Origin: Phoronis australis
Taxonomy: Eukaryota; Animalia; Phoronida
NCBI GenBank assembly: GCA_002633005.1
Contig: NMRA01000148.1
Coordinates: 620,001 to 684,000 of the forward strand
DNA: 64,000 bases
Direction: 5' to 3'
Below, piece after piece: positions 1 to 64,000 of this stretch. The notes under the pieces are model-generated. The model was not told the DNA's origin. It saw nothing but the letters and a program-made list of their open reading frames with translations, and did no database searches. The position numbers were made by a program, and so were the translations under genes. Position 1 is the stretch's first letter; each line of letters opens with the position of its first letter.

Positions 1-490
1 TTACACCACAGCCACAGCAAAGTGGTCATCAGGCTGCAATCCCTCATGTGTCCAAGACCAACAAGTTTATCGTTAGATGGTGCGAGGTGTGATTGAGCAT
101 GATCGTATCTGGTCATAAACAGCCCTAATTCACAAATGTTAAGTTTTGAGAAAATAACCTCCACAATGATTTTCAGTAAGAAATTTATCCCAGTTGGGTC
201 TTCCAATTTTTAAATATCAGTGAACTAACTGTTAACTAAAATCACAATTTCAATAGCACCCAAGACTTTGACTACCAGATTTTTTCTGCTTAGTTTAGGG
301 ATCTCCAAATATAAAAGATTCAATAGACAGTGCAAATCTGGGTTTCAGAAAGTTGCAGGAAAGCATGTTGTATCAGTTGACTATCTTGTGTTCTGCTTTT
401 CCAATCAAGGTGCCTGGTTGTTCAATGTCAACTTGGCAATTATGCATGATGTCGCAGTGCCAATAACACATATCTTGGCTTGCACATAAG

Positions 491-646
491 CTGATGCAGG
501 GGAAGGTTAAGGAGGACCAGACCCCCTTTTTCCCTTGATTTTCATGATGTCAAATGTAGAATTTTCAAATTGCTGACTTGGATCCCCTAGTTTTCAAAAA
601 ATCCTTGATCTGACGCCTCCTTTTAAAAATCCTGGATCCGCCCCTG
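491..646. mobile_element. Short MITE-like element ending in CCTGGATCCGCCCCTG
   Basis: The 3' end cctggatccgcccctg with internal ggatccc/ttgatctg subrepeats resembles common invertebrate non-autonomous DNA transposons; the left end is degraded. Confidence 0.4.
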
Positions 647-1212
647 TTGTGCAACGTATTTGTAGCATTTCAGGGACTTGCTGTTACAATTATTGGACTT
701 GAGTGTTTCATTTTATTTCCTCTAGAAGATGAGATATGACCACTCTCAAAATATAGCCATTTTTGACAGAAAAAAAGAAAACACTTTTTGCTCCATGTTT
801 GTCTTGGCTTTTAGAGAATAAACGCAACATATCACAAATTCAGCCAAGAGATACTGAGCCAGTAAACAGTGTCACATTAAAGTCTATCAATTTCTCACAT
901 GTCAAAAAAATTAGCAAGTAAATTTTAGAGCTTTGGTGACAATAACAAACAAGTTTTTTTTCAGCTGCATTACATAATGATGTATTCCAGGTCACGTTCG
1001 ATGCAAGAAATGATATTACATTTATAAGTCTTCTATCAAGACATTTACTCCAGAAATTCACATTTCTACTTTAAAAACCTGTACATCTTGATTGATAGTC
1101 AAATTGTTGCCACAAAATTAATTACAGCATTCCCATACTTTTCTTACAATACGACATAACATAACCATCAATGGCTGAAGCACCATTAGACCAACAAGAA
1201 GAAAAACACCAT

Positions 1213-1611
1213 GGGTCTGTTTCACAAAAGTGACTCACGACTTCAGACATCTGGTCTTAATCGCCCAATTCATAATTGATGAAATAATATTTAGAAAAGT
1301 AATTAGGTGCAGTGCATCACAACCTAGAAGTAACTTATAGAAATCGTCTCAAAAACTAGCAGTTATTTGTTATGCAGTATATCCGGAGACTGCACTATTA
1401 CTCAAGTGAGACTGCACTATTACTCAAGTGAGACTGCACTATTACTCAAGTGAGACTGCACTATTACTCAAGTGAGACTGCACTATTACTCAAGTGAGAT
1501 TTAATTACTTTTCAGAAATGGTGTGTGGAGAGTAAGACCAAATTTCTGACTTAAGTCAGAGACCGCTAACATCTTTGCTTATGTCTTGAGACAATTCTCA
1601 TGAAACAAACC
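1213..1611. mobile_element. MITE with imperfect TIRs carrying an internal minisatellite
   Basis: Left gggtctgtttcacaaaa versus right ttctcatgaaacaaacc (inverted); encloses the 22-bp array. Confidence 0.45.
1386..1499. repeat. Perfect 22-bp tandem repeat, 5 copies (gagactgcactattactcaagt)
   Basis: Directly visible identical units with no spacers. Confidence 0.95.
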
Positions 1612-2740
1612 TCACGAAGCTTCTTTAAACAAACTTATCCAAGACTTGAAATTCACTCGTTGGCACCAATGAAGAGTCATTCACCTTCACGTGGGCATTT
1701 ATGGGATAAAGGCCCCTCTCATGTGACCAACTGAATGTGCGCTTGCATTCACACAAGTGAACTGTGGATTCCGAATACCGCCACCTTATAAATTTCCATC
1801 TTATTGCACAAAGTCCAAATATGACAAACTCAACGGAATAAAATGAGTGAATAATGTTTACCATTTCACAAAATGTAATCTTAGACTCCATTTTAATCAC
1901 AACCTTAAAATTGCATCATAAAATTACAAATGTGATGATAGGACTCAATGAAAATTATTTCATCTAGGTGACAAAAGAGGGCATGGTTCTCAAAAGACCA
2001 CTGTCCTCTATTAACTACATAGGTCACAAACTAGTGAAACGACAACTGATACAAATTATCAAGTTGACCCGTCTACACGGCAATTCTTCATTTTCAGCAC
2101 ACAATTTGGCCAACAGGTTACATTCAGTTTTGTCAAATTTCTCCACCGAGAAAATAAACCTATTACTAGGCAAAAGCATAGTTTGTACTCTGTCCCAAAA
2201 CACAGAATTTGGTGAAATTTCCATTATATTTATCAAAGTAATCAGCTTTTGAAAATTGGCAATATTGGCAATTATTTCTGTGCGAAACGGGTGGAGAATT
2301 GTCGTAATTCTATTGCACACACCTCAAAAGTAATCGAACAAAATAGTGTTCCCCGCAATCATAAATAAATCAGCTTGCAGCAAAATTGTTGCAACAGCTC
2401 ATTACTGTAGCAAATGTTATTTATAGAATAGTGTTTCCGTCACCTTTATTTTCCAGTAAAGTCCTCATCATCCCCGGCCACGACAAACAAAAACTATGTG
2501 ACTGCATTTCACTTAACCCCTCGCTGTCATGATGAAGTATTCCAGACCACTTTGTCCGATTTCCTTTGGCATAAATCGACTAAGTTGAAACACCACAATG
2601 TTACAATAATGGAAAGTTGTACAAGGTTTCAATGGAGTGATTAAAGGTCTGTGTTACGTGCCTCGTTGAAAAAATCTTCATTATAATGTTACACAGAACG
2701 GAATGTCAAGCATCCACTAGTTACAAAGGGTCCCGTCTCA

Positions 2741-2860
2741 AAACTAAGGCTATTCCAATGCAGAGCATAAAATCATCCATAAACTAAGGCTATTCCAATG
2801 CAGAGCATAAAATCATCCATAAACTAAGGCTATTCCAATGCAGAGCATAAAATCATCCAT
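2741..2860. repeat. Perfect 40-bp tandem repeat, 3 copies
   Basis: aaactaaggctattccaatgcagagcataaaatcatccat repeated three times. Confidence 0.95.
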
Positions 2861-3384
2861 TTGTCCAGAGCTAACAGATTAACATGATGCTACTTATTGT
2901 AGAACACATTTTTGTCACCGACAGAAAGATAAGAGAAAATTTGTTAAGTTTCATAAAAAACACTATTTGACATGCAATAAAAGCAAACTAACACTGTCCT
3001 GTCTGTCCTGCCTCTTCTCCGCATGGCTGGTGGGTGACCTCTCATGACCCTTTGTACCTTTTCCTTTTGACCTCAAGCACATTAATTGTAATGAAGTTGT
3101 CTTCAATTTTTGGTGACGAAACGACAGACCATTCAGTAAAAAATTTCCACTCAAACTGCTTTCAAAGGAGTCCAACTGCATTTGATAGGTACACATAGTA
3201 ACAGGACTATGACAGTTTAGCCAGGGTTAAGCATAATAAGTACAAAATCTTCCAGAGTGCAGAATGGATTTGGGTGTGCCACCGCCCAACTAATGATCAG
3301 CAGTCATAAATGGAATGGTTTTTCAATGTGCTTTCACACAGGTCAAAGATGCAACATATCTAGCTCCACTAAAAACATGTAGCA

Positions 3385-3525
3385 GCACTTGTTAGACTTC
3401 GCCCTTTCTGCTGGGTCAACCGGCTAAGGCATCTGATTGGCATGTAAGCAAGAAGTTGTCATCGATAACCAATCAGATGTCTCGTCTGGTTGACCTAGAG
3501 CAACTGGTGAAGACAATCAAGTGCA
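3385..3525. mobile_element. Palindromic (hairpin) MITE-like element
   Basis: Arms ctgggtcaaccggctaaggcatctgattgg and ccaatcagatgtctcgtctggttgacctag, extending to gcacttg...caagtgc. Confidence 0.6.
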
Positions 3526-3772
3526 GCCCTTGAGTATTCTGAATTTTACTAGATTACAAAAAATTCATTGATTGGTACTGCAGCTAATTCAACAACACTA
3601 AATTTGTTCTAGTTTAAATATCAGATGTGTAATTTTGATTCTACCAACTGCTGTACACGTGTACCAGGGCTGCATTTCATAAAGCTTAGTATCTTGTGAG
3701 TTTGGTGGGATTACACAAGTCACAGGCACATGGATCTCTCAATTACTCCTTACACAGTGATAGTGCCAGTGG

Positions 3773-4562
3773 CAGGGCTGCCAACCCATTAAGGACATAA
3801 TCTGTAACCTTCATGTTAAAAATCTGTATTTTGCAAGTAAAAACCTGTATGATTTCCAACATTTCCAGTAAGTTTCAATTTCACTGAAAACATGGATTGA
3901 TACACACCATAACAACAATTTTCGATTTAAAATCGTGTTTAACTAAAAAAGCAACATTACATAATAACTCAGCTCGTCACATCAATGTTTTTCAGCTTTT
4001 GGTGTCAACTACCACGGCCCCACAATCTCATAATTCCTGATCCATAACAGTATTGTAGGCGTCATGGTTCTCGGTGTTGAAGACAGTTAATTTGATTCTC
4101 GTTTTCTAAATGTAATTTAATTCATCGGTATACTCGTCTCTGAAATTTGCTCCAGAAATCTTAACACGATTTCCAAAGCATATGATATCCTGTAATGCAA
4201 AACCAAGTAAGCGCATTTTTCATTGGTCAGTTCTTCACCAAAAACCAGCAAATGACCAATCACAAAAGGGTAATTTTGTATGCAAATTGTTTTCAACACT
4301 AGTACTCAGGATACCTCTTACTGGTCGGATCTTGTGATCTCATTCATCAATTTCCGTCACTTTCTGGTACTTCCTGCCTTGATCTTCGCTGATCTCGTAC
4401 TTTGAAATGACGACAATTTTCAAAACACATTTTTAGCTTTCATCTGATTTTTTGAAGAGGAATAAATACTCAAAATCCGTAAACATTTAAAAATCTGTAC
4501 ATAGTGATTTTTAGGCCCTACTGCCCAGAATACGGATAAATCCGTAACAGTTGGCAGCCCTG
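3773..4562. mobile_element. Non-autonomous DNA transposon (about 790 bp) with perfect 13-bp TIRs
   Basis: CAGGGCTGCCAAC ... GTTGGCAGCCCTG; flanks cagtgg/cagtag (possible TSD with one mismatch); subterminal aaatc(t/c)gta repeats. Confidence 0.8.
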
Positions 4563-4932
4563 CAGTAGTAGAAACGAGGAACAGATAGATTCAAGGACCT
4601 GTGACACAAGTGAAAAATCTGATAACTGATATTTGTTGCAAAGCTTGCCACTTTGTTAGCTTATGCTAGCAATATGGCGGCTACTGAAAGTGACTGGACA
4701 GCAATGCTGCACAGCTGACATATGGGAGGAAAAGGTACCTGACCTCATTATTTCCATAGCATAAGCCAAGATTTTACACTGCAAGTGTCCCACGAGCGAT
4801 TAGAGTTACTGCACCCCTGATTTCATGGGTATGCATGCTCTATTTATCATATTCTTCAAAATGAACAACATAAATTTAAGACAAAGACAATAAATAAATA
4901 AGTACAAAATGACCACTAAAAGGAAACTTCAG

Positions 4933-5121
4933 TCACTTTTTTGATTTAATGGCTATTAAAATAATTAATAACAATATAATTATTATGGCTAGGATTACTA
5001 TGACCAACATTTTCCTATTTTTCTTTTGGTACGTTTCAGCCTTTTGTAACTGTTGAAGTCCCTTGTCAACTTGAACTGATGTCTGTTCGATGTTATAGTC
5101 TATCCTGTCCAGCAAAGTACC
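4933..5121 (-). CDS. STX16: STX16 last coding exon (SNARE C-terminal half plus TM anchor)
   Basis: ttccag acceptor; [12 protein letters not shown]...[30 protein letters not shown], then TGA. Confidence 0.96.
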
Positions 5122-8100
5122 CTGGAAACATGACAATCACATACATCATATTAGAATGAACAGTTGATGAACATGTTTAAACCAGATAAAATCCTTAATT
5201 TACTAGCTTAAAATGAATGCAGTATGCTACAGTTATCTTGTAAAGCATTATATAGATCTAAAGCTGTAAGGATGCGAACAGTTGAACTGCAAAACTTCCC
5301 GGACTTTTTTAAAATGTTCACTATTGTTCACTGTAACAGAATCAAGTTCTACACTTGGCCTGGGGCTTGTGCAACAGAATATTAAAACTGAGCAAACATT
5401 ACATACCAGGCATGATGCAACGTTGTATAATTCAACCAGCATTTTAAAAACAGTTTCCAATGTATTTTGGTGATAATACCAAATACAACTATTGATGTCA
5501 AAACATTGCGTTTCTGGATGTTTAATGTTTTGCTGTGAATCATTGTGGCATGTCGAGACAAACCGCGTGACACATGACTCGAATGCTATACTATTGTTGA
5601 ACGGCTGGCTGAGCATTTGGTTCTGGTTTACAAGTCCAGTTGACAGATGTCTTTTTTTTTACATACTTTCTATACTGAAGTTTCCTGAGCTATTATTTGT
5701 TACATTTAGTGCATTTCATGAATTCTTATAACTAAGTTGACTTTCAGAGTGTTATATATATTTTTTCAATAAACCATGGTTGTAACAAGAACGGAATAAA
5801 CATGGATTACAACTGATGAGTGTTCCTGTGGTGTAATGACCGCTACAACAACTAATTAAGACCTAATAAAAAGTCTTGGTGTCCTCCCAAAGTAGTGAAC
5901 CCCGTTGAGAGCTGACTATATATACCTGGTCCACTATCATCCCAGCTAGGTCTTTGAATATTTCGTTGAGATCTTGTATTGACCGGACTATTTGTGATAT
6001 TTCCTTCTCACGTTGTTCAATCATGGCGGTGTTGTCTTCAACCATTTGGAGCTGGTCACCCGAGAAGCCCTGCAGAAATGCAATACATCATAACAAACAG
6101 AAAACCAAATAAAGGACACATAAATCTTTAACACTGTGACAGCATCAAACTGACAAACATACCATGGTGGACAAGCAGAGTTGACAAGGAGTCAACAGGT
6201 TTTTTCATCCCCAAACATTTGTAACAAAGTTTTTGTGTGAGCCATTTGAGGACTCCTCAGTGCATCTGTGGTAACTTGATCGTGTCATGTTTAATAAAAA
6301 TATCTAAAATCATACTGTAAAATCCAACTTTTTTAAATCTTCATCCAAGTCACACATGAAATGTAGAATTTCATCTAGCAACATAGCTGGTCTGCTACAT
6401 CAGAAAATGGCTATTTCAGCCCCATAATAAACAACACACCTTATCATACAGAGTAAGCTCATCACTCCCTTCATCACCTGGGGCAAAGCCTCCAGAGAGA
6501 TTGGAATCGAAGAACTGTCTGGATCGTTCCTCTCTACTTTTTAATTCTGTGGAATAAAAAAAGCTCCTTGGTTATGCCTGTGAGCAGCGTGCATCAGACT
6601 AAAGACTTACAGAAATCTGACCATTCAGAAGGCAGACCGAACATATGATTTGTCACCTCAAAAATTCTCATTTACACGCCCGTGAGAACGCCTGATCTGC
6701 CTTCTAATAGTCCCCACCAAATCAAATGGTAGATCTGCCTTCCTAATGTGAGAAGCCTGCATTCCAATGACGTGATTTGTGGTTAGGCTCTGTTCTCCCA
6801 TGGTGATCGCATGTGATTGGCCAGAATACTATTTTGCATATCAATGTTATGCTAATTACCTGTAAGATAGCCGATAAAATGCCTCAGTTATTGAACATTC
6901 ATTTTAAGCGAGTGAACTGTCTTCTCATCAGATGTCCTACCTCACTTCTTACAAATTGTCCATTTGAAAGCAAAATCACAGTATGTTGTGGATCAAAATT
7001 TAACAAAATCTTACTGATCACATAATTTATGACCTTGAGCAATGAAGATTCAGAGGAGCATTCCATAAATTAAATGATTGTCGTCGACAACATTCTAACC
7101 CGCACTGCCATTGTGAGAGTCGTCCACTCTTGTAACACGAGACACGATCTTTCTGACAAACATGAAATTTGTAACTTCTGTCCAAACAATGAGCAGGACA
7201 GGCAGTGAAACGCATTCACTTACTTTTCAGGTATGAGGACTGAGACTTTTTAAAATTAATGGACAGGTCTTGAACTCCCCTGGCCAATGAAGTCACTATG
7301 TTTATGGTCAGCTTCTCTTCTTGACCACTTGCACTTCGACTTTTGGCACTGATTTGGTGGACTAAGCTTTGACAATGGTGAAACATCTGAAAGAAAGAAT
7401 TTTACATGCATCACATACGTTCCTCTTCCTCTTCTCATTACTCTTGTTTGTTTAGTTACAATTTCAAGTATACTATTGTTGTTTTTTTCTATTCTTTATT
7501 CTAATGTCTAATAAACATTTAAATCTTGAACCAGAAATCTTTTCAGACTTATGTTCATTAGGTCACCTGATGTGGCCAACAGGTGGCGTGCAGACCAGAC
7601 TTAAAAATGTTTGTGATTTAATGTGTAATATTAGAATGTCATGTAGCAGAATTCCTTTGTATTATATGCAAATTCAGACATAATGATCTGCCTTCTGGGC
7701 TACTTATAATATTTTATATGAGTTTGTCATTTCAAATAAATATTTTTGATTTAAAACACGCAGACTAAACGTGCAGCTGTTTAGTTGCTTAGTAATCCTC
7801 TTAAAAGCTCAGCTCATGTCAACGACCGCAATAGACAGCATAACTGGTGACGAACAACTGGTGCCTTCAGTGAAAGATGTTGCGCTATAAAGTTGATTGA
7901 CTTAAATTACAAATTGTGAATGATGTCACGTATTTGTTTTCTAGGTGGTGAAGCCGGCTACTGCATTCTTTTTTAATAATGTTTGCAATTTAGCACCAAT
8001 AGGGAAGCAAGTAAATTTAACAGTCCTAAGTGAGTGTATTTAAGTGAACACATAACATGTAATGCTCTACTTTAACTCAAAACGCTGCTGCCACGTGACC

Positions 8101-11100
8101 ATAATTTGGGGTCATCCAGTACAATCATGGCTCCAACATACTACACACAAACTTGCGGTACCTTTTGCCAACGTACTGGCTGAATACCAGTTACAATGCC
8201 AAATTTCAAATAAATAAAAAATTCAAAAACTGCTTATGATGCAAGCTCTTGAACAAGCTCGTGAAGCCAAAGTTAATAGAAAGTATTTTTTGTTATGATC
8301 GGCAATTCACCACTATTTTCTTACTTGATATTAATATGTACGGGTGACGTTCTAAGTATACACTACCTTTGTAATTTCTTGGGTTTGAATTTCTATTTCA
8401 TGTTCTTCGTCAGCACTATCATCTAATGTTGGCCTGTTGAGATGTTTATCGTGTAACTGCTGCAGATCTTTCACTGAAACCAATGCGAGTTGGAATTGTA
8501 AAGGCACTTAAATTAATCCCACTATACAATGGTCAGTCAATACAAACATAATCATCGTACAAATTAGCACAAGCCAAGGGGTAAAATACCACGTAGCTGT
8601 GCAACGTCGAAAGAAAATGTCAAGTATGATTTTACTAATTTCAGTATTTTTTTGCATCAAATATTTCATCCTCAAAACATTCATTGCGACATTCTCAGTT
8701 ATATCCTTTTCAAGGTGTGGAGCAGTATTTGCCTACAGAGATCTCTGGGTTATACATACACACATTCCTATGGAAATAAATACATACAAACAAGGCAATG
8801 TTTATTTTATTTTCTTGTACTTAACAAATTTTGTAAAAGTTAAACATACTGCCCCTTATTTGTGTACTTATCTCCCATGTATGTTATCTCCCAGATATAA
8901 TGCTTTCTAGCACTTTCTGGGCTTAACTTCAATTACTGTATATTTTCACATAATAAACATTTTAACAACAGCAACGCAGAGCGTTGAAATGCGCCCACAA
9001 TTGCACCGCATACGGTATCCTTCTAGGGTTGTTTATTGGTACCATAAAGTGGCCAGTAGAGGGCATATATGTAGTATGTTGTACTTTGCAAAATGGAAAG
9101 GCATGGCCATTGTCTCCTCAATAGGCGAGGGGCAAAATGTGAGTGATCTTCATAATACAAGCACATCCTATACATCAGTTGCTTAAAGCACCACAGAAAC
9201 ATAGAATTAAAAACAAATTTACCAACATACGAGATTAGCACAGCATTAGAATGCCAGAAACAAATTTCTACTTGGAACTTTTCCTTCATAGTCACGAAGT
9301 AACACAAAGTATACACCTGAAGACCTATGAAAATGCAGAGGTCGATGTAAAATACTAAAATTGCCACTAAAGGCATACCGGTAGTCAGAATCATCCTAAA
9401 AGTCGTCATCGTCCGTTGTCAACATCACATAAATACACTTGCTAAATTTAGTAAAGATGCTGCAAACGGTTTGGGAGATACAGCAATGGGCGCAAAAAAA
9501 ACTGCCACTACGAGGCGCCACAGTAATCAAAGTCATAATGCATACCTAGAAACTGGTGATTAGCATCAATGACCAAGTTCATACAAACCCCAATAACTTT
9601 TCGTGATAGTATGAAATGTTTGGAATCCCTTAAAGCAGCCACAAACTTGCCTTCTGGCAAAAACTTTAACTTCATCTTTGTTACTCTGTTTAGAAGTGAT
9701 TTCTGGTTTTGGGAAGAACAGACAGTTTGCTATTGTGGTCATGCTTGCCCCATATAATGACCCATCCTTATTGATCCTGCGTTTAAACAATTAACTGTCA
9801 AGGTCAGACATCACTTCTAACATGAGTAAGGAACAATTTGAGACCAACTTCAAGGGGATGAGTGGTTTAAATAACAAGTTTCGAGAGAGGGTTGATTCAA
9901 AGCAGCTTTCAAATACAGTACCAGACAAAAGTAATCATATACCGTAATTGCCATAATAACCGCCCATGCCCCTATAAGCGCCCCCCATGCGTTTTCAGAC
10001 TTTGCTGAAATAAGCGCCCAGTCCATGAACGTGTACATGCGAACAATGACATACCTACAGTCCTAAAACTCGGTTACAGTAACGTCTTCAATTTATCAAA
10101 AATTTTTTGCACGGGTCTTCTAGACCACTATGTTTGTATTTAGCCGTGACTATACACTTCAAAGTAACAGCGTTGCTACTCTCGCGACGACAGTGTCCCA
10201 TTATGGTCTGACCTTTCAGTACAGACACATTGACTGTCTCATGAATAAAAATAACTCGGTGTTAAACGCACGTGGCCAGGAAGCGCGCGCTACATATAAG
10301 AACCTGTCATCAAAGACATTATTCGGAAACTATCCATTCATGAAACGGGTAGAATAGCATCGGTAAGAAATGAATATTGGCATCAATTTCCGACAATTTC
10401 TAATACTATTTTTGAGATGGATTGTTTGATTAACCATAATTGGTGTTTTTAAGCCGAATATCCGATAAAATGAAAACTGACAGTGAATGCTTACACACCC
10501 TTACACCGAAAAATTACTGTCACATAGTTACGTACGCATCCAGCTACACGGCAACTAATATGGGCCTTACCGAGACGAATGTCGAACGTTTTTAGCACAT
10601 GAGACCGGCAAGTGCTGAATGAAACACGCTACTGCTTGTGCAAATTTCTTTAGACACAATGCACATCTAGTTAGTTAGATTGCGTGGCTCTGGCCAAAAG
10701 ACGGTCTCTGCTTTGGCAAATGAACTCTGGTGACACGCACGCTCTCGCTTACTCACAAATGCAGACGAACTTCAAAACAAACGTCGACGTGACAACAATA
10801 TGTGTGTTCATCCAGACACTTTTCTCCCCGTGTTGCTGATCATACATGTAGATGGCACGATGTTGCACAGATTTGTACTTAAACCTGCCGTTAATCCAGA
10901 CTCCACCAGAACTTAGGGACGCTACTTAGAAAACTTAATGAAGGTTTCAGGTAATTTTCTTGAGTCGAAACTATTTTATTCAAGCATTGAAGTCGCCATA
11001 TCGAAGACGACGATTTTGAGGCAGTCAGTCAGCGAGTTTTCGCCATGGGATTTCAGCACAATTTTCTGTAAAATGATCGTAATTTAGCAGCAAAGTTTGA

Positions 11101-14100
11101 TAGCAATGCACCACAGTTTTGTTGAAAGTCTTCCATAGATTACAGATACGTCACAGAGCGTAAATTTGATGAATCTTAGCTTCCGATTTCACCCGTTTCG
11201 GAGACTGGGTTTCAACCGCCTTGGGTTATAATAAGCGCCCCCCCGAACCGAACTTTTCTATATGCCCTGGGCGGTTATTACGGCGAATACGTTAACCATT
11301 TCCCCCGTCATGACATATACTGTATTAATAGTAGGTGTCTTACTTCGTGTTTTAATCCTCGATATTTCAAACTGTACTTCTTCCACACCATCAACCCTGA
11401 AAGAATCACAAAAGTTTCACATTAAATTCACACTGTTGAGGTTATCTAGGATCTCATCAACACGTATGTACATTTAGCCAGATGTCTAGACAACTCCACA
11501 AATTAGCTCTTTAGAGATGCGTTTTCAGTACGAAGATAGGTTATAGACTTTGATTTTTAGTTTATACCAAACTGTCTCTAATTGGGTCACATGACCATGT
11601 CTTTTTAGTAAAAATTAGCAAAAAAAGAAAGGTGAGTACCCAGCTGAACAATGGTATTGATAACATACCAAATTCCGTTTGATATTGTACAAGGTGGAAT
11701 CTCAAAAACATTGTAATAGTAACACTTTTCTGAAACAATCTTTTGTATTCATTTTATGCAACTTTTGAGTTTTTTTTATAAAAAAAATCACAAAAGTCTT
11801 ACCTTTTGATAGCCCCTCAAGCAAAAGCGGTATGTTTCTTACAAAAATTTTGAAGACCAGTTCATAACACATGAAATCAATCCAATTAGCCATTTCTGAG
11901 ATATGATGTTTCAAAGTTAGTCAAAATTGGAAATTTTCTTCCTACATACTACGAGCATTCAATAACATGGAAGCCAGAGAGGTGACTAGTTATCAAACAT
12001 ATGACACTTGCGAGTGTTTCTCATGTACTCGCAATCACACTTCACAAAATATGAGCAGGTATAGGAGCCTGGACAGTGGCCATTTCAAGCTGGGAATGAG
12101 AACTTCCAAGCAAAACTTGACATTGAGTGTATACATTCCATGCTGAAAACTAACGAAAAACTATGTTGGGACACCCATGCCCTGCTTTGTTGTGTTCGTC
12201 AGAAAACATACTTCAAGTTCTGAAAATATGATTTAACGCAACGAGGTTTCCACGACTGTACAATGCCAGGGGAGGAGATCACAAATGATATTTTTGCCAT
12301 GTGTTAAACAGTTTCAAACTTGTTATATCATGTTTTGAAGCTGCACTTTAGACCCCAAAAAATCCTCTTTAAGAAGTTTAGGAAGGCAGCTTGCATGGAT
12401 CAGAGATCTAGTCTATACATTTACAGTACAGATAAAAAATTCTTCTGAATCAGTAAAAAATTAAAATCGTCCCAAAGAAATTAACTAGCGCGTTACTGAC
12501 CCATTTGTTCTATAGTCTTACCATTCTGGGGGTAATCTGGATATTTTCATAGACACAGATCCTTGTTCAACATCCACTGCCGCTGAGATTAGAGCTTTCC
12601 TGTCATCAGCCTAAAATAATCATCCAACCTTTAATAAACAAGGAGAGTAAAATTTATAAAATAACATGTGAGTATATGGAGGAAATCTTTCAGTTACTGC
12701 CATGTTCTCGTGTCAAAAAACAACTTTCTTAACGGGCTCCTGGAAAGCAATGTCATTGAACTTTGAATTGAAATAGGTAACCACATACGTGAAATTGCTC
12801 GCACTGGTTTGGCGACTAAAACTAACAAGCAATGCATATGAGTCTGAACTGATATAATAATAAAGAAACTTTCACTGAAATAATGATTGTTACCTTTTGG
12901 CAACCTGATTATATTTGAAAGCCAACGTTTTGGGCCCATCTTGGGCTCTTCGTCGGGAATCTCCGGGTCACGTGGTCACCTGTGGCAGTGCCTGGTGGTC
13001 TTCAAACTCCACCTGATGGGTGTACCATGAGAGTACGGCATACCCTAAAGTAACTTCTGAGCCAGAAGCATTTTGGCAAATTATGCCTCACACTGACTAA
13101 ACTATCGAAGTCCCGTTTTAAAAGTACCTATTAGCAATTGGCCCATTTCTGGGAACTGACTGCTTCAGTATGTAAATTTTTAAATCACATCGCAGTCGAG
13201 CTCCATGATCTGGGGAGTAAGCTTTAACACTAACGCACTACACTGGTTATCCGCCAGTTCAACGGTGCTTGAAACTTGGCCACCACAGACATACCTGGAC
13301 AAAATGCTGTTGTTAGCGAACAAAGAAACACATTGGAAAGAAATCTTCATCACCGAAGTATTTGTTCAAGTTGGAAAGAATTAAAAACATCAATTATCAA
13401 TGGCCCTATCTGCTCAAAAGGTGCTAGCAAGTAAGTAATGTGTTCATTTTATATCGGTAAAGGAAAATACAAAACAAGAAAAACTTTAGGCACTGGTCGG
13501 ATATAGTGATCCCTGATTTTAAGAACCAGGTTCATCCACTGCATAACGAGCCCATTATTCAGTGACTGCCTGGTTTTCAAAATCAGAGACCACTATATCC
13601 GACCACTGCCAAACATTAGCACAAGTGCTAGTCACAGATAAAATATGATGAGTATATACATACAAAGATGCAGCAGATGAGATATGCACAATGAAACATA
13701 TAGAATGATAGCATTATCTTACTTCACTTATCAAAAGACATAATTATACATGAAGTGCAACTCTGACATGTACATTCTTGTTTCAAAAAACTTTACAGTC
13801 TACTGTTGAAAGTTACTACATCAGTACAACACCTAACAATTCGTCAACTGATTCCATAGCAAAACTCCCTGTTGTTTAGTCGAGTTTGTCCCATGAGCTG
13901 TTGTACTGGACCTTGTAACCGTCAATAGGTTTCCCCCGTGACGTTATAGGGCAGCTTCCAAATAGTGAAACATTGCAATGGACAAGGACAAGGTCAAGGA
14001 CCACCAAGGCAATGCAATATCCTTTATCTGTTTGAAAACTTCGAAAAGCAACTATTTTGCCGAAGTTTCCAGCGTATGGCAGCCCTATGGGATGACTACC

Positions 14101-14365
14101 GTCTGTGTCTGCTGTGCTGGCACATTTCAGATGATGGAACTGTTTATGTCTTCTATCGTTAGTAAATAACAAGATGTACATGCGATTGACACTCGACACT
14201 TGTGACAGTCCAAAACTGGGTCACACTCACGCTGTTGCCGGTGCCTATCGCTGTACATATTCTATTTTTTGCATTTCAGCTCACCTGATCATTAAATATG
14301 TGTCTGTTTTGACTAGCATTGTTCCTCATTAAAATGAATACTTCCGTTAAACTCCTGGTAGCCAT
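4933..14365 (-). CDS. STX16: Syntaxin-16 (Qa-SNARE, trans-Golgi network), 8 coding exons, 310 aa
   Basis: Exons (minus): 14365-14285, 12610-12522, 11396-11344, 8473-8367, 7386-7224, 6546-6440, 6069-5926, 5121-4933. All introns are GT-AG with consistent phases, total 933 nt. The translation has the [17 protein letters not shown]-peptide, [24 protein letters not shown], the SNARE motif [39 protein letters not shown] and a C-terminal TM after YQKKNRK, all characteristic of STX16/Tlg2. Confidence 0.96.
5926..6069 (-). CDS. STX16: STX16 coding exon 7 (SNARE motif, N-terminal half)
   Basis: ctgcag acceptor, CAG|gtatat donor; overlaps ORF 5863..6045. Confidence 0.95.
6440..6546 (-). CDS. STX16: STX16 coding exon 6 ([13 protein letters not shown]...LYDK)
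   Basis: ccacag acceptor, AAG|gtgtgt donor; REERS..FFD motif. Confidence 0.92.
7224..7386 (-). CDS. STX16: STX16 coding exon 5 ([11 protein letters not shown]...[11 protein letters not shown])
   Basis: ctttcag acceptor, gtaagt donor; open frame similar to the STX16 Hb/Hc helices. Confidence 0.92.
8367..8473 (-). CDS. STX16: STX16 coding exon 4 ([36 protein letters not shown])
   Basis: tttcag acceptor, AAG|gtagtg donor; Habc-domain motif HLNRPTLDD. Confidence 0.93.
8962..9560 (-). mobile_element. Truncated Helentron-associated/DINE-1-like element (family also at 28.7 kb and 61.6 kb)
   Basis: Shares the terminus gcaacgcagagcgttgaaatgcgcccac and the internal ccacta..aggcgccacagta unit with the other two copies. 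Confidence 0.65.
9940..11294. mobile_element. Tc1/mariner/pogo-type non-autonomous element (about 1.35 kb)
   Basis: TA-flanked TIRs: taccgtaattgccataataaccgccca versus tgggcggttattacggcgaatacgtta; ataagcgccc subrepeats at both ends. Confidence 0.75.
11344..11396 (-). CDS. STX16: STX16 coding exon 3 ([18 protein letters not shown])
   Basis: tttcag acceptor, gtaaga donor; conserved WVDG motif. Confidence 0.92.
12522..12610 (-). CDS. STX16: STX16 coding exon 2 ([29 protein letters not shown])
   Basis: ttttag acceptor, TG|gtaaga donor; ADDR and PP motifs. Confidence 0.9.
13489..13610. repeat. 122-bp near-perfect hairpin (foldback MITE) in STX16 intron 1
   Basis: ggcactggtcggatatagtgatccctgattttaagaaccagg pairs with cctggttttcaaaatcagagaccactatatccgaccactgcc; inner stem cactgcataa/ttattcagtg. 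Confidence 0.85.
14285..14365 (-). CDS. STX16: STX16 coding exon 1 ([27 protein letters not shown])
   Basis: ATG at 14365; donor CAG|gtgagc; matches the STX16 N-peptide. Confidence 0.93.
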
Positions 14366-14927
14366 CGCTAAGATGCATGAGCAACGGGATCGAAAATCTT
14401 AACAACCGAACTTTTACACAGCACTACTCACTTCCGAATATTATACAGGAAGTGTTCACCGTTGACGTCACCTTCATCAAAACCAGATTTTAAAATATCA
14501 TTAACAGCACAAATTTTATTCATAAAACCTTTTTAATCGTCAAATATAACACATTTTAAACTTTATTTAACAGAATTGTACTATAAAACTGATTTATAAA
14601 TGGTAATATTAGAATAATATATACCAACTTAAAACTCGTAGTTTGTTAAAAAGATACGGTTTGCAAAAAGTGAAAAAGAATTGTTTTTTTTTTTATTTCA
14701 GCGCACTTAAATGCAAATTTCAATAAGAAAGTTCGATAACTATTATAATATTTTATTTTCAAAGTAATGAATTCATCTGAAATACATTGAATATTTTACC
14801 TTGAATTTGTGTTTTGTAGCTGCTTCAGTTCAATTGCAAAGTGTGCGCATGCGTATTTACACGTTTTAATATTCGTCAAATTTGGGAGGTTTTCTATGAT
14901 TTTGAGAAGTTCAAACTCCTAAGAAGA
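14366..14927. promoter_or_regulatory. Putative bidirectional promoter shared by STX16 and VAP
   Basis: Divergent ATGs 562 bp apart. Contains ETS-type ACTTCCG (14430) and CAGGAAGT (14446), a full CRE palindrome TGACGTCA (14463-14470) and NRF1-like TGCGCATGCGT (14844-14854). Confidence 0.7.
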
Positions 14928-14985
14928 ATGGCAAAGCCCGAACAAGTTTTGGTGATAGAACCAGCCCAAGAACTGAGATTTCGAG
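14928..14985 (+). CDS. VAPB: VAP exon 1 ([19 protein letters not shown])
   Basis: ATG at 14928; G|gtaact donor. Confidence 0.92.
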
Positions 14986-17900
14986 GTAACTGAGTACATG
15001 TTTTGGCACTACACCAAATCACGTCACATTTTTCTTATCAATATGTTTGGAGAATGAACAGTGACACACCGACTATCTCGACAGCGTTATTGCGACAGAC
15101 AGTGTTAGTGGCCATGTAATGCCATTTACTTCCATCGGAGCACACGTCTAATCTTGTTCTTACAGCCAGTTCAAAATGATTTTCTCTCTCCATTTTAAGA
15201 TAGACAGCAACAGTTAGTATAATAGTATTGTGCTTAGCTATAGTACCTGGTCCTGTATTCGGACAGTGGTCGGTATACCAACCTTAGGCTGAATTAAACA
15301 GGGTTGAAAGTCTGTACATTGAAAGTGTAGAATTAAGTCATGCATATCACACTCGAAGATCAACCTGCACACATCGAAAATGCGACAGTATGAATGCTTA
15401 TATCTGAAGAAATAATGTGGCACAGGAATGAAGCCCTTCGATAGAAGTAGAATTTGTTCGCTCGAAGATTTGACTTTTTACTCTTTGCTTGTCACTCCGC
15501 TATTTTCATTTCTGGTACTTTGTGAACTGAAGCATTCACTTGGCTGATTGGCTGGCTTCCGCGTCACTTCATGGCATCATTAGGTCAAAAGCCAAGATTA
15601 CCAGATGACAGACACTTTGATTCTTCATTTTTCGAAATTGGTAAAAAGGCGGAATCAAACCGGCAAGACTGTTTGCAGTTCCCCAGATATGTCAAGGGAA
15701 TTTGATTTGGTTAGTACAAGCTGTTTACTAGTGAGACTTGAACAGAATTCAATGTAACTGATAAGGCTGTTAAAGGCTTGTGTATTTAAGGAAAATAATG
15801 TGGGTGCCGATCATGGGTACTCTGTCGATCTTAGGTACACTTATGCTAAAAACTCGAGAAAAGTCATCAGCCATCGACTGTAAGCAGGAGACACTAAGTT
15901 TGCTTTGGACCAATGCAGGTAAAAATGACCAAATAAAATCTTAACTCCAAGTTGATGACATTCAAAACTGCACTCTTCAGTAAACTAAATTAGTTACCAG
16001 TCAGCACTCGACAAGCGACAATGTCCACTTGAAGATATGAATGACTGCATATTTGCCACTAATATGTCTGGATTTGGGCTAGTAGTAGTACAAACCAGCA
16101 ACAAAAGAAAAAAACTTAAAAGAACTTTAGGCCAATTTTGTATTTACATGCGTATTTTTTCCACTCATATTCTCGACTGTTTTATTTGCAATTTAGAGTC
16201 CCGCAGAGTTATAGTCTTCGTCAGTGGCAGTTGTCGCCGGGGACGTCATCTTGTTAGCATCTTCTGCAGTACATTTAGAGTGGCGAGTTGTCTACTACAG
16301 CCTCTCGTTGTACACTTCAAATTGATTCTCCAAGGGAACCATTCGTTTCTCGCAGTTTTAAGAGCCAAATTTGTGCCTTGTTCACATCTGAAACTGAAGT
16401 AACACATGGAATTTTATGGCTGACCATTTTTTCCATGTGGGGCACCTATTCAGTGCCAAACAGGCAAGCATCGGGATCTGATATTTTGTGGCTGACCTGT
16501 TTCACATATTTGGCTCAAATTCAGTGCCAAAGGAGCAAAACTGGAATCCCCTAATAATGGAATTCAGCACAAAGTCGAAGTAGTTTGAGTGAGGCTAGTG
16601 GTAGAATACATATTAACCAACATTAGACACATGATTTTTTCCTGTGAAATTTGCACTGCATCATTCTCACGCATAAATTTGTCTTTTGGCCGGAGCATAC
16701 AGGGCCTCGTAGACATTTTTTGTGATAATTTTTTGACAGGAAGTTTTTCAGTTGTTTTGAGTTACAACAGTTCGAACTAATGGAGGGAGTTTACGCTTAG
16801 ATTTATGTAGTTTTCATATTCATCAATTTTGGTGATATTCAAAGCATTTCCGGTTTCCGTAAGGCTAGTTGTCGATGCAAAAATTAAATCGTCTGTTTCT
16901 AACCAACACGTATATTTGAATACCTAAGTACGCAATTTGAAATAGGAGAAAGTATACGTTGAAAAAATACCAGCCAAATTCCAGGACTGACATGCTATAC
17001 GAACGTTACTGGATTAAAACCAATAATTTTGAAGACATTTGACTAAATGTGCTGTCTTGTAGATAAAGTCCTACATAACCTATATTCTTGCGAGAACCTG
17101 ATTGGTGCAGGACTGCAGGTTAATATTTTCCCAGTTTGAAGGTAGAGTTGACCAGTGCTACTCACACGTGTTGGCTCTTATGCAATTTTCGCAAACGGTG
17201 ATTTTCATTGAAATTTGGAATGTTCTACTTCACATTTGTTTCAAAACATACCTGGATTATAATATAATTGTTTTCTGTTCTTTTCACATTTCTTTCAAAA
17301 TTATTCACTATCCCAACTTAAGGAAATTTGTAGTTCAAAAGGCCAGTTCCAAAAAGATGACATCTGCTTCTGCTTCCGCCTGAAGAATCTGTTGAAGACA
17401 ACTCTAGTTTCTAAATGGATACAAGTGAAAACTAGGTCAATAGGTTAATTTTTGACTTTTCAACTTACATCAACTTTATGGAAAATGTAGTGTTGATTAA
17501 GTGTTGTGGGACATTTGTGCGTAACGTGGTTATTTCCGTATACTAGTATATTGCCAACCTTTTTTCGTCTACCTACTTATTCTGTGTTCATTGGCACTGA
17601 GTACAGTATAATTTACTCATTTAGACCTTACAACTGCCACAGGTAATATTTTGATTTGAAACTTGTAGAAAAACTTGTGCAGCCTCCATGGGGTAGCTAC
17701 CTTCTTAACCTTATGGTATTTACAGATAAGTTACCTGTCTAAGTAGGCTTAATACAGGATTAACCTATGAAAACTTTATTGAAATGTTGTGATGAACATG
17801 AATAGCCTGAGAGGGTTAAGAGAAAATATTCCATACTCAGTGTAAAGAAGTCTTTGTCTTAAGTCACAAAATTGTGTAAACCCACATTCTATGAATACCA

Positions 17901-20900
17901 TACTCAGAGTGCAGTGGCACTTACATTTTCTGTCCTGTAAGAGCTCAACCAATCAGTCCACTGGCAATTGTTGCTGATAAATAGTACTTGCTGTATGCGG
18001 GTTCATGTGATTGAAAGCCTTCTTCTCAGTCTATTTTCTCACTATTGTCATGTCTTCCATTTTTTGTTAGGCCAGAAGAAGTATTGTTGGTTCTTGTCAG
18101 TGCTCGGCTCATTTTGAAACCTGTGCCCTTCCCCTCATGAATTTAACCAAGTTCTTGAATTTTTGTTTTTTTAAGAGGTACAAAAGGCAACGCAAACTAT
18201 GGTTTATAGGCCGCCAGCTTTCCAACTCTCCACGATTATTTCTTGATTGAAAATTAAATGATCAAAAATTAATCATCATTGTCTGCTGGTATCTATGATA
18301 TCCATCTAACATTTAGACTGATTTCACGAAACAGGCTAAGCCATCTGAAGACTGATTTTTAGCCAGAAATCTAAAGATAGTACTAGACTAGAAACAGTCT
18401 CGTGGTCACACTGTTTATGTGGTATCAGCGCAGTTCATAAAAAAGGCAACTATGGCTATTTCTGCCTTGTTTTTTACACCTCTGTTGAGTATTTTAATGT
18501 TGCTACTGTGTAGGGTTAAGTGCCCTTGGAATGAACTTTGGAATCATACAGGCCTTGTGTCTGGGTATCTGTCTGAGATCAGATTTTGGTCTTCTAATAG
18601 TACTTCATGGAATTTTTGGTGGTTTGGATCAATATTGTCCAGTGTCGCTCTGTCCCCGAGCTATTTCATTTCCTGTTTACTTCAGTATAGGTCAGCTAAG
18701 CAATTTTGCCAACNNNNNNNNNNNNNNNNNNNNNNNNNNNNNNNNNNNNNNNNNNNNNNNNNNNNNNNNNNNNNNNNNNNNGAAATTTCCAGGACTGGAC
18801 TCTCACCCTACAAAACAATATGACCCATGACTTGTCAAAAGAGATAAACCATCATACTTTTTACAACAGGGGCCGTTGACGACTTGCTTATGGATTGAAA
18901 GCATAAAATTATTGAATTATGATGTTGGTTGGTATCAGTTATTACACTTATTCGATGTTATCCAGCTGTTTTGAAAACAGCATCGTTGTAGGATGGCATC
19001 TTCTAGACACCTAATAGTAGGGTTTAATGAGCAACCAAGGCAGTCAAATGGCACTCTGTTAGGAATACATCAGATTCCAACCAGAATTTTTGACTGAGCA
19101 ACTGCTATCCATTGGCTACTTCTGTGAATTGGTTGAAACATTCTCCGTACAAAAATGATTTATACTATAGAAAACTACTGGTGTGCAATTTTGTTCCAAG
19201 TTATATCCTTGATTGAAGAGGTCGTAGTAATGGAAAGTTGATTATACAATGCGATTACTCCACACTTCACAGCTACCCCCTTGACTTTTTCAACTTGTTT
19301 GTTGAAGTTTTTTGATAATGTGTGCATATATGCACTGCAATTTCACATGCTGTCTTTGATATTCCAGAGCAGATTTTTTTTCAAATTGACTAGTACAATG
19401 TTCACAGACACACATGTGGCTTTTATCCATCTGTGTTCTAATTGGGATGGACTGTTTCCAAAGGGTGATTTGGTCCCTGATAACAGTTGCCAGGGGTGAT
19501 TCCTGGCATGGTCTCCTAAGCAGAATTCTACCAGTTGGATGTGGCCAGCTGCTTTTGCCTTGGTCCTAACAGCTTGTAGGTCAAAATTCCCCACCAGTTG
19601 GTTTTGATGTATTATATTGACTGAATTTGTAATATATCGAGTGACAATAGTTCAGCCATGCGCCCCCTGTGTGTGTCTATGCGTGTTCGTGTTCGTGTGT
19701 GTGTGCATGTGTGTGTGTCAAATTGGTGCAATTCGATATCCAATGAATGCTCGTTACTCAACATGCATATACAGGCTTTGAGTGAATTATGAGAACAAAA
19801 CTGCATGTGTTATGTTTTGTAAAACCTCTGCAGATTTCTGTTCATTTATGTTTCACATTTCTGTGGTTATGGAGAACCTGCTGTTCCCAGATGTAGCAAT
19901 GTCCTTGTGTTGTCCCTAACCAAGTCTGTTTAATTTATATAATTCCAACAATCCTTTCTGAGCCATTTGAATCAAATCTTTGTGTAATGAGCATTGTGCT
20001 CAAATCCCACATGTGCCTGGATCAGGTGAATCTGCTGTGGAGGTGGCTGTTAACCTGCTAAGTACTTATCATAATGGCACTTGACCTGTTTAGAGTGAAG
20101 TGATGGCAAATAATTTATTACCATTCTTTTAGAAACATTTCATTTTGGGCTGTGAAGCATTTTGAGTCAAACATTTGTTTAACGCTTATCTCTTATGCTA
20201 GGTTCACTTGTGTGGCGAAAACCTTTTGAAAAAAAGCAAAAATTGGTGCTAAAGCACCTTCAGTCACTGTAACAAATTAAGCCAATGATAAACATGGGTG
20301 AGAAACAACATGACCGCCGGTCCTCTAAATCGGACCGACTCACCCAAACAGGACTGACGCACCTAAAAACATGACCGTCCCACCACAAAACAGGACTGAC
20401 GCACCTAAAAACATGACCGCCCCACCACAAAACAGGACCGCCGGGGACTGAGTAGTTAAGGCCTTTGTGTGATACTGCGGGTTATGACGTAACCGGTCAG
20501 ATAGCTGTGTAAAGACTATCGCCAAAATAAAGCTTGACAGCCTTGCGTTATTGAGCTCCGTTACATCCCCGACATTGCCCACAGCCCGGGTAGTTCTGCT
20601 CGTCACCTCGTCGTGGAACTTACATCAACATGTAGTAGAGCGCGCGACCGATGCAGGCGCATGCAAAATCTAGGCGTCAACCAACACTCACCTTGCAGTT
20701 TGCAACCGCTTGAGTGAAAAACAATCTAATGAACTGTTGTAATAATAAGTGACATGTGCACGCGCCATTTCCTCAGAAAAATTTTGAGACATCTTTCGAA
20801 AGATGATGANNNNNNNNNNNNNNNNNNNNNNNNNNNNNNNNNNNNNNNNNNNNNNNNNNNNNNNNNNNNNNNNNNNNNNNNNNNNNNNNNNNNNNNNNNN

Positions 20901-23900
20901 NNNNNNNNNNNNNNNNNNNNNNNNNNNNNNNNNNNNNNNNNNNNNNNNNNNNNNNNNNNNNNNNNNNNNNNNNNNNNNNNNNNNNNNNNNNNNNNNNNNN
21001 NNNNNNNNNNNNNNNNNNNNNNNNNNNNNNNNNNNNNNNNNNNNNNNNNNNNNNNNNNNNNNNNNNNNNNNNNNNNNNNNNNNNNNNNNNNNNNNNNNNN
21101 NNNNNNNNNNNNNNNNNNNNNNNNNNNNNNNNNNNNNNNNNNNNNNNNNNNNNNNNNNNNNNNNNNNNNNNNNNNNNNNNNNNNNNNNNNNNNNNNNNNN
21201 NNNNNNNNNNNNNNNNNNNNNNNNNNNNNNNNNNNNNNNNNNNTTGCGGTTTTAGTCCCCGGCGGTCCTGTTTTGTGGTGGGGCGGTCATGTTTTTGGGT
21301 GCGTCAGTCCCATTTTCTGGTGCGGCGGTCCCATTTGATCCCCGGAGGTCCTGTTTAGAGGACCGGCGGTCATGTTGTTTCTCACCCGTGATAAACAAAG
21401 GCCTGTTTCCCCTCCCATGTATGTCCTGTAAGGTGACTGCCTACTAAAGTGTAAGGGAACCACCAAGTACCTTGCATTGGTTCACAGTATAACAGAGCAG
21501 ACAGAACATTGCATTGCATTCCACCAGATGGTTCAACACCATTAACACAAGCCAAGAACATCATTAAGGTTATGTAAGACTCTAGAAAAAACGGCCAAGT
21601 TTGGCTAGCTTCTGAACATCATATCTCAGAATTGTCTTATTGGATTCATATCAAACTGTCTGATATAGAGAATCCTACACGAGTCTCGGGTTCATCACAT
21701 GGGCAAAACCTCTTGGAAATTTTGTCAAAATCCCCAGGCAAGCCTAGTAAATACTCTTTGAAATTGTAACATGTACACTAAACAAATGTTTATAAATAAC
21801 AATTAGTAGGGTTCCCCCCTCCCTCGGTTGCCCTGAGGGCGTGAGCACTGAATTGACCTTGAGACAGGATAGCTAGTCAGTCTCACCGCATGATTTCTTG
21901 AGTTGGGCTCGGCTCAGTTTTAATGAATGTGGATATGGAATTCGCCGCTGATGATGGGTCAGTTTAACTCTTTCAACACCGCAGACCGGTTAACCGGTCT
22001 CAAAAACTTACCTCCATTCAACACCGTAGACCGCTTTATCGATCTCACGACATGCTGAACTTCAAGCAACAGCATATCTGATTGGTTGGTTAGGGGAATT
22101 CTTTTGTGCACGTCACAAATTTAAGTATAGACTTACCTTCATTTCTAACAGTTTTTCTGATTCGTTGTTGAGATGTATAACATGATTTATTGAAGGGGTT
22201 TTCCAAGAATTTAGGTCGATGACTCGCGAAAACAAAATGTCGATTTAGATGTAGACTTTTCAGATGACGAAATTGGCAATACTTTGTATGCTTTATACTT
22301 AATTGATATATGAGATAACCCAAAAAGGAATTCTAATTTATTTGGCCAGAGTTTGTTGACGATGATGACAAAGAAGTTGAATTTCATGGCTTTGAACCGG
22401 AGGCAAACTTTACAGGTCGCGAATTTCGCAATTTGGTCAAACTAACACCGTTGAACTCCGACAACTTCGCAAATTTTCTGAACATTTGGAGTCTGCTGGA
22501 GTGTACGATGGTTCTGATAAGCAAGTTAAGTACTTTCAAAATTTCTGTATCGATAAAATATTCGGTGAAATTGTCAGGATACCTAATTTGAACGCCCAAA
22601 AGAAGTTCAAGTCACAACCGGAAGTGGACAAATTTGAATCGTTGAACTTAACGATCGCCGAATTTAGTCTCTTTATGGCCTTCAAATGTGAATAGAAGAT
22701 GTGAAATATGGTGGAAAATGTATCTTAAGAAATGGTACTGAAGAATATTGACAACACTGTTAATAGAAGATGTGAAATTAGATGGAAAATGTATCTTAAG
22801 AAATGTTACGACAACACTGTTAATAGAAGATGTGAAATATGATGGAAAATGTGTCTTAAAAAATGTTACTGAAGAATATTGACAACACTGTTACTCATAA
22901 ATCATTTTTATTCTTTAAACGATACATTGAATTAGCAAATTGGCAACTTAATACCTGCGTTTCAGGTGTTACTTACCTGCATCACCCGAGAGAGTAAGAT
23001 TTTTAATTTTGGTGAATTGTAGATAAATTTCATTCCTGGTCGTTCTCTACATTTTGGTGTATCACACTTTGAAATTCAGTGATAATTGGATTGTCCATGG
23101 AATTTTGAAAATACCTCAGTTCAGCCCATGTGTGCAAAGTTACTGGGGGTTCAGGGACGTCAGTGGCCGATAGTAGCTTGGGGTTGAAAGAGTTAAGAAG
23201 TCATTTGCATGTCCTGTTGCTTTGGATGTCATATTGATCCTTGTTACCTTCACGGAATTCCACTATTGTTTGGCTGGTGCGCATTTGGTTGCTGGTATTA
23301 GTGTTTTGCAGATGATAAAATGCACTTGGCATTTGGATTTCTACTTTGCACTACTTAGTGATTCACTCAATCCATGTTATATCAAAAAATTAGGTACTCT
23401 GTGTTACCAGTCATGTCGTAACACATTCTAGTTCTTGTGAGAAAGTGCTTTGTGCACTGTTATCCAAAACGATTTAAGGAATACTTTTAAAATGTTCCAC
23501 TTTTGGGTGAAAGGTTATAAAAAATAAGACCTTTATGATTTTCATGAAAAAAATCAAAAGCTTTATAATGAAATAATCATCCTTTGAACATTTGAATCAA
23601 ATGAAATTTGATCACGTTAATCATACTGTTGTTTTGCAATCAATGTATCTTTCTGTTTGCTAAAATTTTTCTAAAAAGACATGGTCACGTAACTGAATGG
23701 CAGTTTAGTAAAAAGTCAAGAAAAAAAAATTTACTGGCTTTCTACTTTCAGAAAATATTCTTCAACTCAGTTAAAGTCTACAATTTTTATAGATATTTGT
23801 CTAAATTCTCACAATGCTAGTTCAAGCTTATATTTGGATGCCTGTCTTGGTTAATTGTGGCATACAACTGGACTCCATTCAGAACAATTTTGAATACAAA

Positions 23901-26900
23901 GTCTTGTAGTCCATTTCGCAAATCAGATCTTGGAGCTTGGAAGGGCGCACTGTGTTAGAGTCTAAATAATCTGATGGTAATGCAGTCAGTCTAGTTTGTT
24001 TTACACTTTTGTTTTGTTGAACTTGAGTGCTCCCCTGAGCCAGGCCATGGAGTCCAATCTATGTTTTCAAATCTTGATTGAAAAATGAACCATTTACATT
24101 GCATGCTTCGAATAAACGTACACTATACTCTATTCATGCTTTGTGGTTACAGCAAATGGGTAAATTTGGAGATAAGTCTCTGTTCAGAGATTCCGGTAAA
24201 CTTTCTTCAGTTTAGAACACAATGTGACAGAACAATAAAAGGTTATTTTTTGAAATTTTTCAACTAAAGTTTATAGGAAGAAACCTTTTCTTCATCATTT
24301 ATTCATTTCCAAAGTGTATATTATACAACTTAACAAACAATGAAATTTGAGCTTTTTTGACAATATAGTTGGCTGTGAAAGTTAGAAAAATGTTGATGAT
24401 TTTAGCAATTACCTTTATTTAAAGGAAACCTTGGGCCCTCATAACTAGTCATCACATTTTTAACTACTAATACTCTACATTACACCGACAGGTCCTTTCA
24501 AAGATGTTGTCACTGCTGACTTAACCCTGAGTAACCCCACAGACAAACGTGTGTGCTTCAAAGTGAAGACAACAGCACCCAAGAGGTACTGTGTGCGGCC
24601 AAACAGTGGGCTGATTGAGGGACACCAGAATGTCACCGTGTCGGGTAGGTTTCCAGATTTCTTCAAACTATACTTAAATTTTTATAATATATTTTAAACC
24701 CCTACGCAACGCCACCATTGTTTTCATTCATGTTGTAAGGTGGAGCATTTTGTTTTTACTCTTTATTATAGAGAGTTAGTGCTCTGAATTTTAGATCACT
24801 ACTCTGTGGATGTAACAGGGTTCACTGACTGCTTCAGAAGAAACTTTATAGCATCAACAAGGTTTAATAGAGCTTAAAGTTTGGGATTTCTACTTGATTT
24901 ATATTAGTGCTGGGCAAGACTTCACAGTGCACATGAAAATGGGGCAGCTCACAGGAGCTGTTGACTGGATAAGAGATTCTAAAAACCTCATCTGTTTATA
25001 AGGAGGTTGCTCTGTCATACATTAGAATGATTTCAATTGCCATTGGATTTATTGTGGGATAATATAGGTAATTTTGACTTCAAACTTCAATGTTAGATTC
25101 ATGTGAAGTGATAGTCAACCCCTTTACGACGGTCTTGTTGTGTGGTCTTGCAGCAACGCTACAGTCAAGCCTTTAAATTATTCTCGTTGAAAGCGAAAGG
25201 GATGTAGCAATGATAAGCGCTGATACGTCAATGTGCCCATTTGTGCAGAGAATAATGTAGTTCTATATGCAAGTAATCCTTTGGTCCATTCTTGATTTTC
25301 ACAAATCCATGTAGGAAAATGTTCTGTGCAAAACTCCTGAAGAACCTTAGATGAGGTTATGTCTGCCTGACTTATGTGTTCTTGCAAGGAGGCAGTGTGT
25401 CCTGGTAGTATAAGTGTCAGCTTCCTTTACTCAAGGTCGTGGACTCCAGATCTACTGGGTCGCACTGCTAGACCCTTGAATCAGGTCTCTAACTCCTCAG
25501 TTCGGTTTTAAGAAAATATATAAAAATGGTTCTAGGTGAAAACAGCAATGGGCCTGTGAATGTTTGGTACAACTGTACTAGGCCGCCTGCAGTTATGTTT
25601 TAATTAATGTGTTCCTGCAGTTGTGCTACATGTTTTGAACCTACCATATGCAGTTATGCCGAGTGTTCCTGCAGTCAAGCCTCTCACTGTGTGTTCCTGC
25701 AGTCATGTGACAATGTCAAGCCTTTCACTGTGTGTTTTATGCAGTCATGTTACAATGTCAAGCCTTTCACTATGTGTTCCTGCTATCATGTTACAGTGTC
25801 CATCATTTCACTGTGTGTTCCTGTAGTCATGCTATAATGTCAAGAGTTCCACTGTGTTGTCCTCCAGTCATGCTACATTTTCAAACCTTCTAATGTGTGT
25901 TCCTGCAGTCATGCTACCACGTTAAACCCTTTTCTTTTGTTTTCTTACAGTCATGCTACAGCCATTTGAGTATGACCCAAATGAGAAGAACAAACACAAG
26001 TTTATGGTGCAGTCTATGTTTGCTCCAGAAGGCAACATAGAAAGTCACGAAACTTTGGTGAGTGGGAGGATTCTTGCTTGGGTGACAATGACATGTCTCT
26101 ACCACCAATGAACCATTCAAGAGTAATGTGACAGTCATGTTTCTATAGTTTTAGATTAGATATCTGTTTGCCTCATGCATTACTCTTGTACACTTTCTCT
26201 TAAACGAGCCAATTCGCATACCTTTTGTGGAATGTTTTGATTAGTGACCGATTTGGGAATTAGAAATTTGCCCAAATCGTTCTGTCAACTTATTAGGTCT
26301 TGGACTTAAAACCAATTCCTCAGCAATCTGTCAAGTGATCATGAGGAATAAAAGTATATTTTTGTTACACGTGCACCCCTCTTTTTGTCCGTAGTGGAAG
26401 AATGCCTCTCCAGATATGCTGATGGATTCAAAGTTGAAGTGTGTCTTTGAATTGCCAGTGGGAACACCAGCCGCTGCACCAAGCCCAACGGTAAATATTC
26501 CGCAGGTTTTTCAACCTTCATTCTAACTCTGAGATCTCTTTTCAACACCTCTATCGTTTGGTCAACAGATGGCATTTATCCACACCATCTTTTGACCGCA
26601 TCTCATATATTTAAAATTATAATTGTATACTGGAGAAATATCCCCTTTCTGTGACTTAATCCGAGTCGTCGTTTACTGGGTCGAGTCACTGTCGTTGGTC
26701 AGTGTTTTGTGTTATTTTTTTACTACAAATACAAGTCGCCAACCATCTCGATCAAATTTCATCGTGCTCTTTCCTTTATTTACTAGGCATGCAGCTTAAG
26801 TTACATGGTTGACTGTCTTTTTTTCTGTGTTCCATTTTATTGAACGTAACCAGATATAGTCAAAGGGACTACAGAAAGTGACAGTTGCATTATCCACATC

Positions 26901-29900
26901 CTGTCACAGATAATAGATAATGGCCAGGAGAACAGTAATTAATGCTTCTATCACGGTGATTTGTATCTTAATTACAAGAAATACAAAATGTTAACAAAGG
27001 ATTCATGTGTTTGGAAGTGCTGATATTTTATTAAATTTTGTGCCAGAAGCAGTTGAGTTAATTACCTTGACGATTTCAGCTTATCGTCTAGGGATCGTGA
27101 ACTTGTGAAGACTACTGCTGTGTGGAGCTGAACGTGGCAAAGTTACCAACTTCACAGGATTTGTTGTAAAGAATTTCATTCAGTACGACTGAAAATCGTT
27201 GGATTCACTCTTTGTATTATTTCGTGTTGATGTTGGAATTCTTTTTTTCTGATGCAGATTCTCAATGTCTTATTTTTCTGTTATTTTGCAGAATAATTTA
27301 GATCCCAACATCAGTGAAGAGGACAACTCAAGAAACGTAAACATCGCTAAACAGACTATCAAGCAGGCCACGCCGGAGAAACAAATGCCAATGCCTAAGG
27401 TACACGACAGTGTCCCTAAATTGTCTGTTAGAACGTTAAAGGTCCATATGCCGAGTGTCAAGACAGCTCACACAGGTTTTCTCTCCAACACCTTTGGAGT
27501 TTGTATTCAAGTTAAACTGCTTGTTCGTGCTGAGCTGACTTTGGACTTCCATGGTGTTGTTGGAAAGATACGATTTAATCATATTTTAAGAGTGCACTTT
27601 TTGCTCGCACAAACAATATACTTTGAATAGAAGACTTATGCACCATTTGTTCTCTCTAGTTCCTACAACACAACTGGGAAGAAACTGTTGGTGTGGATTA
27701 TTTTAGAACTCTGTGCATGGGCCTTTAATTTATTAATCGCCCAATGACACCGCTGTTTTTGTATTCAATCTAAGAATCAGTTACAGGAAACTGCAACCAC
27801 ATTTTCCTACGATTATTGTGATTTGTTTTTTGTGTTTTGCTCTTAAAATTCTTTTGTAGGCTGAGGAACTCTATCCATAGGTGCAAAATATAAGCAGTTA
27901 TGATAGCATCGTATCTCTGTAGGTTGTTACGGCATATTTCACTTGACAAGAATCAGCACCATTTGCTCAAAATTATTTTTACCATCTGAAGTGTTCTGAT
28001 GGAGCAATAGGAAACTTGTGTGTACACCTTGTTTGCAGTCTGTGCTTGTGTGGTTTTGGAATAACTGTTTTCTTCATCGCTTTTTGGGCTATATTTCAGG
28101 CCAGTAACGTTGAGACTGAGCTTAAGAAGGTTTTGGAAGAGAACAAACGGCTTCAGAATGAAGTGACTGAATTACGGAAAGAAAATTCAAAACTAAAGGT
28201 CGGTCGAGTTCTCTGGGGCACTGCATGTTTTGAAGCCGCCTCGTGTTGCCTCATTCTTGGCATATGTTTGAGTGCACGCTATCCATCTATCCTTTTCAAA
28301 TCCTCTCTCAAGTCGACCCTTCTCATAACATCTGTCTGCATGCACGGTGTTGGGTCACCTCTCTTGCACATGTCAATACTGTTTACTTCCCCCTTTGAAG
28401 AGTGCTGGCTGAAAGTGTAAATCCCAACCTCTCTAGAACAGTGTCTACGACTCCCTTACTTGCCTTCATGTACATGTAGCTAGCCATAGAGAGATCGACT
28501 GTCTTGTGTATAGCTTTTCTCTCTCTTGTTCTATTTCTCTTGTTAGAGCATGCACTGCTGTCTTGGATTGCCGACATAATGCGTCAACACTTGGCCCACA
28601 ATGAACTGCTTCTTTATATTTGTTAGTCTGTCTGTGTGTTCGTTGAGTTGGTTTACAATAATTGTATTGTTGATGCAAATGTGCGTTCGCTTGAAATTGC
28701 CCTTCTGTATCCCGTTTTTATGCACCCACGTATTTATATGTGGTCGCATATTGCGTCATCTTTGTGTGGGCATCCGGCATCCGCGACTGTATTTCCTAAA
28801 CCCCTTGTAGGACCTTATTGAAATTTGGCAAGTGTATTCCTATGGGGTTGACGACAGAGGACGTAGAGTTTCGGATCGACCTGAATACCCCTGTGCCCCC
28901 TAGTGGCAATTTTTGTTTTTTACGTTTGCCTCTGTATCTTCAAAGGTCCTCTACCGATTTTCATAAATTTTGACACATAGGCATCTATTAATAACATGAC
29001 GCTAATCTCCTGTTTTCGGATGGATTAGAGGTATTTTGTGCCATCTAGTGGCCATTTTTACTATTTTCAAGCCCGTTTTTTGGCATCCACCCCTCTATAA
29101 ACCAAACCACTTTAAGGATGATTGTGAAAATTGTCATGTATGTTTTCACTATGAAGAGGGCGATTGACAATGATTTTCTGATGCTTTTGACTACTATGGC
29201 GCCTCCTAGTGGCATTTTTTGTGCCCATACCTATATCTCGTAAGCCCTCTGCATGATCTTTACTAAAGTTGGCACGCGTATTTATATGAAGTTAATAACG
29301 GAAGACAACGACTTTCAGACAGATTCGACGAACACTGGGCTCCCTAGTGGCAATTTTAGTTTTTTACGTTTACTTCTGTATCTTAAAAGGTCGTTAATGG
29401 ATTTTTATGCGCCCACATATTTATATGTGGACGCATTATTATAAAATTTGGCAGATAGTTGTCTATTAGTGAGGTGATGCTATCATCCGGTGGAAATTGG
29501 CATGTCTTTTTCTAATGTAAAGAGGAACTGTGACGATGATTTTCCGATGACTTTATCTACTGTGGCGCCTCTTAGTGGCAATTTAATTTTTTCATTTTCC
29601 TCTGTTTCACAGAAGTTCCTTGATGGATTCTTATGAAATTAGGTAAATAGCTTTGATGACACATACAAGTTTTCGGATGGATTCGATGTATTTTGCGCCA
29701 TTTAGTGGCCATTTATAGGTTCCAAATAAATACCTCTAGAAGCACACATTTAGCGGTATATTTGTGGGCGCATTTCAATGCTCTGCGTTGCTCTTGTTAT
29801 CTGATTCTGTGACCTTCTCATAGCTGAAATACAGCACTCGAAGTGTTGATTTCAGAGAGATCCAACTATTTTGTATCCTCCAACTATTTTGTACCGTCAT

Positions 29901-31679
29901 TTTAACTTGCCACCTATTATAATTGTAAAAGCAAAAAAATGTTAACTTTATAGGAAAGAACATTAGCCATTTGCCAAATTGCTGCAACTCCCTCTCTCAT
30001 AATCACAGATTGGAATTTTGCTCTTTCAAAAGGATTTCTTCTTTTTTGGTTTCGATTTCTTATTAGATTTCCATTTTCCTCATTTTCATCTCTTTTTATC
30101 ATTATTTTGACTTAATTCATGCAAAAACATTCCTTGCTGTTAAATTTTACAACACAAAAAGTATTTCTATCACGTAAGCCTATTTATTTGTAGAGCAATA
30201 TGTCACCTGGAAATTTTTCCCCTTTTTTGTCATATGTCATTCCAAGCCCTGCATAATGTGAGTGTGCGGTATTTACCCACAGTGCTGCACGTGAATACAG
30301 ATGTTTGGTGATACTTTGTCTGTTACTATCATGGCACCATTTATTCGTATCCGCAAATAGTAATGGAAATTCACACACATCACGTGTTCGAAAAATTTGC
30401 AGATGGTTGCACCCATTGTATGCTCTTGGTGAGTTGAGAAGGATTAAAATTGAATAGGTACATAATGCACTAAGAATTATCAGAGTAGTTAGTAATTTAT
30501 GCTTCATAAATCTGGACTACTTACTTTTTTGTTATTTAATTTGGCATATTAATTTCATTTCGCTGTTTCCAAAATGTGAAAATGACGTCATACTAAACAA
30601 TCGTGTAGGGTTCATGCCCACAAATTTTCCATCAAAGTAAGCGTGTAATTCATCATTCTGATACTGGTACTGTTTCACAGTTGCATAGTAAGTTGCAAAG
30701 CAGGCGTCAACAAATTAAAAGCTGAGTGAGGCGAGATAAGTTGCTCTTCATTTCCCAACTCTGCGCCAGAATGGCCATAGGTTTTAAAAACTAGGTCAAT
30801 CAATCAATACATTTTTCTACCTCCAGATTGGAGGAGAGTTGGATTGAAGATTTGTGGCTTGAGTACCATTCCTAGTGAGCTTTTTGTAGTTGAAATCACC
30901 AGAAAATTATCTAGTCTGTTGTGTAATGATCAAATTGTCCACGATCTCTGTTCGTGGTGTAATCATCATGGTCACTGTAAATTAGAAGAGTACGTAGGTA
31001 GACTTTTCTGTGCTACTCCTGGCTTATTTCATGTGCATTTATTTTTTCATCATTTGTATGTGTTTTACTGTTTGTTTTAAATTGTTATAGATTTGCCAGA
31101 TTAATTTATAAATCTCACTTTTACGTGCACACTCATTGCAGAACTTGCTCCAACCATCAAGGTGCATAGAAGCTGTGCATCTTTTATTTGGTTACGTTGA
31201 AGGACAAACTGACAATTTGGATGAAAATTTTGTTGTTTAGATGTCAACATGTTCCTTCAATGCATGGAGTTAAATCGAGGTTCTCTTTGTAAAATCGACC
31301 TCTTATGTTGGCAAGAAAATGTGTACTTTGGCTTCTGAGTGGAGTTATAACATGACATTGGGTTCCTGTTCATGTGCTGAACCAAGACTGAAATATTACA
31401 CATTGCGTTTTGTTGGTTGGTGCCCCAACACTGCAACTTTTTCAAATCCAGTTGTGATCTATGTTCCTTATTTACCTGTTGCTCTTGTAGGACGATGGAG
31501 TAAGGCTACGGAAACTGACGCTAGACGATACAGTTTCGTCGTCACAGCCACCGACACATTCCGTTGCCCAGGTAACGGTGGAAGAGCCGGGATTGAACCA
31601 AATGTTCCAGATGCCCCAAGTTATCTTCTTAGTTATTGCAATCATTCTTGGCCTAATCGTGGGAAAACTGATTTTGTAG
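14928..31679 (+). CDS. VAPB: Vesicle-associated membrane protein-associated protein (VAP-A/B/VAP33 orthologue): MSP domain, coiled coil, TM; 7 coding exons, 269 aa
   Basis: Exons: 14928-14985, 24492-24644, 25951-26057, 26395-26490, 27292-27399, 28100-28198, 31491-31679 (810 nt, GT-AG, phases consistent). Contains [12 protein letters not shown], the VAP signature [38 protein letters not shown], a coiled coil and a C-terminal TM with GLIVG (GxxxG). Invertebrate VAP is likely co-orthologous to VAPA and VAPB. Confidence 0.95.
18714..18781. other. Assembly gap (68 N)
   Basis: Run of N. Confidence 1.
20295..21388. mobile_element. Foldback/Mutator-like DNA transposon with long TIRs and ~40-bp subterminal repeats, spanning the gap
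   Basis: gggtgagaaacaacatgaccgccggtcctctaaa ... tttagaggaccggcggtcatgttgtttctcaccc; 9-bp direct repeat tgataaaca on both flanks (20286-20294, 21389-21397). Confidence 0.85.
20810..21243. other. Assembly gap (434 N)
   Basis: Run of N inside the foldback element. Confidence 1.
21964..23196 (+). mobile_element. Internally deleted piggyBac element
   Basis: TTAA at both ends, with TIRs ctctttcaac...gttgaaagag. An acidic [12 protein letters not shown] stretch and ORF 22486..22695 ([22 protein letters not shown]) resemble the N-terminus of piggyBac/PGBD transposases. Confidence 0.75.
22691..22893. repeat. 60-72-bp tandem repeat, about 3 copies, inside the piggyBac remnant
   Basis: aatagaagatgtgaaata...ggaaaatgtatcttaagaaatg.tac...gacaacactgtt repeated. 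Confidence 0.85.
24492..24644 (+). CDS. VAPB: VAP exon 2 (MSP domain core, [18 protein letters not shown])
   Basis: acag acceptor, G|gtaggt donor; VAP consensus motif. Confidence 0.96.
25585..25961 (+). repeat. ~41-bp minisatellite made of duplicated copies of the VAP exon-3 splice acceptor
   Basis: Consensus ctgtgtgttcctgCAGTCATG(c/t)tacaatgtcaagcctttca; the last unit is the real ttacag|TCATGCTAC junction. Confidence 0.85.
25951..26057 (+). CDS. VAPB: VAP exon 3 ([21 protein letters not shown]...)
   Basis: Polypyrimidine tract plus ttacag acceptor; gtgagt donor. Confidence 0.95.
26395..26490 (+). CDS. VAPB: VAP exon 4 ([21 protein letters not shown]...)
   Basis: ccgtag acceptor, gtaaat donor; end of the MSP domain. 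Confidence 0.93.
27292..27399 (+). CDS. VAPB: VAP exon 5 (linker)
   Basis: ttgcag acceptor, AAG|gtacac donor; phase 0-0 open frame, low-conservation linker. Confidence 0.75.
28100..28198 (+). CDS. VAPB: VAP exon 6 (coiled coil [29 protein letters not shown])
   Basis: tttcag acceptor, AAG|gtcggt donor. Confidence 0.92.
28713..29798 (+). mobile_element. Helentron-associated (HINE)/DINE-1-like element with internal tandem units
   Basis: 5' ttttatgcacccac with a hairpin, repeated cc.cctagtggc...aaatttggca units, and a 3' subTIR gtgggcgcat plus stem-loop caatgc..tgcgttg before a T-rich end. A second 5' end restarts at about 29401. Confidence 0.7.
31491..31679 (+). CDS. VAPB: VAP last exon (DDGVRLRK...TM...GLIVGKLIL*)
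   Basis: ttgtag acceptor; GxRxRK motif, tail anchor, TAG stop. Confidence 0.93.
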   Translation, partial: DDGVRLRKLTLDDTVSSSQPPTHSVAQVTVEEPGLNQMFQMPQVIFLVIAIILGLIVGKLIL

Positions 31680-34249
31680 TGGAGAGGCTGGATGTTTGAG
31701 ACGATGTCGTGCTTGGTGAATGTCGATGTCGTGTCGTGTTGAGTCAAGATGAAAGACAATTCATCCATTTCTTAAACAGTTGCGGTGTTCAAATGGCTTT
31801 CAAGGAGAAGTGAAAGACTACACATTTCTCCTTACCAGTGGCATCCCTTGTTACAATCTTAAAAGCACTTGGGTAATCTTGAAAAATCCAACTTTGGGCC
31901 AAGTACATGAAGACACATACAGTCAACAAATCTACATTTGACTTCTGGTGTTACGTGCGTGGAGCTCATGGAATGATCCTAGACCTAGTCTATGGCGTGA
32001 AATATATGTTCACTCTTGCTGAATTATTGTATTTACAATGGGAGTCACTGAAATGAATTCAACACTCATTACATCGTGACATATACCATATACCATATAT
32101 CGAAGCAAGCAATGAAATAGCTCGTGGTACTCAGGCACTTGTAACAAAGAGGCTGGGTTCATTTGTTTAAAATTCTCTTGATTTACTCTTTAGTTTGAAT
32201 ACACAGCTTGAGGTTATCTTAGTGTTACATACCTTTACTAATAATGGACCCTGCATTGTCTCTTTACTGTTTAGGAATAATGTTCTTAAGACCCTCTCAC
32301 ACCAAACTCATTCTCAGAACGTCTGAAGATGTTGAATGTTCTGATGTTAAAATATTGAAACCGGGTTGCAGTGGGCAACTTTGGCCAAACGCATGACTTG
32401 AATGCGGCACAGTTTACGTGGTTCGTTCTTAGATTTTACGTCAACACTTTGTTGGCTTTCCTCTCGGTTTCATTGTACTGAGAACTACCTTGGTGTGACT
32501 GGACCTTTAACTTGTTGGTACAAAATCAAAAAAATGGTTTATACAGACAGGCTGAGTTGCAGTTTATTCACTGTTATCTTTTTATGCTATGATACTCATG
32601 TATACAGGTATTCTACTAATATAGACACATGTTGCTTGGCAAACAGGTACAGTGCTGTTATGTGAAGATTGTTCTTCGAGGATAAAAAGGGAGCAAAAGT
32701 GTTTGATGTGCAATTAATGATGTTCATTAAATCTACTGTGTGAATTATTGTATAGGTGCACATCTCTATTTAAATGTAGATCCAAACGTCAAGCGGCATT
32801 GATAGTACTAAGTAGTCCTAGTGTGCAGGATCATCAGAGTTGTTCACAACTAGCTTTGTTTACCGAATGCAAACTGAAAATGTGTGAATGTTAAGATCAC
32901 CAGTATGTCTTGGGAGCCCTCTTCACACATTGCAGGTTCAGACGGCGGTTCAAGTCGATTTGGTAATCCACCGTACTCCACTTGCAAATGTGTTGATATA
33001 TGGGACTATCTGGCACACATAAGTCGTAAATCTGAAAGACCTTGGGAAATACCATCACAAGTTTGATTTGTTTAGTTTTTCGTGGGGTCTCAGCAGTTGG
33101 TAATTCGTGGTGGCAGCATTTTTTACTGTGGAAAAATGTCAGCCTGTGTGTTCCTACTAGATCTGTAAAATCACACAAGGTGTGTCATTTTGCTGGTATT
33201 CGGGGGTTCAGATATGAGGAGAGCACAGTGTCAACACGTTGCAAGTTCAACATTGCACTTGGCTGTGTAGTCTCACCTTACGGGTGACTTAGGTATCACA
33301 GATGCACCACAGAGTCAAAGTTTGACAGTGTCAGTGATGAATTCATGCACAAAGATTCACAGATACTAGTGGAAAAGTAAGTCAGGGAACCATTCATTCA
33401 ATTTTTACCCTTGCACAAATCTTTGATGTAATTAGTGAAAAATGCTCCTGTAACCAATCATTTTGAATTGTGTTTGCAGTGGGTGAAGTTGAGTTTATAC
33501 CGCAGCAGTCTCCTTGATAGGGTTATCAGGCCCTTTTCGGTGCTGGTCAACGTTGGGTATTCCAGTGTGGTGGAAGTGATGATTTAAGACGGTACATTTC
33601 AAACCGTGGTGACAGTCGCAAAAATTAAACATGTTCATTTTTTATACAGTTGCCTACTGTTCTCTCAATTGAATGGATTCATGCATGATGATTATGTATT
33701 GTGTAAGATGTGAACACATTCCTTGCCAGTGTATGGCACATTGTCACATTGCCGGGATCATCAGTATGCAGTAGTAATGTGTCAAAGGGCCTCAATGGTG
33801 GGTACACGGCAATGAGAATAAGACTCACTATAACTGATCACCACCAAACATGTTAATTCGGCTGAAGTCTTATTGACATCATGACTTCCACGATGGGATT
33901 GGCAACTTTGCATCGTCTCATGAGACTTTCATTGCTAAATACTGCGATGCCACTGCGTTTGCACACCTCGTTCTGTATCGTTTTGTCATCGGTTAGACAC
34001 GGTTCAGGGCGGATTACCGAACGGCGTGATGTGCCGTCTGAAGCGGATATGCTAACACGGTGTCTTGTTCAGGGAAAGAACATGTGAAGTCAGTTACAGA
34101 TTTATTTATTACAGTGTTGAATGTAGAAAGTGAACAACTGAAAATATGTATCATAAGTTGCATGACGTGTATTTTGTGAAAATTACAGGACAACTTATTT
34201 TCAAATCTTAGGGAAAGGGCCGAGTTTGTGTGCACAGAGCACTGCTTGG

Positions 34250-34715
34250 AGTTGTATGTATGAATGACAGGACATACTCTGGTATTGTACATAAAATTGA
34301 CTAGAGGTTTCCCGTGGTATGTACAAGTTGCACCACATGGCCTGGTGTTGTATGTACAAATTGCACCACGTGGCCTGGCGTTGTATGTACAAATCACAGG
34401 AGATGTTTGGGCGATGTCAATGTATGTACAATTCAGTTGTGCTGCCCAGTATTTTATGTACAGATCACAGGACATATCCTGGTGTTCTATGTACAAGTCG
34501 CACCACATGGCCAAGTGTTGTATGTAGAATTCACAGTTATGCTGCCTGGTATTTTGTGTACAAATCAATCACAGGACATAGTAGCTACAATTCACAGGGT
34601 ACGCCTGGTGTTGTATGTACAAATGACAGAACATAGGCTTTCTTTGTATGTACTGTAAATATCACTGGAACTGGCGTGGCATAGTATGTAGAACTCACAG
34701 GACATGTCTCACTCT
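34250..34715. repeat. Degenerate ~33-bp minisatellite (tgttgtatgtacaaat..cacca..tggcctgg)
   Basis: More than ten recognisable units centred on atgtac(a). Confidence 0.8.
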
Positions 34716-37399
34716 TCTACATACAAACTGCACTGACGGTGATGTACCTCTTAAAAATTCTAAACATGTTTTACCTTTGTTTTTCAAGTTGATTTATGGA
34801 GACCAAGTAACAGTGTATGAATACGGCTTTGTCAAGTTGCAGTGGACATTAGACTAGACGTTTGTAAATATTGGAGAGATTTGATTTTGCGAAATATAGT
34901 TGTCCCTCTAAAGAAAAGACTTGTGGTGTTTCTCGTTTGATTTCTTGGTGTTTTCATACTAAAATAATGCTGACCTCTCGCCTGGCCCTTGCAGTTTCCT
35001 TATAAAAGAGGTCGTCTCTCAACTAGATGAATTTTCATCATGCGAATCATTTGAAGGTTCGCGGAACACTATACATTGAAATATTGTATGAGTCACCTGG
35101 TACATACATTTGAATAACGGTTTTGTGTAACAAGGAAGGGAAACGTCTAATCAACTCCAGCAGGTGTCTGTGTTTGAAAAAACAAACGGAAATATGAGGA
35201 CGAGGTTTTTGCTTTGTTCAGTAATCATAGTTTTAAGATGGTTCTCATTACTGGATTTAAAAAGAACTTTTGATTTAGGCCACTTAATTTTAAAATTGGT
35301 TTCAGTGATTGTTCCTTAGTAAAATTGATGAAATTTGGGGTTGGAGCTTTTAACTCTGAGGTTGGTCCAGGGCCCTAGGTTTTTGGGGCGCGAAAGTCAT
35401 GTGCGGGCATCCGGGTTAGCGCGCAACGACCGGCAAAGGAACGGCTGGCATTTGAGATAATAAAGAAATGCTTAAACACAAAAAACCAACCAGTGCTCTA
35501 TTTACGTTTTGAAGGCCCCGATCACGGCATTTTTGTAGACTTGGGAGGGGGACAGTTTTGTGCTGTCTCAACCGGTGGCGAATAAAAATTGAGGACTGAA
35601 ATGTAAATGCAGATTTCCCTGAGCAAATTGATTAATAATTCTTATTCAAGAAAAAAGTTCTAGGGAATACAGAACTCTCCGGGTACACCTCTCTGGGTCG
35701 GTCCGTCTCCCTCTTTTACCGTGGTATTGAAATTGTATACATATATCACTTAATAGAAGTTGTTGGGTCCCAATGACACTTGCCTCAACTGCTGCTTACT
35801 TAAATTTCTGGGTTTTTTTTAATTACCTACCTTTCGTTAATTAGACCCCAGTCCCTGAAATTCCGACATAATTCTCCAGGCCTGATTTTTATTTACACCA
35901 TTTCCCTTTTTAGGGGACCATTCACGGACGGGGAGTACAAGCAATTACCTTTCTTATTCTGTATTTGGGAAATCGTACATTAGCGTTTATATGTTAAAGA
36001 GGGTCAACTCAGTATTGGAGGGTTCACAATGTCATGGTCTATATCGAAATTTGATTTTTTTTCAGAAAGTACGAGTTAAATACCATTTTATGATTTTATT
36101 TTCTTCGAACTCCGGAAGATCTCTACTAGCAATCAGTCAGGATTTGGCATCATAACATGAATAAATAAACATAAGCGTTTCATCATTTGCAATCAACCGA
36201 TGAGGAAGAACGGCAAAGATTTGTGTTTCTTTATTTGAAAGGGTACTGTACCCTGTTGCCATCGATACTTTCGTACAAAAGTGGACACATATGCTGCATC
36301 CTATTGTGTGACATTTGCCTACCTTGAGAGCTACAACTATTGTTCAGCTGCAACTTGCATCACAGAAAAGAATACTGTGGTTTGACGGCGAGCGATCTTC
36401 CCCTAACCGCCAAAGCTTATCCCAAGCGTCAGTATGCTGCTTTCGTTTAAAACAAAGATTCAAGTGGTAGAATGGTTGTTACGTATGCTAAAACAGTCTT
36501 TCCTACAATTCTTAAGACCCGCGCAGCAAAGCCGGCATCGCTTATTTCCAATTTAGTCTTCCGTCCCAATGAAACCACCAATGAACTATACATTTGGTCT
36601 GTATCATGTGGAACTAGGCTGATGTTGCCATCTAAATGAAGGAAATACAAAAATGTAGGCCTTACGTAGGTTGACTGACCCTTGAATTCAAAACTACAAA
36701 TGTTGATATGCTTTCATTTCAAAGTCATGTGCCTGTTGCTTAGTTTAAAGCAAACTCCACTTCACCGTATACTCCTAGGCGGCACGTGTACAACCGCTTT
36801 CGTTGATATCAATTATGAGGAAACAATGCTGCCGAATTACCGCAATGCTCTGAATTTAAGATTAACTTATCAGTAATTTCGAAGGCGGCTGCTGGCACTC
36901 ACCGACTTGGACATGTATACTGCAAGATTCCATGTTAATAAACCAATATTTTACGCCATACTGATTGCATGAGTGATTCTTGTGTGCATTGTGGGTACAC
37001 CCACAGCTACAGCGTCTGGTGTGGTAGACTGTGGCGGGAGTGGGCATTTAAGAAAAAAACATGAATACATGTGTACACGACGCACGACTGTATTATTTAA
37101 TATACTTAAAGAAACAATGATGAACACGCCGTGAATAATTCGATTACAAGAAAAATACGCATTTCTAAAAGATATGCGGGAATTTTCACCGCTGCTTCTT
37201 CAGCCTTGTTTGGAACGGCTTGAACCAGGATCAAAGCGAGCGCGGCGCCAAAGCCGGACGTACACTATTTTTATCTAAAACCGATACAAAATTTCTCCAT
37301 CGCCACAAACATTTCTCTAGTAACATATTTTGTAGTAGAACAGTTTTGTCCATTTTAATTTTAATCCCCTCAACACAGGAAGAGATCCTCTAATCGTTC

Positions 37400-38400
37400 A
37401 GAAAGAATATCCTAGTCGAGAATAAAGAGTCAGGTAATCCGAACAACGCTTCTTTAGTAGATAAAGTTACATTCATTAAAAACTTGATTTAGTCAACAGG
37501 ATAAGCTAATCCACAATTGCTTTACAGTCTTACAATCACACAAAGTATGCATGTCAGTCTCAGGGACATCTTAATCCGGAATACAATGATACAATACACC
37601 AAATACTTCATTAGAAGAGTCAAATAATCCGAACAACGCTTCTTTACTAGATATAATAACATTCATTAAAAACATAAATTAACCAACAGGATAAGCTCAT
37701 CCACAATGGTTTTCCAATCTTACAATCACAGAAAGTATGTATGTCAGTCTCAGGGACTTTGTTACAAAAAGTACAAAGATCATGATCAGCGACGCTCCGT
37801 TTTTCTAAACATTTGGTTGGGATAAGTGAAGCAATCTGAATTGAACCCATTTCATTTGAGTATCTGGATAATGTCTCATGCAATTATTATTTTTCCACTT
37901 CATATTCTCATCATTCATATTCGTAAACACAGATTCCACTTAATTTCTGAAGAGGGTCGAATGAATGCATTATTGACAAAAATCTTATAAAAATCAATAA
38001 GCTTTTTTGTGATTGCTTTGAGTAATGGCTTGATAAATACCACTGGTATTTCAAGTGCACTGTTATTAATCAAATCTGTCTTTTAATTTTATAATTCCTA
38101 CAGGAACCCCTAAATATATATTCTGCAAAGGGTGAAAGAAGTCCCCAACGAGTACAAAAATGATCCACGATAGCCATGAAGCCTTCCTGCAGGATGAATC
38201 ACATCTGTGAAGATATGGGAACCATTTTCATCAGAGACATGAGTACAAATAGAGTCATTAAACCATAGCAGTTGAAATTCTAAGTCCCTCGCACTATGAG
38301 CGTCTGATCATGAACAGACACTAACACGGCTAATTGTTTTTTTATTCGAGGAAAGCATCGTCTATCTAAAATAATAGACACCAAGTTTTAAAAAACATTA
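37400..38400 (-). mobile_element. Degenerate LINE 3' fragment (zf-RVT), with a local ~190-bp internal duplication
   Basis: ORF 37647..37883 contains CTFCNKVPETDIHTFCDC (CxxC...HxFxxC zf-RVT pattern); 37425-37570 is repeated at 37615-37760. Confidence 0.65.
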
Positions 38401-39000
38401 TGAGAGTACATAGTTTAAGATAAATGTATAAACGATACTGTATCGTTATGGGTTAAGATTTTCCTTATCCAACTACATTAAGGTTTATGAATCAACTTGG
38501 TATCGAGACGCGTGTCTCGAGACAATGGATAGAGGTAAAGGCAATATGCATTCATATCAGTTTTCATGGATGCGTCAAAAGCACTGAACAACTAGGCTAC
38601 ATCGCATAACATACAAATAGGTTTACAACATTAAGGTTTTTGTTCAATTTGTTCTCATTTGCTCTTTACTGATTGAATATGTCCGTGCTTTCTGTGCTCT
38701 TGTTAAATTAACGACATTCACACAAAAAACCTATCCTTTGCTTACAATGGCAACAACCACTGTTCAACAGATGTACTCCTTGCAATTTAACAGTCTCGCC
38801 GGTGTCATACAATGAGTTGAATGTACTTTTAAGTCACTAGTTCAAATATGATTATTGCTCGAATCTCAATTCAATCCTTCCCATGTGCACGCTCTGAGTA
38901 TGCCCCTCTCTTCGACTTTGTTTTATCGGTGTTATTACAAAAACTCCGGCAGCGTTCAGTGGAATTCACCTGCGAGATTGCGTTGCTTGCATTGGAGTCT

Positions 39001-41317
39001 CTAGTTTTCACGTGTATCGAAGCTTTCATGCGCATGCTCAGTTTGTGAAATGCGTTCCGTACTCGTGTCTAGATGGCTTCTTTGCGCGCCACTCGCGTCA
39101 TTCGCTGAAGTTTGATTACACTTGCGGGAGTAGCAAGATTTTGGATCAATAGCTGAGAAGGTGTACAGAATGGGATTAATAGCAGAATTGATAGGCATGA
39201 CGAACACCGCTATCCAAGCTGACACCTGGCGGCTGATGGTGACTCCTGATAGAGCAAGAGCTCCGACTGTGCAAATAGGAATCCAGCAGAAGAAATCAGT
39301 TAAAACAATCAAAACCACACGTTTTGCCAAAGTCATGTCTCGGCTAGAACTCTTTCGCTTACTCTCTAGTCTGTGCCGTCTGACGCTGATATAAATATTA
39401 GCGTAGCCGGCCGATATGAAAGCGAAGCAAAAGAAGTTGAAAGCAATAAAAATGACCGTTGAATAAATCCAGCCCTGTGAGGATACATTTCTTAAGGTAA
39501 AGGGCAAACAGACGGACGTTGTTCCGTAATAGTCAACTCCGTACAATACCAGAGGTATCGCCGCTATGGCGCAGCAGACCACCCAACCAATCCCCATGAT
39601 GCAGCCAGCTGATTTCTTTGACAGAGGGGTGACTTTAAAGGTAAATATTAGGACAAGCATTCTATCCAGGGTGATTGTAACAAGAATAAAAACAGACATT
39701 TCGCATGCAATTGTGGAAATAAATCCTCCGAGCTGACACAGAAAACTGGTTTTCCAGTCCTTATCATAGTGATAAAATTTCCCAATGCTGTAGAAGTATT
39801 GGTCAGCTGAAGCGATGACCAGGAGGTAGATACCCATAATTAAGTCAGAAATACTCAAGTTGAGAACCAAGAAAGAGTTAACATTTTGGCGCTCTGCTTT
39901 TAAACGCCATATGATGACGGCAATATTACCAACAAACGCACAAGATCCAATTACCCAAATGGCATATCGAAGGAAATGGTCCGCAAGCATGTCATCACAA
40001 GTGGAAAATTCATCTGCTTCGGGTAAACACGTGACATTTTTGTTCACGCTGCAACAAAATCGAAAGGCATCAGACCAGAAGACCGTTAATTTTATTTTGT
40101 TAAAGGCGCCGTCCGCTATTTTTAAATCAGGATCATTTGATTGGATGTTAATTTTCTCGATGCGTCCTTCGAAAGCATTAGCCGAAATATAAATAAGTTG
40201 GTTTAAAGAAAGATCCACGTGACCAATGCTCACGTGATTAAAGGCGTTAGCGTCCAGTTGCCGTATAGCGTTTTCTTTCAAATTGAGAAACAAAAGGTTT
40301 TGTAAATCTTCGAAGACAAACGATGGGATATGCGAAAGGTTATTATAGGAAAGATCGAGAACTGAAAGAAAATTGTATCCTTTAAATGTCTCAGTAGCAA
40401 GGTCGAGGCGGTTGTGCCTGAAGGAAAGAGTCCGCAGTTTTCTGGAGTAGGTCGGAATATTTTTCAAACTAGAATTGTCGCAATTCATAGTCAACATATC
40501 ACAAACACATGGTAACGGGCAGACGTCTGGTAGATTACAGTATTTCTCATCGTATCCGTCGACGCATTGCGCATACCCGTCACATACCAGTTCCTGGTCA
40601 ATACAGTACCTCTGTCCGGGACATCGTAGGAAACCTGGGCAGGCGTACGTGTTACAAGCGATTTCGTCCTCGCCGTTCAAGCAGTCCAACGTTCCATCGC
40701 ATACTCGGTGAGGGTATATGCAGTATGATTCGGGACATTTGAACATCCCAGGACACTGAAATTGTGAGCAGTTTCGAAGGTGACTGTAATCGCGGCAACC
40801 GTCAACGACAACTGGCAAATAGGGGTCAAGATCATAAATGCACGCCATCTGGCGTTTGAAGCATGCTGAATGTTCGACCTTGCAACGGACCTTACTGCTG
40901 CTGTCACAATACGGCCTCAAGTAGTTAGCCTGGTTGGATTCGAATTCAAGATCAACACCATTGCTGTCACCCAAAACTCCCCGGAAGAATTCATCAGACA
41001 TTTGTTCGTCCTCCGCAGTGAAAGTTGGACAATCTGGTATTAAATCATGTTTACGAGATGGGTGCAAACAGTCATACGAGTAACACTGAAACCCATTTTC
41101 ACATCGTCGGCACAGGTCTCTATTTTCGTCTTCAGCAGTAGTGCAGTGCTTTATGAAATCGCAGGTTTTGTTTCTAGGAATACATGAGCCGTCGTTACAG
41201 CGAAACTCGTCCTCAGAGCATGAGGGAAATAAACAATGTAATTCATCGGACCTGTCCTTGCATTGACTCGAATGATCGCAGACGAGGGAATAAGGAATGC
41301 ACTCTCCGCTAGAACAC
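39001..41317 (-). CDS. Receptor exon 3: LDLa repeats, LRRNT/LRRs, hinge, 7TM (GRL101-like core)
   Basis: ORF 39001..41370. Multiple LDLa repeats, CPLPCVC LRRNT, LxxLxLxxN repeats, FCC...C.P..DEFSTCDDML hinge and seven hydrophobic helices. Confidence 0.95.
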
Positions 41318-44300
41318 CTGTAAAAGACAGCGTGCGTAAAGTATGTGCCAGAGTGGTTAGTGAATTTCAAAATTTTTCATTTTTGATTGGCTGTTTGGAA
41401 AAGGAACATTCACTTTGAGAGAAGATGTTATACGTGAAATTGTATCTAAGGTTTTCGCCATGAGTTACGTATGCAGATACATTTCATTAAAAAAACAGAA
41501 TTCTACCTACCTGAACTGGTGTCCACACTCACATCTGTGTTCATCTTCACCGCCGGTGCAGTCTGATATTCCATCGCAAAGCTGTATTAGTAATATACAA
41601 GTTTCATCAAGGCATTTGTGTTGATGATTGCCACATCCTCCCTTTGCAATCATCTCCCGCTCGCACAACACGTTAAGAGGTCCTGTAGGATAACCACCAG
41701 AGAAACCGTCGTCGGTACAGTTCCAAAGTTCCATTGCGTATGGCACTGCTTTGGCGGAAGTAGAGACGTTAATTGTATTGCTTTCGAGAGCATTTACGAT
41801 TCTGCATGTATCGTTGATCGTACGCAGCCAAATACCTCCATATTTTTTTCGATGTTTCCAAATTGACAAGAGATAATTCACGACAGGCATATAATTTTCG
41901 TCAACATCGAGAATCCAACCACCAATAGCGGAACATATCTTTTCAGCTTCCTTATAGGAAAGAGATGTCGACAAATTCCGCATGCTCGTTTCGAGTCGAA
42001 GACATTTGGGCCCTTTTTCTAGGTAAGTCCACGACATTGGACACGCCTTTAGCGTTGCGTTACCAATGAATCGATGTGGAGCTGAAAGTTGTGCTTCAAT
42101 AGAAGACGTTTTGTTTTTTTTGCAAATGTATCTGGCATTTTTAAATTGATAGTTGCATGGAAGCTTAGCCCAGATGACATCGTTTGAAACGGGAAGACGT
42201 CTTACATGGGGCATTGCCATCACAGTGCAAATGGAATGCTCGAATAGAACTGGCTGGATCCGGTTTTTTGGAAAGACGTCGTTCATGTCTAACTGCATTT
42301 GACGTTCGCTGGCACTCATTTGTTTTGGGAAAGTAGTGCACCAGTTGCTACTCGTTCTTGCACTCTGAGAAAAAGGAGTGTACCATTGGCTGAATCGAAG
42401 AGGTGTGCCATCTAACCAACTTCCTTGGTCACCCTACAAGTATACAATTTACTGAACAGTTTAATATGCCGGATATGCATGTACTGCTGGATGTCGAAAA
42501 GGCGTTTGACTCCTTGTCTTGGCCTTTTATTGACAAAGTTCCAATTTATATTATTTTGTGACTCAATAAAAAAATAGCTCCGTATACTAAACAGAGGGGC
42601 AAAGCAATATGTTATACAGAACGGTGTCACATCTAACTTTTTGACATAGAGCGTGGTTGCAGGCAAGGTGGTCCGTTATCACCACACCTTTTTATTCTAT
42701 GCGAAGAAATTATGGGTTGGCTCTTTTAGCTAGACAAGAGTGTTGAGGGAAGTATGCAGATGATACGGTTATATCTTAAGATGGCTTGGAGCAGTCTCTC
42801 CGGAAAACATTTCACATTTTAAACCAATTAGCGAAGTATTCTGGTCTTTGATTAGGTTGTATGAATGGTAGCTATCAAAAAATGTGTTATGACGTAAAAC
42901 TGATATGGGCAACATCAGAATTCACTTTACTGGGTATTCAATTCTCCAATGATTTAACGACATCAATTTTAGCAGTAAGTTGGATGAAATAAAGAAGGCT
43001 ATAGACATTTGAGTAAAAAGAAACTTGCCTTTTTTGGAAGAATAACAGTTGTGAAATCCATAATTATGCCAAAACTTATACATGTTTTTACAAGTCTCCC
43101 GTCCCCTTCACAGGCCTTCCTGAAGTAACTGAACAAACTCTTCTACTATTTTGTACGGAACGGTAAAACGGAAAAAAAATGTCGCAAGACTATCGCTCCA
43201 GACTATAATGTTGGTGGAGCCAGAATGATTGACGTCACTTCTTTTACGAAAGCCATTAAATTAATTTTTAAATTAATTTGGTTTTGTAGACTACTTTGTC
43301 AAAGTACTACAAGCCAATGGACAGTTCTAGCAAATGGTCTGTTATCGAGTTCCAAATAATTACTTATTGTTTGGGATTTCTATTTTACAAAGATGTCTCA
43401 AATCACTTCTAATGTGCTTTGGAAAAAGGTCTTTCAGTGTGTACATGAATTCAGATTGTTAATTCCCAAAAACGATAGTATTCATCAGCCTAACGGTTTA
43501 ATTCAAAAATAATAATAGGTAACAAGCCTGATTCTATAAACAGTGGTTTCAAAAAGACATAAATCATATACACTACTTCCTTAATTCTGATGGTTATTTC
43601 CATAGTTTCGAGGAGTTTAAACAAAAAAATTACTTTAGGGCCTACGAAGCTCATTATATTCTAACTGGAGTCATCTCAGAGAGGGAAAGCATCAAGTATA
43701 ATTCTCCAAAATCCACGAGGGCTCTAGATAAGGGAGATAACGGCTGAGAACATGCAATAATCTATTTATACCACATACTAAACGAGAAACATTGCAATGA
43801 ATCGATTTACCTTTTCTGACTCTCCACGGCTTTGTAACTACTTTCTATGTCATAGGCCCGGGGTCGGAGGTCGTGACCTTTTTTGTCAAATATTGCTTTT
43901 ACTCAAAACCAATTGAAAACTTAAATATTATAGAAATAAATTGAATTTATGAATTAAGGTTTACCAACTATTATAGCGTATAAGTACAGTACAATGCGGT
44001 TTGTTGAACGTGCGATTATTGCGCGTGCTCATTTAAGCATTCTATTTCCACTCATGATGACGTCAGTCGCTGCGTGGTGTAGTGGTAAAGTCGGCGAGCA
44101 GCAATATTAGGGTCCCGGGTTCGACCCCGTCCTCGGTTTCCCGCCAAATCGTTATCTCACTAGTGAGATAACTTTATGAGTTATTACACGGTTGTATCTG
44201 CCATTTGACGCTAATATTGTGGTATAAATCGAACTTATTTATGGAGAATAAAATTTACCACGTTGATCGTCTCTCAAAATTGCATTGCGAAAGAACAAAC

Positions 44301-47300
44301 TGTCAAATGAAGTGGAATGAAAAATGACGTCTTCCGGATACTACAGAATGGTTGTACAATGGGATTGTTCTAAAAAACCCTCGACCTCCATACCCCACGA
44401 CCTCCACGACCCGCTCGACCCCCAACCCCCACGACCCACAACCAATTCGACCCATGACCTGAGGCAATAGATGTATCTTTGCGCTTTTTATATATTTCAT
44501 AATCATATTTTGTCACTGAATGACTTTCCCATGAGAGTTATTTTCACGCAAACCTGCCCGACTCAAGTGAGGTTAAAAACAAAATATTGCGTAAGAATAT
44601 GACCTGAAATAGCGAATTGTGAGCGTGCTATCGTTGTCACGGAAATAGTTCCTCGAGAGGTTACCAATGGACTAATGTAAATAACTGGCTTGTAGATGCT
44701 GTTGGACATACAATCAGTTCTGATAAGTGTTCAAGTTGTAGCGGTTTTACAAAGTATGGTTATTTGCCTCGGCAAGTACCACATTTGTAAACAAAGATTG
44801 AAAAGTAAAAATCCCTGCACGCTGAATTTATTAAACGCTGGCAAGGTATTGATCTTCTTGTGTTTATTGTAGCCTCTAGATTTTTAATGTTAAATTACCT
44901 TTATACTTATCAGCAATGTAAATTGACTTTAACTGATTTTTGACTAAACAAATAAATAAAATTACTGTACTATCGAGAGTACACTGTAATTGTGTGGTCT
45001 TTACCGCACCTATTATATTTGAATAAAAACTTTGAAAAAAGTATATAGTAAAGTGTAGCAGACACCTGAAATCAAACAACCTTCAAGGAGACGCGCCTTT
45101 GTTAATAGAACTAATTAAGTAATCAGTTGTAAGGCATAAATTTTTGTTTCTTGACGTTTCCATAGAAACGAGGACTTCTTGACCAACACGGTTACCTCGC
45201 TAATGCTATGGCAGACATCGACGTGCTGCTGTATTGCAACTTTTGACGTAGACAAGGACCATGAACACCTTCTATGATGTGCGATTGAACTCAGTAATCG
45301 ACTGTAGTCAACACTTACCTGTCCCTTTAAGCCTATGAAGACAATCGTGTTGGTCATATTAATTACATGTCTTTTCCAATAAGTGGTCAACATATTCTTT
45401 ATGAATGCCAATTCGTGTTCACTGCGCACAGATGTTAGAACACTGCCTTCTGTCTCGCACAAACTCTCAGCATTGTCCCATGTTTCACGTTCATTTTGTT
45501 GAAATGATTTGAACACGTAACAGTTCCCTTCATATAAGAAGTAGTTCTCGGGACAATCAGTTGGAAACAAAGCGACTGACGGTTTCTCGATTTTTAACAT
45601 CTGGAATTCAATAGCAAACCAAAGGTTTTGTACTTGAGTGATTTCTACGAGGGAGCTTTGCGCCGTGTATGTCAGATACGTGCTGTCCAACTGATGATCG
45701 GTGGTGTAACAATCAGATTCAAACCAGTGGCTTCCATCGCACGGGCTGTCCAGCTTCTCTGTAATTTTTGGCTTTTCGATATTCGCAGTAAAGTCAGTTA
45801 CAAAACGTATTAGATAGCGAAAGAACACGTCTTGCATCCACTGTCCACAAAGTTGTTTGGTGAAGTAAGATAGTCTGAGACTGATGCGAGAAGGTGATGT
45901 CTCTTTGTTGCGAGGAAAAGTTGAAGTGGGAACGTAAATGTAACGCCCGCACGTGTCATTGTAGTGTTGATTGAGCGCCACATCAACACATTCAGTGCTT
46001 TGAGGATTGAAAACTGAAAGAACCGAAAATGTCAGGATGGTAGCTCGTGGAAAACCAGGACAAAAATGGACAATCTTCACTGGATATATAAGATCACGTA
46101 AATTACAAACTGGCTGATGCGGGTGTATTTGCAAGTAATATTGGAGACAGTTAGGCCGGTAAGCACACTCGTATCCCGACGATTCATTCAGCAGAAGTTC
46201 CGTGATTACATTTTTGAACACAGGAATTTCAACGACAGAGCTGAAATTTTCATGAGCGCTAGGAAAGTGCAAGAAAACGATACATGGTCGATGATTGATT
46301 TCCACTCCCTCTCTTGCTACATCAGAATAAATAACCATACAATCTGTCTGGGTAACCGATACTTCTATTTCTGTAGAAATGTCGTTGTTATTGAAGACTA
46401 CAACGGTAGCAAATTGTTGTGTCGTATAAATAGTAGTTGGATGCTCAGGTCTGCAGAACGGACCTCTCATCGTAAGCCCGCCGCTCGGTAATGCACCGTC
46501 ATAGACTGCATAACCAGCTTCTACACAATCGTCGTCGTCAAATGATCTCTTTGAAAAATAAATTTTTAACAATTTTTGGGGATTCGAAGCTTCAAACGTC
46601 CACGCACAGTTGACTGCCCTTCTTGTACTGAGGTGGACAAAGCGTGGAAAATGTGACATTACAATGCGCCTATCGATAAGCGGTTTACCACATTCTGTGG
46701 GCAACGTGTCACGAAAGACAGAACTATACTTGACTTCAAATTTAGTGTCGTAATATCGTGTTACAGAGAGGTAAACAGCAATTTCCGACTGACTGAAATT
46801 TCTTTGTCTGGTATCCTTGTCCGTTAATAAAATGTTGTACTTTTCTTGTTTACCAAAATAAAACGCGCCGTTGTACACTCTCATCTCTTGATAGCTTGCG
46901 CCTGGTTTCCTTGACACGTTCCATATCAAGAAAATGCCGAACCCAATCGGGACTGAAATTTCCCACACATACAAATTTTGAGGCCCACGTCTAAACGAAG
47001 GCTCAAAACTTGCAGTTGGACAAATGATGATCCCTTCTACGCCCATAGGCATCTTTCTTGGTCCTGCAATCCTTCTCGCCAGGGCATTCTCTTTTATCAC
47101 AGACTTATACGAGAGTGTAAAGTCGCACCTTGAGATAGTTGAGTCGCATTCAAATACCACGTATGCCTGGTGTGACGAAGAATACAAGACAGGAATGTGA
47201 TTTCGGTCACCGCAGTACTTTCCCAACACATCACTCTTATCGTCACTTCCGTCAAAAATCGTAAGTTTGTCGTATTCGCAGTTCACAGAGTAATCCATGT

Positions 47301-47997
47301 TGACAGAACTTAGCTTCATCTCGATCAGTTCGTTGGAATGTGCTGATAACGTTGCTTGACAGTATTTATTTTTCCTCTGCAAGTGATCAAAATCTGTCTG
47401 GAAAGTACCTGAATGGTAAAGGTCACTGTAAAAGTTTTCACAGGGTCCACCTTTATCTTCCAAAGGGTTATTTACCTTATAGTTGATTACCAGTTTTACA
47501 TTAACTTGGTTATAATGCATCAGAGTAGCTTTGAACTGACTGGAGGCCAATAACCAAACGCGTTCCTTCAAATGATCAGCTGATCCGCATAGCTCATAAT
47601 TTGAAGGTCCATACAGCTTGGCAGAGGTTGTCAGGTAACGGCCGGGGGATGAGGGCGACCTGGCATCAATGAACAAATGTGGGTCACCAACAACATTTGT
47701 GTCACATACAGGTGATGACGTTAAGTACATTTCAACGAAACTCAGTTCAATCATTCCCAAAAATTCCGGTAAAATGTTCCACATATTGCTGTAAACGTTG
47801 TTTTCAAAGCGCACATACGTGATCGTGCCCGATGTTTGTTTTAGTCGGATTTCCACGGTGGAATTGTTTTCGCCATCGCCTTTATCACCGTCATTCGCTG
47901 GAAAGCCACTAGCGCCATCAGAAGAAGCTCTTGATGGAATCGGTATGACCAACAACGCGACTACGACTGCAGAAGTCGCCTTCAGAAGAATATCCAT
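39001..47997 (-). CDS. GRL101-like LGR (rhodopsin-class GPCR) with CUB + C-type lectin + LDLa + LRR ectodomain, about 1972 aa, 3 exons
   Basis: Exons 47997-45319 (phase 0 donor CAG|gtaagt), 42433-41511 (ttgtag acceptor; AG|gtaggt phase 2) and 41317-39001 (ttacag acceptor) join into a 5919-nt open frame. The joins restore a split C-type lectin (FIGLKGQ|GDQGSWLDGTPLRFSQW) and a split LDLa (CGHQFR|CSSGECI). 7TM motifs: ITLDRM, LTDFFCWIP, NSAINPILYTF. Confidence 0.85.
41511..42433 (-). CDS. Receptor exon 2: end of C-type lectin 1, C-type lectin 2, first LDLa
   Basis: WLDGTPLRFSQW...W..LPC.....YICKK; CPMSWTY...KC...SYKEAEKICSAIGG...NVLCE; CGNHQHKCLDETCI...CDGISDCTGGEDE. Confidence 0.88.
42440..43830 (+). 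mobile_element. Degenerate L1/Tx1-type LINE reverse transcriptase fragment, antisense within receptor intron 1
   Basis: Broken plus-strand frames give LLDVEKAFDSLSW, RGCRQGGPLSPHLF, YADDT and GRITVVKSIIMPKLIHVFTSLP. Confidence 0.85.
44062..44140 (+). mobile_element. tRNA-derived SINE head / tRNA-like pseudogene
   Basis: A box tggtgtagtgg and B box ggttcgacccc; no valid acceptor or anticodon stem. Confidence 0.55.
45319..47997 (-). CDS. Receptor exon 1: signal peptide, CUB-like domains, start of C-type lectin 1
   Basis: First ATG after an in-frame stop gives MDILLKATSAVVVALLVIPIPSRAS. CUB motifs CEYDKLTIFDG...LGKYCG and CAWTF...DCVEAGYAVYDG...GPFC. CTL start CPENYFLYEGNCY...TWDNAESLCETEGSVLTSVRSEHE. 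Confidence 0.88.
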
Positions 47998-49907
47998 GAA
48001 AACGACTATCACCGCTACAAATACTCAAATCTTGAAGTTTTCGGCATAGACATCAAATGACACAGAGCAAAACTCGCGGAATCTCTTGCTCTTCTCTGAA
48101 GATGAATCTCTGAACTAAATAATTATTTTTCAGAGTTTTAACCTTTTTATTAAAATTTCTCTGACCTGGCAATTTCAATGCCTAAATCTGTTTTCTTCAT
48201 TGAGTGATCTGCGGCGATCAACAAGGATCTTGAATCAATGCCCTTCCGATCCGCGAAGCCTGTTGAAACAAACGCTTTCAATAGCATCCATAGAACAATA
48301 CTTTTTCGCTGCATATGAGCAACAAAATAAATAGCTAAAAACTAAAGTAATCAATAACCAGAAAATAGAAACTCTTCTGGAACCATACAGTTGTTCGTTT
48401 AAATAAGCATCACAGAACTTTCTCTTTCACATTCTGTTTAGTAAAACAATTTAATGTTAATCATCCTCTTGATGAGACCACGGCAGGCTGGTGTATTTAT
48501 AGTACGTTTATGTGCGAGCCAGTAATGTAAACGCAATTAGCTTGGCTATTGTGTGAGCTAGGAAAGATTGATACATTAGGATTGCTAGTAAATATTCTCT
48601 TTCAAAAGAAGCTTCCGGTACCGAGTATCCGAACAAATTTCATCGATATTGTTTTAGCATCATCATACACAGAAGAGTTTGATGCTTTTGTTAAATTTTG
48701 GTCACGATATGATAGAAATACTGCAATTTGTCTTTTGCAAAAATTTCAGCAAAAACATTGGCACAACTTAGCATAACCAGCTTGGGTTAAACTGCACAGT
48801 TGCCATCTCCTTTTGTAGCAAAACGGCATTTGCTGAAATGTAGTACAGAAATCGTAAGTTACTTTCATCCAAAATCGAAAAATTCTTTGCATCAAACAAA
48901 TCAATTACCTTCACTAAGAACAACAAAAAAGAAAAAATACAATCCAATCCTGTTTTATTTGAAGTGAAATAAATAAAAACATTGAGTTATCGATATATAT
49001 TTTACATAATTTATACAAATTTAAATTGTTTTAAAATATACTTAGTGAAACTGATTCTCTAGGGCATGTGTCAGTTTGACATTGATTTCAAAAGCAGCAT
49101 AAGTATGCATATTATATGAATAACGGACAGTTATTCTAAGATGACGGTCAAAACTTGTATCGGTGACTTACAAACGGCATATTGATAACATTAACGAAAT
49201 TTGCATGGTCTGAAAGTCCGATCCTGCGATTTTTCTTGAAGGACTACGTGAAATTCATAATAAATCGTCAGAGATTTCAGTCAAATTGAGAATTGTAAGT
49301 GGTTATTTATTTGGCCAAGGTAAAACAGGAATAAAATTGTGTGTTTCTCGAGAACTGGAGTCGCCGGTTGCAAAACATGCTTGCTACTTGAATGAATGAT
49401 TTCTGTGCGAATGATTGCTTGTTAGTCCACCAGCACAGAGGCGTTGTGACAAAGCAACTGGCTCTAGCACTCAAACACCGCACTTCTGGTGTCAAGCCCT
49501 GCAAAACGATGTTGGCCAACTCGACAAGTGTAGTACACTGTAGTACACTTCTTGGTACAACTTCAAAACAGCCTGCCCAACAACAATGAGTCATGGAAAA
49601 TGTGTACGCGAGAAAAAAATGTAGTGCGTTAGAAAGCACATACAGATTGTGAAAAATAAATTCATCCACGGCAAAAGTGACGATAACACTTGTGGGACTT
49701 AGGTATGGTGATGAGGGCGGCCAATCGAACAAAGTGGAAGTTGCACAGTGCTTGTATGTTAGTACAAGTTTTCATAAAATCAATCCGTTCCAAGGTATTG
49801 ATTTTGTAACAGGCCTGACATTTTGACTGTAAACCCACCTTCAATTATGAAAAAGAACTTTTGATTTAGATCACTTATCCATTGGATTGGATTTCTGTGT
49901 TTCACCA

Positions 49908-49985
49908 GTGGTCCCAATGGCTCAGTGGCTAGAGCGTCTGCACGGTTAACACAAGGTCCTGGGTTCGAGTCTCGGAAGGGGGCAG
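49908..49985 (+). mobile_element. tRNA-derived SINE head / tRNA-like pseudogene
   Basis: A box tggctcagtgg and B box ggttcgagtct; anticodon arm imperfect (gtt, Asn-like). Confidence 0.55.
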
Positions 49986-52499
49986 ACTTATATTCATTAG
50001 GTCACGTGATGTGGCCAAAAGCTGGCGTGCTGACGGAACAAAATGTTCGTAACACATTTCCACGCCATATTGAGATAGATATTGATATAGACTATTGCTG
50101 GTCTCCTACATGCCTGCACCCAGGGGGGATCGGGGCGAAGTGGAAAAAAAGTCCGCCTCAGAGAAACAAAAAGTCCGAAACGTAGAAAACGAGACAAAAG
50201 TTCACTAAAAAAGCAAGAACTACCAAAATTCGGCAAATTCATAATTCATAGCTCTGAATGTACCCCGTGAAAGGTCCACAATCTCAAAAATTCGAGCCCC
50301 CCTATTTTAGGCCCTGGTGGCAGTTATAATTAGATTTCTTTACTGAAATTTCATGAAATTTGGCCAAAACATTTCCATCGAGGAAACGATGGCACATGTA
50401 TGTTTGAGTACGACCTTTCAATATTAATCAAATATTCTGTAACGATACTTTGTTTTCTGGTTACTGTTGTACCTGAGAATGACTTTTGATTAATATCGAA
50501 ACGTCGTTTACGTGGAGCACTCTAGCGTCGTTTTTGTATTCCACATTTTCTTCTAATTTGGCCAAAAACTAATAATGTTTACATGCACGTTTGCGAATGA
50601 GTCTAACCTGTGGTACCACATCAGTGATAGATTTAGCACTTTGGAAACCGTTCTTATGTCTAAGCTGCGTCCCCCCGCTCAGCTGCCAACTGATACTGTG
50701 CCCTGGTACCGTACACTTTATTACCTGATAATGATTACATAAAATATATAAATTCACTTTAATCTGAATTTCGTCGTTTTTACAAGATGCTAATTGTTTA
50801 ACTGATTCCACTCAAACCTGATTTTGTCACTTGTTGTCACGCTCCCACAAGAGATAAAAATGACATCTCTTAATAATATCAGCTTATTAATATTGGACGC
50901 ACGTGTTTCAAAATTTTATTGTAACTAAGTGATCTCAGTACAAATCCATACACAAACTAAAATGATCCTAGCAGCCTTTTGCCACAATAAGTAAGTTAAG
51001 ATGTACTTTGGAAAGTTTCAGCAACACACTCAGGTTGAACCAAGCTCACGTTGAGTATGAAAGTGCATAATTGTTACCATGGCAACTGAGTATCATAAAA
51101 TCGTTCCTCCTTAAACTAGTATTTGAAAAGCATGATAATGGAATATATGAAGCTATGAGGCAGAAGGGTTCGAGTAAGCTTCACATTTCATAACCCTAAT
51201 GTAACCCATCAAGTAAGATTTTTCACGTTTTGTTGCTTTAATATATCTTGAAGTAGAAAGTAGCTAAGTTACAAAACAAAATCAAAATCATAATTTATGC
51301 ATAAAATCAAAAAAAGATGTGCTTCCTATTGTGACACATAATCACACCTTGAACAAAAGCTGACTTTCAATCAAAAACGATTTCAAAACAATTTCAGCTG
51401 TATTTTAGCAGAGTGCAAAGTCAACTGAATGGGCAATTCACACTGAAATAAATAGAAGATTCCTAATAGTTATGACGCAAGCCCCAGAAAACTGTAAAAA
51501 TGCCTTTTTGTAGCAGTGTGTCTACAAATGTATTATAGTTAAATCTTCACAGATGGCAGTGTAGCCGATTGAACATGGCTTTCAGTTCAGAAAAGTTGCC
51601 ATGTTGTCCAACGTGAATTGTGAGCATTTTAACAACTCAGTAACTTACAACAGCATGATTAATTCTGGTGTAAACTCTTGTACTGTACATAATTTTAGGT
51701 AAAGTAAGGACATGTGTCACTAAATTTTACGACTAGAATATTTGTGAAAATAATGTTTAAGCGTTTTTAAGCTCGTAACTTATTTCGCTGACATCGAAAA
51801 ATGGCCGATCAGATCAAAATAGCGAGTCAAAATTTGACACATAGAAAGCGATATCTTTTGAATGGACCATGCAATTTTGATAATTTGATTTTTGAATTTT
51901 AGACATCGTTGCATTTCCTATGACTTAAGCTTTTGTCTTCAAAGAGTGTCAGACGATTGACTGTGGGTTTGTTTAAAAGGTAGCTATGCTTTGAGATTGT
52001 GCGTAGATGGAAAGTGAATAATCAAATTCAGTAATTAATTTATTATATGATAACCCATAATTAGACAAGTGAAACCTATTGTTAATTAAGTAATCAACTA
52101 CAAAGAGTAACTACGCTAGCGCCAGATTTGCAAAAAAACTAGTTGGTTGACAGTACTTTTGGACCACATTTTTGGAATCGGTAGGAAATTTGCTTTCGGA
52201 ATCTAATGTTGGCTTTAGTCGAGCATCGGCAGGAAAGTGGTGATTTTGGGGTGAAAAGTGCCGATTTTGCAATTTTTTGCCCTCATTTTTCTTAGTTCGG
52301 CTTGGTTTCCACTGGGAGTGAATGGGTCAAAAATACAAGAGAGAATAAAGTTTCTGTGCTCATCTGTAGGGCTTGTGATGTGAAATGACTCAAAACATTT
52401 CCTTATTTGCATGTAGTTTTGGACAAAGTGAAGAAAGGGTGAAGAGTGCATTGACGTGTGTTCTGACAGGCAAACCCCTGTGAGAACTGTTCTGTGCCC

Positions 52500-52912
52500 C
52501 CTAACCCTTGCCCTTGCCAAGATCCTTTCTAGAATCTTCCACGAGATGGCTCTGTTGTACAATTGCCTTTGTACACTGTAGCAAGTCTTTATGCTTCAAC
52601 TACTATAGCGCATCTAATTATCTTGTTGATTTCAGCCCATAATATAACATTCTACTTATTTAGTGATTGGCTAATAAAAACCACATGATCATATCCACTC
52701 ATATTATTGGCTGTTACAACTTGTTCTCAAATATTCTAGAATCTCTAGAGTACTTTGACCCCAGAACCCAAAGTTGTAAACACCATCTAAAAATAGATTT
52801 TGACGTTAAAATACATGTCAACAAGTCTGATCCCATGATTTAAAAGTACATATGCACAAATTTTGGGCAACTTAAAATGGATCTATTCTTACTAATTACT
52901 TAATCAATATTT
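52500..52912 (+). repeat. ~400-bp dispersed repeat, copy 1 (inverted copy at 56030-56423)
   Basis: taacccttgcccttgccaagatcct...ttaaaatggatctattcttactaatt is the reverse complement of 56030-56423. Confidence 0.8.
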
Positions 52913-54865
52913 ACTCTGACAAAGAGTAAAAAATAATTTTCGGTTCGGCCACTTTATATAGTCTCGAACCCTTAATTCAAAAGAACTGTTTATAAATAAA
53001 AGCTAAATTGGCTGGAAATATTACACAAATCGTAATATTTCATTAAAAATCATTCCTGTCAGCCTAACAAATTGTCTTTAAGGGCGTCAACCGTTTTGGC
53101 CATTAGCACTAGGTAAATATGTCATCACTTGTGCCTGCGAAACATCTGACCCACAGTCAGTTGTGAACGTGGGTGAAATGGTAATATGGATATGTTAGAC
53201 AGCATTATTTTCCCTAAAATGGTGATTCACATTAATTATTTCTTTTTGAAGCCATTTTAAATTTAATGAAGTTACAAAACATTTGTTTAAAAATTGTAGA
53301 ATACAAAACATTGGGTCATTTTAGAGCAAAAAATGAAGAAAAAACATTTGAGAGATTTTTAAAATTTGTTTACAAATCCAAGATATATTCACAGACATGT
53401 CCAAATGTCCAAAGCCCCGCTTGTAGAAGACCGTGAGTGACACCCACTTTTAACACTACAAAAAGTGCTTCCGGATTTATCTCCCCTGCCACGTGATGAA
53501 TGCAGCGAAATGTTAAGTATCAATTTTATGTGGTATTCCTCATGTCCCATGTCCACGTACACAAAGTTTAAGCTGAATTTGAAAGATGACCACAGAGTGA
53601 TTTTTTATTTCTTTTGATTTCCTGGTGGAATGTCTCTTAGTTGGGATCTCGAGATCCCGAGATTATTAAAAAAGAAACGAGTGATGACATCTTTGGGTCA
53701 CCGTATGATGCCGTGACAGTAGTGGATATTTTTCAATTGAAAGTAAAACATTGATACATATCTACATGATGTACGAGTGTATTTATCTAAAATGATTAAA
53801 GAAATAACGATGAAACACAAACCGTACACAATCCTCCAAAACTGACACAAAATCTCCATCGCCGCAAATGTGTCTCTAGTGACATATTTTGTCGATGAAC
53901 AATATTTTTATCTATTTTTCAATTACAGTAGAATTTTGTAATTACCTAAAGCATAGAACTCTAGACATGGAATACATGTTTTATGTGTTTGTAAATTATT
54001 CTCTTATTAATATGTTTTTCTTTATTACCATATGTTTTTGTTCTTGTTTTTTGTTTTCTTTACTTTTAGTGTTTTGCTCAATATCAACAGCAACATCCAG
54101 TAGGCATGTAATTTAACTTGTAATCACAAGAAATCCTATTGCATCGTCTGCAGTTGCAACATCACCAAGTCACGTGGGTACTTTATCACCCTTGCGCCAC
54201 CTTAAGAACGTTTTAAAACTACATTTTTTCTAATAACTCATTAAATAAGTCATTGCTTTATAGTTAAACCGTGGATATAATGGTTAGTTTTATGGGCTAA
54301 ATATTTTTATTTTAATGTATTGTCACTTATTGTGTAGCAATAAAAATCTCCCGCTCGTGACCTATGTATTTTAGAGCGAAGATGTTAGGTCTTTGGTTAT
54401 AGCTTGCAACCCCATTCTAGACGCGAGAGTTTGCACTGTGAATTGTCTGGTTTTTATCGAGTGTTGTTCTTATCAAATCAAGCCTACTTTCATTGCTTCG
54501 TTTCCATTTTTTCCAATTTTGTTCATCAAGCGAGACTCTTGAGGTACGGTTCCTGACAACTGGCGATTTCTCGGCAAAACTAGTCAGCAAACCCAACTGG
54601 TCATCCTTTATACGCACCGACCTGTGGCTCTGGCTGGCCTCTGGTTTCTTAGCTCCAGTCTTTGTACCACTTTCAGCAACCTATCAAACTACATGCTAGG
54701 AGTGTTTCAGCATGCTGGACGTTACGTTAAAATAATGTAACAGTATTTTACGGAAAGAATTTTCATGTGGTTGCTGAGTGTTTGTTCTGCCGTTACAAAG
54801 CTTCGGCCTCAGTAACAGGTGTGTTTACGTAACTTTCGAAAAAATACTCGTATTTGCGCAGCTAA

Positions 54866-54924
54866 GTGTGTGTGTGTGTGTGTGCGTGTGTGTGTGTGTG
54901 TGCGTGCGTGTGTGTGTGCGTGCG
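54866..54924. repeat. (GT)n/(GTGC)n microsatellite
   Basis: Directly visible. Confidence 0.95.
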
Positions 54925-55544
54925 CATATTATTACTGTTTTCAACTGTTTATATAATAATTCAATGCAATGTTTACCTGTTGCCAAGATATTTTTTGTTA
55001 ATTCGATTTCTAGGCAGTAATGTTATCTGTAGTATTTACCTATACCGTGAAATAAAATTAAAAAACGAATAGTTTACCTTGCAAAAGAATCCAATCTAAT
55101 ATTTTGTGTTGCTGACAGCGTACATTGTGCTTGCCAATTGTCCCGCTTTTGTCGGACTGTTCCACTTTGTTTTTTCCCTCAATTCCGCCCCATCGTCAAT
55201 AAATCTGTATTTCAACCCACGGCGAAATTAATACATTATCTAATACTGTTGTAATTTCCCACCCGTCATAGCCATATTTTCACGCTAAAAATAGAAAACG
55301 ATATGTTTTATAAGTTTTTTTGCGGCATCCGCAATTTCCCGGTCGGCTAAAAAACGACGTCAGGAACTTTTAAGTCTTAAGTCTCCATTTTAACAAAAAA
55401 AAAACTGTCAGAACGTTTTTGTGTGTTACGGCGAACATTTCACCCTAATTGCGTTTTGGCATAGACCCATATGTCCCGCTTTTTATCCGGAAGTCCCGGT
55501 TGTTAATCCGGTGGTACCGTTTTTTCATTCTCGAAGTACCGTGA

Positions 55545-55830
55545 TAACTATGCAACAGGTGTTCAAAATAACATTGTCTCTTTGTTATGAATACTGGTAT
55601 TTTCCACTGTCCACTTTCTTTAATAACATGACAATCATAAAAAATGTGTTCCAATTTCTCTTGTTTACGGTAACACAAACTACGTATATCATGATCAGTA
55701 ATTTTCATTTTCTGAAGACATTAGTTATTTCTAAACTTTTATGGAAAGTCCTCCACTGCCTCCAATGTAATGAGCTATTCACGACACATTTCAAAGCTAC
55801 ACAATAGATGTTTGCCCATTTTCTATCCAT
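55545..55830 (-). mobile_element. LINE 3' (zf-RVT) fragment
   Basis: Minus-strand frame SLCYRKQEKLEHIFYDC resembles a decayed zf-RVT motif. Confidence 0.5.
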
Positions 55831-56029
55831 CAGAAAACCTTTATCCGCAAAGTTCGGAGAGGAAGTTGGAGTAATTAGTTGATCACAGTCTTTGTAAACA
55901 CCATTGGATCCATAATTTTTAGTGAAGAATGTAACTGTACCAAACGGCACCAAAGGTCCAATTAATGCACGTGAGTGATCCATATTCTAAAATATTTGTC
56001 TTTTTAGGATAGAAACCGTTTTTTCAGAA

Positions 56030-56423
56030 TAAATATTGATTAAATAATTAGTAAGAATAGATCTATTTTAAGTTGCCCAAATTTTGTACATATGTAGTTT
56101 TAAATCATGGGGTCAAACTTGTTGACATGTATTTTAACGTCAAAATCTACTTTTAGATGGTGTTTACAACGTTGGTTCTGGGGTCAAACCCCTCTACAGA
56201 ATCTAGAAATTTCTAAGAACAAATTGTAACAGCCAATGATATGGTTGGACATGATCATGTGGTTTTTATTAGCCAATGGCTAAATAAGTAGATTATTATA
56301 ACTTGGGCTAAAATTAAGAGGATATTCAGATGAGCTACACTAGTTGAAGCTTACAGAGGAAATTGCACAACAGAGCCATCTGGTGGAAGATTCTACAGAG
56401 GATCTTGGCAAGGGCAAGGGTTA
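56030..56423 (-). repeat. ~400-bp dispersed repeat, inverted copy 2
   Basis: Reverse complement of 52500-52912 with scattered substitutions and one indel. Confidence 0.8.
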
Positions 56424-57079
56424 ACGAGAACGAAGTTAACTAAGAGCTTGTCACTTGATATTTTAATTATTTTCTTCCTAGTTTAATCAGTCATTTATAA
56501 CCTCTCTTTTTCATTTCGTTTTATGTTGCTATTACACCCTGTTATTTTTCGCATTTTAGTAACTCTCTTGGTTCTTAGAATTTTAATTCTGAAAACCCAG
56601 TGTGTTAATAAAAATATTTTTAAAGCTGTAATTATTTATGAATTAAGTTATTCATCTTTTGCTTCCGTTATAATCATACACCATCAAGAACTGACAGTTT
56701 TTTAGTGATATGACTCTGATGGAATTCGGTTGAAAAACGGCGGAGTTGCGCAAAATTTAATGACAGAAAATGCCAAGGAAAGAACCAATACCAGAACAGA
56801 TGAATGCAAATCTCACGCATGCGCGGCACAATCTCACCAGCGCGAGATCGAAGTTGGCATTCCAGGGCTAGAGTTCTATGCCTAAACACAGGAATAATTT
56901 CTCTCTAAGTGTGTGCTCAAAAAAGAACATCCTAGTCAAGAATAAAACTATATTATATACCAGTATTTTACATTAAGAGTCAGGAAATCCGAACAATGAT
57001 TCTTTAATATAATATGTATTTGCATCCATTAAAAATTGATTTTGCCAACAGGATAAGCTAATCCACAACGTACAGTGGT

Positions 57080-57490
57080 CCAAAGCTGACATTGAAAATG
57101 TAACATTACGAAAAAATCATGTTTCTCCGCACCACGGAGAAAACCTTTCCACCGCGTAGCAACTTTTTCTCTGCAGTAAAAAGCTTTTCTCCTCGGAGAA
57201 AACCTTTCCGCCGCGGAGAAAAGTCCATAGCGGAAAAGTTTTATCCGCGGCGGAAAGAATTCTTCCGCGGAGAAAAAATGTTTACCGTAAAGAACGTTTT
57301 CTAAGCGTCGCAAAAGTTTTTTCCGCGAAGATTTTTTTCCGTGAACAAAAGTTTTCTACGCTGCGGAAAGGTTTTTCTCCGCGGAGAATTTTTTCCGTGG
57401 AGAAAAGTTTTCTCCGCGGAGGAAAGCTTTGCCCCGCGGAGAAAAGTGATATGTTTTTCGTAATGTTATTCTTTCAATGTGATCTTTGTG
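57080..57490. mobile_element. Foldback MITE built of ccgcggagaaaa/ttttctccgcgg units
   Basis: TIRs acattgaaa..taacattacgaaaaa and tttttcgtaatgttattctttcaatgt; absent from the first copy of the duplicated block. Confidence 0.8.
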
Positions 57491-58657
57491 ACACCTTAAC
57501 AATCACGTATGTATGTCAGTCTCAAGGACCTCGTTGCAAAATAGCACAAAGACCACGACTAGCTACGCCTCGTATATCACTTGGTTGGAATAAGTTTGTA
57601 AATCAATCTGAATAAACCCAATTTACTTGAGTATTTAGATCATGCCTAAATCCATTTGACATTCTCATCATTCACATAAGTAAACACAAATTCAATTTAT
57701 TCCCTGAAAAGGGTCGAATGTATGCATTATCGACAAAAATCTTAAATCCAATAACCCTTTTTCGTGAATACTGTGAGTAATAATTTCACAAGTATGAGAT
57801 ACTACAGGAAGTTCAAATGCAATTTGTCGATAATCAAACCTGTCTTTTACTTTTGTAATTACATCAGGGACAGCTAATATAAATTCTGTAAAAAATGGAC
57901 GGAGTCTCTCAAGAATACAAAATCCGTAATAACCAAGAAGACTTCTTGAAGAATGAATTAAACCTGTGACGATATGGAAATCATTTTTTATGAGAAACAT
58001 CTTTGCTATTGATAGCATTAGATTCACTAAGCCATAACGATTGAAATTCCGAGTCCCTATGAGCACCAGATCACGCATAGACGTTAAAATGTCCTACTGA
58101 AATGTTTTTTTTTTGACTTGAAGAAATATGTGTCTAAAAGAAGAGGTATCAAATTTTAAAAAGTTCGAAATATATTGTCCAAGATAACTTTAGCGCACGA
58201 TACTGTATCGCTATGGGATGAAATTTTCCTTATCCAACTACATTAACGTTTATAAATTGACTTGGTATCGACGTTTGACTCGAGAACACGGACAGAGGTA
58301 AACGCACTATACATCCATATACGTTTTTTGGGTGCTTCAAAAGCACTGATCAACTGCATCGCATAGCATATAAATAAGTATCCAACATAAGTTCTTGTTC
58401 AACTTGCTCGGATTTTTCTCTACTGATTACATATGTCAGTGCTTTCTGTGCTTTTGTTATTTTAACGACATTCACAAAACAAACCTATACCTTTGCCAAT
58501 AAATGGCAGCAAGCAACACGTACACTCCTTGCAATTTAGCCCTCTCGCCGCTGTCATACAATGAGTTGAATGTACTGTTTAATCACTCGTTGCTTAAATC
58601 TCTATTCAAGTCTTCCCATGTGCACGTTCTGAGTATTTCCCTCTCTTCGACTTTGCT

Positions 58658-60538
58658 TTAAAAGCCGTTTATAAAAGCTTCGACATGCGAGATCGCGTTG
58701 CTTGCATCGGAGTCTCTTTCGTTTTCAGGACGTGTGTCGAAGCTTTCATGCACATGCTCGGTTTGTGAAATGCATTCCATACTCGTGTCTTGATGGCTTC
58801 TTTGCGCGCCACTCGCGTCATTTGCTGAAGTTTGATTATACTTGAGGGAGCAGCAAGATTTTGGATCAATAGCTGAGAAGGTGTACAGAATGGGATTAAT
58901 AGCAGAATTGATAGGCATGACGAACACCGCTATCCAAGCTGACACCTGGCGGCTGTTGGTGACCCCTGATAGAGCAAGTGCGCCGACTGTGCAAATAGGA
59001 ACCCAGCAGAAGAAATCAGTTAAAACAATCAAAACCAGACGTTTTGCCACAGCCATGTCTCGTCTAGAACTCTTTCGCTTACTCTCTAATCTCTGCCGTC
59101 TGACGCTGACATAAATATTAGCGTAGCCGGCCGATATGAAAGCGAAGCAAAAGAAGTTGAAAGCAATAAAAATGACCGTTGAATAAATCCAGCCCTGTGA
59201 GGATACATTTCTTAAGGTAAAGGGTAAGCAGACGGACGTTGTTCCTAAATAGTCAACTCCGTATAATACCAGAGGTATCGCCGCTATGGCACAGCAGACA
59301 ACCCAACCAATCCCCATGATGCAGCCAGCTGATTTCTTTGAAAGAGGGGCGACTTTAAAGGTAAAGATCAGGACAAGCACTCTATCCAGGGTGATTGTAA
59401 AAAGAATAAAAACAGTCATTTCGCATGCAACTGTAGAAATAAATCCTTGAAACTGACACAGAAAACTTTTTTCCAGTTCTTATCGTAGTCGGATAAAATT
59501 TACCAAAGCTGTAGAAGTATTGGTCAGCTGAAGAAATGACCATGAGTTAGATACCCATAATTAAGTCAGAAACACTCAAGTTGAGAACCACGAAAGAGTT
59601 AACATTTTGGCACTCTGCTTTTAAACGCCATATGATGACGGCAATATTACCAACAAACGCACAAGATCCAATTACCCAAATAGCATATCGAAGGAAATGG
59701 TCTGCTAGCATGTCATCACAAGCGTCCAGTTGCCATATAGTGTTTCCTTTCAAATTGAGAAACAAAAGGTTTTGTAAATCTTCGAAGGCAAACGATGGGA
59801 TTTGCGAAAGGTTATTATAGGAAAGATCGAGAACTGAAAGAAGACTGTATCCTTTAAATGTCTGAGTAGCAAGGTCGAGGCGGTTGTGCCTGAAGAAAAG
59901 AGTCCGCAGTTTTCTGGAGTACTTCGGAATATTTTTCAAACTAGAATTGTCGCAATTCATAGTCAACATATCACAAACACATGGCGACGGGCAGACGTCT
60001 GGTAAATTACAGTATTTCTCATCGTATCCGTCGACGCAGTGCGCATACCAGTCACATACCAGTTCCTGGTCAATACAGTACCTCTGTCCGGGACATCGTA
60101 GGAAACCTGGGCAGGCGTACGTGTTGCAAGTGACTTCGTTCTCGCCGTTCAAGCAGTCCAACGTTCCATCGCATACTCGGTGAGGGTATATGCAGTATGA
60201 ATCGGGACATTTGAACATCCCAAGACACTGAAATTATGAGCAGTTTCGAAGGTGGCTGTAATCGCGGCAACCGTCAACGACAACTGGCAAATAGGGGTCA
60301 AGATCGTAAATGCACGCCATCTGGCGTTTGAAGCATGCTGAATGTTCGACCTTGCAACGGACCTTGCTGCTGCTGTCACAATACGGCCTCAAGTAGTTAG
60401 CCTGGTTGGATTCGAATTCAAGATCAACACCATTGCTGCCACCCAAAACTCCCCGGAAGAATTCACCAGACATTTGTTCATCCTCCGCAGTGAAAGTTGG
60501 ACAATCTGGTATTAAATCATGTTTACGAGATGGGTGCA
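58658..60538 (-). pseudogene. Pseudogenised, truncated duplicate of receptor exon 3
   Basis: Highly similar to 39001-41067. Lesions: CAA>TAA at 60234-60236, TAC>TAA at 59547-59549, small indels near 59461-59495, an in-frame 249-bp deletion (junction 59722/59723), and loss of exon 2 and the exon-3 acceptor. Confidence 0.9.
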
Positions 60539-60823
60539 TACAGAAATGAGAGTTTATACACAAAATTTTACTTTACCGCTCAAGTAACTTTATTTACGGT
60601 CTACGAAGCTCATTATATGCTAACTGGAGTCATCTCAGAGAGGGAAAGCATCAAGTAATTTTGTCGCGTCGTTAACTGTATATCGAAGTTATTTTGGGAG
60701 ACGTCAAAGGAGTAAATAAAATTTACCACGTTATTGTCTCTTAAAATTGCAAGAAAACAAAGTGTCAAATGAAGTGGAGTGAAAAATTAAATCTTCCGGA
60801 TACTACAGAATGGTGGTAAAATG

Positions 60824-63516
60824 GGATTGCTCTAAAAACCTCTCGACCCCCACACCCCAAGACCCCCTCGACCCACGACCACCTCGACCCTCAATCCCTA
60901 CGACCCACAACCCCTTCGACCCACGACATGTGGCAATAAATGTATTTTTGCGCTTTTTATATATTTCATAATCATATTACGTCGCTGAATGACTTTCCCA
61001 TAAGACTTACCTACTCGCGAATCTGCCCTGAGTCAAGTCTGGTGGTTAAAAGCAGAAATTTGCGTAAGAACATGATCTGAAATAGCGAATTGTGAGCGTG
61101 GTATCGTTGCACGGAAATAGTTCCACGAGAGGCTACCAATGGCCCTGTTCTACTAAACTTGGTGAGAGAATTGTTTTACATTTTTATTATTTGCTTTCTG
61201 TTGTATATTCGTTCACAAACCACTAAACTTGGGGAGAGAGTACATTACACATAATTTTACATTTTATTATTTGCGTTCAGTTAATCGTTCACAAAAGACT
61301 CCATCTAACGTTGAGATACTTTTTAGGTAACAGTTTGTTTTTTTCAAACTGTATTTATTAAAGAAATTACATACTCGTCGGTCCCTTGCACTCTCCCCAA
61401 AAAGTTTGAATCCGCCATTCACTGAAGAGCAGACGAGGCGATTACACTTTGCCGGGAACGACATTTGTAACGTTGTTAGGTTTTTTATTTGATTTGGTGG
61501 CGTTCTTTTCTCTGATTTTGGATTTCAAACTTGCCGAATCGACTCTCCTAATAGAAAAAATAAGAGCAGCGCGGAGCGTTGAAATGTGCCCACGAATGGA
61601 TCGCAAAGGGTGTGGTTTTAGGGTTGTTTATTTGTGTCATTGAAAAGGACCACTAGATGGCGCAAAAACGTACAATCCATCCGAAAATGGGAACATGTCA
61701 TAGCTTTTTTAATAGAAAGCTATTCACCAAATTTCATAATAGAAATCTGTAACGGAACTTCAGAAAAACAAATGAAAACGGAATAAAATGAAATTCGCCA
61801 CTGAAGGGCACAGTGTTCATTGGATCCGCCTGAAAGTTGTCATTGTCTGTTGTTAGCATCATATAAATACACCTACTAAATTTAATAAAGATCCAGCTGT
61901 GGGTTTAGGAGATACATCTATGGGCGCAAAACAAAACAAAACTACCATTGGAGACGCCACAGTGGCCAAAGTCGTCATCGTCAGCCATCCTCTTCACATT
62001 GAGAACATATACGCCAATTTTTAAAACCATCCTTAGAATGATTTGGTTGATAGAGGGGTGGACGCCAAAAAAAAGACTCGAAAACAGCAAAAAATGGCCA
62101 CTAGGTGGCGCAAAATACCTCGATTCCATCCGAAGACGGGAGGATAGCGTCATCTCATCCATAGATGCCTGTATTCAAAATTTTATGAAAATCCGCTGAG
62201 GATATTTGAAGATGCAAAGGTAAACGTAAAATCTAAAATTGCCCCCACGAAAGTCGTCGTTGTTGTTTGTCAACATCATATAAATACACTTGTTAAATGT
62301 AGTAAAGATCCTGCAAACGGTTTAAGAGATACAGCCATGGGCGCAAAAACGATACTTCCACTAGGAGGCGCCACAGTAGTTGAAGTCATCGGAAAATCAT
62401 CGTCAGCCGTCCACTTAATAGTAAAAACATACATGCCAATTTTCACAATTATCCTGAAAGCGGTTTGGTTAGGGTGGAGGCCAAAAAGCAGACTCGAAAA
62501 TGGTATAATTGCCACTAGGTGGCGCAAACTAGGTCGAATCCATCTGAAAACGAAAAGATAGCGTCACCACACTAACAGAAGCCTGTACTGACGCCAAATT
62601 TTATGAAAATACGTTAAGGACCTTTGTAGATACAGATGTTAACGTAAAAAAATAAAATTGCACACCAGTAGTCAAATCTGTCTGAAAGTCGTCCTTTATC
62701 AACATCATATAAATGCACTTACCCGGTACTAAATTTAGCAAACGGTTTAGGAGATACAGCCATAGGCGCAAAAATACAAAACTGCCACTAGGAGGCGCTA
62801 CAGTAGTCGAAGTTGTCGGAAAATCATCGTCAACCGCCCTCTTTGTAGTAAGAACGAACATGGCAATTCATCACAAGCATATTTAGAGCGGTTTGGTTGA
62901 GGGGTGGACGCTAAAAAACAGACTCGAAAACAGTAAAAATGGCCATTAGGTGGCACAAACTACGTCGAATCCATTCGAAAACGGAAGGATACCCTTGTCT
63001 CACTAATGAGATGCCTATATGCCAAATTTTATGAAAATACGTTGAGGACCTTTGAAGATACAGAGGTAAACGTAAAAAAATAAAATTGCCACAAGCGGGC
63101 ACACCAATAGTCGGTTCCGACCGAAAGTTCGCTCATGCCGTCCCATTCATGAAAGGAACACGTGTGCAAAATTTCATGAACATGCATCAAACGGGTTTGG
63201 AAATAACTAAGCAGCGGACGCTGGACGCCGGACGGAGTCCGCCCAGACGGACGGACGGACGGAGATGACGGCATAATGCGTCCACATAAAAATATGTGGG
63301 CGTATAAAACAGGGAAAAGACAGCCAAGCTCACGGCCCAACTCTTTGGTCCTGCATGTCAGCGCTTGTTCTATGTTCAAATCGAGTCGAGCTTGTAAAAA
63401 ATGGGTCAAGGGGTCGTGGACTGTGGGTCGAGTGTGTCGACGGGGCCGTGGGTCGAGGGGGTCGTGCGTCGCGGTGGTCGTGGGGTGTAGGGGTCGAGGG
63501 GGTTTTAGAACTAGCC
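60824..63516. mobile_element. Mutator-like element with (cgacccc)-rich TIRs, hosting nested insertions
   Basis: Left ggattgctctaaaaacctctcgacccc; right ggggtcgagggggttttagaactagcc. Candidate 9-bp TSD ggtaaaatg (60815-60823) and ggtacaatg (63517-63525). A left-end remnant also lies at 44362-44670. Confidence 0.6.
61560..63310 (-). mobile_element. Full-length HINE/DINE-1-like element with (GTCC)n microsatellite and tandem array
   Basis: Minus strand starts ttttatacgcccacatatttttatgtggacgcat (hairpin), then ccgtccgtccgtc and multiple ccactagg(a/t)ggcgc units; it ends gtgggcacatttcaacgctccgcgctgctctt. Confidence 0.75.
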
Positions 63517-63599
63517 GGTACAATGTTTTTCTTGCATCTCTTCATTCACTGAAGATGTTTCTCTGAGATGGTTCCAATTTAGGCTGGTTCATAGAATTA

Positions 63600-63990
63600 G
63601 GCTGTAATGAACTTTTACGCGGGGCGTAATTGATAGCTCATTGTGCACGTTTTGCTTAGATGAAAACGAATCTATTGTCCATGTGTACTGGTCATGTAAC
63701 GTTACTCAACAGTTTTTGACTAATGTTAATAACTGGCTCGTAGATACTGTTGGACATAGTTTAGAGCTGCCCTTACAATCAGTTCTGTTTGGTGTTCAAG
63801 TTAAAGCGGTTTTACAAAGTATGGTTATTTGCCTCGGCAAGTACAACATTTATAAACAAACATTGAAGAGTAAAAACCCCTGCCTTGCACTGTTTAAAGA
63901 GGAAGCTGCATTGTACATTTCCACTGAATGGTATATATGCATAAAAAAGGAAGCACGCTGAATTTATTAACGCTGGCAAGGTATTGATCT
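63600..63990 (+). mobile_element. L1/Tx1 LINE 3' end (zf-RVT)
   Basis: ORF 63641..63961 CTFCLDENESIVHVYWSC...LGKYNIYK; homologous to the deleted remnant at 44672-44860. Confidence 0.75.
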
Positions 63991-64000
63991 TTTTTGTTTA

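What the first reader, a model, noticed from the sequence alone, without database searches (positions are those of the whole stretch)
39001..47997. Giant ~1970-aa GPCR fusing CUB and C-type lectin domains onto a GRL101-type LDLa-LRR-7TM receptor
Seen: three separate ORFs splice through canonical, phase-compatible sites into one frame, and both joins complete domains that are otherwise broken (a C-type lectin and an LDLa). The order is signal peptide, ~4 CUB-like domains (two clear), an unassigned Cys-containing segment, 2 C-type lectins, ~7 LDLa (two atypical), LRRNT, 5-6 LRRs, hinge and a rhodopsin 7TM (DRM, DxxCWxP, NPxxY). Established: Lymnaea GRL101 and the RXFP1/2 relaxin receptors combine LDLa, LRR and 7TM. 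CUB and C-type lectin modules are typical of complement and pattern-recognition proteins. Inference: this may be an orphan receptor that couples glycan, microbial or matrix recognition directly to G-protein signalling. I cannot confirm how widespread this architecture already is in annotations.
Basis: partly seen in the sequence, partly recalled or inferred. Interest (0 to 1): 0.85.

Follow-up and report, generated by a model that had tools for sequence, protein, structure and literature searches.

The report
Giant CUB-lectin relaxin-type orphan receptor
This is an intact three-exon animal gene predicted to encode a very large relaxin-receptor-like cell-surface receptor that carries CUB, lectin-like and LDL-type binding modules, a design already present in gene models of many marine invertebrates and partly described in snails, whose ligand is unknown and is likely a large protein rather than a simple sugar.

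Summary
Exons 47997-45319, 42433-41511 and 41317-39001 (minus strand) join through GT-AG introns into one 1972-aa frame. The first join completes a C-type-lectin domain (CTLD), and a nemertean relative aligns straight across both joins. RNA reads fall on all three exons at low depth; no read joint was listed. Corrections: only two CUB domains are firm and one is weak, the second CTLD is degenerate, and the first lacks the EPN/QPD and WND sugar-binding motifs. The design is not unique. CUB, CTLD, LDLa, LRR and 7TM occur together in database proteins of echinoderms, a hemichordate, amphioxus, a nemertean and a land snail, and in an intron-free 1579-aa frame in a metagenome contig. CTLD-bearing GRL101-like receptors are published for Biomphalaria, and CUB-bearing type-C LGRs for Nematostella and Trichoplax. 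The 7TM falls outside both the 12-LDLa GRL101 clade (AU p=0.001) and the RXFP clade. The hinge and ECL2 switch residues of RXFP1 are kept, so activation likely follows the LGR route. Verdict: a new member of a known, poorly described group of orphan receptors.

The parts
45319..47997 (-). Coding exon 1 (aa 1-893): signal peptide, CUB-like region, unassigned segment, first half of CTLD1
47926..47997 (-). Predicted signal peptide (about aa 1-24)
   Evidence: Only hydrophobic peak before the 7TM; no SignalP run
47686..47850 (-). Weak, partial CUB-like match (aa 50-104)
   Evidence: 3 bits; hhalign probability 48%, score 28 against shuffle maximum 15 with one CUB alignment, 3% with the other
47098..47421 (-). 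CUB domain, firm (aa 193-300)
   Evidence: Pfam; 54 bits; probability 98%
46330..46692 (-). CUB domain, divergent but supported (aa 436-556)
   Evidence: probability 91% and 74% against two CUB alignments, above shuffles; 8 bits
45562..46329 (-). Unassigned Cys-containing segment (aa 557-812); its end sits where relatives carry a CUB directly before the CTLD
   Evidence: 0 hits among 1.84 billion proteins; no usable Atlas hit; not above shuffles against CUB; folds unusable; position
42434..45318 (-). Intron 1 (2885 nt, GT..AG, phase 0), splits CTLD1; rich in dispersed repeats
41511..42433 (-). Coding exon 2 (aa 894-1201): second half of CTLD1 (to 42119), degenerate CTLD2 (about 42049-41657), LDLa1 and the start of LDLa2
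41318..41510 (-). Intron 2 (193 nt, GT..AG, phase 2), splits LDLa2
   Evidence: zero depth at 41362-41559 in run X3, which covers both flanking exons
39001..41317 (-). Coding exon 3 (aa 1201-1972): LDLa2-7, LRRNT, LRRs, hinge, 7TM, short tail, stop
40534..41638 (-). LDLa array (aa 1159-1462), seven units, two atypical (span includes intron 2)
40066..40521 (-). LRRNT plus 5 clear LRRs (aa 1467-1618)
39985..40065 (-). Type-C LGR hinge (aa 1619-1645), aligns with the TSHR hinge end and the RXFP1 I396/S397/L402/L403 segment
39160..39972 (-). Rhodopsin-family 7TM (aa 1650-1920) with DRM, CLPF in ECL2, CWIP and NPILY
57757..64000 (-). Decayed tandem copy of the same gene: part of intron 1, most of exon 3 and the 3' flank; lacks exon 2, with premature stops, a frameshift and an internal deletion; runs off the window

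Best explanation
This is an intact three-exon gene predicted to encode a 1972-aa orphan type-C leucine-rich-repeat GPCR whose outer CUB, CTLD and LDLa chain likely captures a large extracellular protein or glycoprotein, which would move the LRR-hinge and release the conserved hinge/ECL2 switch to activate a G protein. Shown here: the frame, the domain order, the conserved switch residues, low-level transcription of the exons, and relatives with the same CUB-CTLD-LDLa-LRR-7TM order. Inferred from relatives: the two splices and RXFP1/LHCGR-like activation. Guessed: that the ligand is a protein surface rather than a Ca2+-bound sugar, that the role is sensing outside or non-self cues (chemosensory or immune), and which G protein is used.
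For: Frame and splice sites. The CTLD is complete only after join 1. Lineus P0013 aligns as one block over aa 795-1924 across both joins, 33% identity, and P0015, P0016, P0017 and P0022 also span both. L067 and L071 (99.6% identical, in effect one gene) hold the same order in one uninterrupted 1579-aa frame. No hydrophobic leader exists between aa 22 and the 7TM, so a separate 7TM gene would lack a signal peptide. The best solved relative is RXFP1 (E 4e-53), then TSHR, LHCGR and FSHR. The hinge segment and the ECL2 C-hydrophobic-P-hydrophobic motif match the switch described for RXFP1 and LHCGR. CTLD1 reads QPV and WAK where canonical EPN/QPD and WxD would stand. GRL101-like genes are tandemly expanded and tentacle-expressed in apple snails (PMC6573481), and CTLD-bearing ones cluster in a parasite-resistance region (PMC12297450); this window holds a decayed tandem copy.
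Against: No read joint was listed at either intron in 4 runs, of which under a fifth of the three raw-read runs was read; one contig crosses donor 2 unspliced, and read strands are mixed. No reads lie on 47600-48367, so the start is not shown. No ligand, G protein or tissue is known. The snail papers may concern other GRL101-like branches, and in PMC12297450 the top resistance variants lie in a neighbouring non-GRL101 gene. Motif variants can still bind sugar (PMC5379193, abstract start in listing). About 250 aa of the ectodomain stay unassigned.
Confidence: 0.55

Rival explanations
1. It is a hormone receptor for an insulin/IGF-like or other endogenous peptide that binds the LRRs and LDLa units, with the CUB and CTLD part acting only in localisation or co-binding.
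For: All de-orphaned type-C LGRs bind insulin-family peptides (PMC11863921 passages; own knowledge). GRL101 was proposed as an IGF receptor (10.1101/2021.04.15.440029). RXFP1 is the best solved relative.
Against: The 7TM lies outside both the RXFP clade and the 12-LDLa GRL101 clade (AU p=0.00126 for the latter). Only 5 clear LRRs. Long branch, variable N-terminal cargo and a decayed tandem copy fit a fast-turnover family better.
Confidence: 0.2
2. It is a true lectin receptor that binds microbial or matrix glycans through its CTLDs and signals directly to a G protein.
For: CTLD1 is a complete fold by profile. Five of 13 relatives keep EPN/QPD plus WxD. The same idea is proposed for Biomphalaria (PMC12297450).
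Against: This copy lacks both motifs, and CTLD2 is barely recognisable.
Confidence: 0.15
3. The three frames are not one transcript, or the gene is a barely expressed relic: exon 1 is a separate secreted CUB protein read through to the stop at 45115, and the 7TM part is separate or silent.
For: No read joint listed; mean depth mostly under 1-2 on the exons; one contig keeps intron 2. The neighbouring copy is decayed.
Against: Exon 1 alone ends in half a CTLD. Relatives are colinear across both joins. All 5.9 kb of frame is open with intact motifs. Two unnamed database proteins (P0104, P0110) begin at the position of join 1, as expected if relatives have an exon boundary there (inferred; their DNA was not seen).
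Confidence: 0.1

Closest known systems
CTL-bearing GRL101-like GPCRs of Biomphalaria sudanica SudRes2 (PMC12297450)
   Same: CTLD, LDLa array, LRR and 7TM in one chain; tandem duplication with truncated copies; orphan; proposed sensor role.
   Different: Those are about 860-1300 aa with no CUB annotated (0 of 18 CTL-fold rows list the CUB entry IPR000859); this one is 1972 aa with at least two CUBs, a second degenerate CTLD and two introns. I did not have the SudRes2 sequences, so kinship was not tested in the tree.
Uncharacterised CUB-CTLD-LDLa-LRR-7TM gene models (Amphiura P0015, Lytechinus P0016, Holothuria P0022, Antedon P0014, Anneissia P0019, Branchiostoma P0017, Glandiceps P0108, Lineus P0013 and P0018, Candidula P0030)
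   Same: Same core order with the same interrupted LDLa array; 28-38% identity over exon 3.
   Different: Many add F5/8, kringle, EGF, MAM or SRCR modules or a kinase-like tail; P0013 has no detectable CUB; several keep QPD/EPN and WxD. They are not shown to be one clade.
GRL101 / type C2 LGR (Lymnaea GRL101 and its 12-LDLa orthologues)
   Same: Multiple LDLa, about 6 LRRs, type-C hinge, related 7TM (41-44% to the orthologues).
   Different: About 12 LDLa from the N-terminus with no CUB or CTLD; a separate clade at 100/99 support that excludes this protein.
RXFP1/RXFP2 and insect LGR3/LGR4 (type C1)
   Same: LDLa-LRR-hinge-7TM; hinge and ECL2 switch residues kept.
   Different: One N-terminal LDLa and about 10 LRRs, known insulin-family ligands; separate clade.
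Nematostella LGR4 and Trichoplax LGR5 (PMC9545775) and coral CUB-LDLa-LRR-7TM models (P0119, P0121)
   Same: CUB domains in front of an LDLa-LRR-7TM type-C receptor.
   Different: No CTLD reported or detected; carry fibronectin type II; much shorter.

Membership tests
LGR (LRR-containing rhodopsin GPCR) | LRRNT + LRRs + Cys-rich hinge + rhodopsin 7TM | tested here: met
   Pfam; the best PDB hits are all LGRs
Type C LGR | LDLa module(s) N-terminal to the LRRs | tested here: met
   definition from PMC11863921 passage
Type C LGR | Short type-C hinge and ECL2 C-hydrophobic-P-hydrophobic motif | tested here: met
   alignment to RXFP1; motif
Type C2 LGR (architecture sense) | Multiple LDLa repeats | tested here: met
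   5 units at 22 bits or more, plus 2 atypical
GRL101 orthologue (12-LDLa clade) | 7TM groups with the Octopus, Pomacea, Biomphalaria, Lineus and Saccoglossus GRL101 | tested here: not met
   clade 100/99 without it; AU p=0.00126; Lymnaea GRL101 itself was not in the tree
GRL101 orthologue (12-LDLa clade) | About 12 LDLa from the N-terminus, no other modules | tested here: not met
RXFP1/2 (type C1) | Single N-terminal LDLa and 7TM inside the RXFP clade | tested here: not met
   (invertebrate RXFP-like rows; no vertebrate RXFP in the tree)
CUB-CTLD-LDLa-LRR-7TM receptors | Core domain order CUB, CTLD, LDLa array, LRR, 7TM | tested here: met
CUB-CTLD-LDLa-LRR-7TM receptors | One clade by 7TM | tested here: inconclusive
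   2 changes needed, 0% of 200 bootstrap trees with 1, but starred branches force only 1
Ca2+-dependent C-type lectin | EPN/QPD and WND motifs | tested here: not met
   QPV and WAK at these sites
Ca2+-dependent C-type lectin | Sugar binding | not testable with these tools
   needs a binding assay
Functional GPCR | G-protein coupling and ligand | not testable with these tools
   needs a cell assay

The most novel reading that the evidence does not exclude
The gene is one member of an old, unnamed branch of type-C LGRs, separate from GRL101 and the relaxin receptors, with a conserved CUB-CTLD-degenerate CTLD-LDLa-LRR-7TM core shared by protostomes and deuterostomes and a swappable outer cargo. 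It would be an invertebrate class of pattern-recognition GPCRs that turn binding of microbial or environmental macromolecules directly into G-protein signals, with the schistosome-resistance-linked snail genes as members.
Probability: 0.25. Interest if true: 0.75.

Novelty: new member of a known kind. Interest (0 to 1): 0.38.

Why it matters
As one gene it adds little: the design is already in annotations from at least five animal phyla. Its value is as a clean, intact model of a neglected receptor group that is usually labelled 'GRL101-like' or 'uncharacterized'. The tree here shows that this copy is not a GRL101 orthologue, so the IGF-receptor hypothesis for GRL101 need not apply to it. If such receptors sense non-self or environmental macromolecules, they would link lectin- and complement-type modules straight to G proteins, which bears on snail resistance to schistosomes and on invertebrate chemosensation.

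Tried and rejected
No whole genome is held for this window, so copy number beyond the window is unknown. No indexed RNA holder was listed; the runs laid were added by species label. Two read lays gave no joint at either intron; depth was too low to count for or against. The exon-1 search among longer proteins returned only cubilin-like proteins (12 hits). The unassigned segment gave 0 hits among 1.84 billion proteins and no usable Atlas hit. The single-sequence fold of exon 1 failed (pLDDT 32). The second fold used an alignment that scattered the unassigned part, so only the CTLD half was confident (mean 48; aa 1-143 under 50); no fold search was run. My idea that aa 675-812 is a decayed CUB is not supported by hhalign and rests on position alone. 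Monophyly of the CUB-CTLD receptors was not shown; one search is a quick tree because the careful search did not finish; one search used 29 of its 56 rows and the simpler LG+G4 model. No tRNA in the window and no Rfam match at 38000-50000. No paper describing CUB and CTLD together on an LDLa-LRR-7TM receptor was found in searches; subscription journals and preprint supplements were not searched, and one supplementary file of PMC12297450 could not be read.

Full report
Observation. The minus strand holds three long frames at 45115-48024, 41507-42433 and 39001-41376. Both proposed introns are GT..AG, and joining exons 47997-45319, 42433-41511 and 41317-39001 gives 1972 aa without an internal stop. 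Pfam on the separate frames finds CUB and the first 46 of 107 Lectin_C positions in frame 1, one LDLa in frame 2, and LDLa, LRRNT, LRR and a full 7tm_1 in frame 3. A CTLD profile built from relatives, without this protein, covers the joined aa 815-998 end to end at 63 bits, so join 1 completes the domain. Join 2 lies inside the second LDLa.

Are the joins real? Relatives say yes; reads cannot say. Lineus P0013 aligns as one block over aa 795-1924 at 33% identity, and four other long relatives also span both joins. Among 80 metagenome loci, 5 had both CUB and CTLD matches. Two of them (L067, L071; 99.6% identical) carry CUB, CTLD, LDLa, LRR and 7TM in this order in one uninterrupted 1579-aa frame, and three carry them in another order. 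Most of the other loci are short or split, so their blanks say nothing. RNA runs added by species label put reads on all three exons only in X3, partly in X2, and on exons 2-3 in X1, mostly at depth under 2. X3 has none on intron 2 while covering both flanks. No joint was listed at either intron, strands are mixed, no reads cover 47600-48367, and one X4 contig crosses donor 2 unspliced with 11 differences in about 300 bases. I put the single-gene model at about 0.9.

Domain inventory. Firm: CUB aa 193-300, CUB aa 436-556, CTLD1, five LDLa at 22 bits or more plus two atypical units, LRRNT with 5 clear repeats, hinge and 7TM. Weak: a partial CUB near aa 50-104, and CTLD2, which scores no better than shuffles here although the matching region of 3 of 9 relatives matches a CTLD at 76-94% probability. 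Unsupported: a CUB at aa 310-432. Aa 557-812 has no relative among 1.84 billion proteins, no usable Atlas hit and no usable fold. CTLD1 has QPV and WAK where Ca2+-dependent lectins have EPN/QPD and WND (motif roles: own knowledge and the abstract start of PMC5379193 in the listing). Five of 13 relatives keep canonical pairs, and in 3 of 13 my pattern found no site.

How widespread. Of 90 hits of 1351-3855 aa to exon 3, 12 have a 7TM, and 5 of these carry precomputed CUB, Lectin_C, LDLa, LRR and 7tm_1 together: Amphiura, Lytechinus, Holothuria, Branchiostoma and Lineus. With family profiles, 10 of the 11 examined have CUB, CTLD and LDLa (P0023, LRR only, was left out, and the profiles were seeded and iterated on these proteins). 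Glandiceps P0108 is a further case, 1 of 98 hits. In most of them a CUB sits directly before the CTLD and the LDLa array is interrupted in the same way. The outer cargo varies: F5/8, kringle, EGF, MAM, SRCR.

Placement. In a 56-row quick tree and a 29-row careful tree of hinge plus 7TM, the 12-LDLa GRL101 orthologues and the RXFP-like receptors each form a well-supported clade that excludes this protein. Forcing it into the GRL101 clade is rejected (AU p=0.00126, LG+G4; its end branch is long, 0.74). The CUB-CTLD receptors are unresolved and are not shown to be one clade. Lymnaea GRL101, vertebrate RXFP1/2 and the Biomphalaria SudRes2 proteins were not in the trees. The source is an animal; the best named hit is a nemertean, which suggests a marine invertebrate (inference).

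Mechanism. The best solved relative is RXFP1 (E 4e-53), then TSHR, LHCGR and FSHR. In that alignment aa 1638, 1639, 1644 and 1645 face the RXFP1 hinge residues I396, S397, L402 and L403, and ECL2 keeps the C-hydrophobic-P-hydrophobic motif. Passages of 10.1101/2022.01.22.477343 show that these form the autoinhibition and activation switch; passages of 10.1101/2021.08.03.454894 give the matching P10 tethered agonist in LHCGR. So I infer that ligand-driven movement of the LRR-hinge activates the 7TM. The ligand is unknown. CUB and LDLa are protein-binding modules (own knowledge) and the CTLD lacks its sugar motifs, so a large protein or glycoprotein is the most likely. A sensing role is suggested only indirectly: tandem expansion and tentacle expression of GRL101-like genes in apple snails (PMC6573481 passages), starfish (PMC6267866 passages) and triton (PMC13403566 passages), up-regulated GRL101-named genes in Biomphalaria tables (PMC13619432 passages), and a decayed tandem copy at 57757-64000 here. 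Whether those genes belong to this branch was not tested.

What is in print. PMC12297450 describes twelve GRL101-like genes with CTL, LDL, LRR and 7TM in a schistosome-resistance region and proposes ligand capture by the CTL (passages; supplement rows, where none of 18 CTL-fold rows lists CUB). PMC9545775 shows CUB domains on type-C LGRs of Nematostella and Trichoplax (passages). Passages of PMC4079206, PMC2246102, PMC2396169, PMC11863921, PMC10140915 and 10.1101/2021.04.15.440029 do not describe the CUB-plus-CTLD form. Eight searches found no paper on the combination; subscription journals and preprint supplements were out of reach. Two unchecked notes of this scan report similar receptors in clams.

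Verdict. A real, well-read gene model and a new member of a known kind. The fusion is neither unique nor recent, and its two halves are each published; the full combination seems undescribed but is common in annotations. Interest 0.38; 0.75 if the group proves to be one old clade of direct pattern-recognition GPCRs (probability 0.25).

Noticed in passing
window 57757-64000 (-): Decayed tandem copy of the gene, 96% identical over 823 bases of exon 3; it carries intron-1 sequence but lacks exon 2, and runs off the window end, where a copy of exon 1 could lie.
   Followed up: partly
window 43600-44900: Intron 1 holds dispersed repeats that draw most RNA reads (depth up to 60, many differences); 44020-44140 looks by eye like a tRNA-derived SINE with A and B boxes, but ARAGORN and Rfam found nothing.
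   Followed up: partly
window 27947-28420 (+): A short coiled-coil stretch that recalls the VAP (VAPA/VAPB) coiled coil from memory; Pfam gave only a weak DivIC match, E 0.024. Possibly an exon of a neighbouring gene.
   Followed up: partly
window 63611-63961 (+): Weak zf-RVT match (E 0.003): likely a retroelement remnant.
   Followed up: no
L004:179-9889 (+), also L007 and L013: A single 3237-aa open frame with MAM x5, CTLD, LDLa, CUB, LRR and 7TM in a different order: another mosaic LGR design.
   Followed up: partly
proteins P0017, P0108, P0115: Relatives with a kinase-like cytoplasmic tail; this gene has only about 50 residues after the 7TM.
   Followed up: no
proteins P0104 and P0110: Unnamed database proteins that begin at the position of join 1 inside the CTLD, as if relatives have an exon boundary there.
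   Followed up: partly
window 41407-41707 and 42123-42301: Two X4 contigs match exon 2 and intron 2 at about 96%; the in-window copy lacks this region, so they come from another allele, another copy or DNA.
   Followed up: no
window 18714-18781 and 20810-21243: Assembly gaps (runs of N), far from the gene.
   Followed up: no
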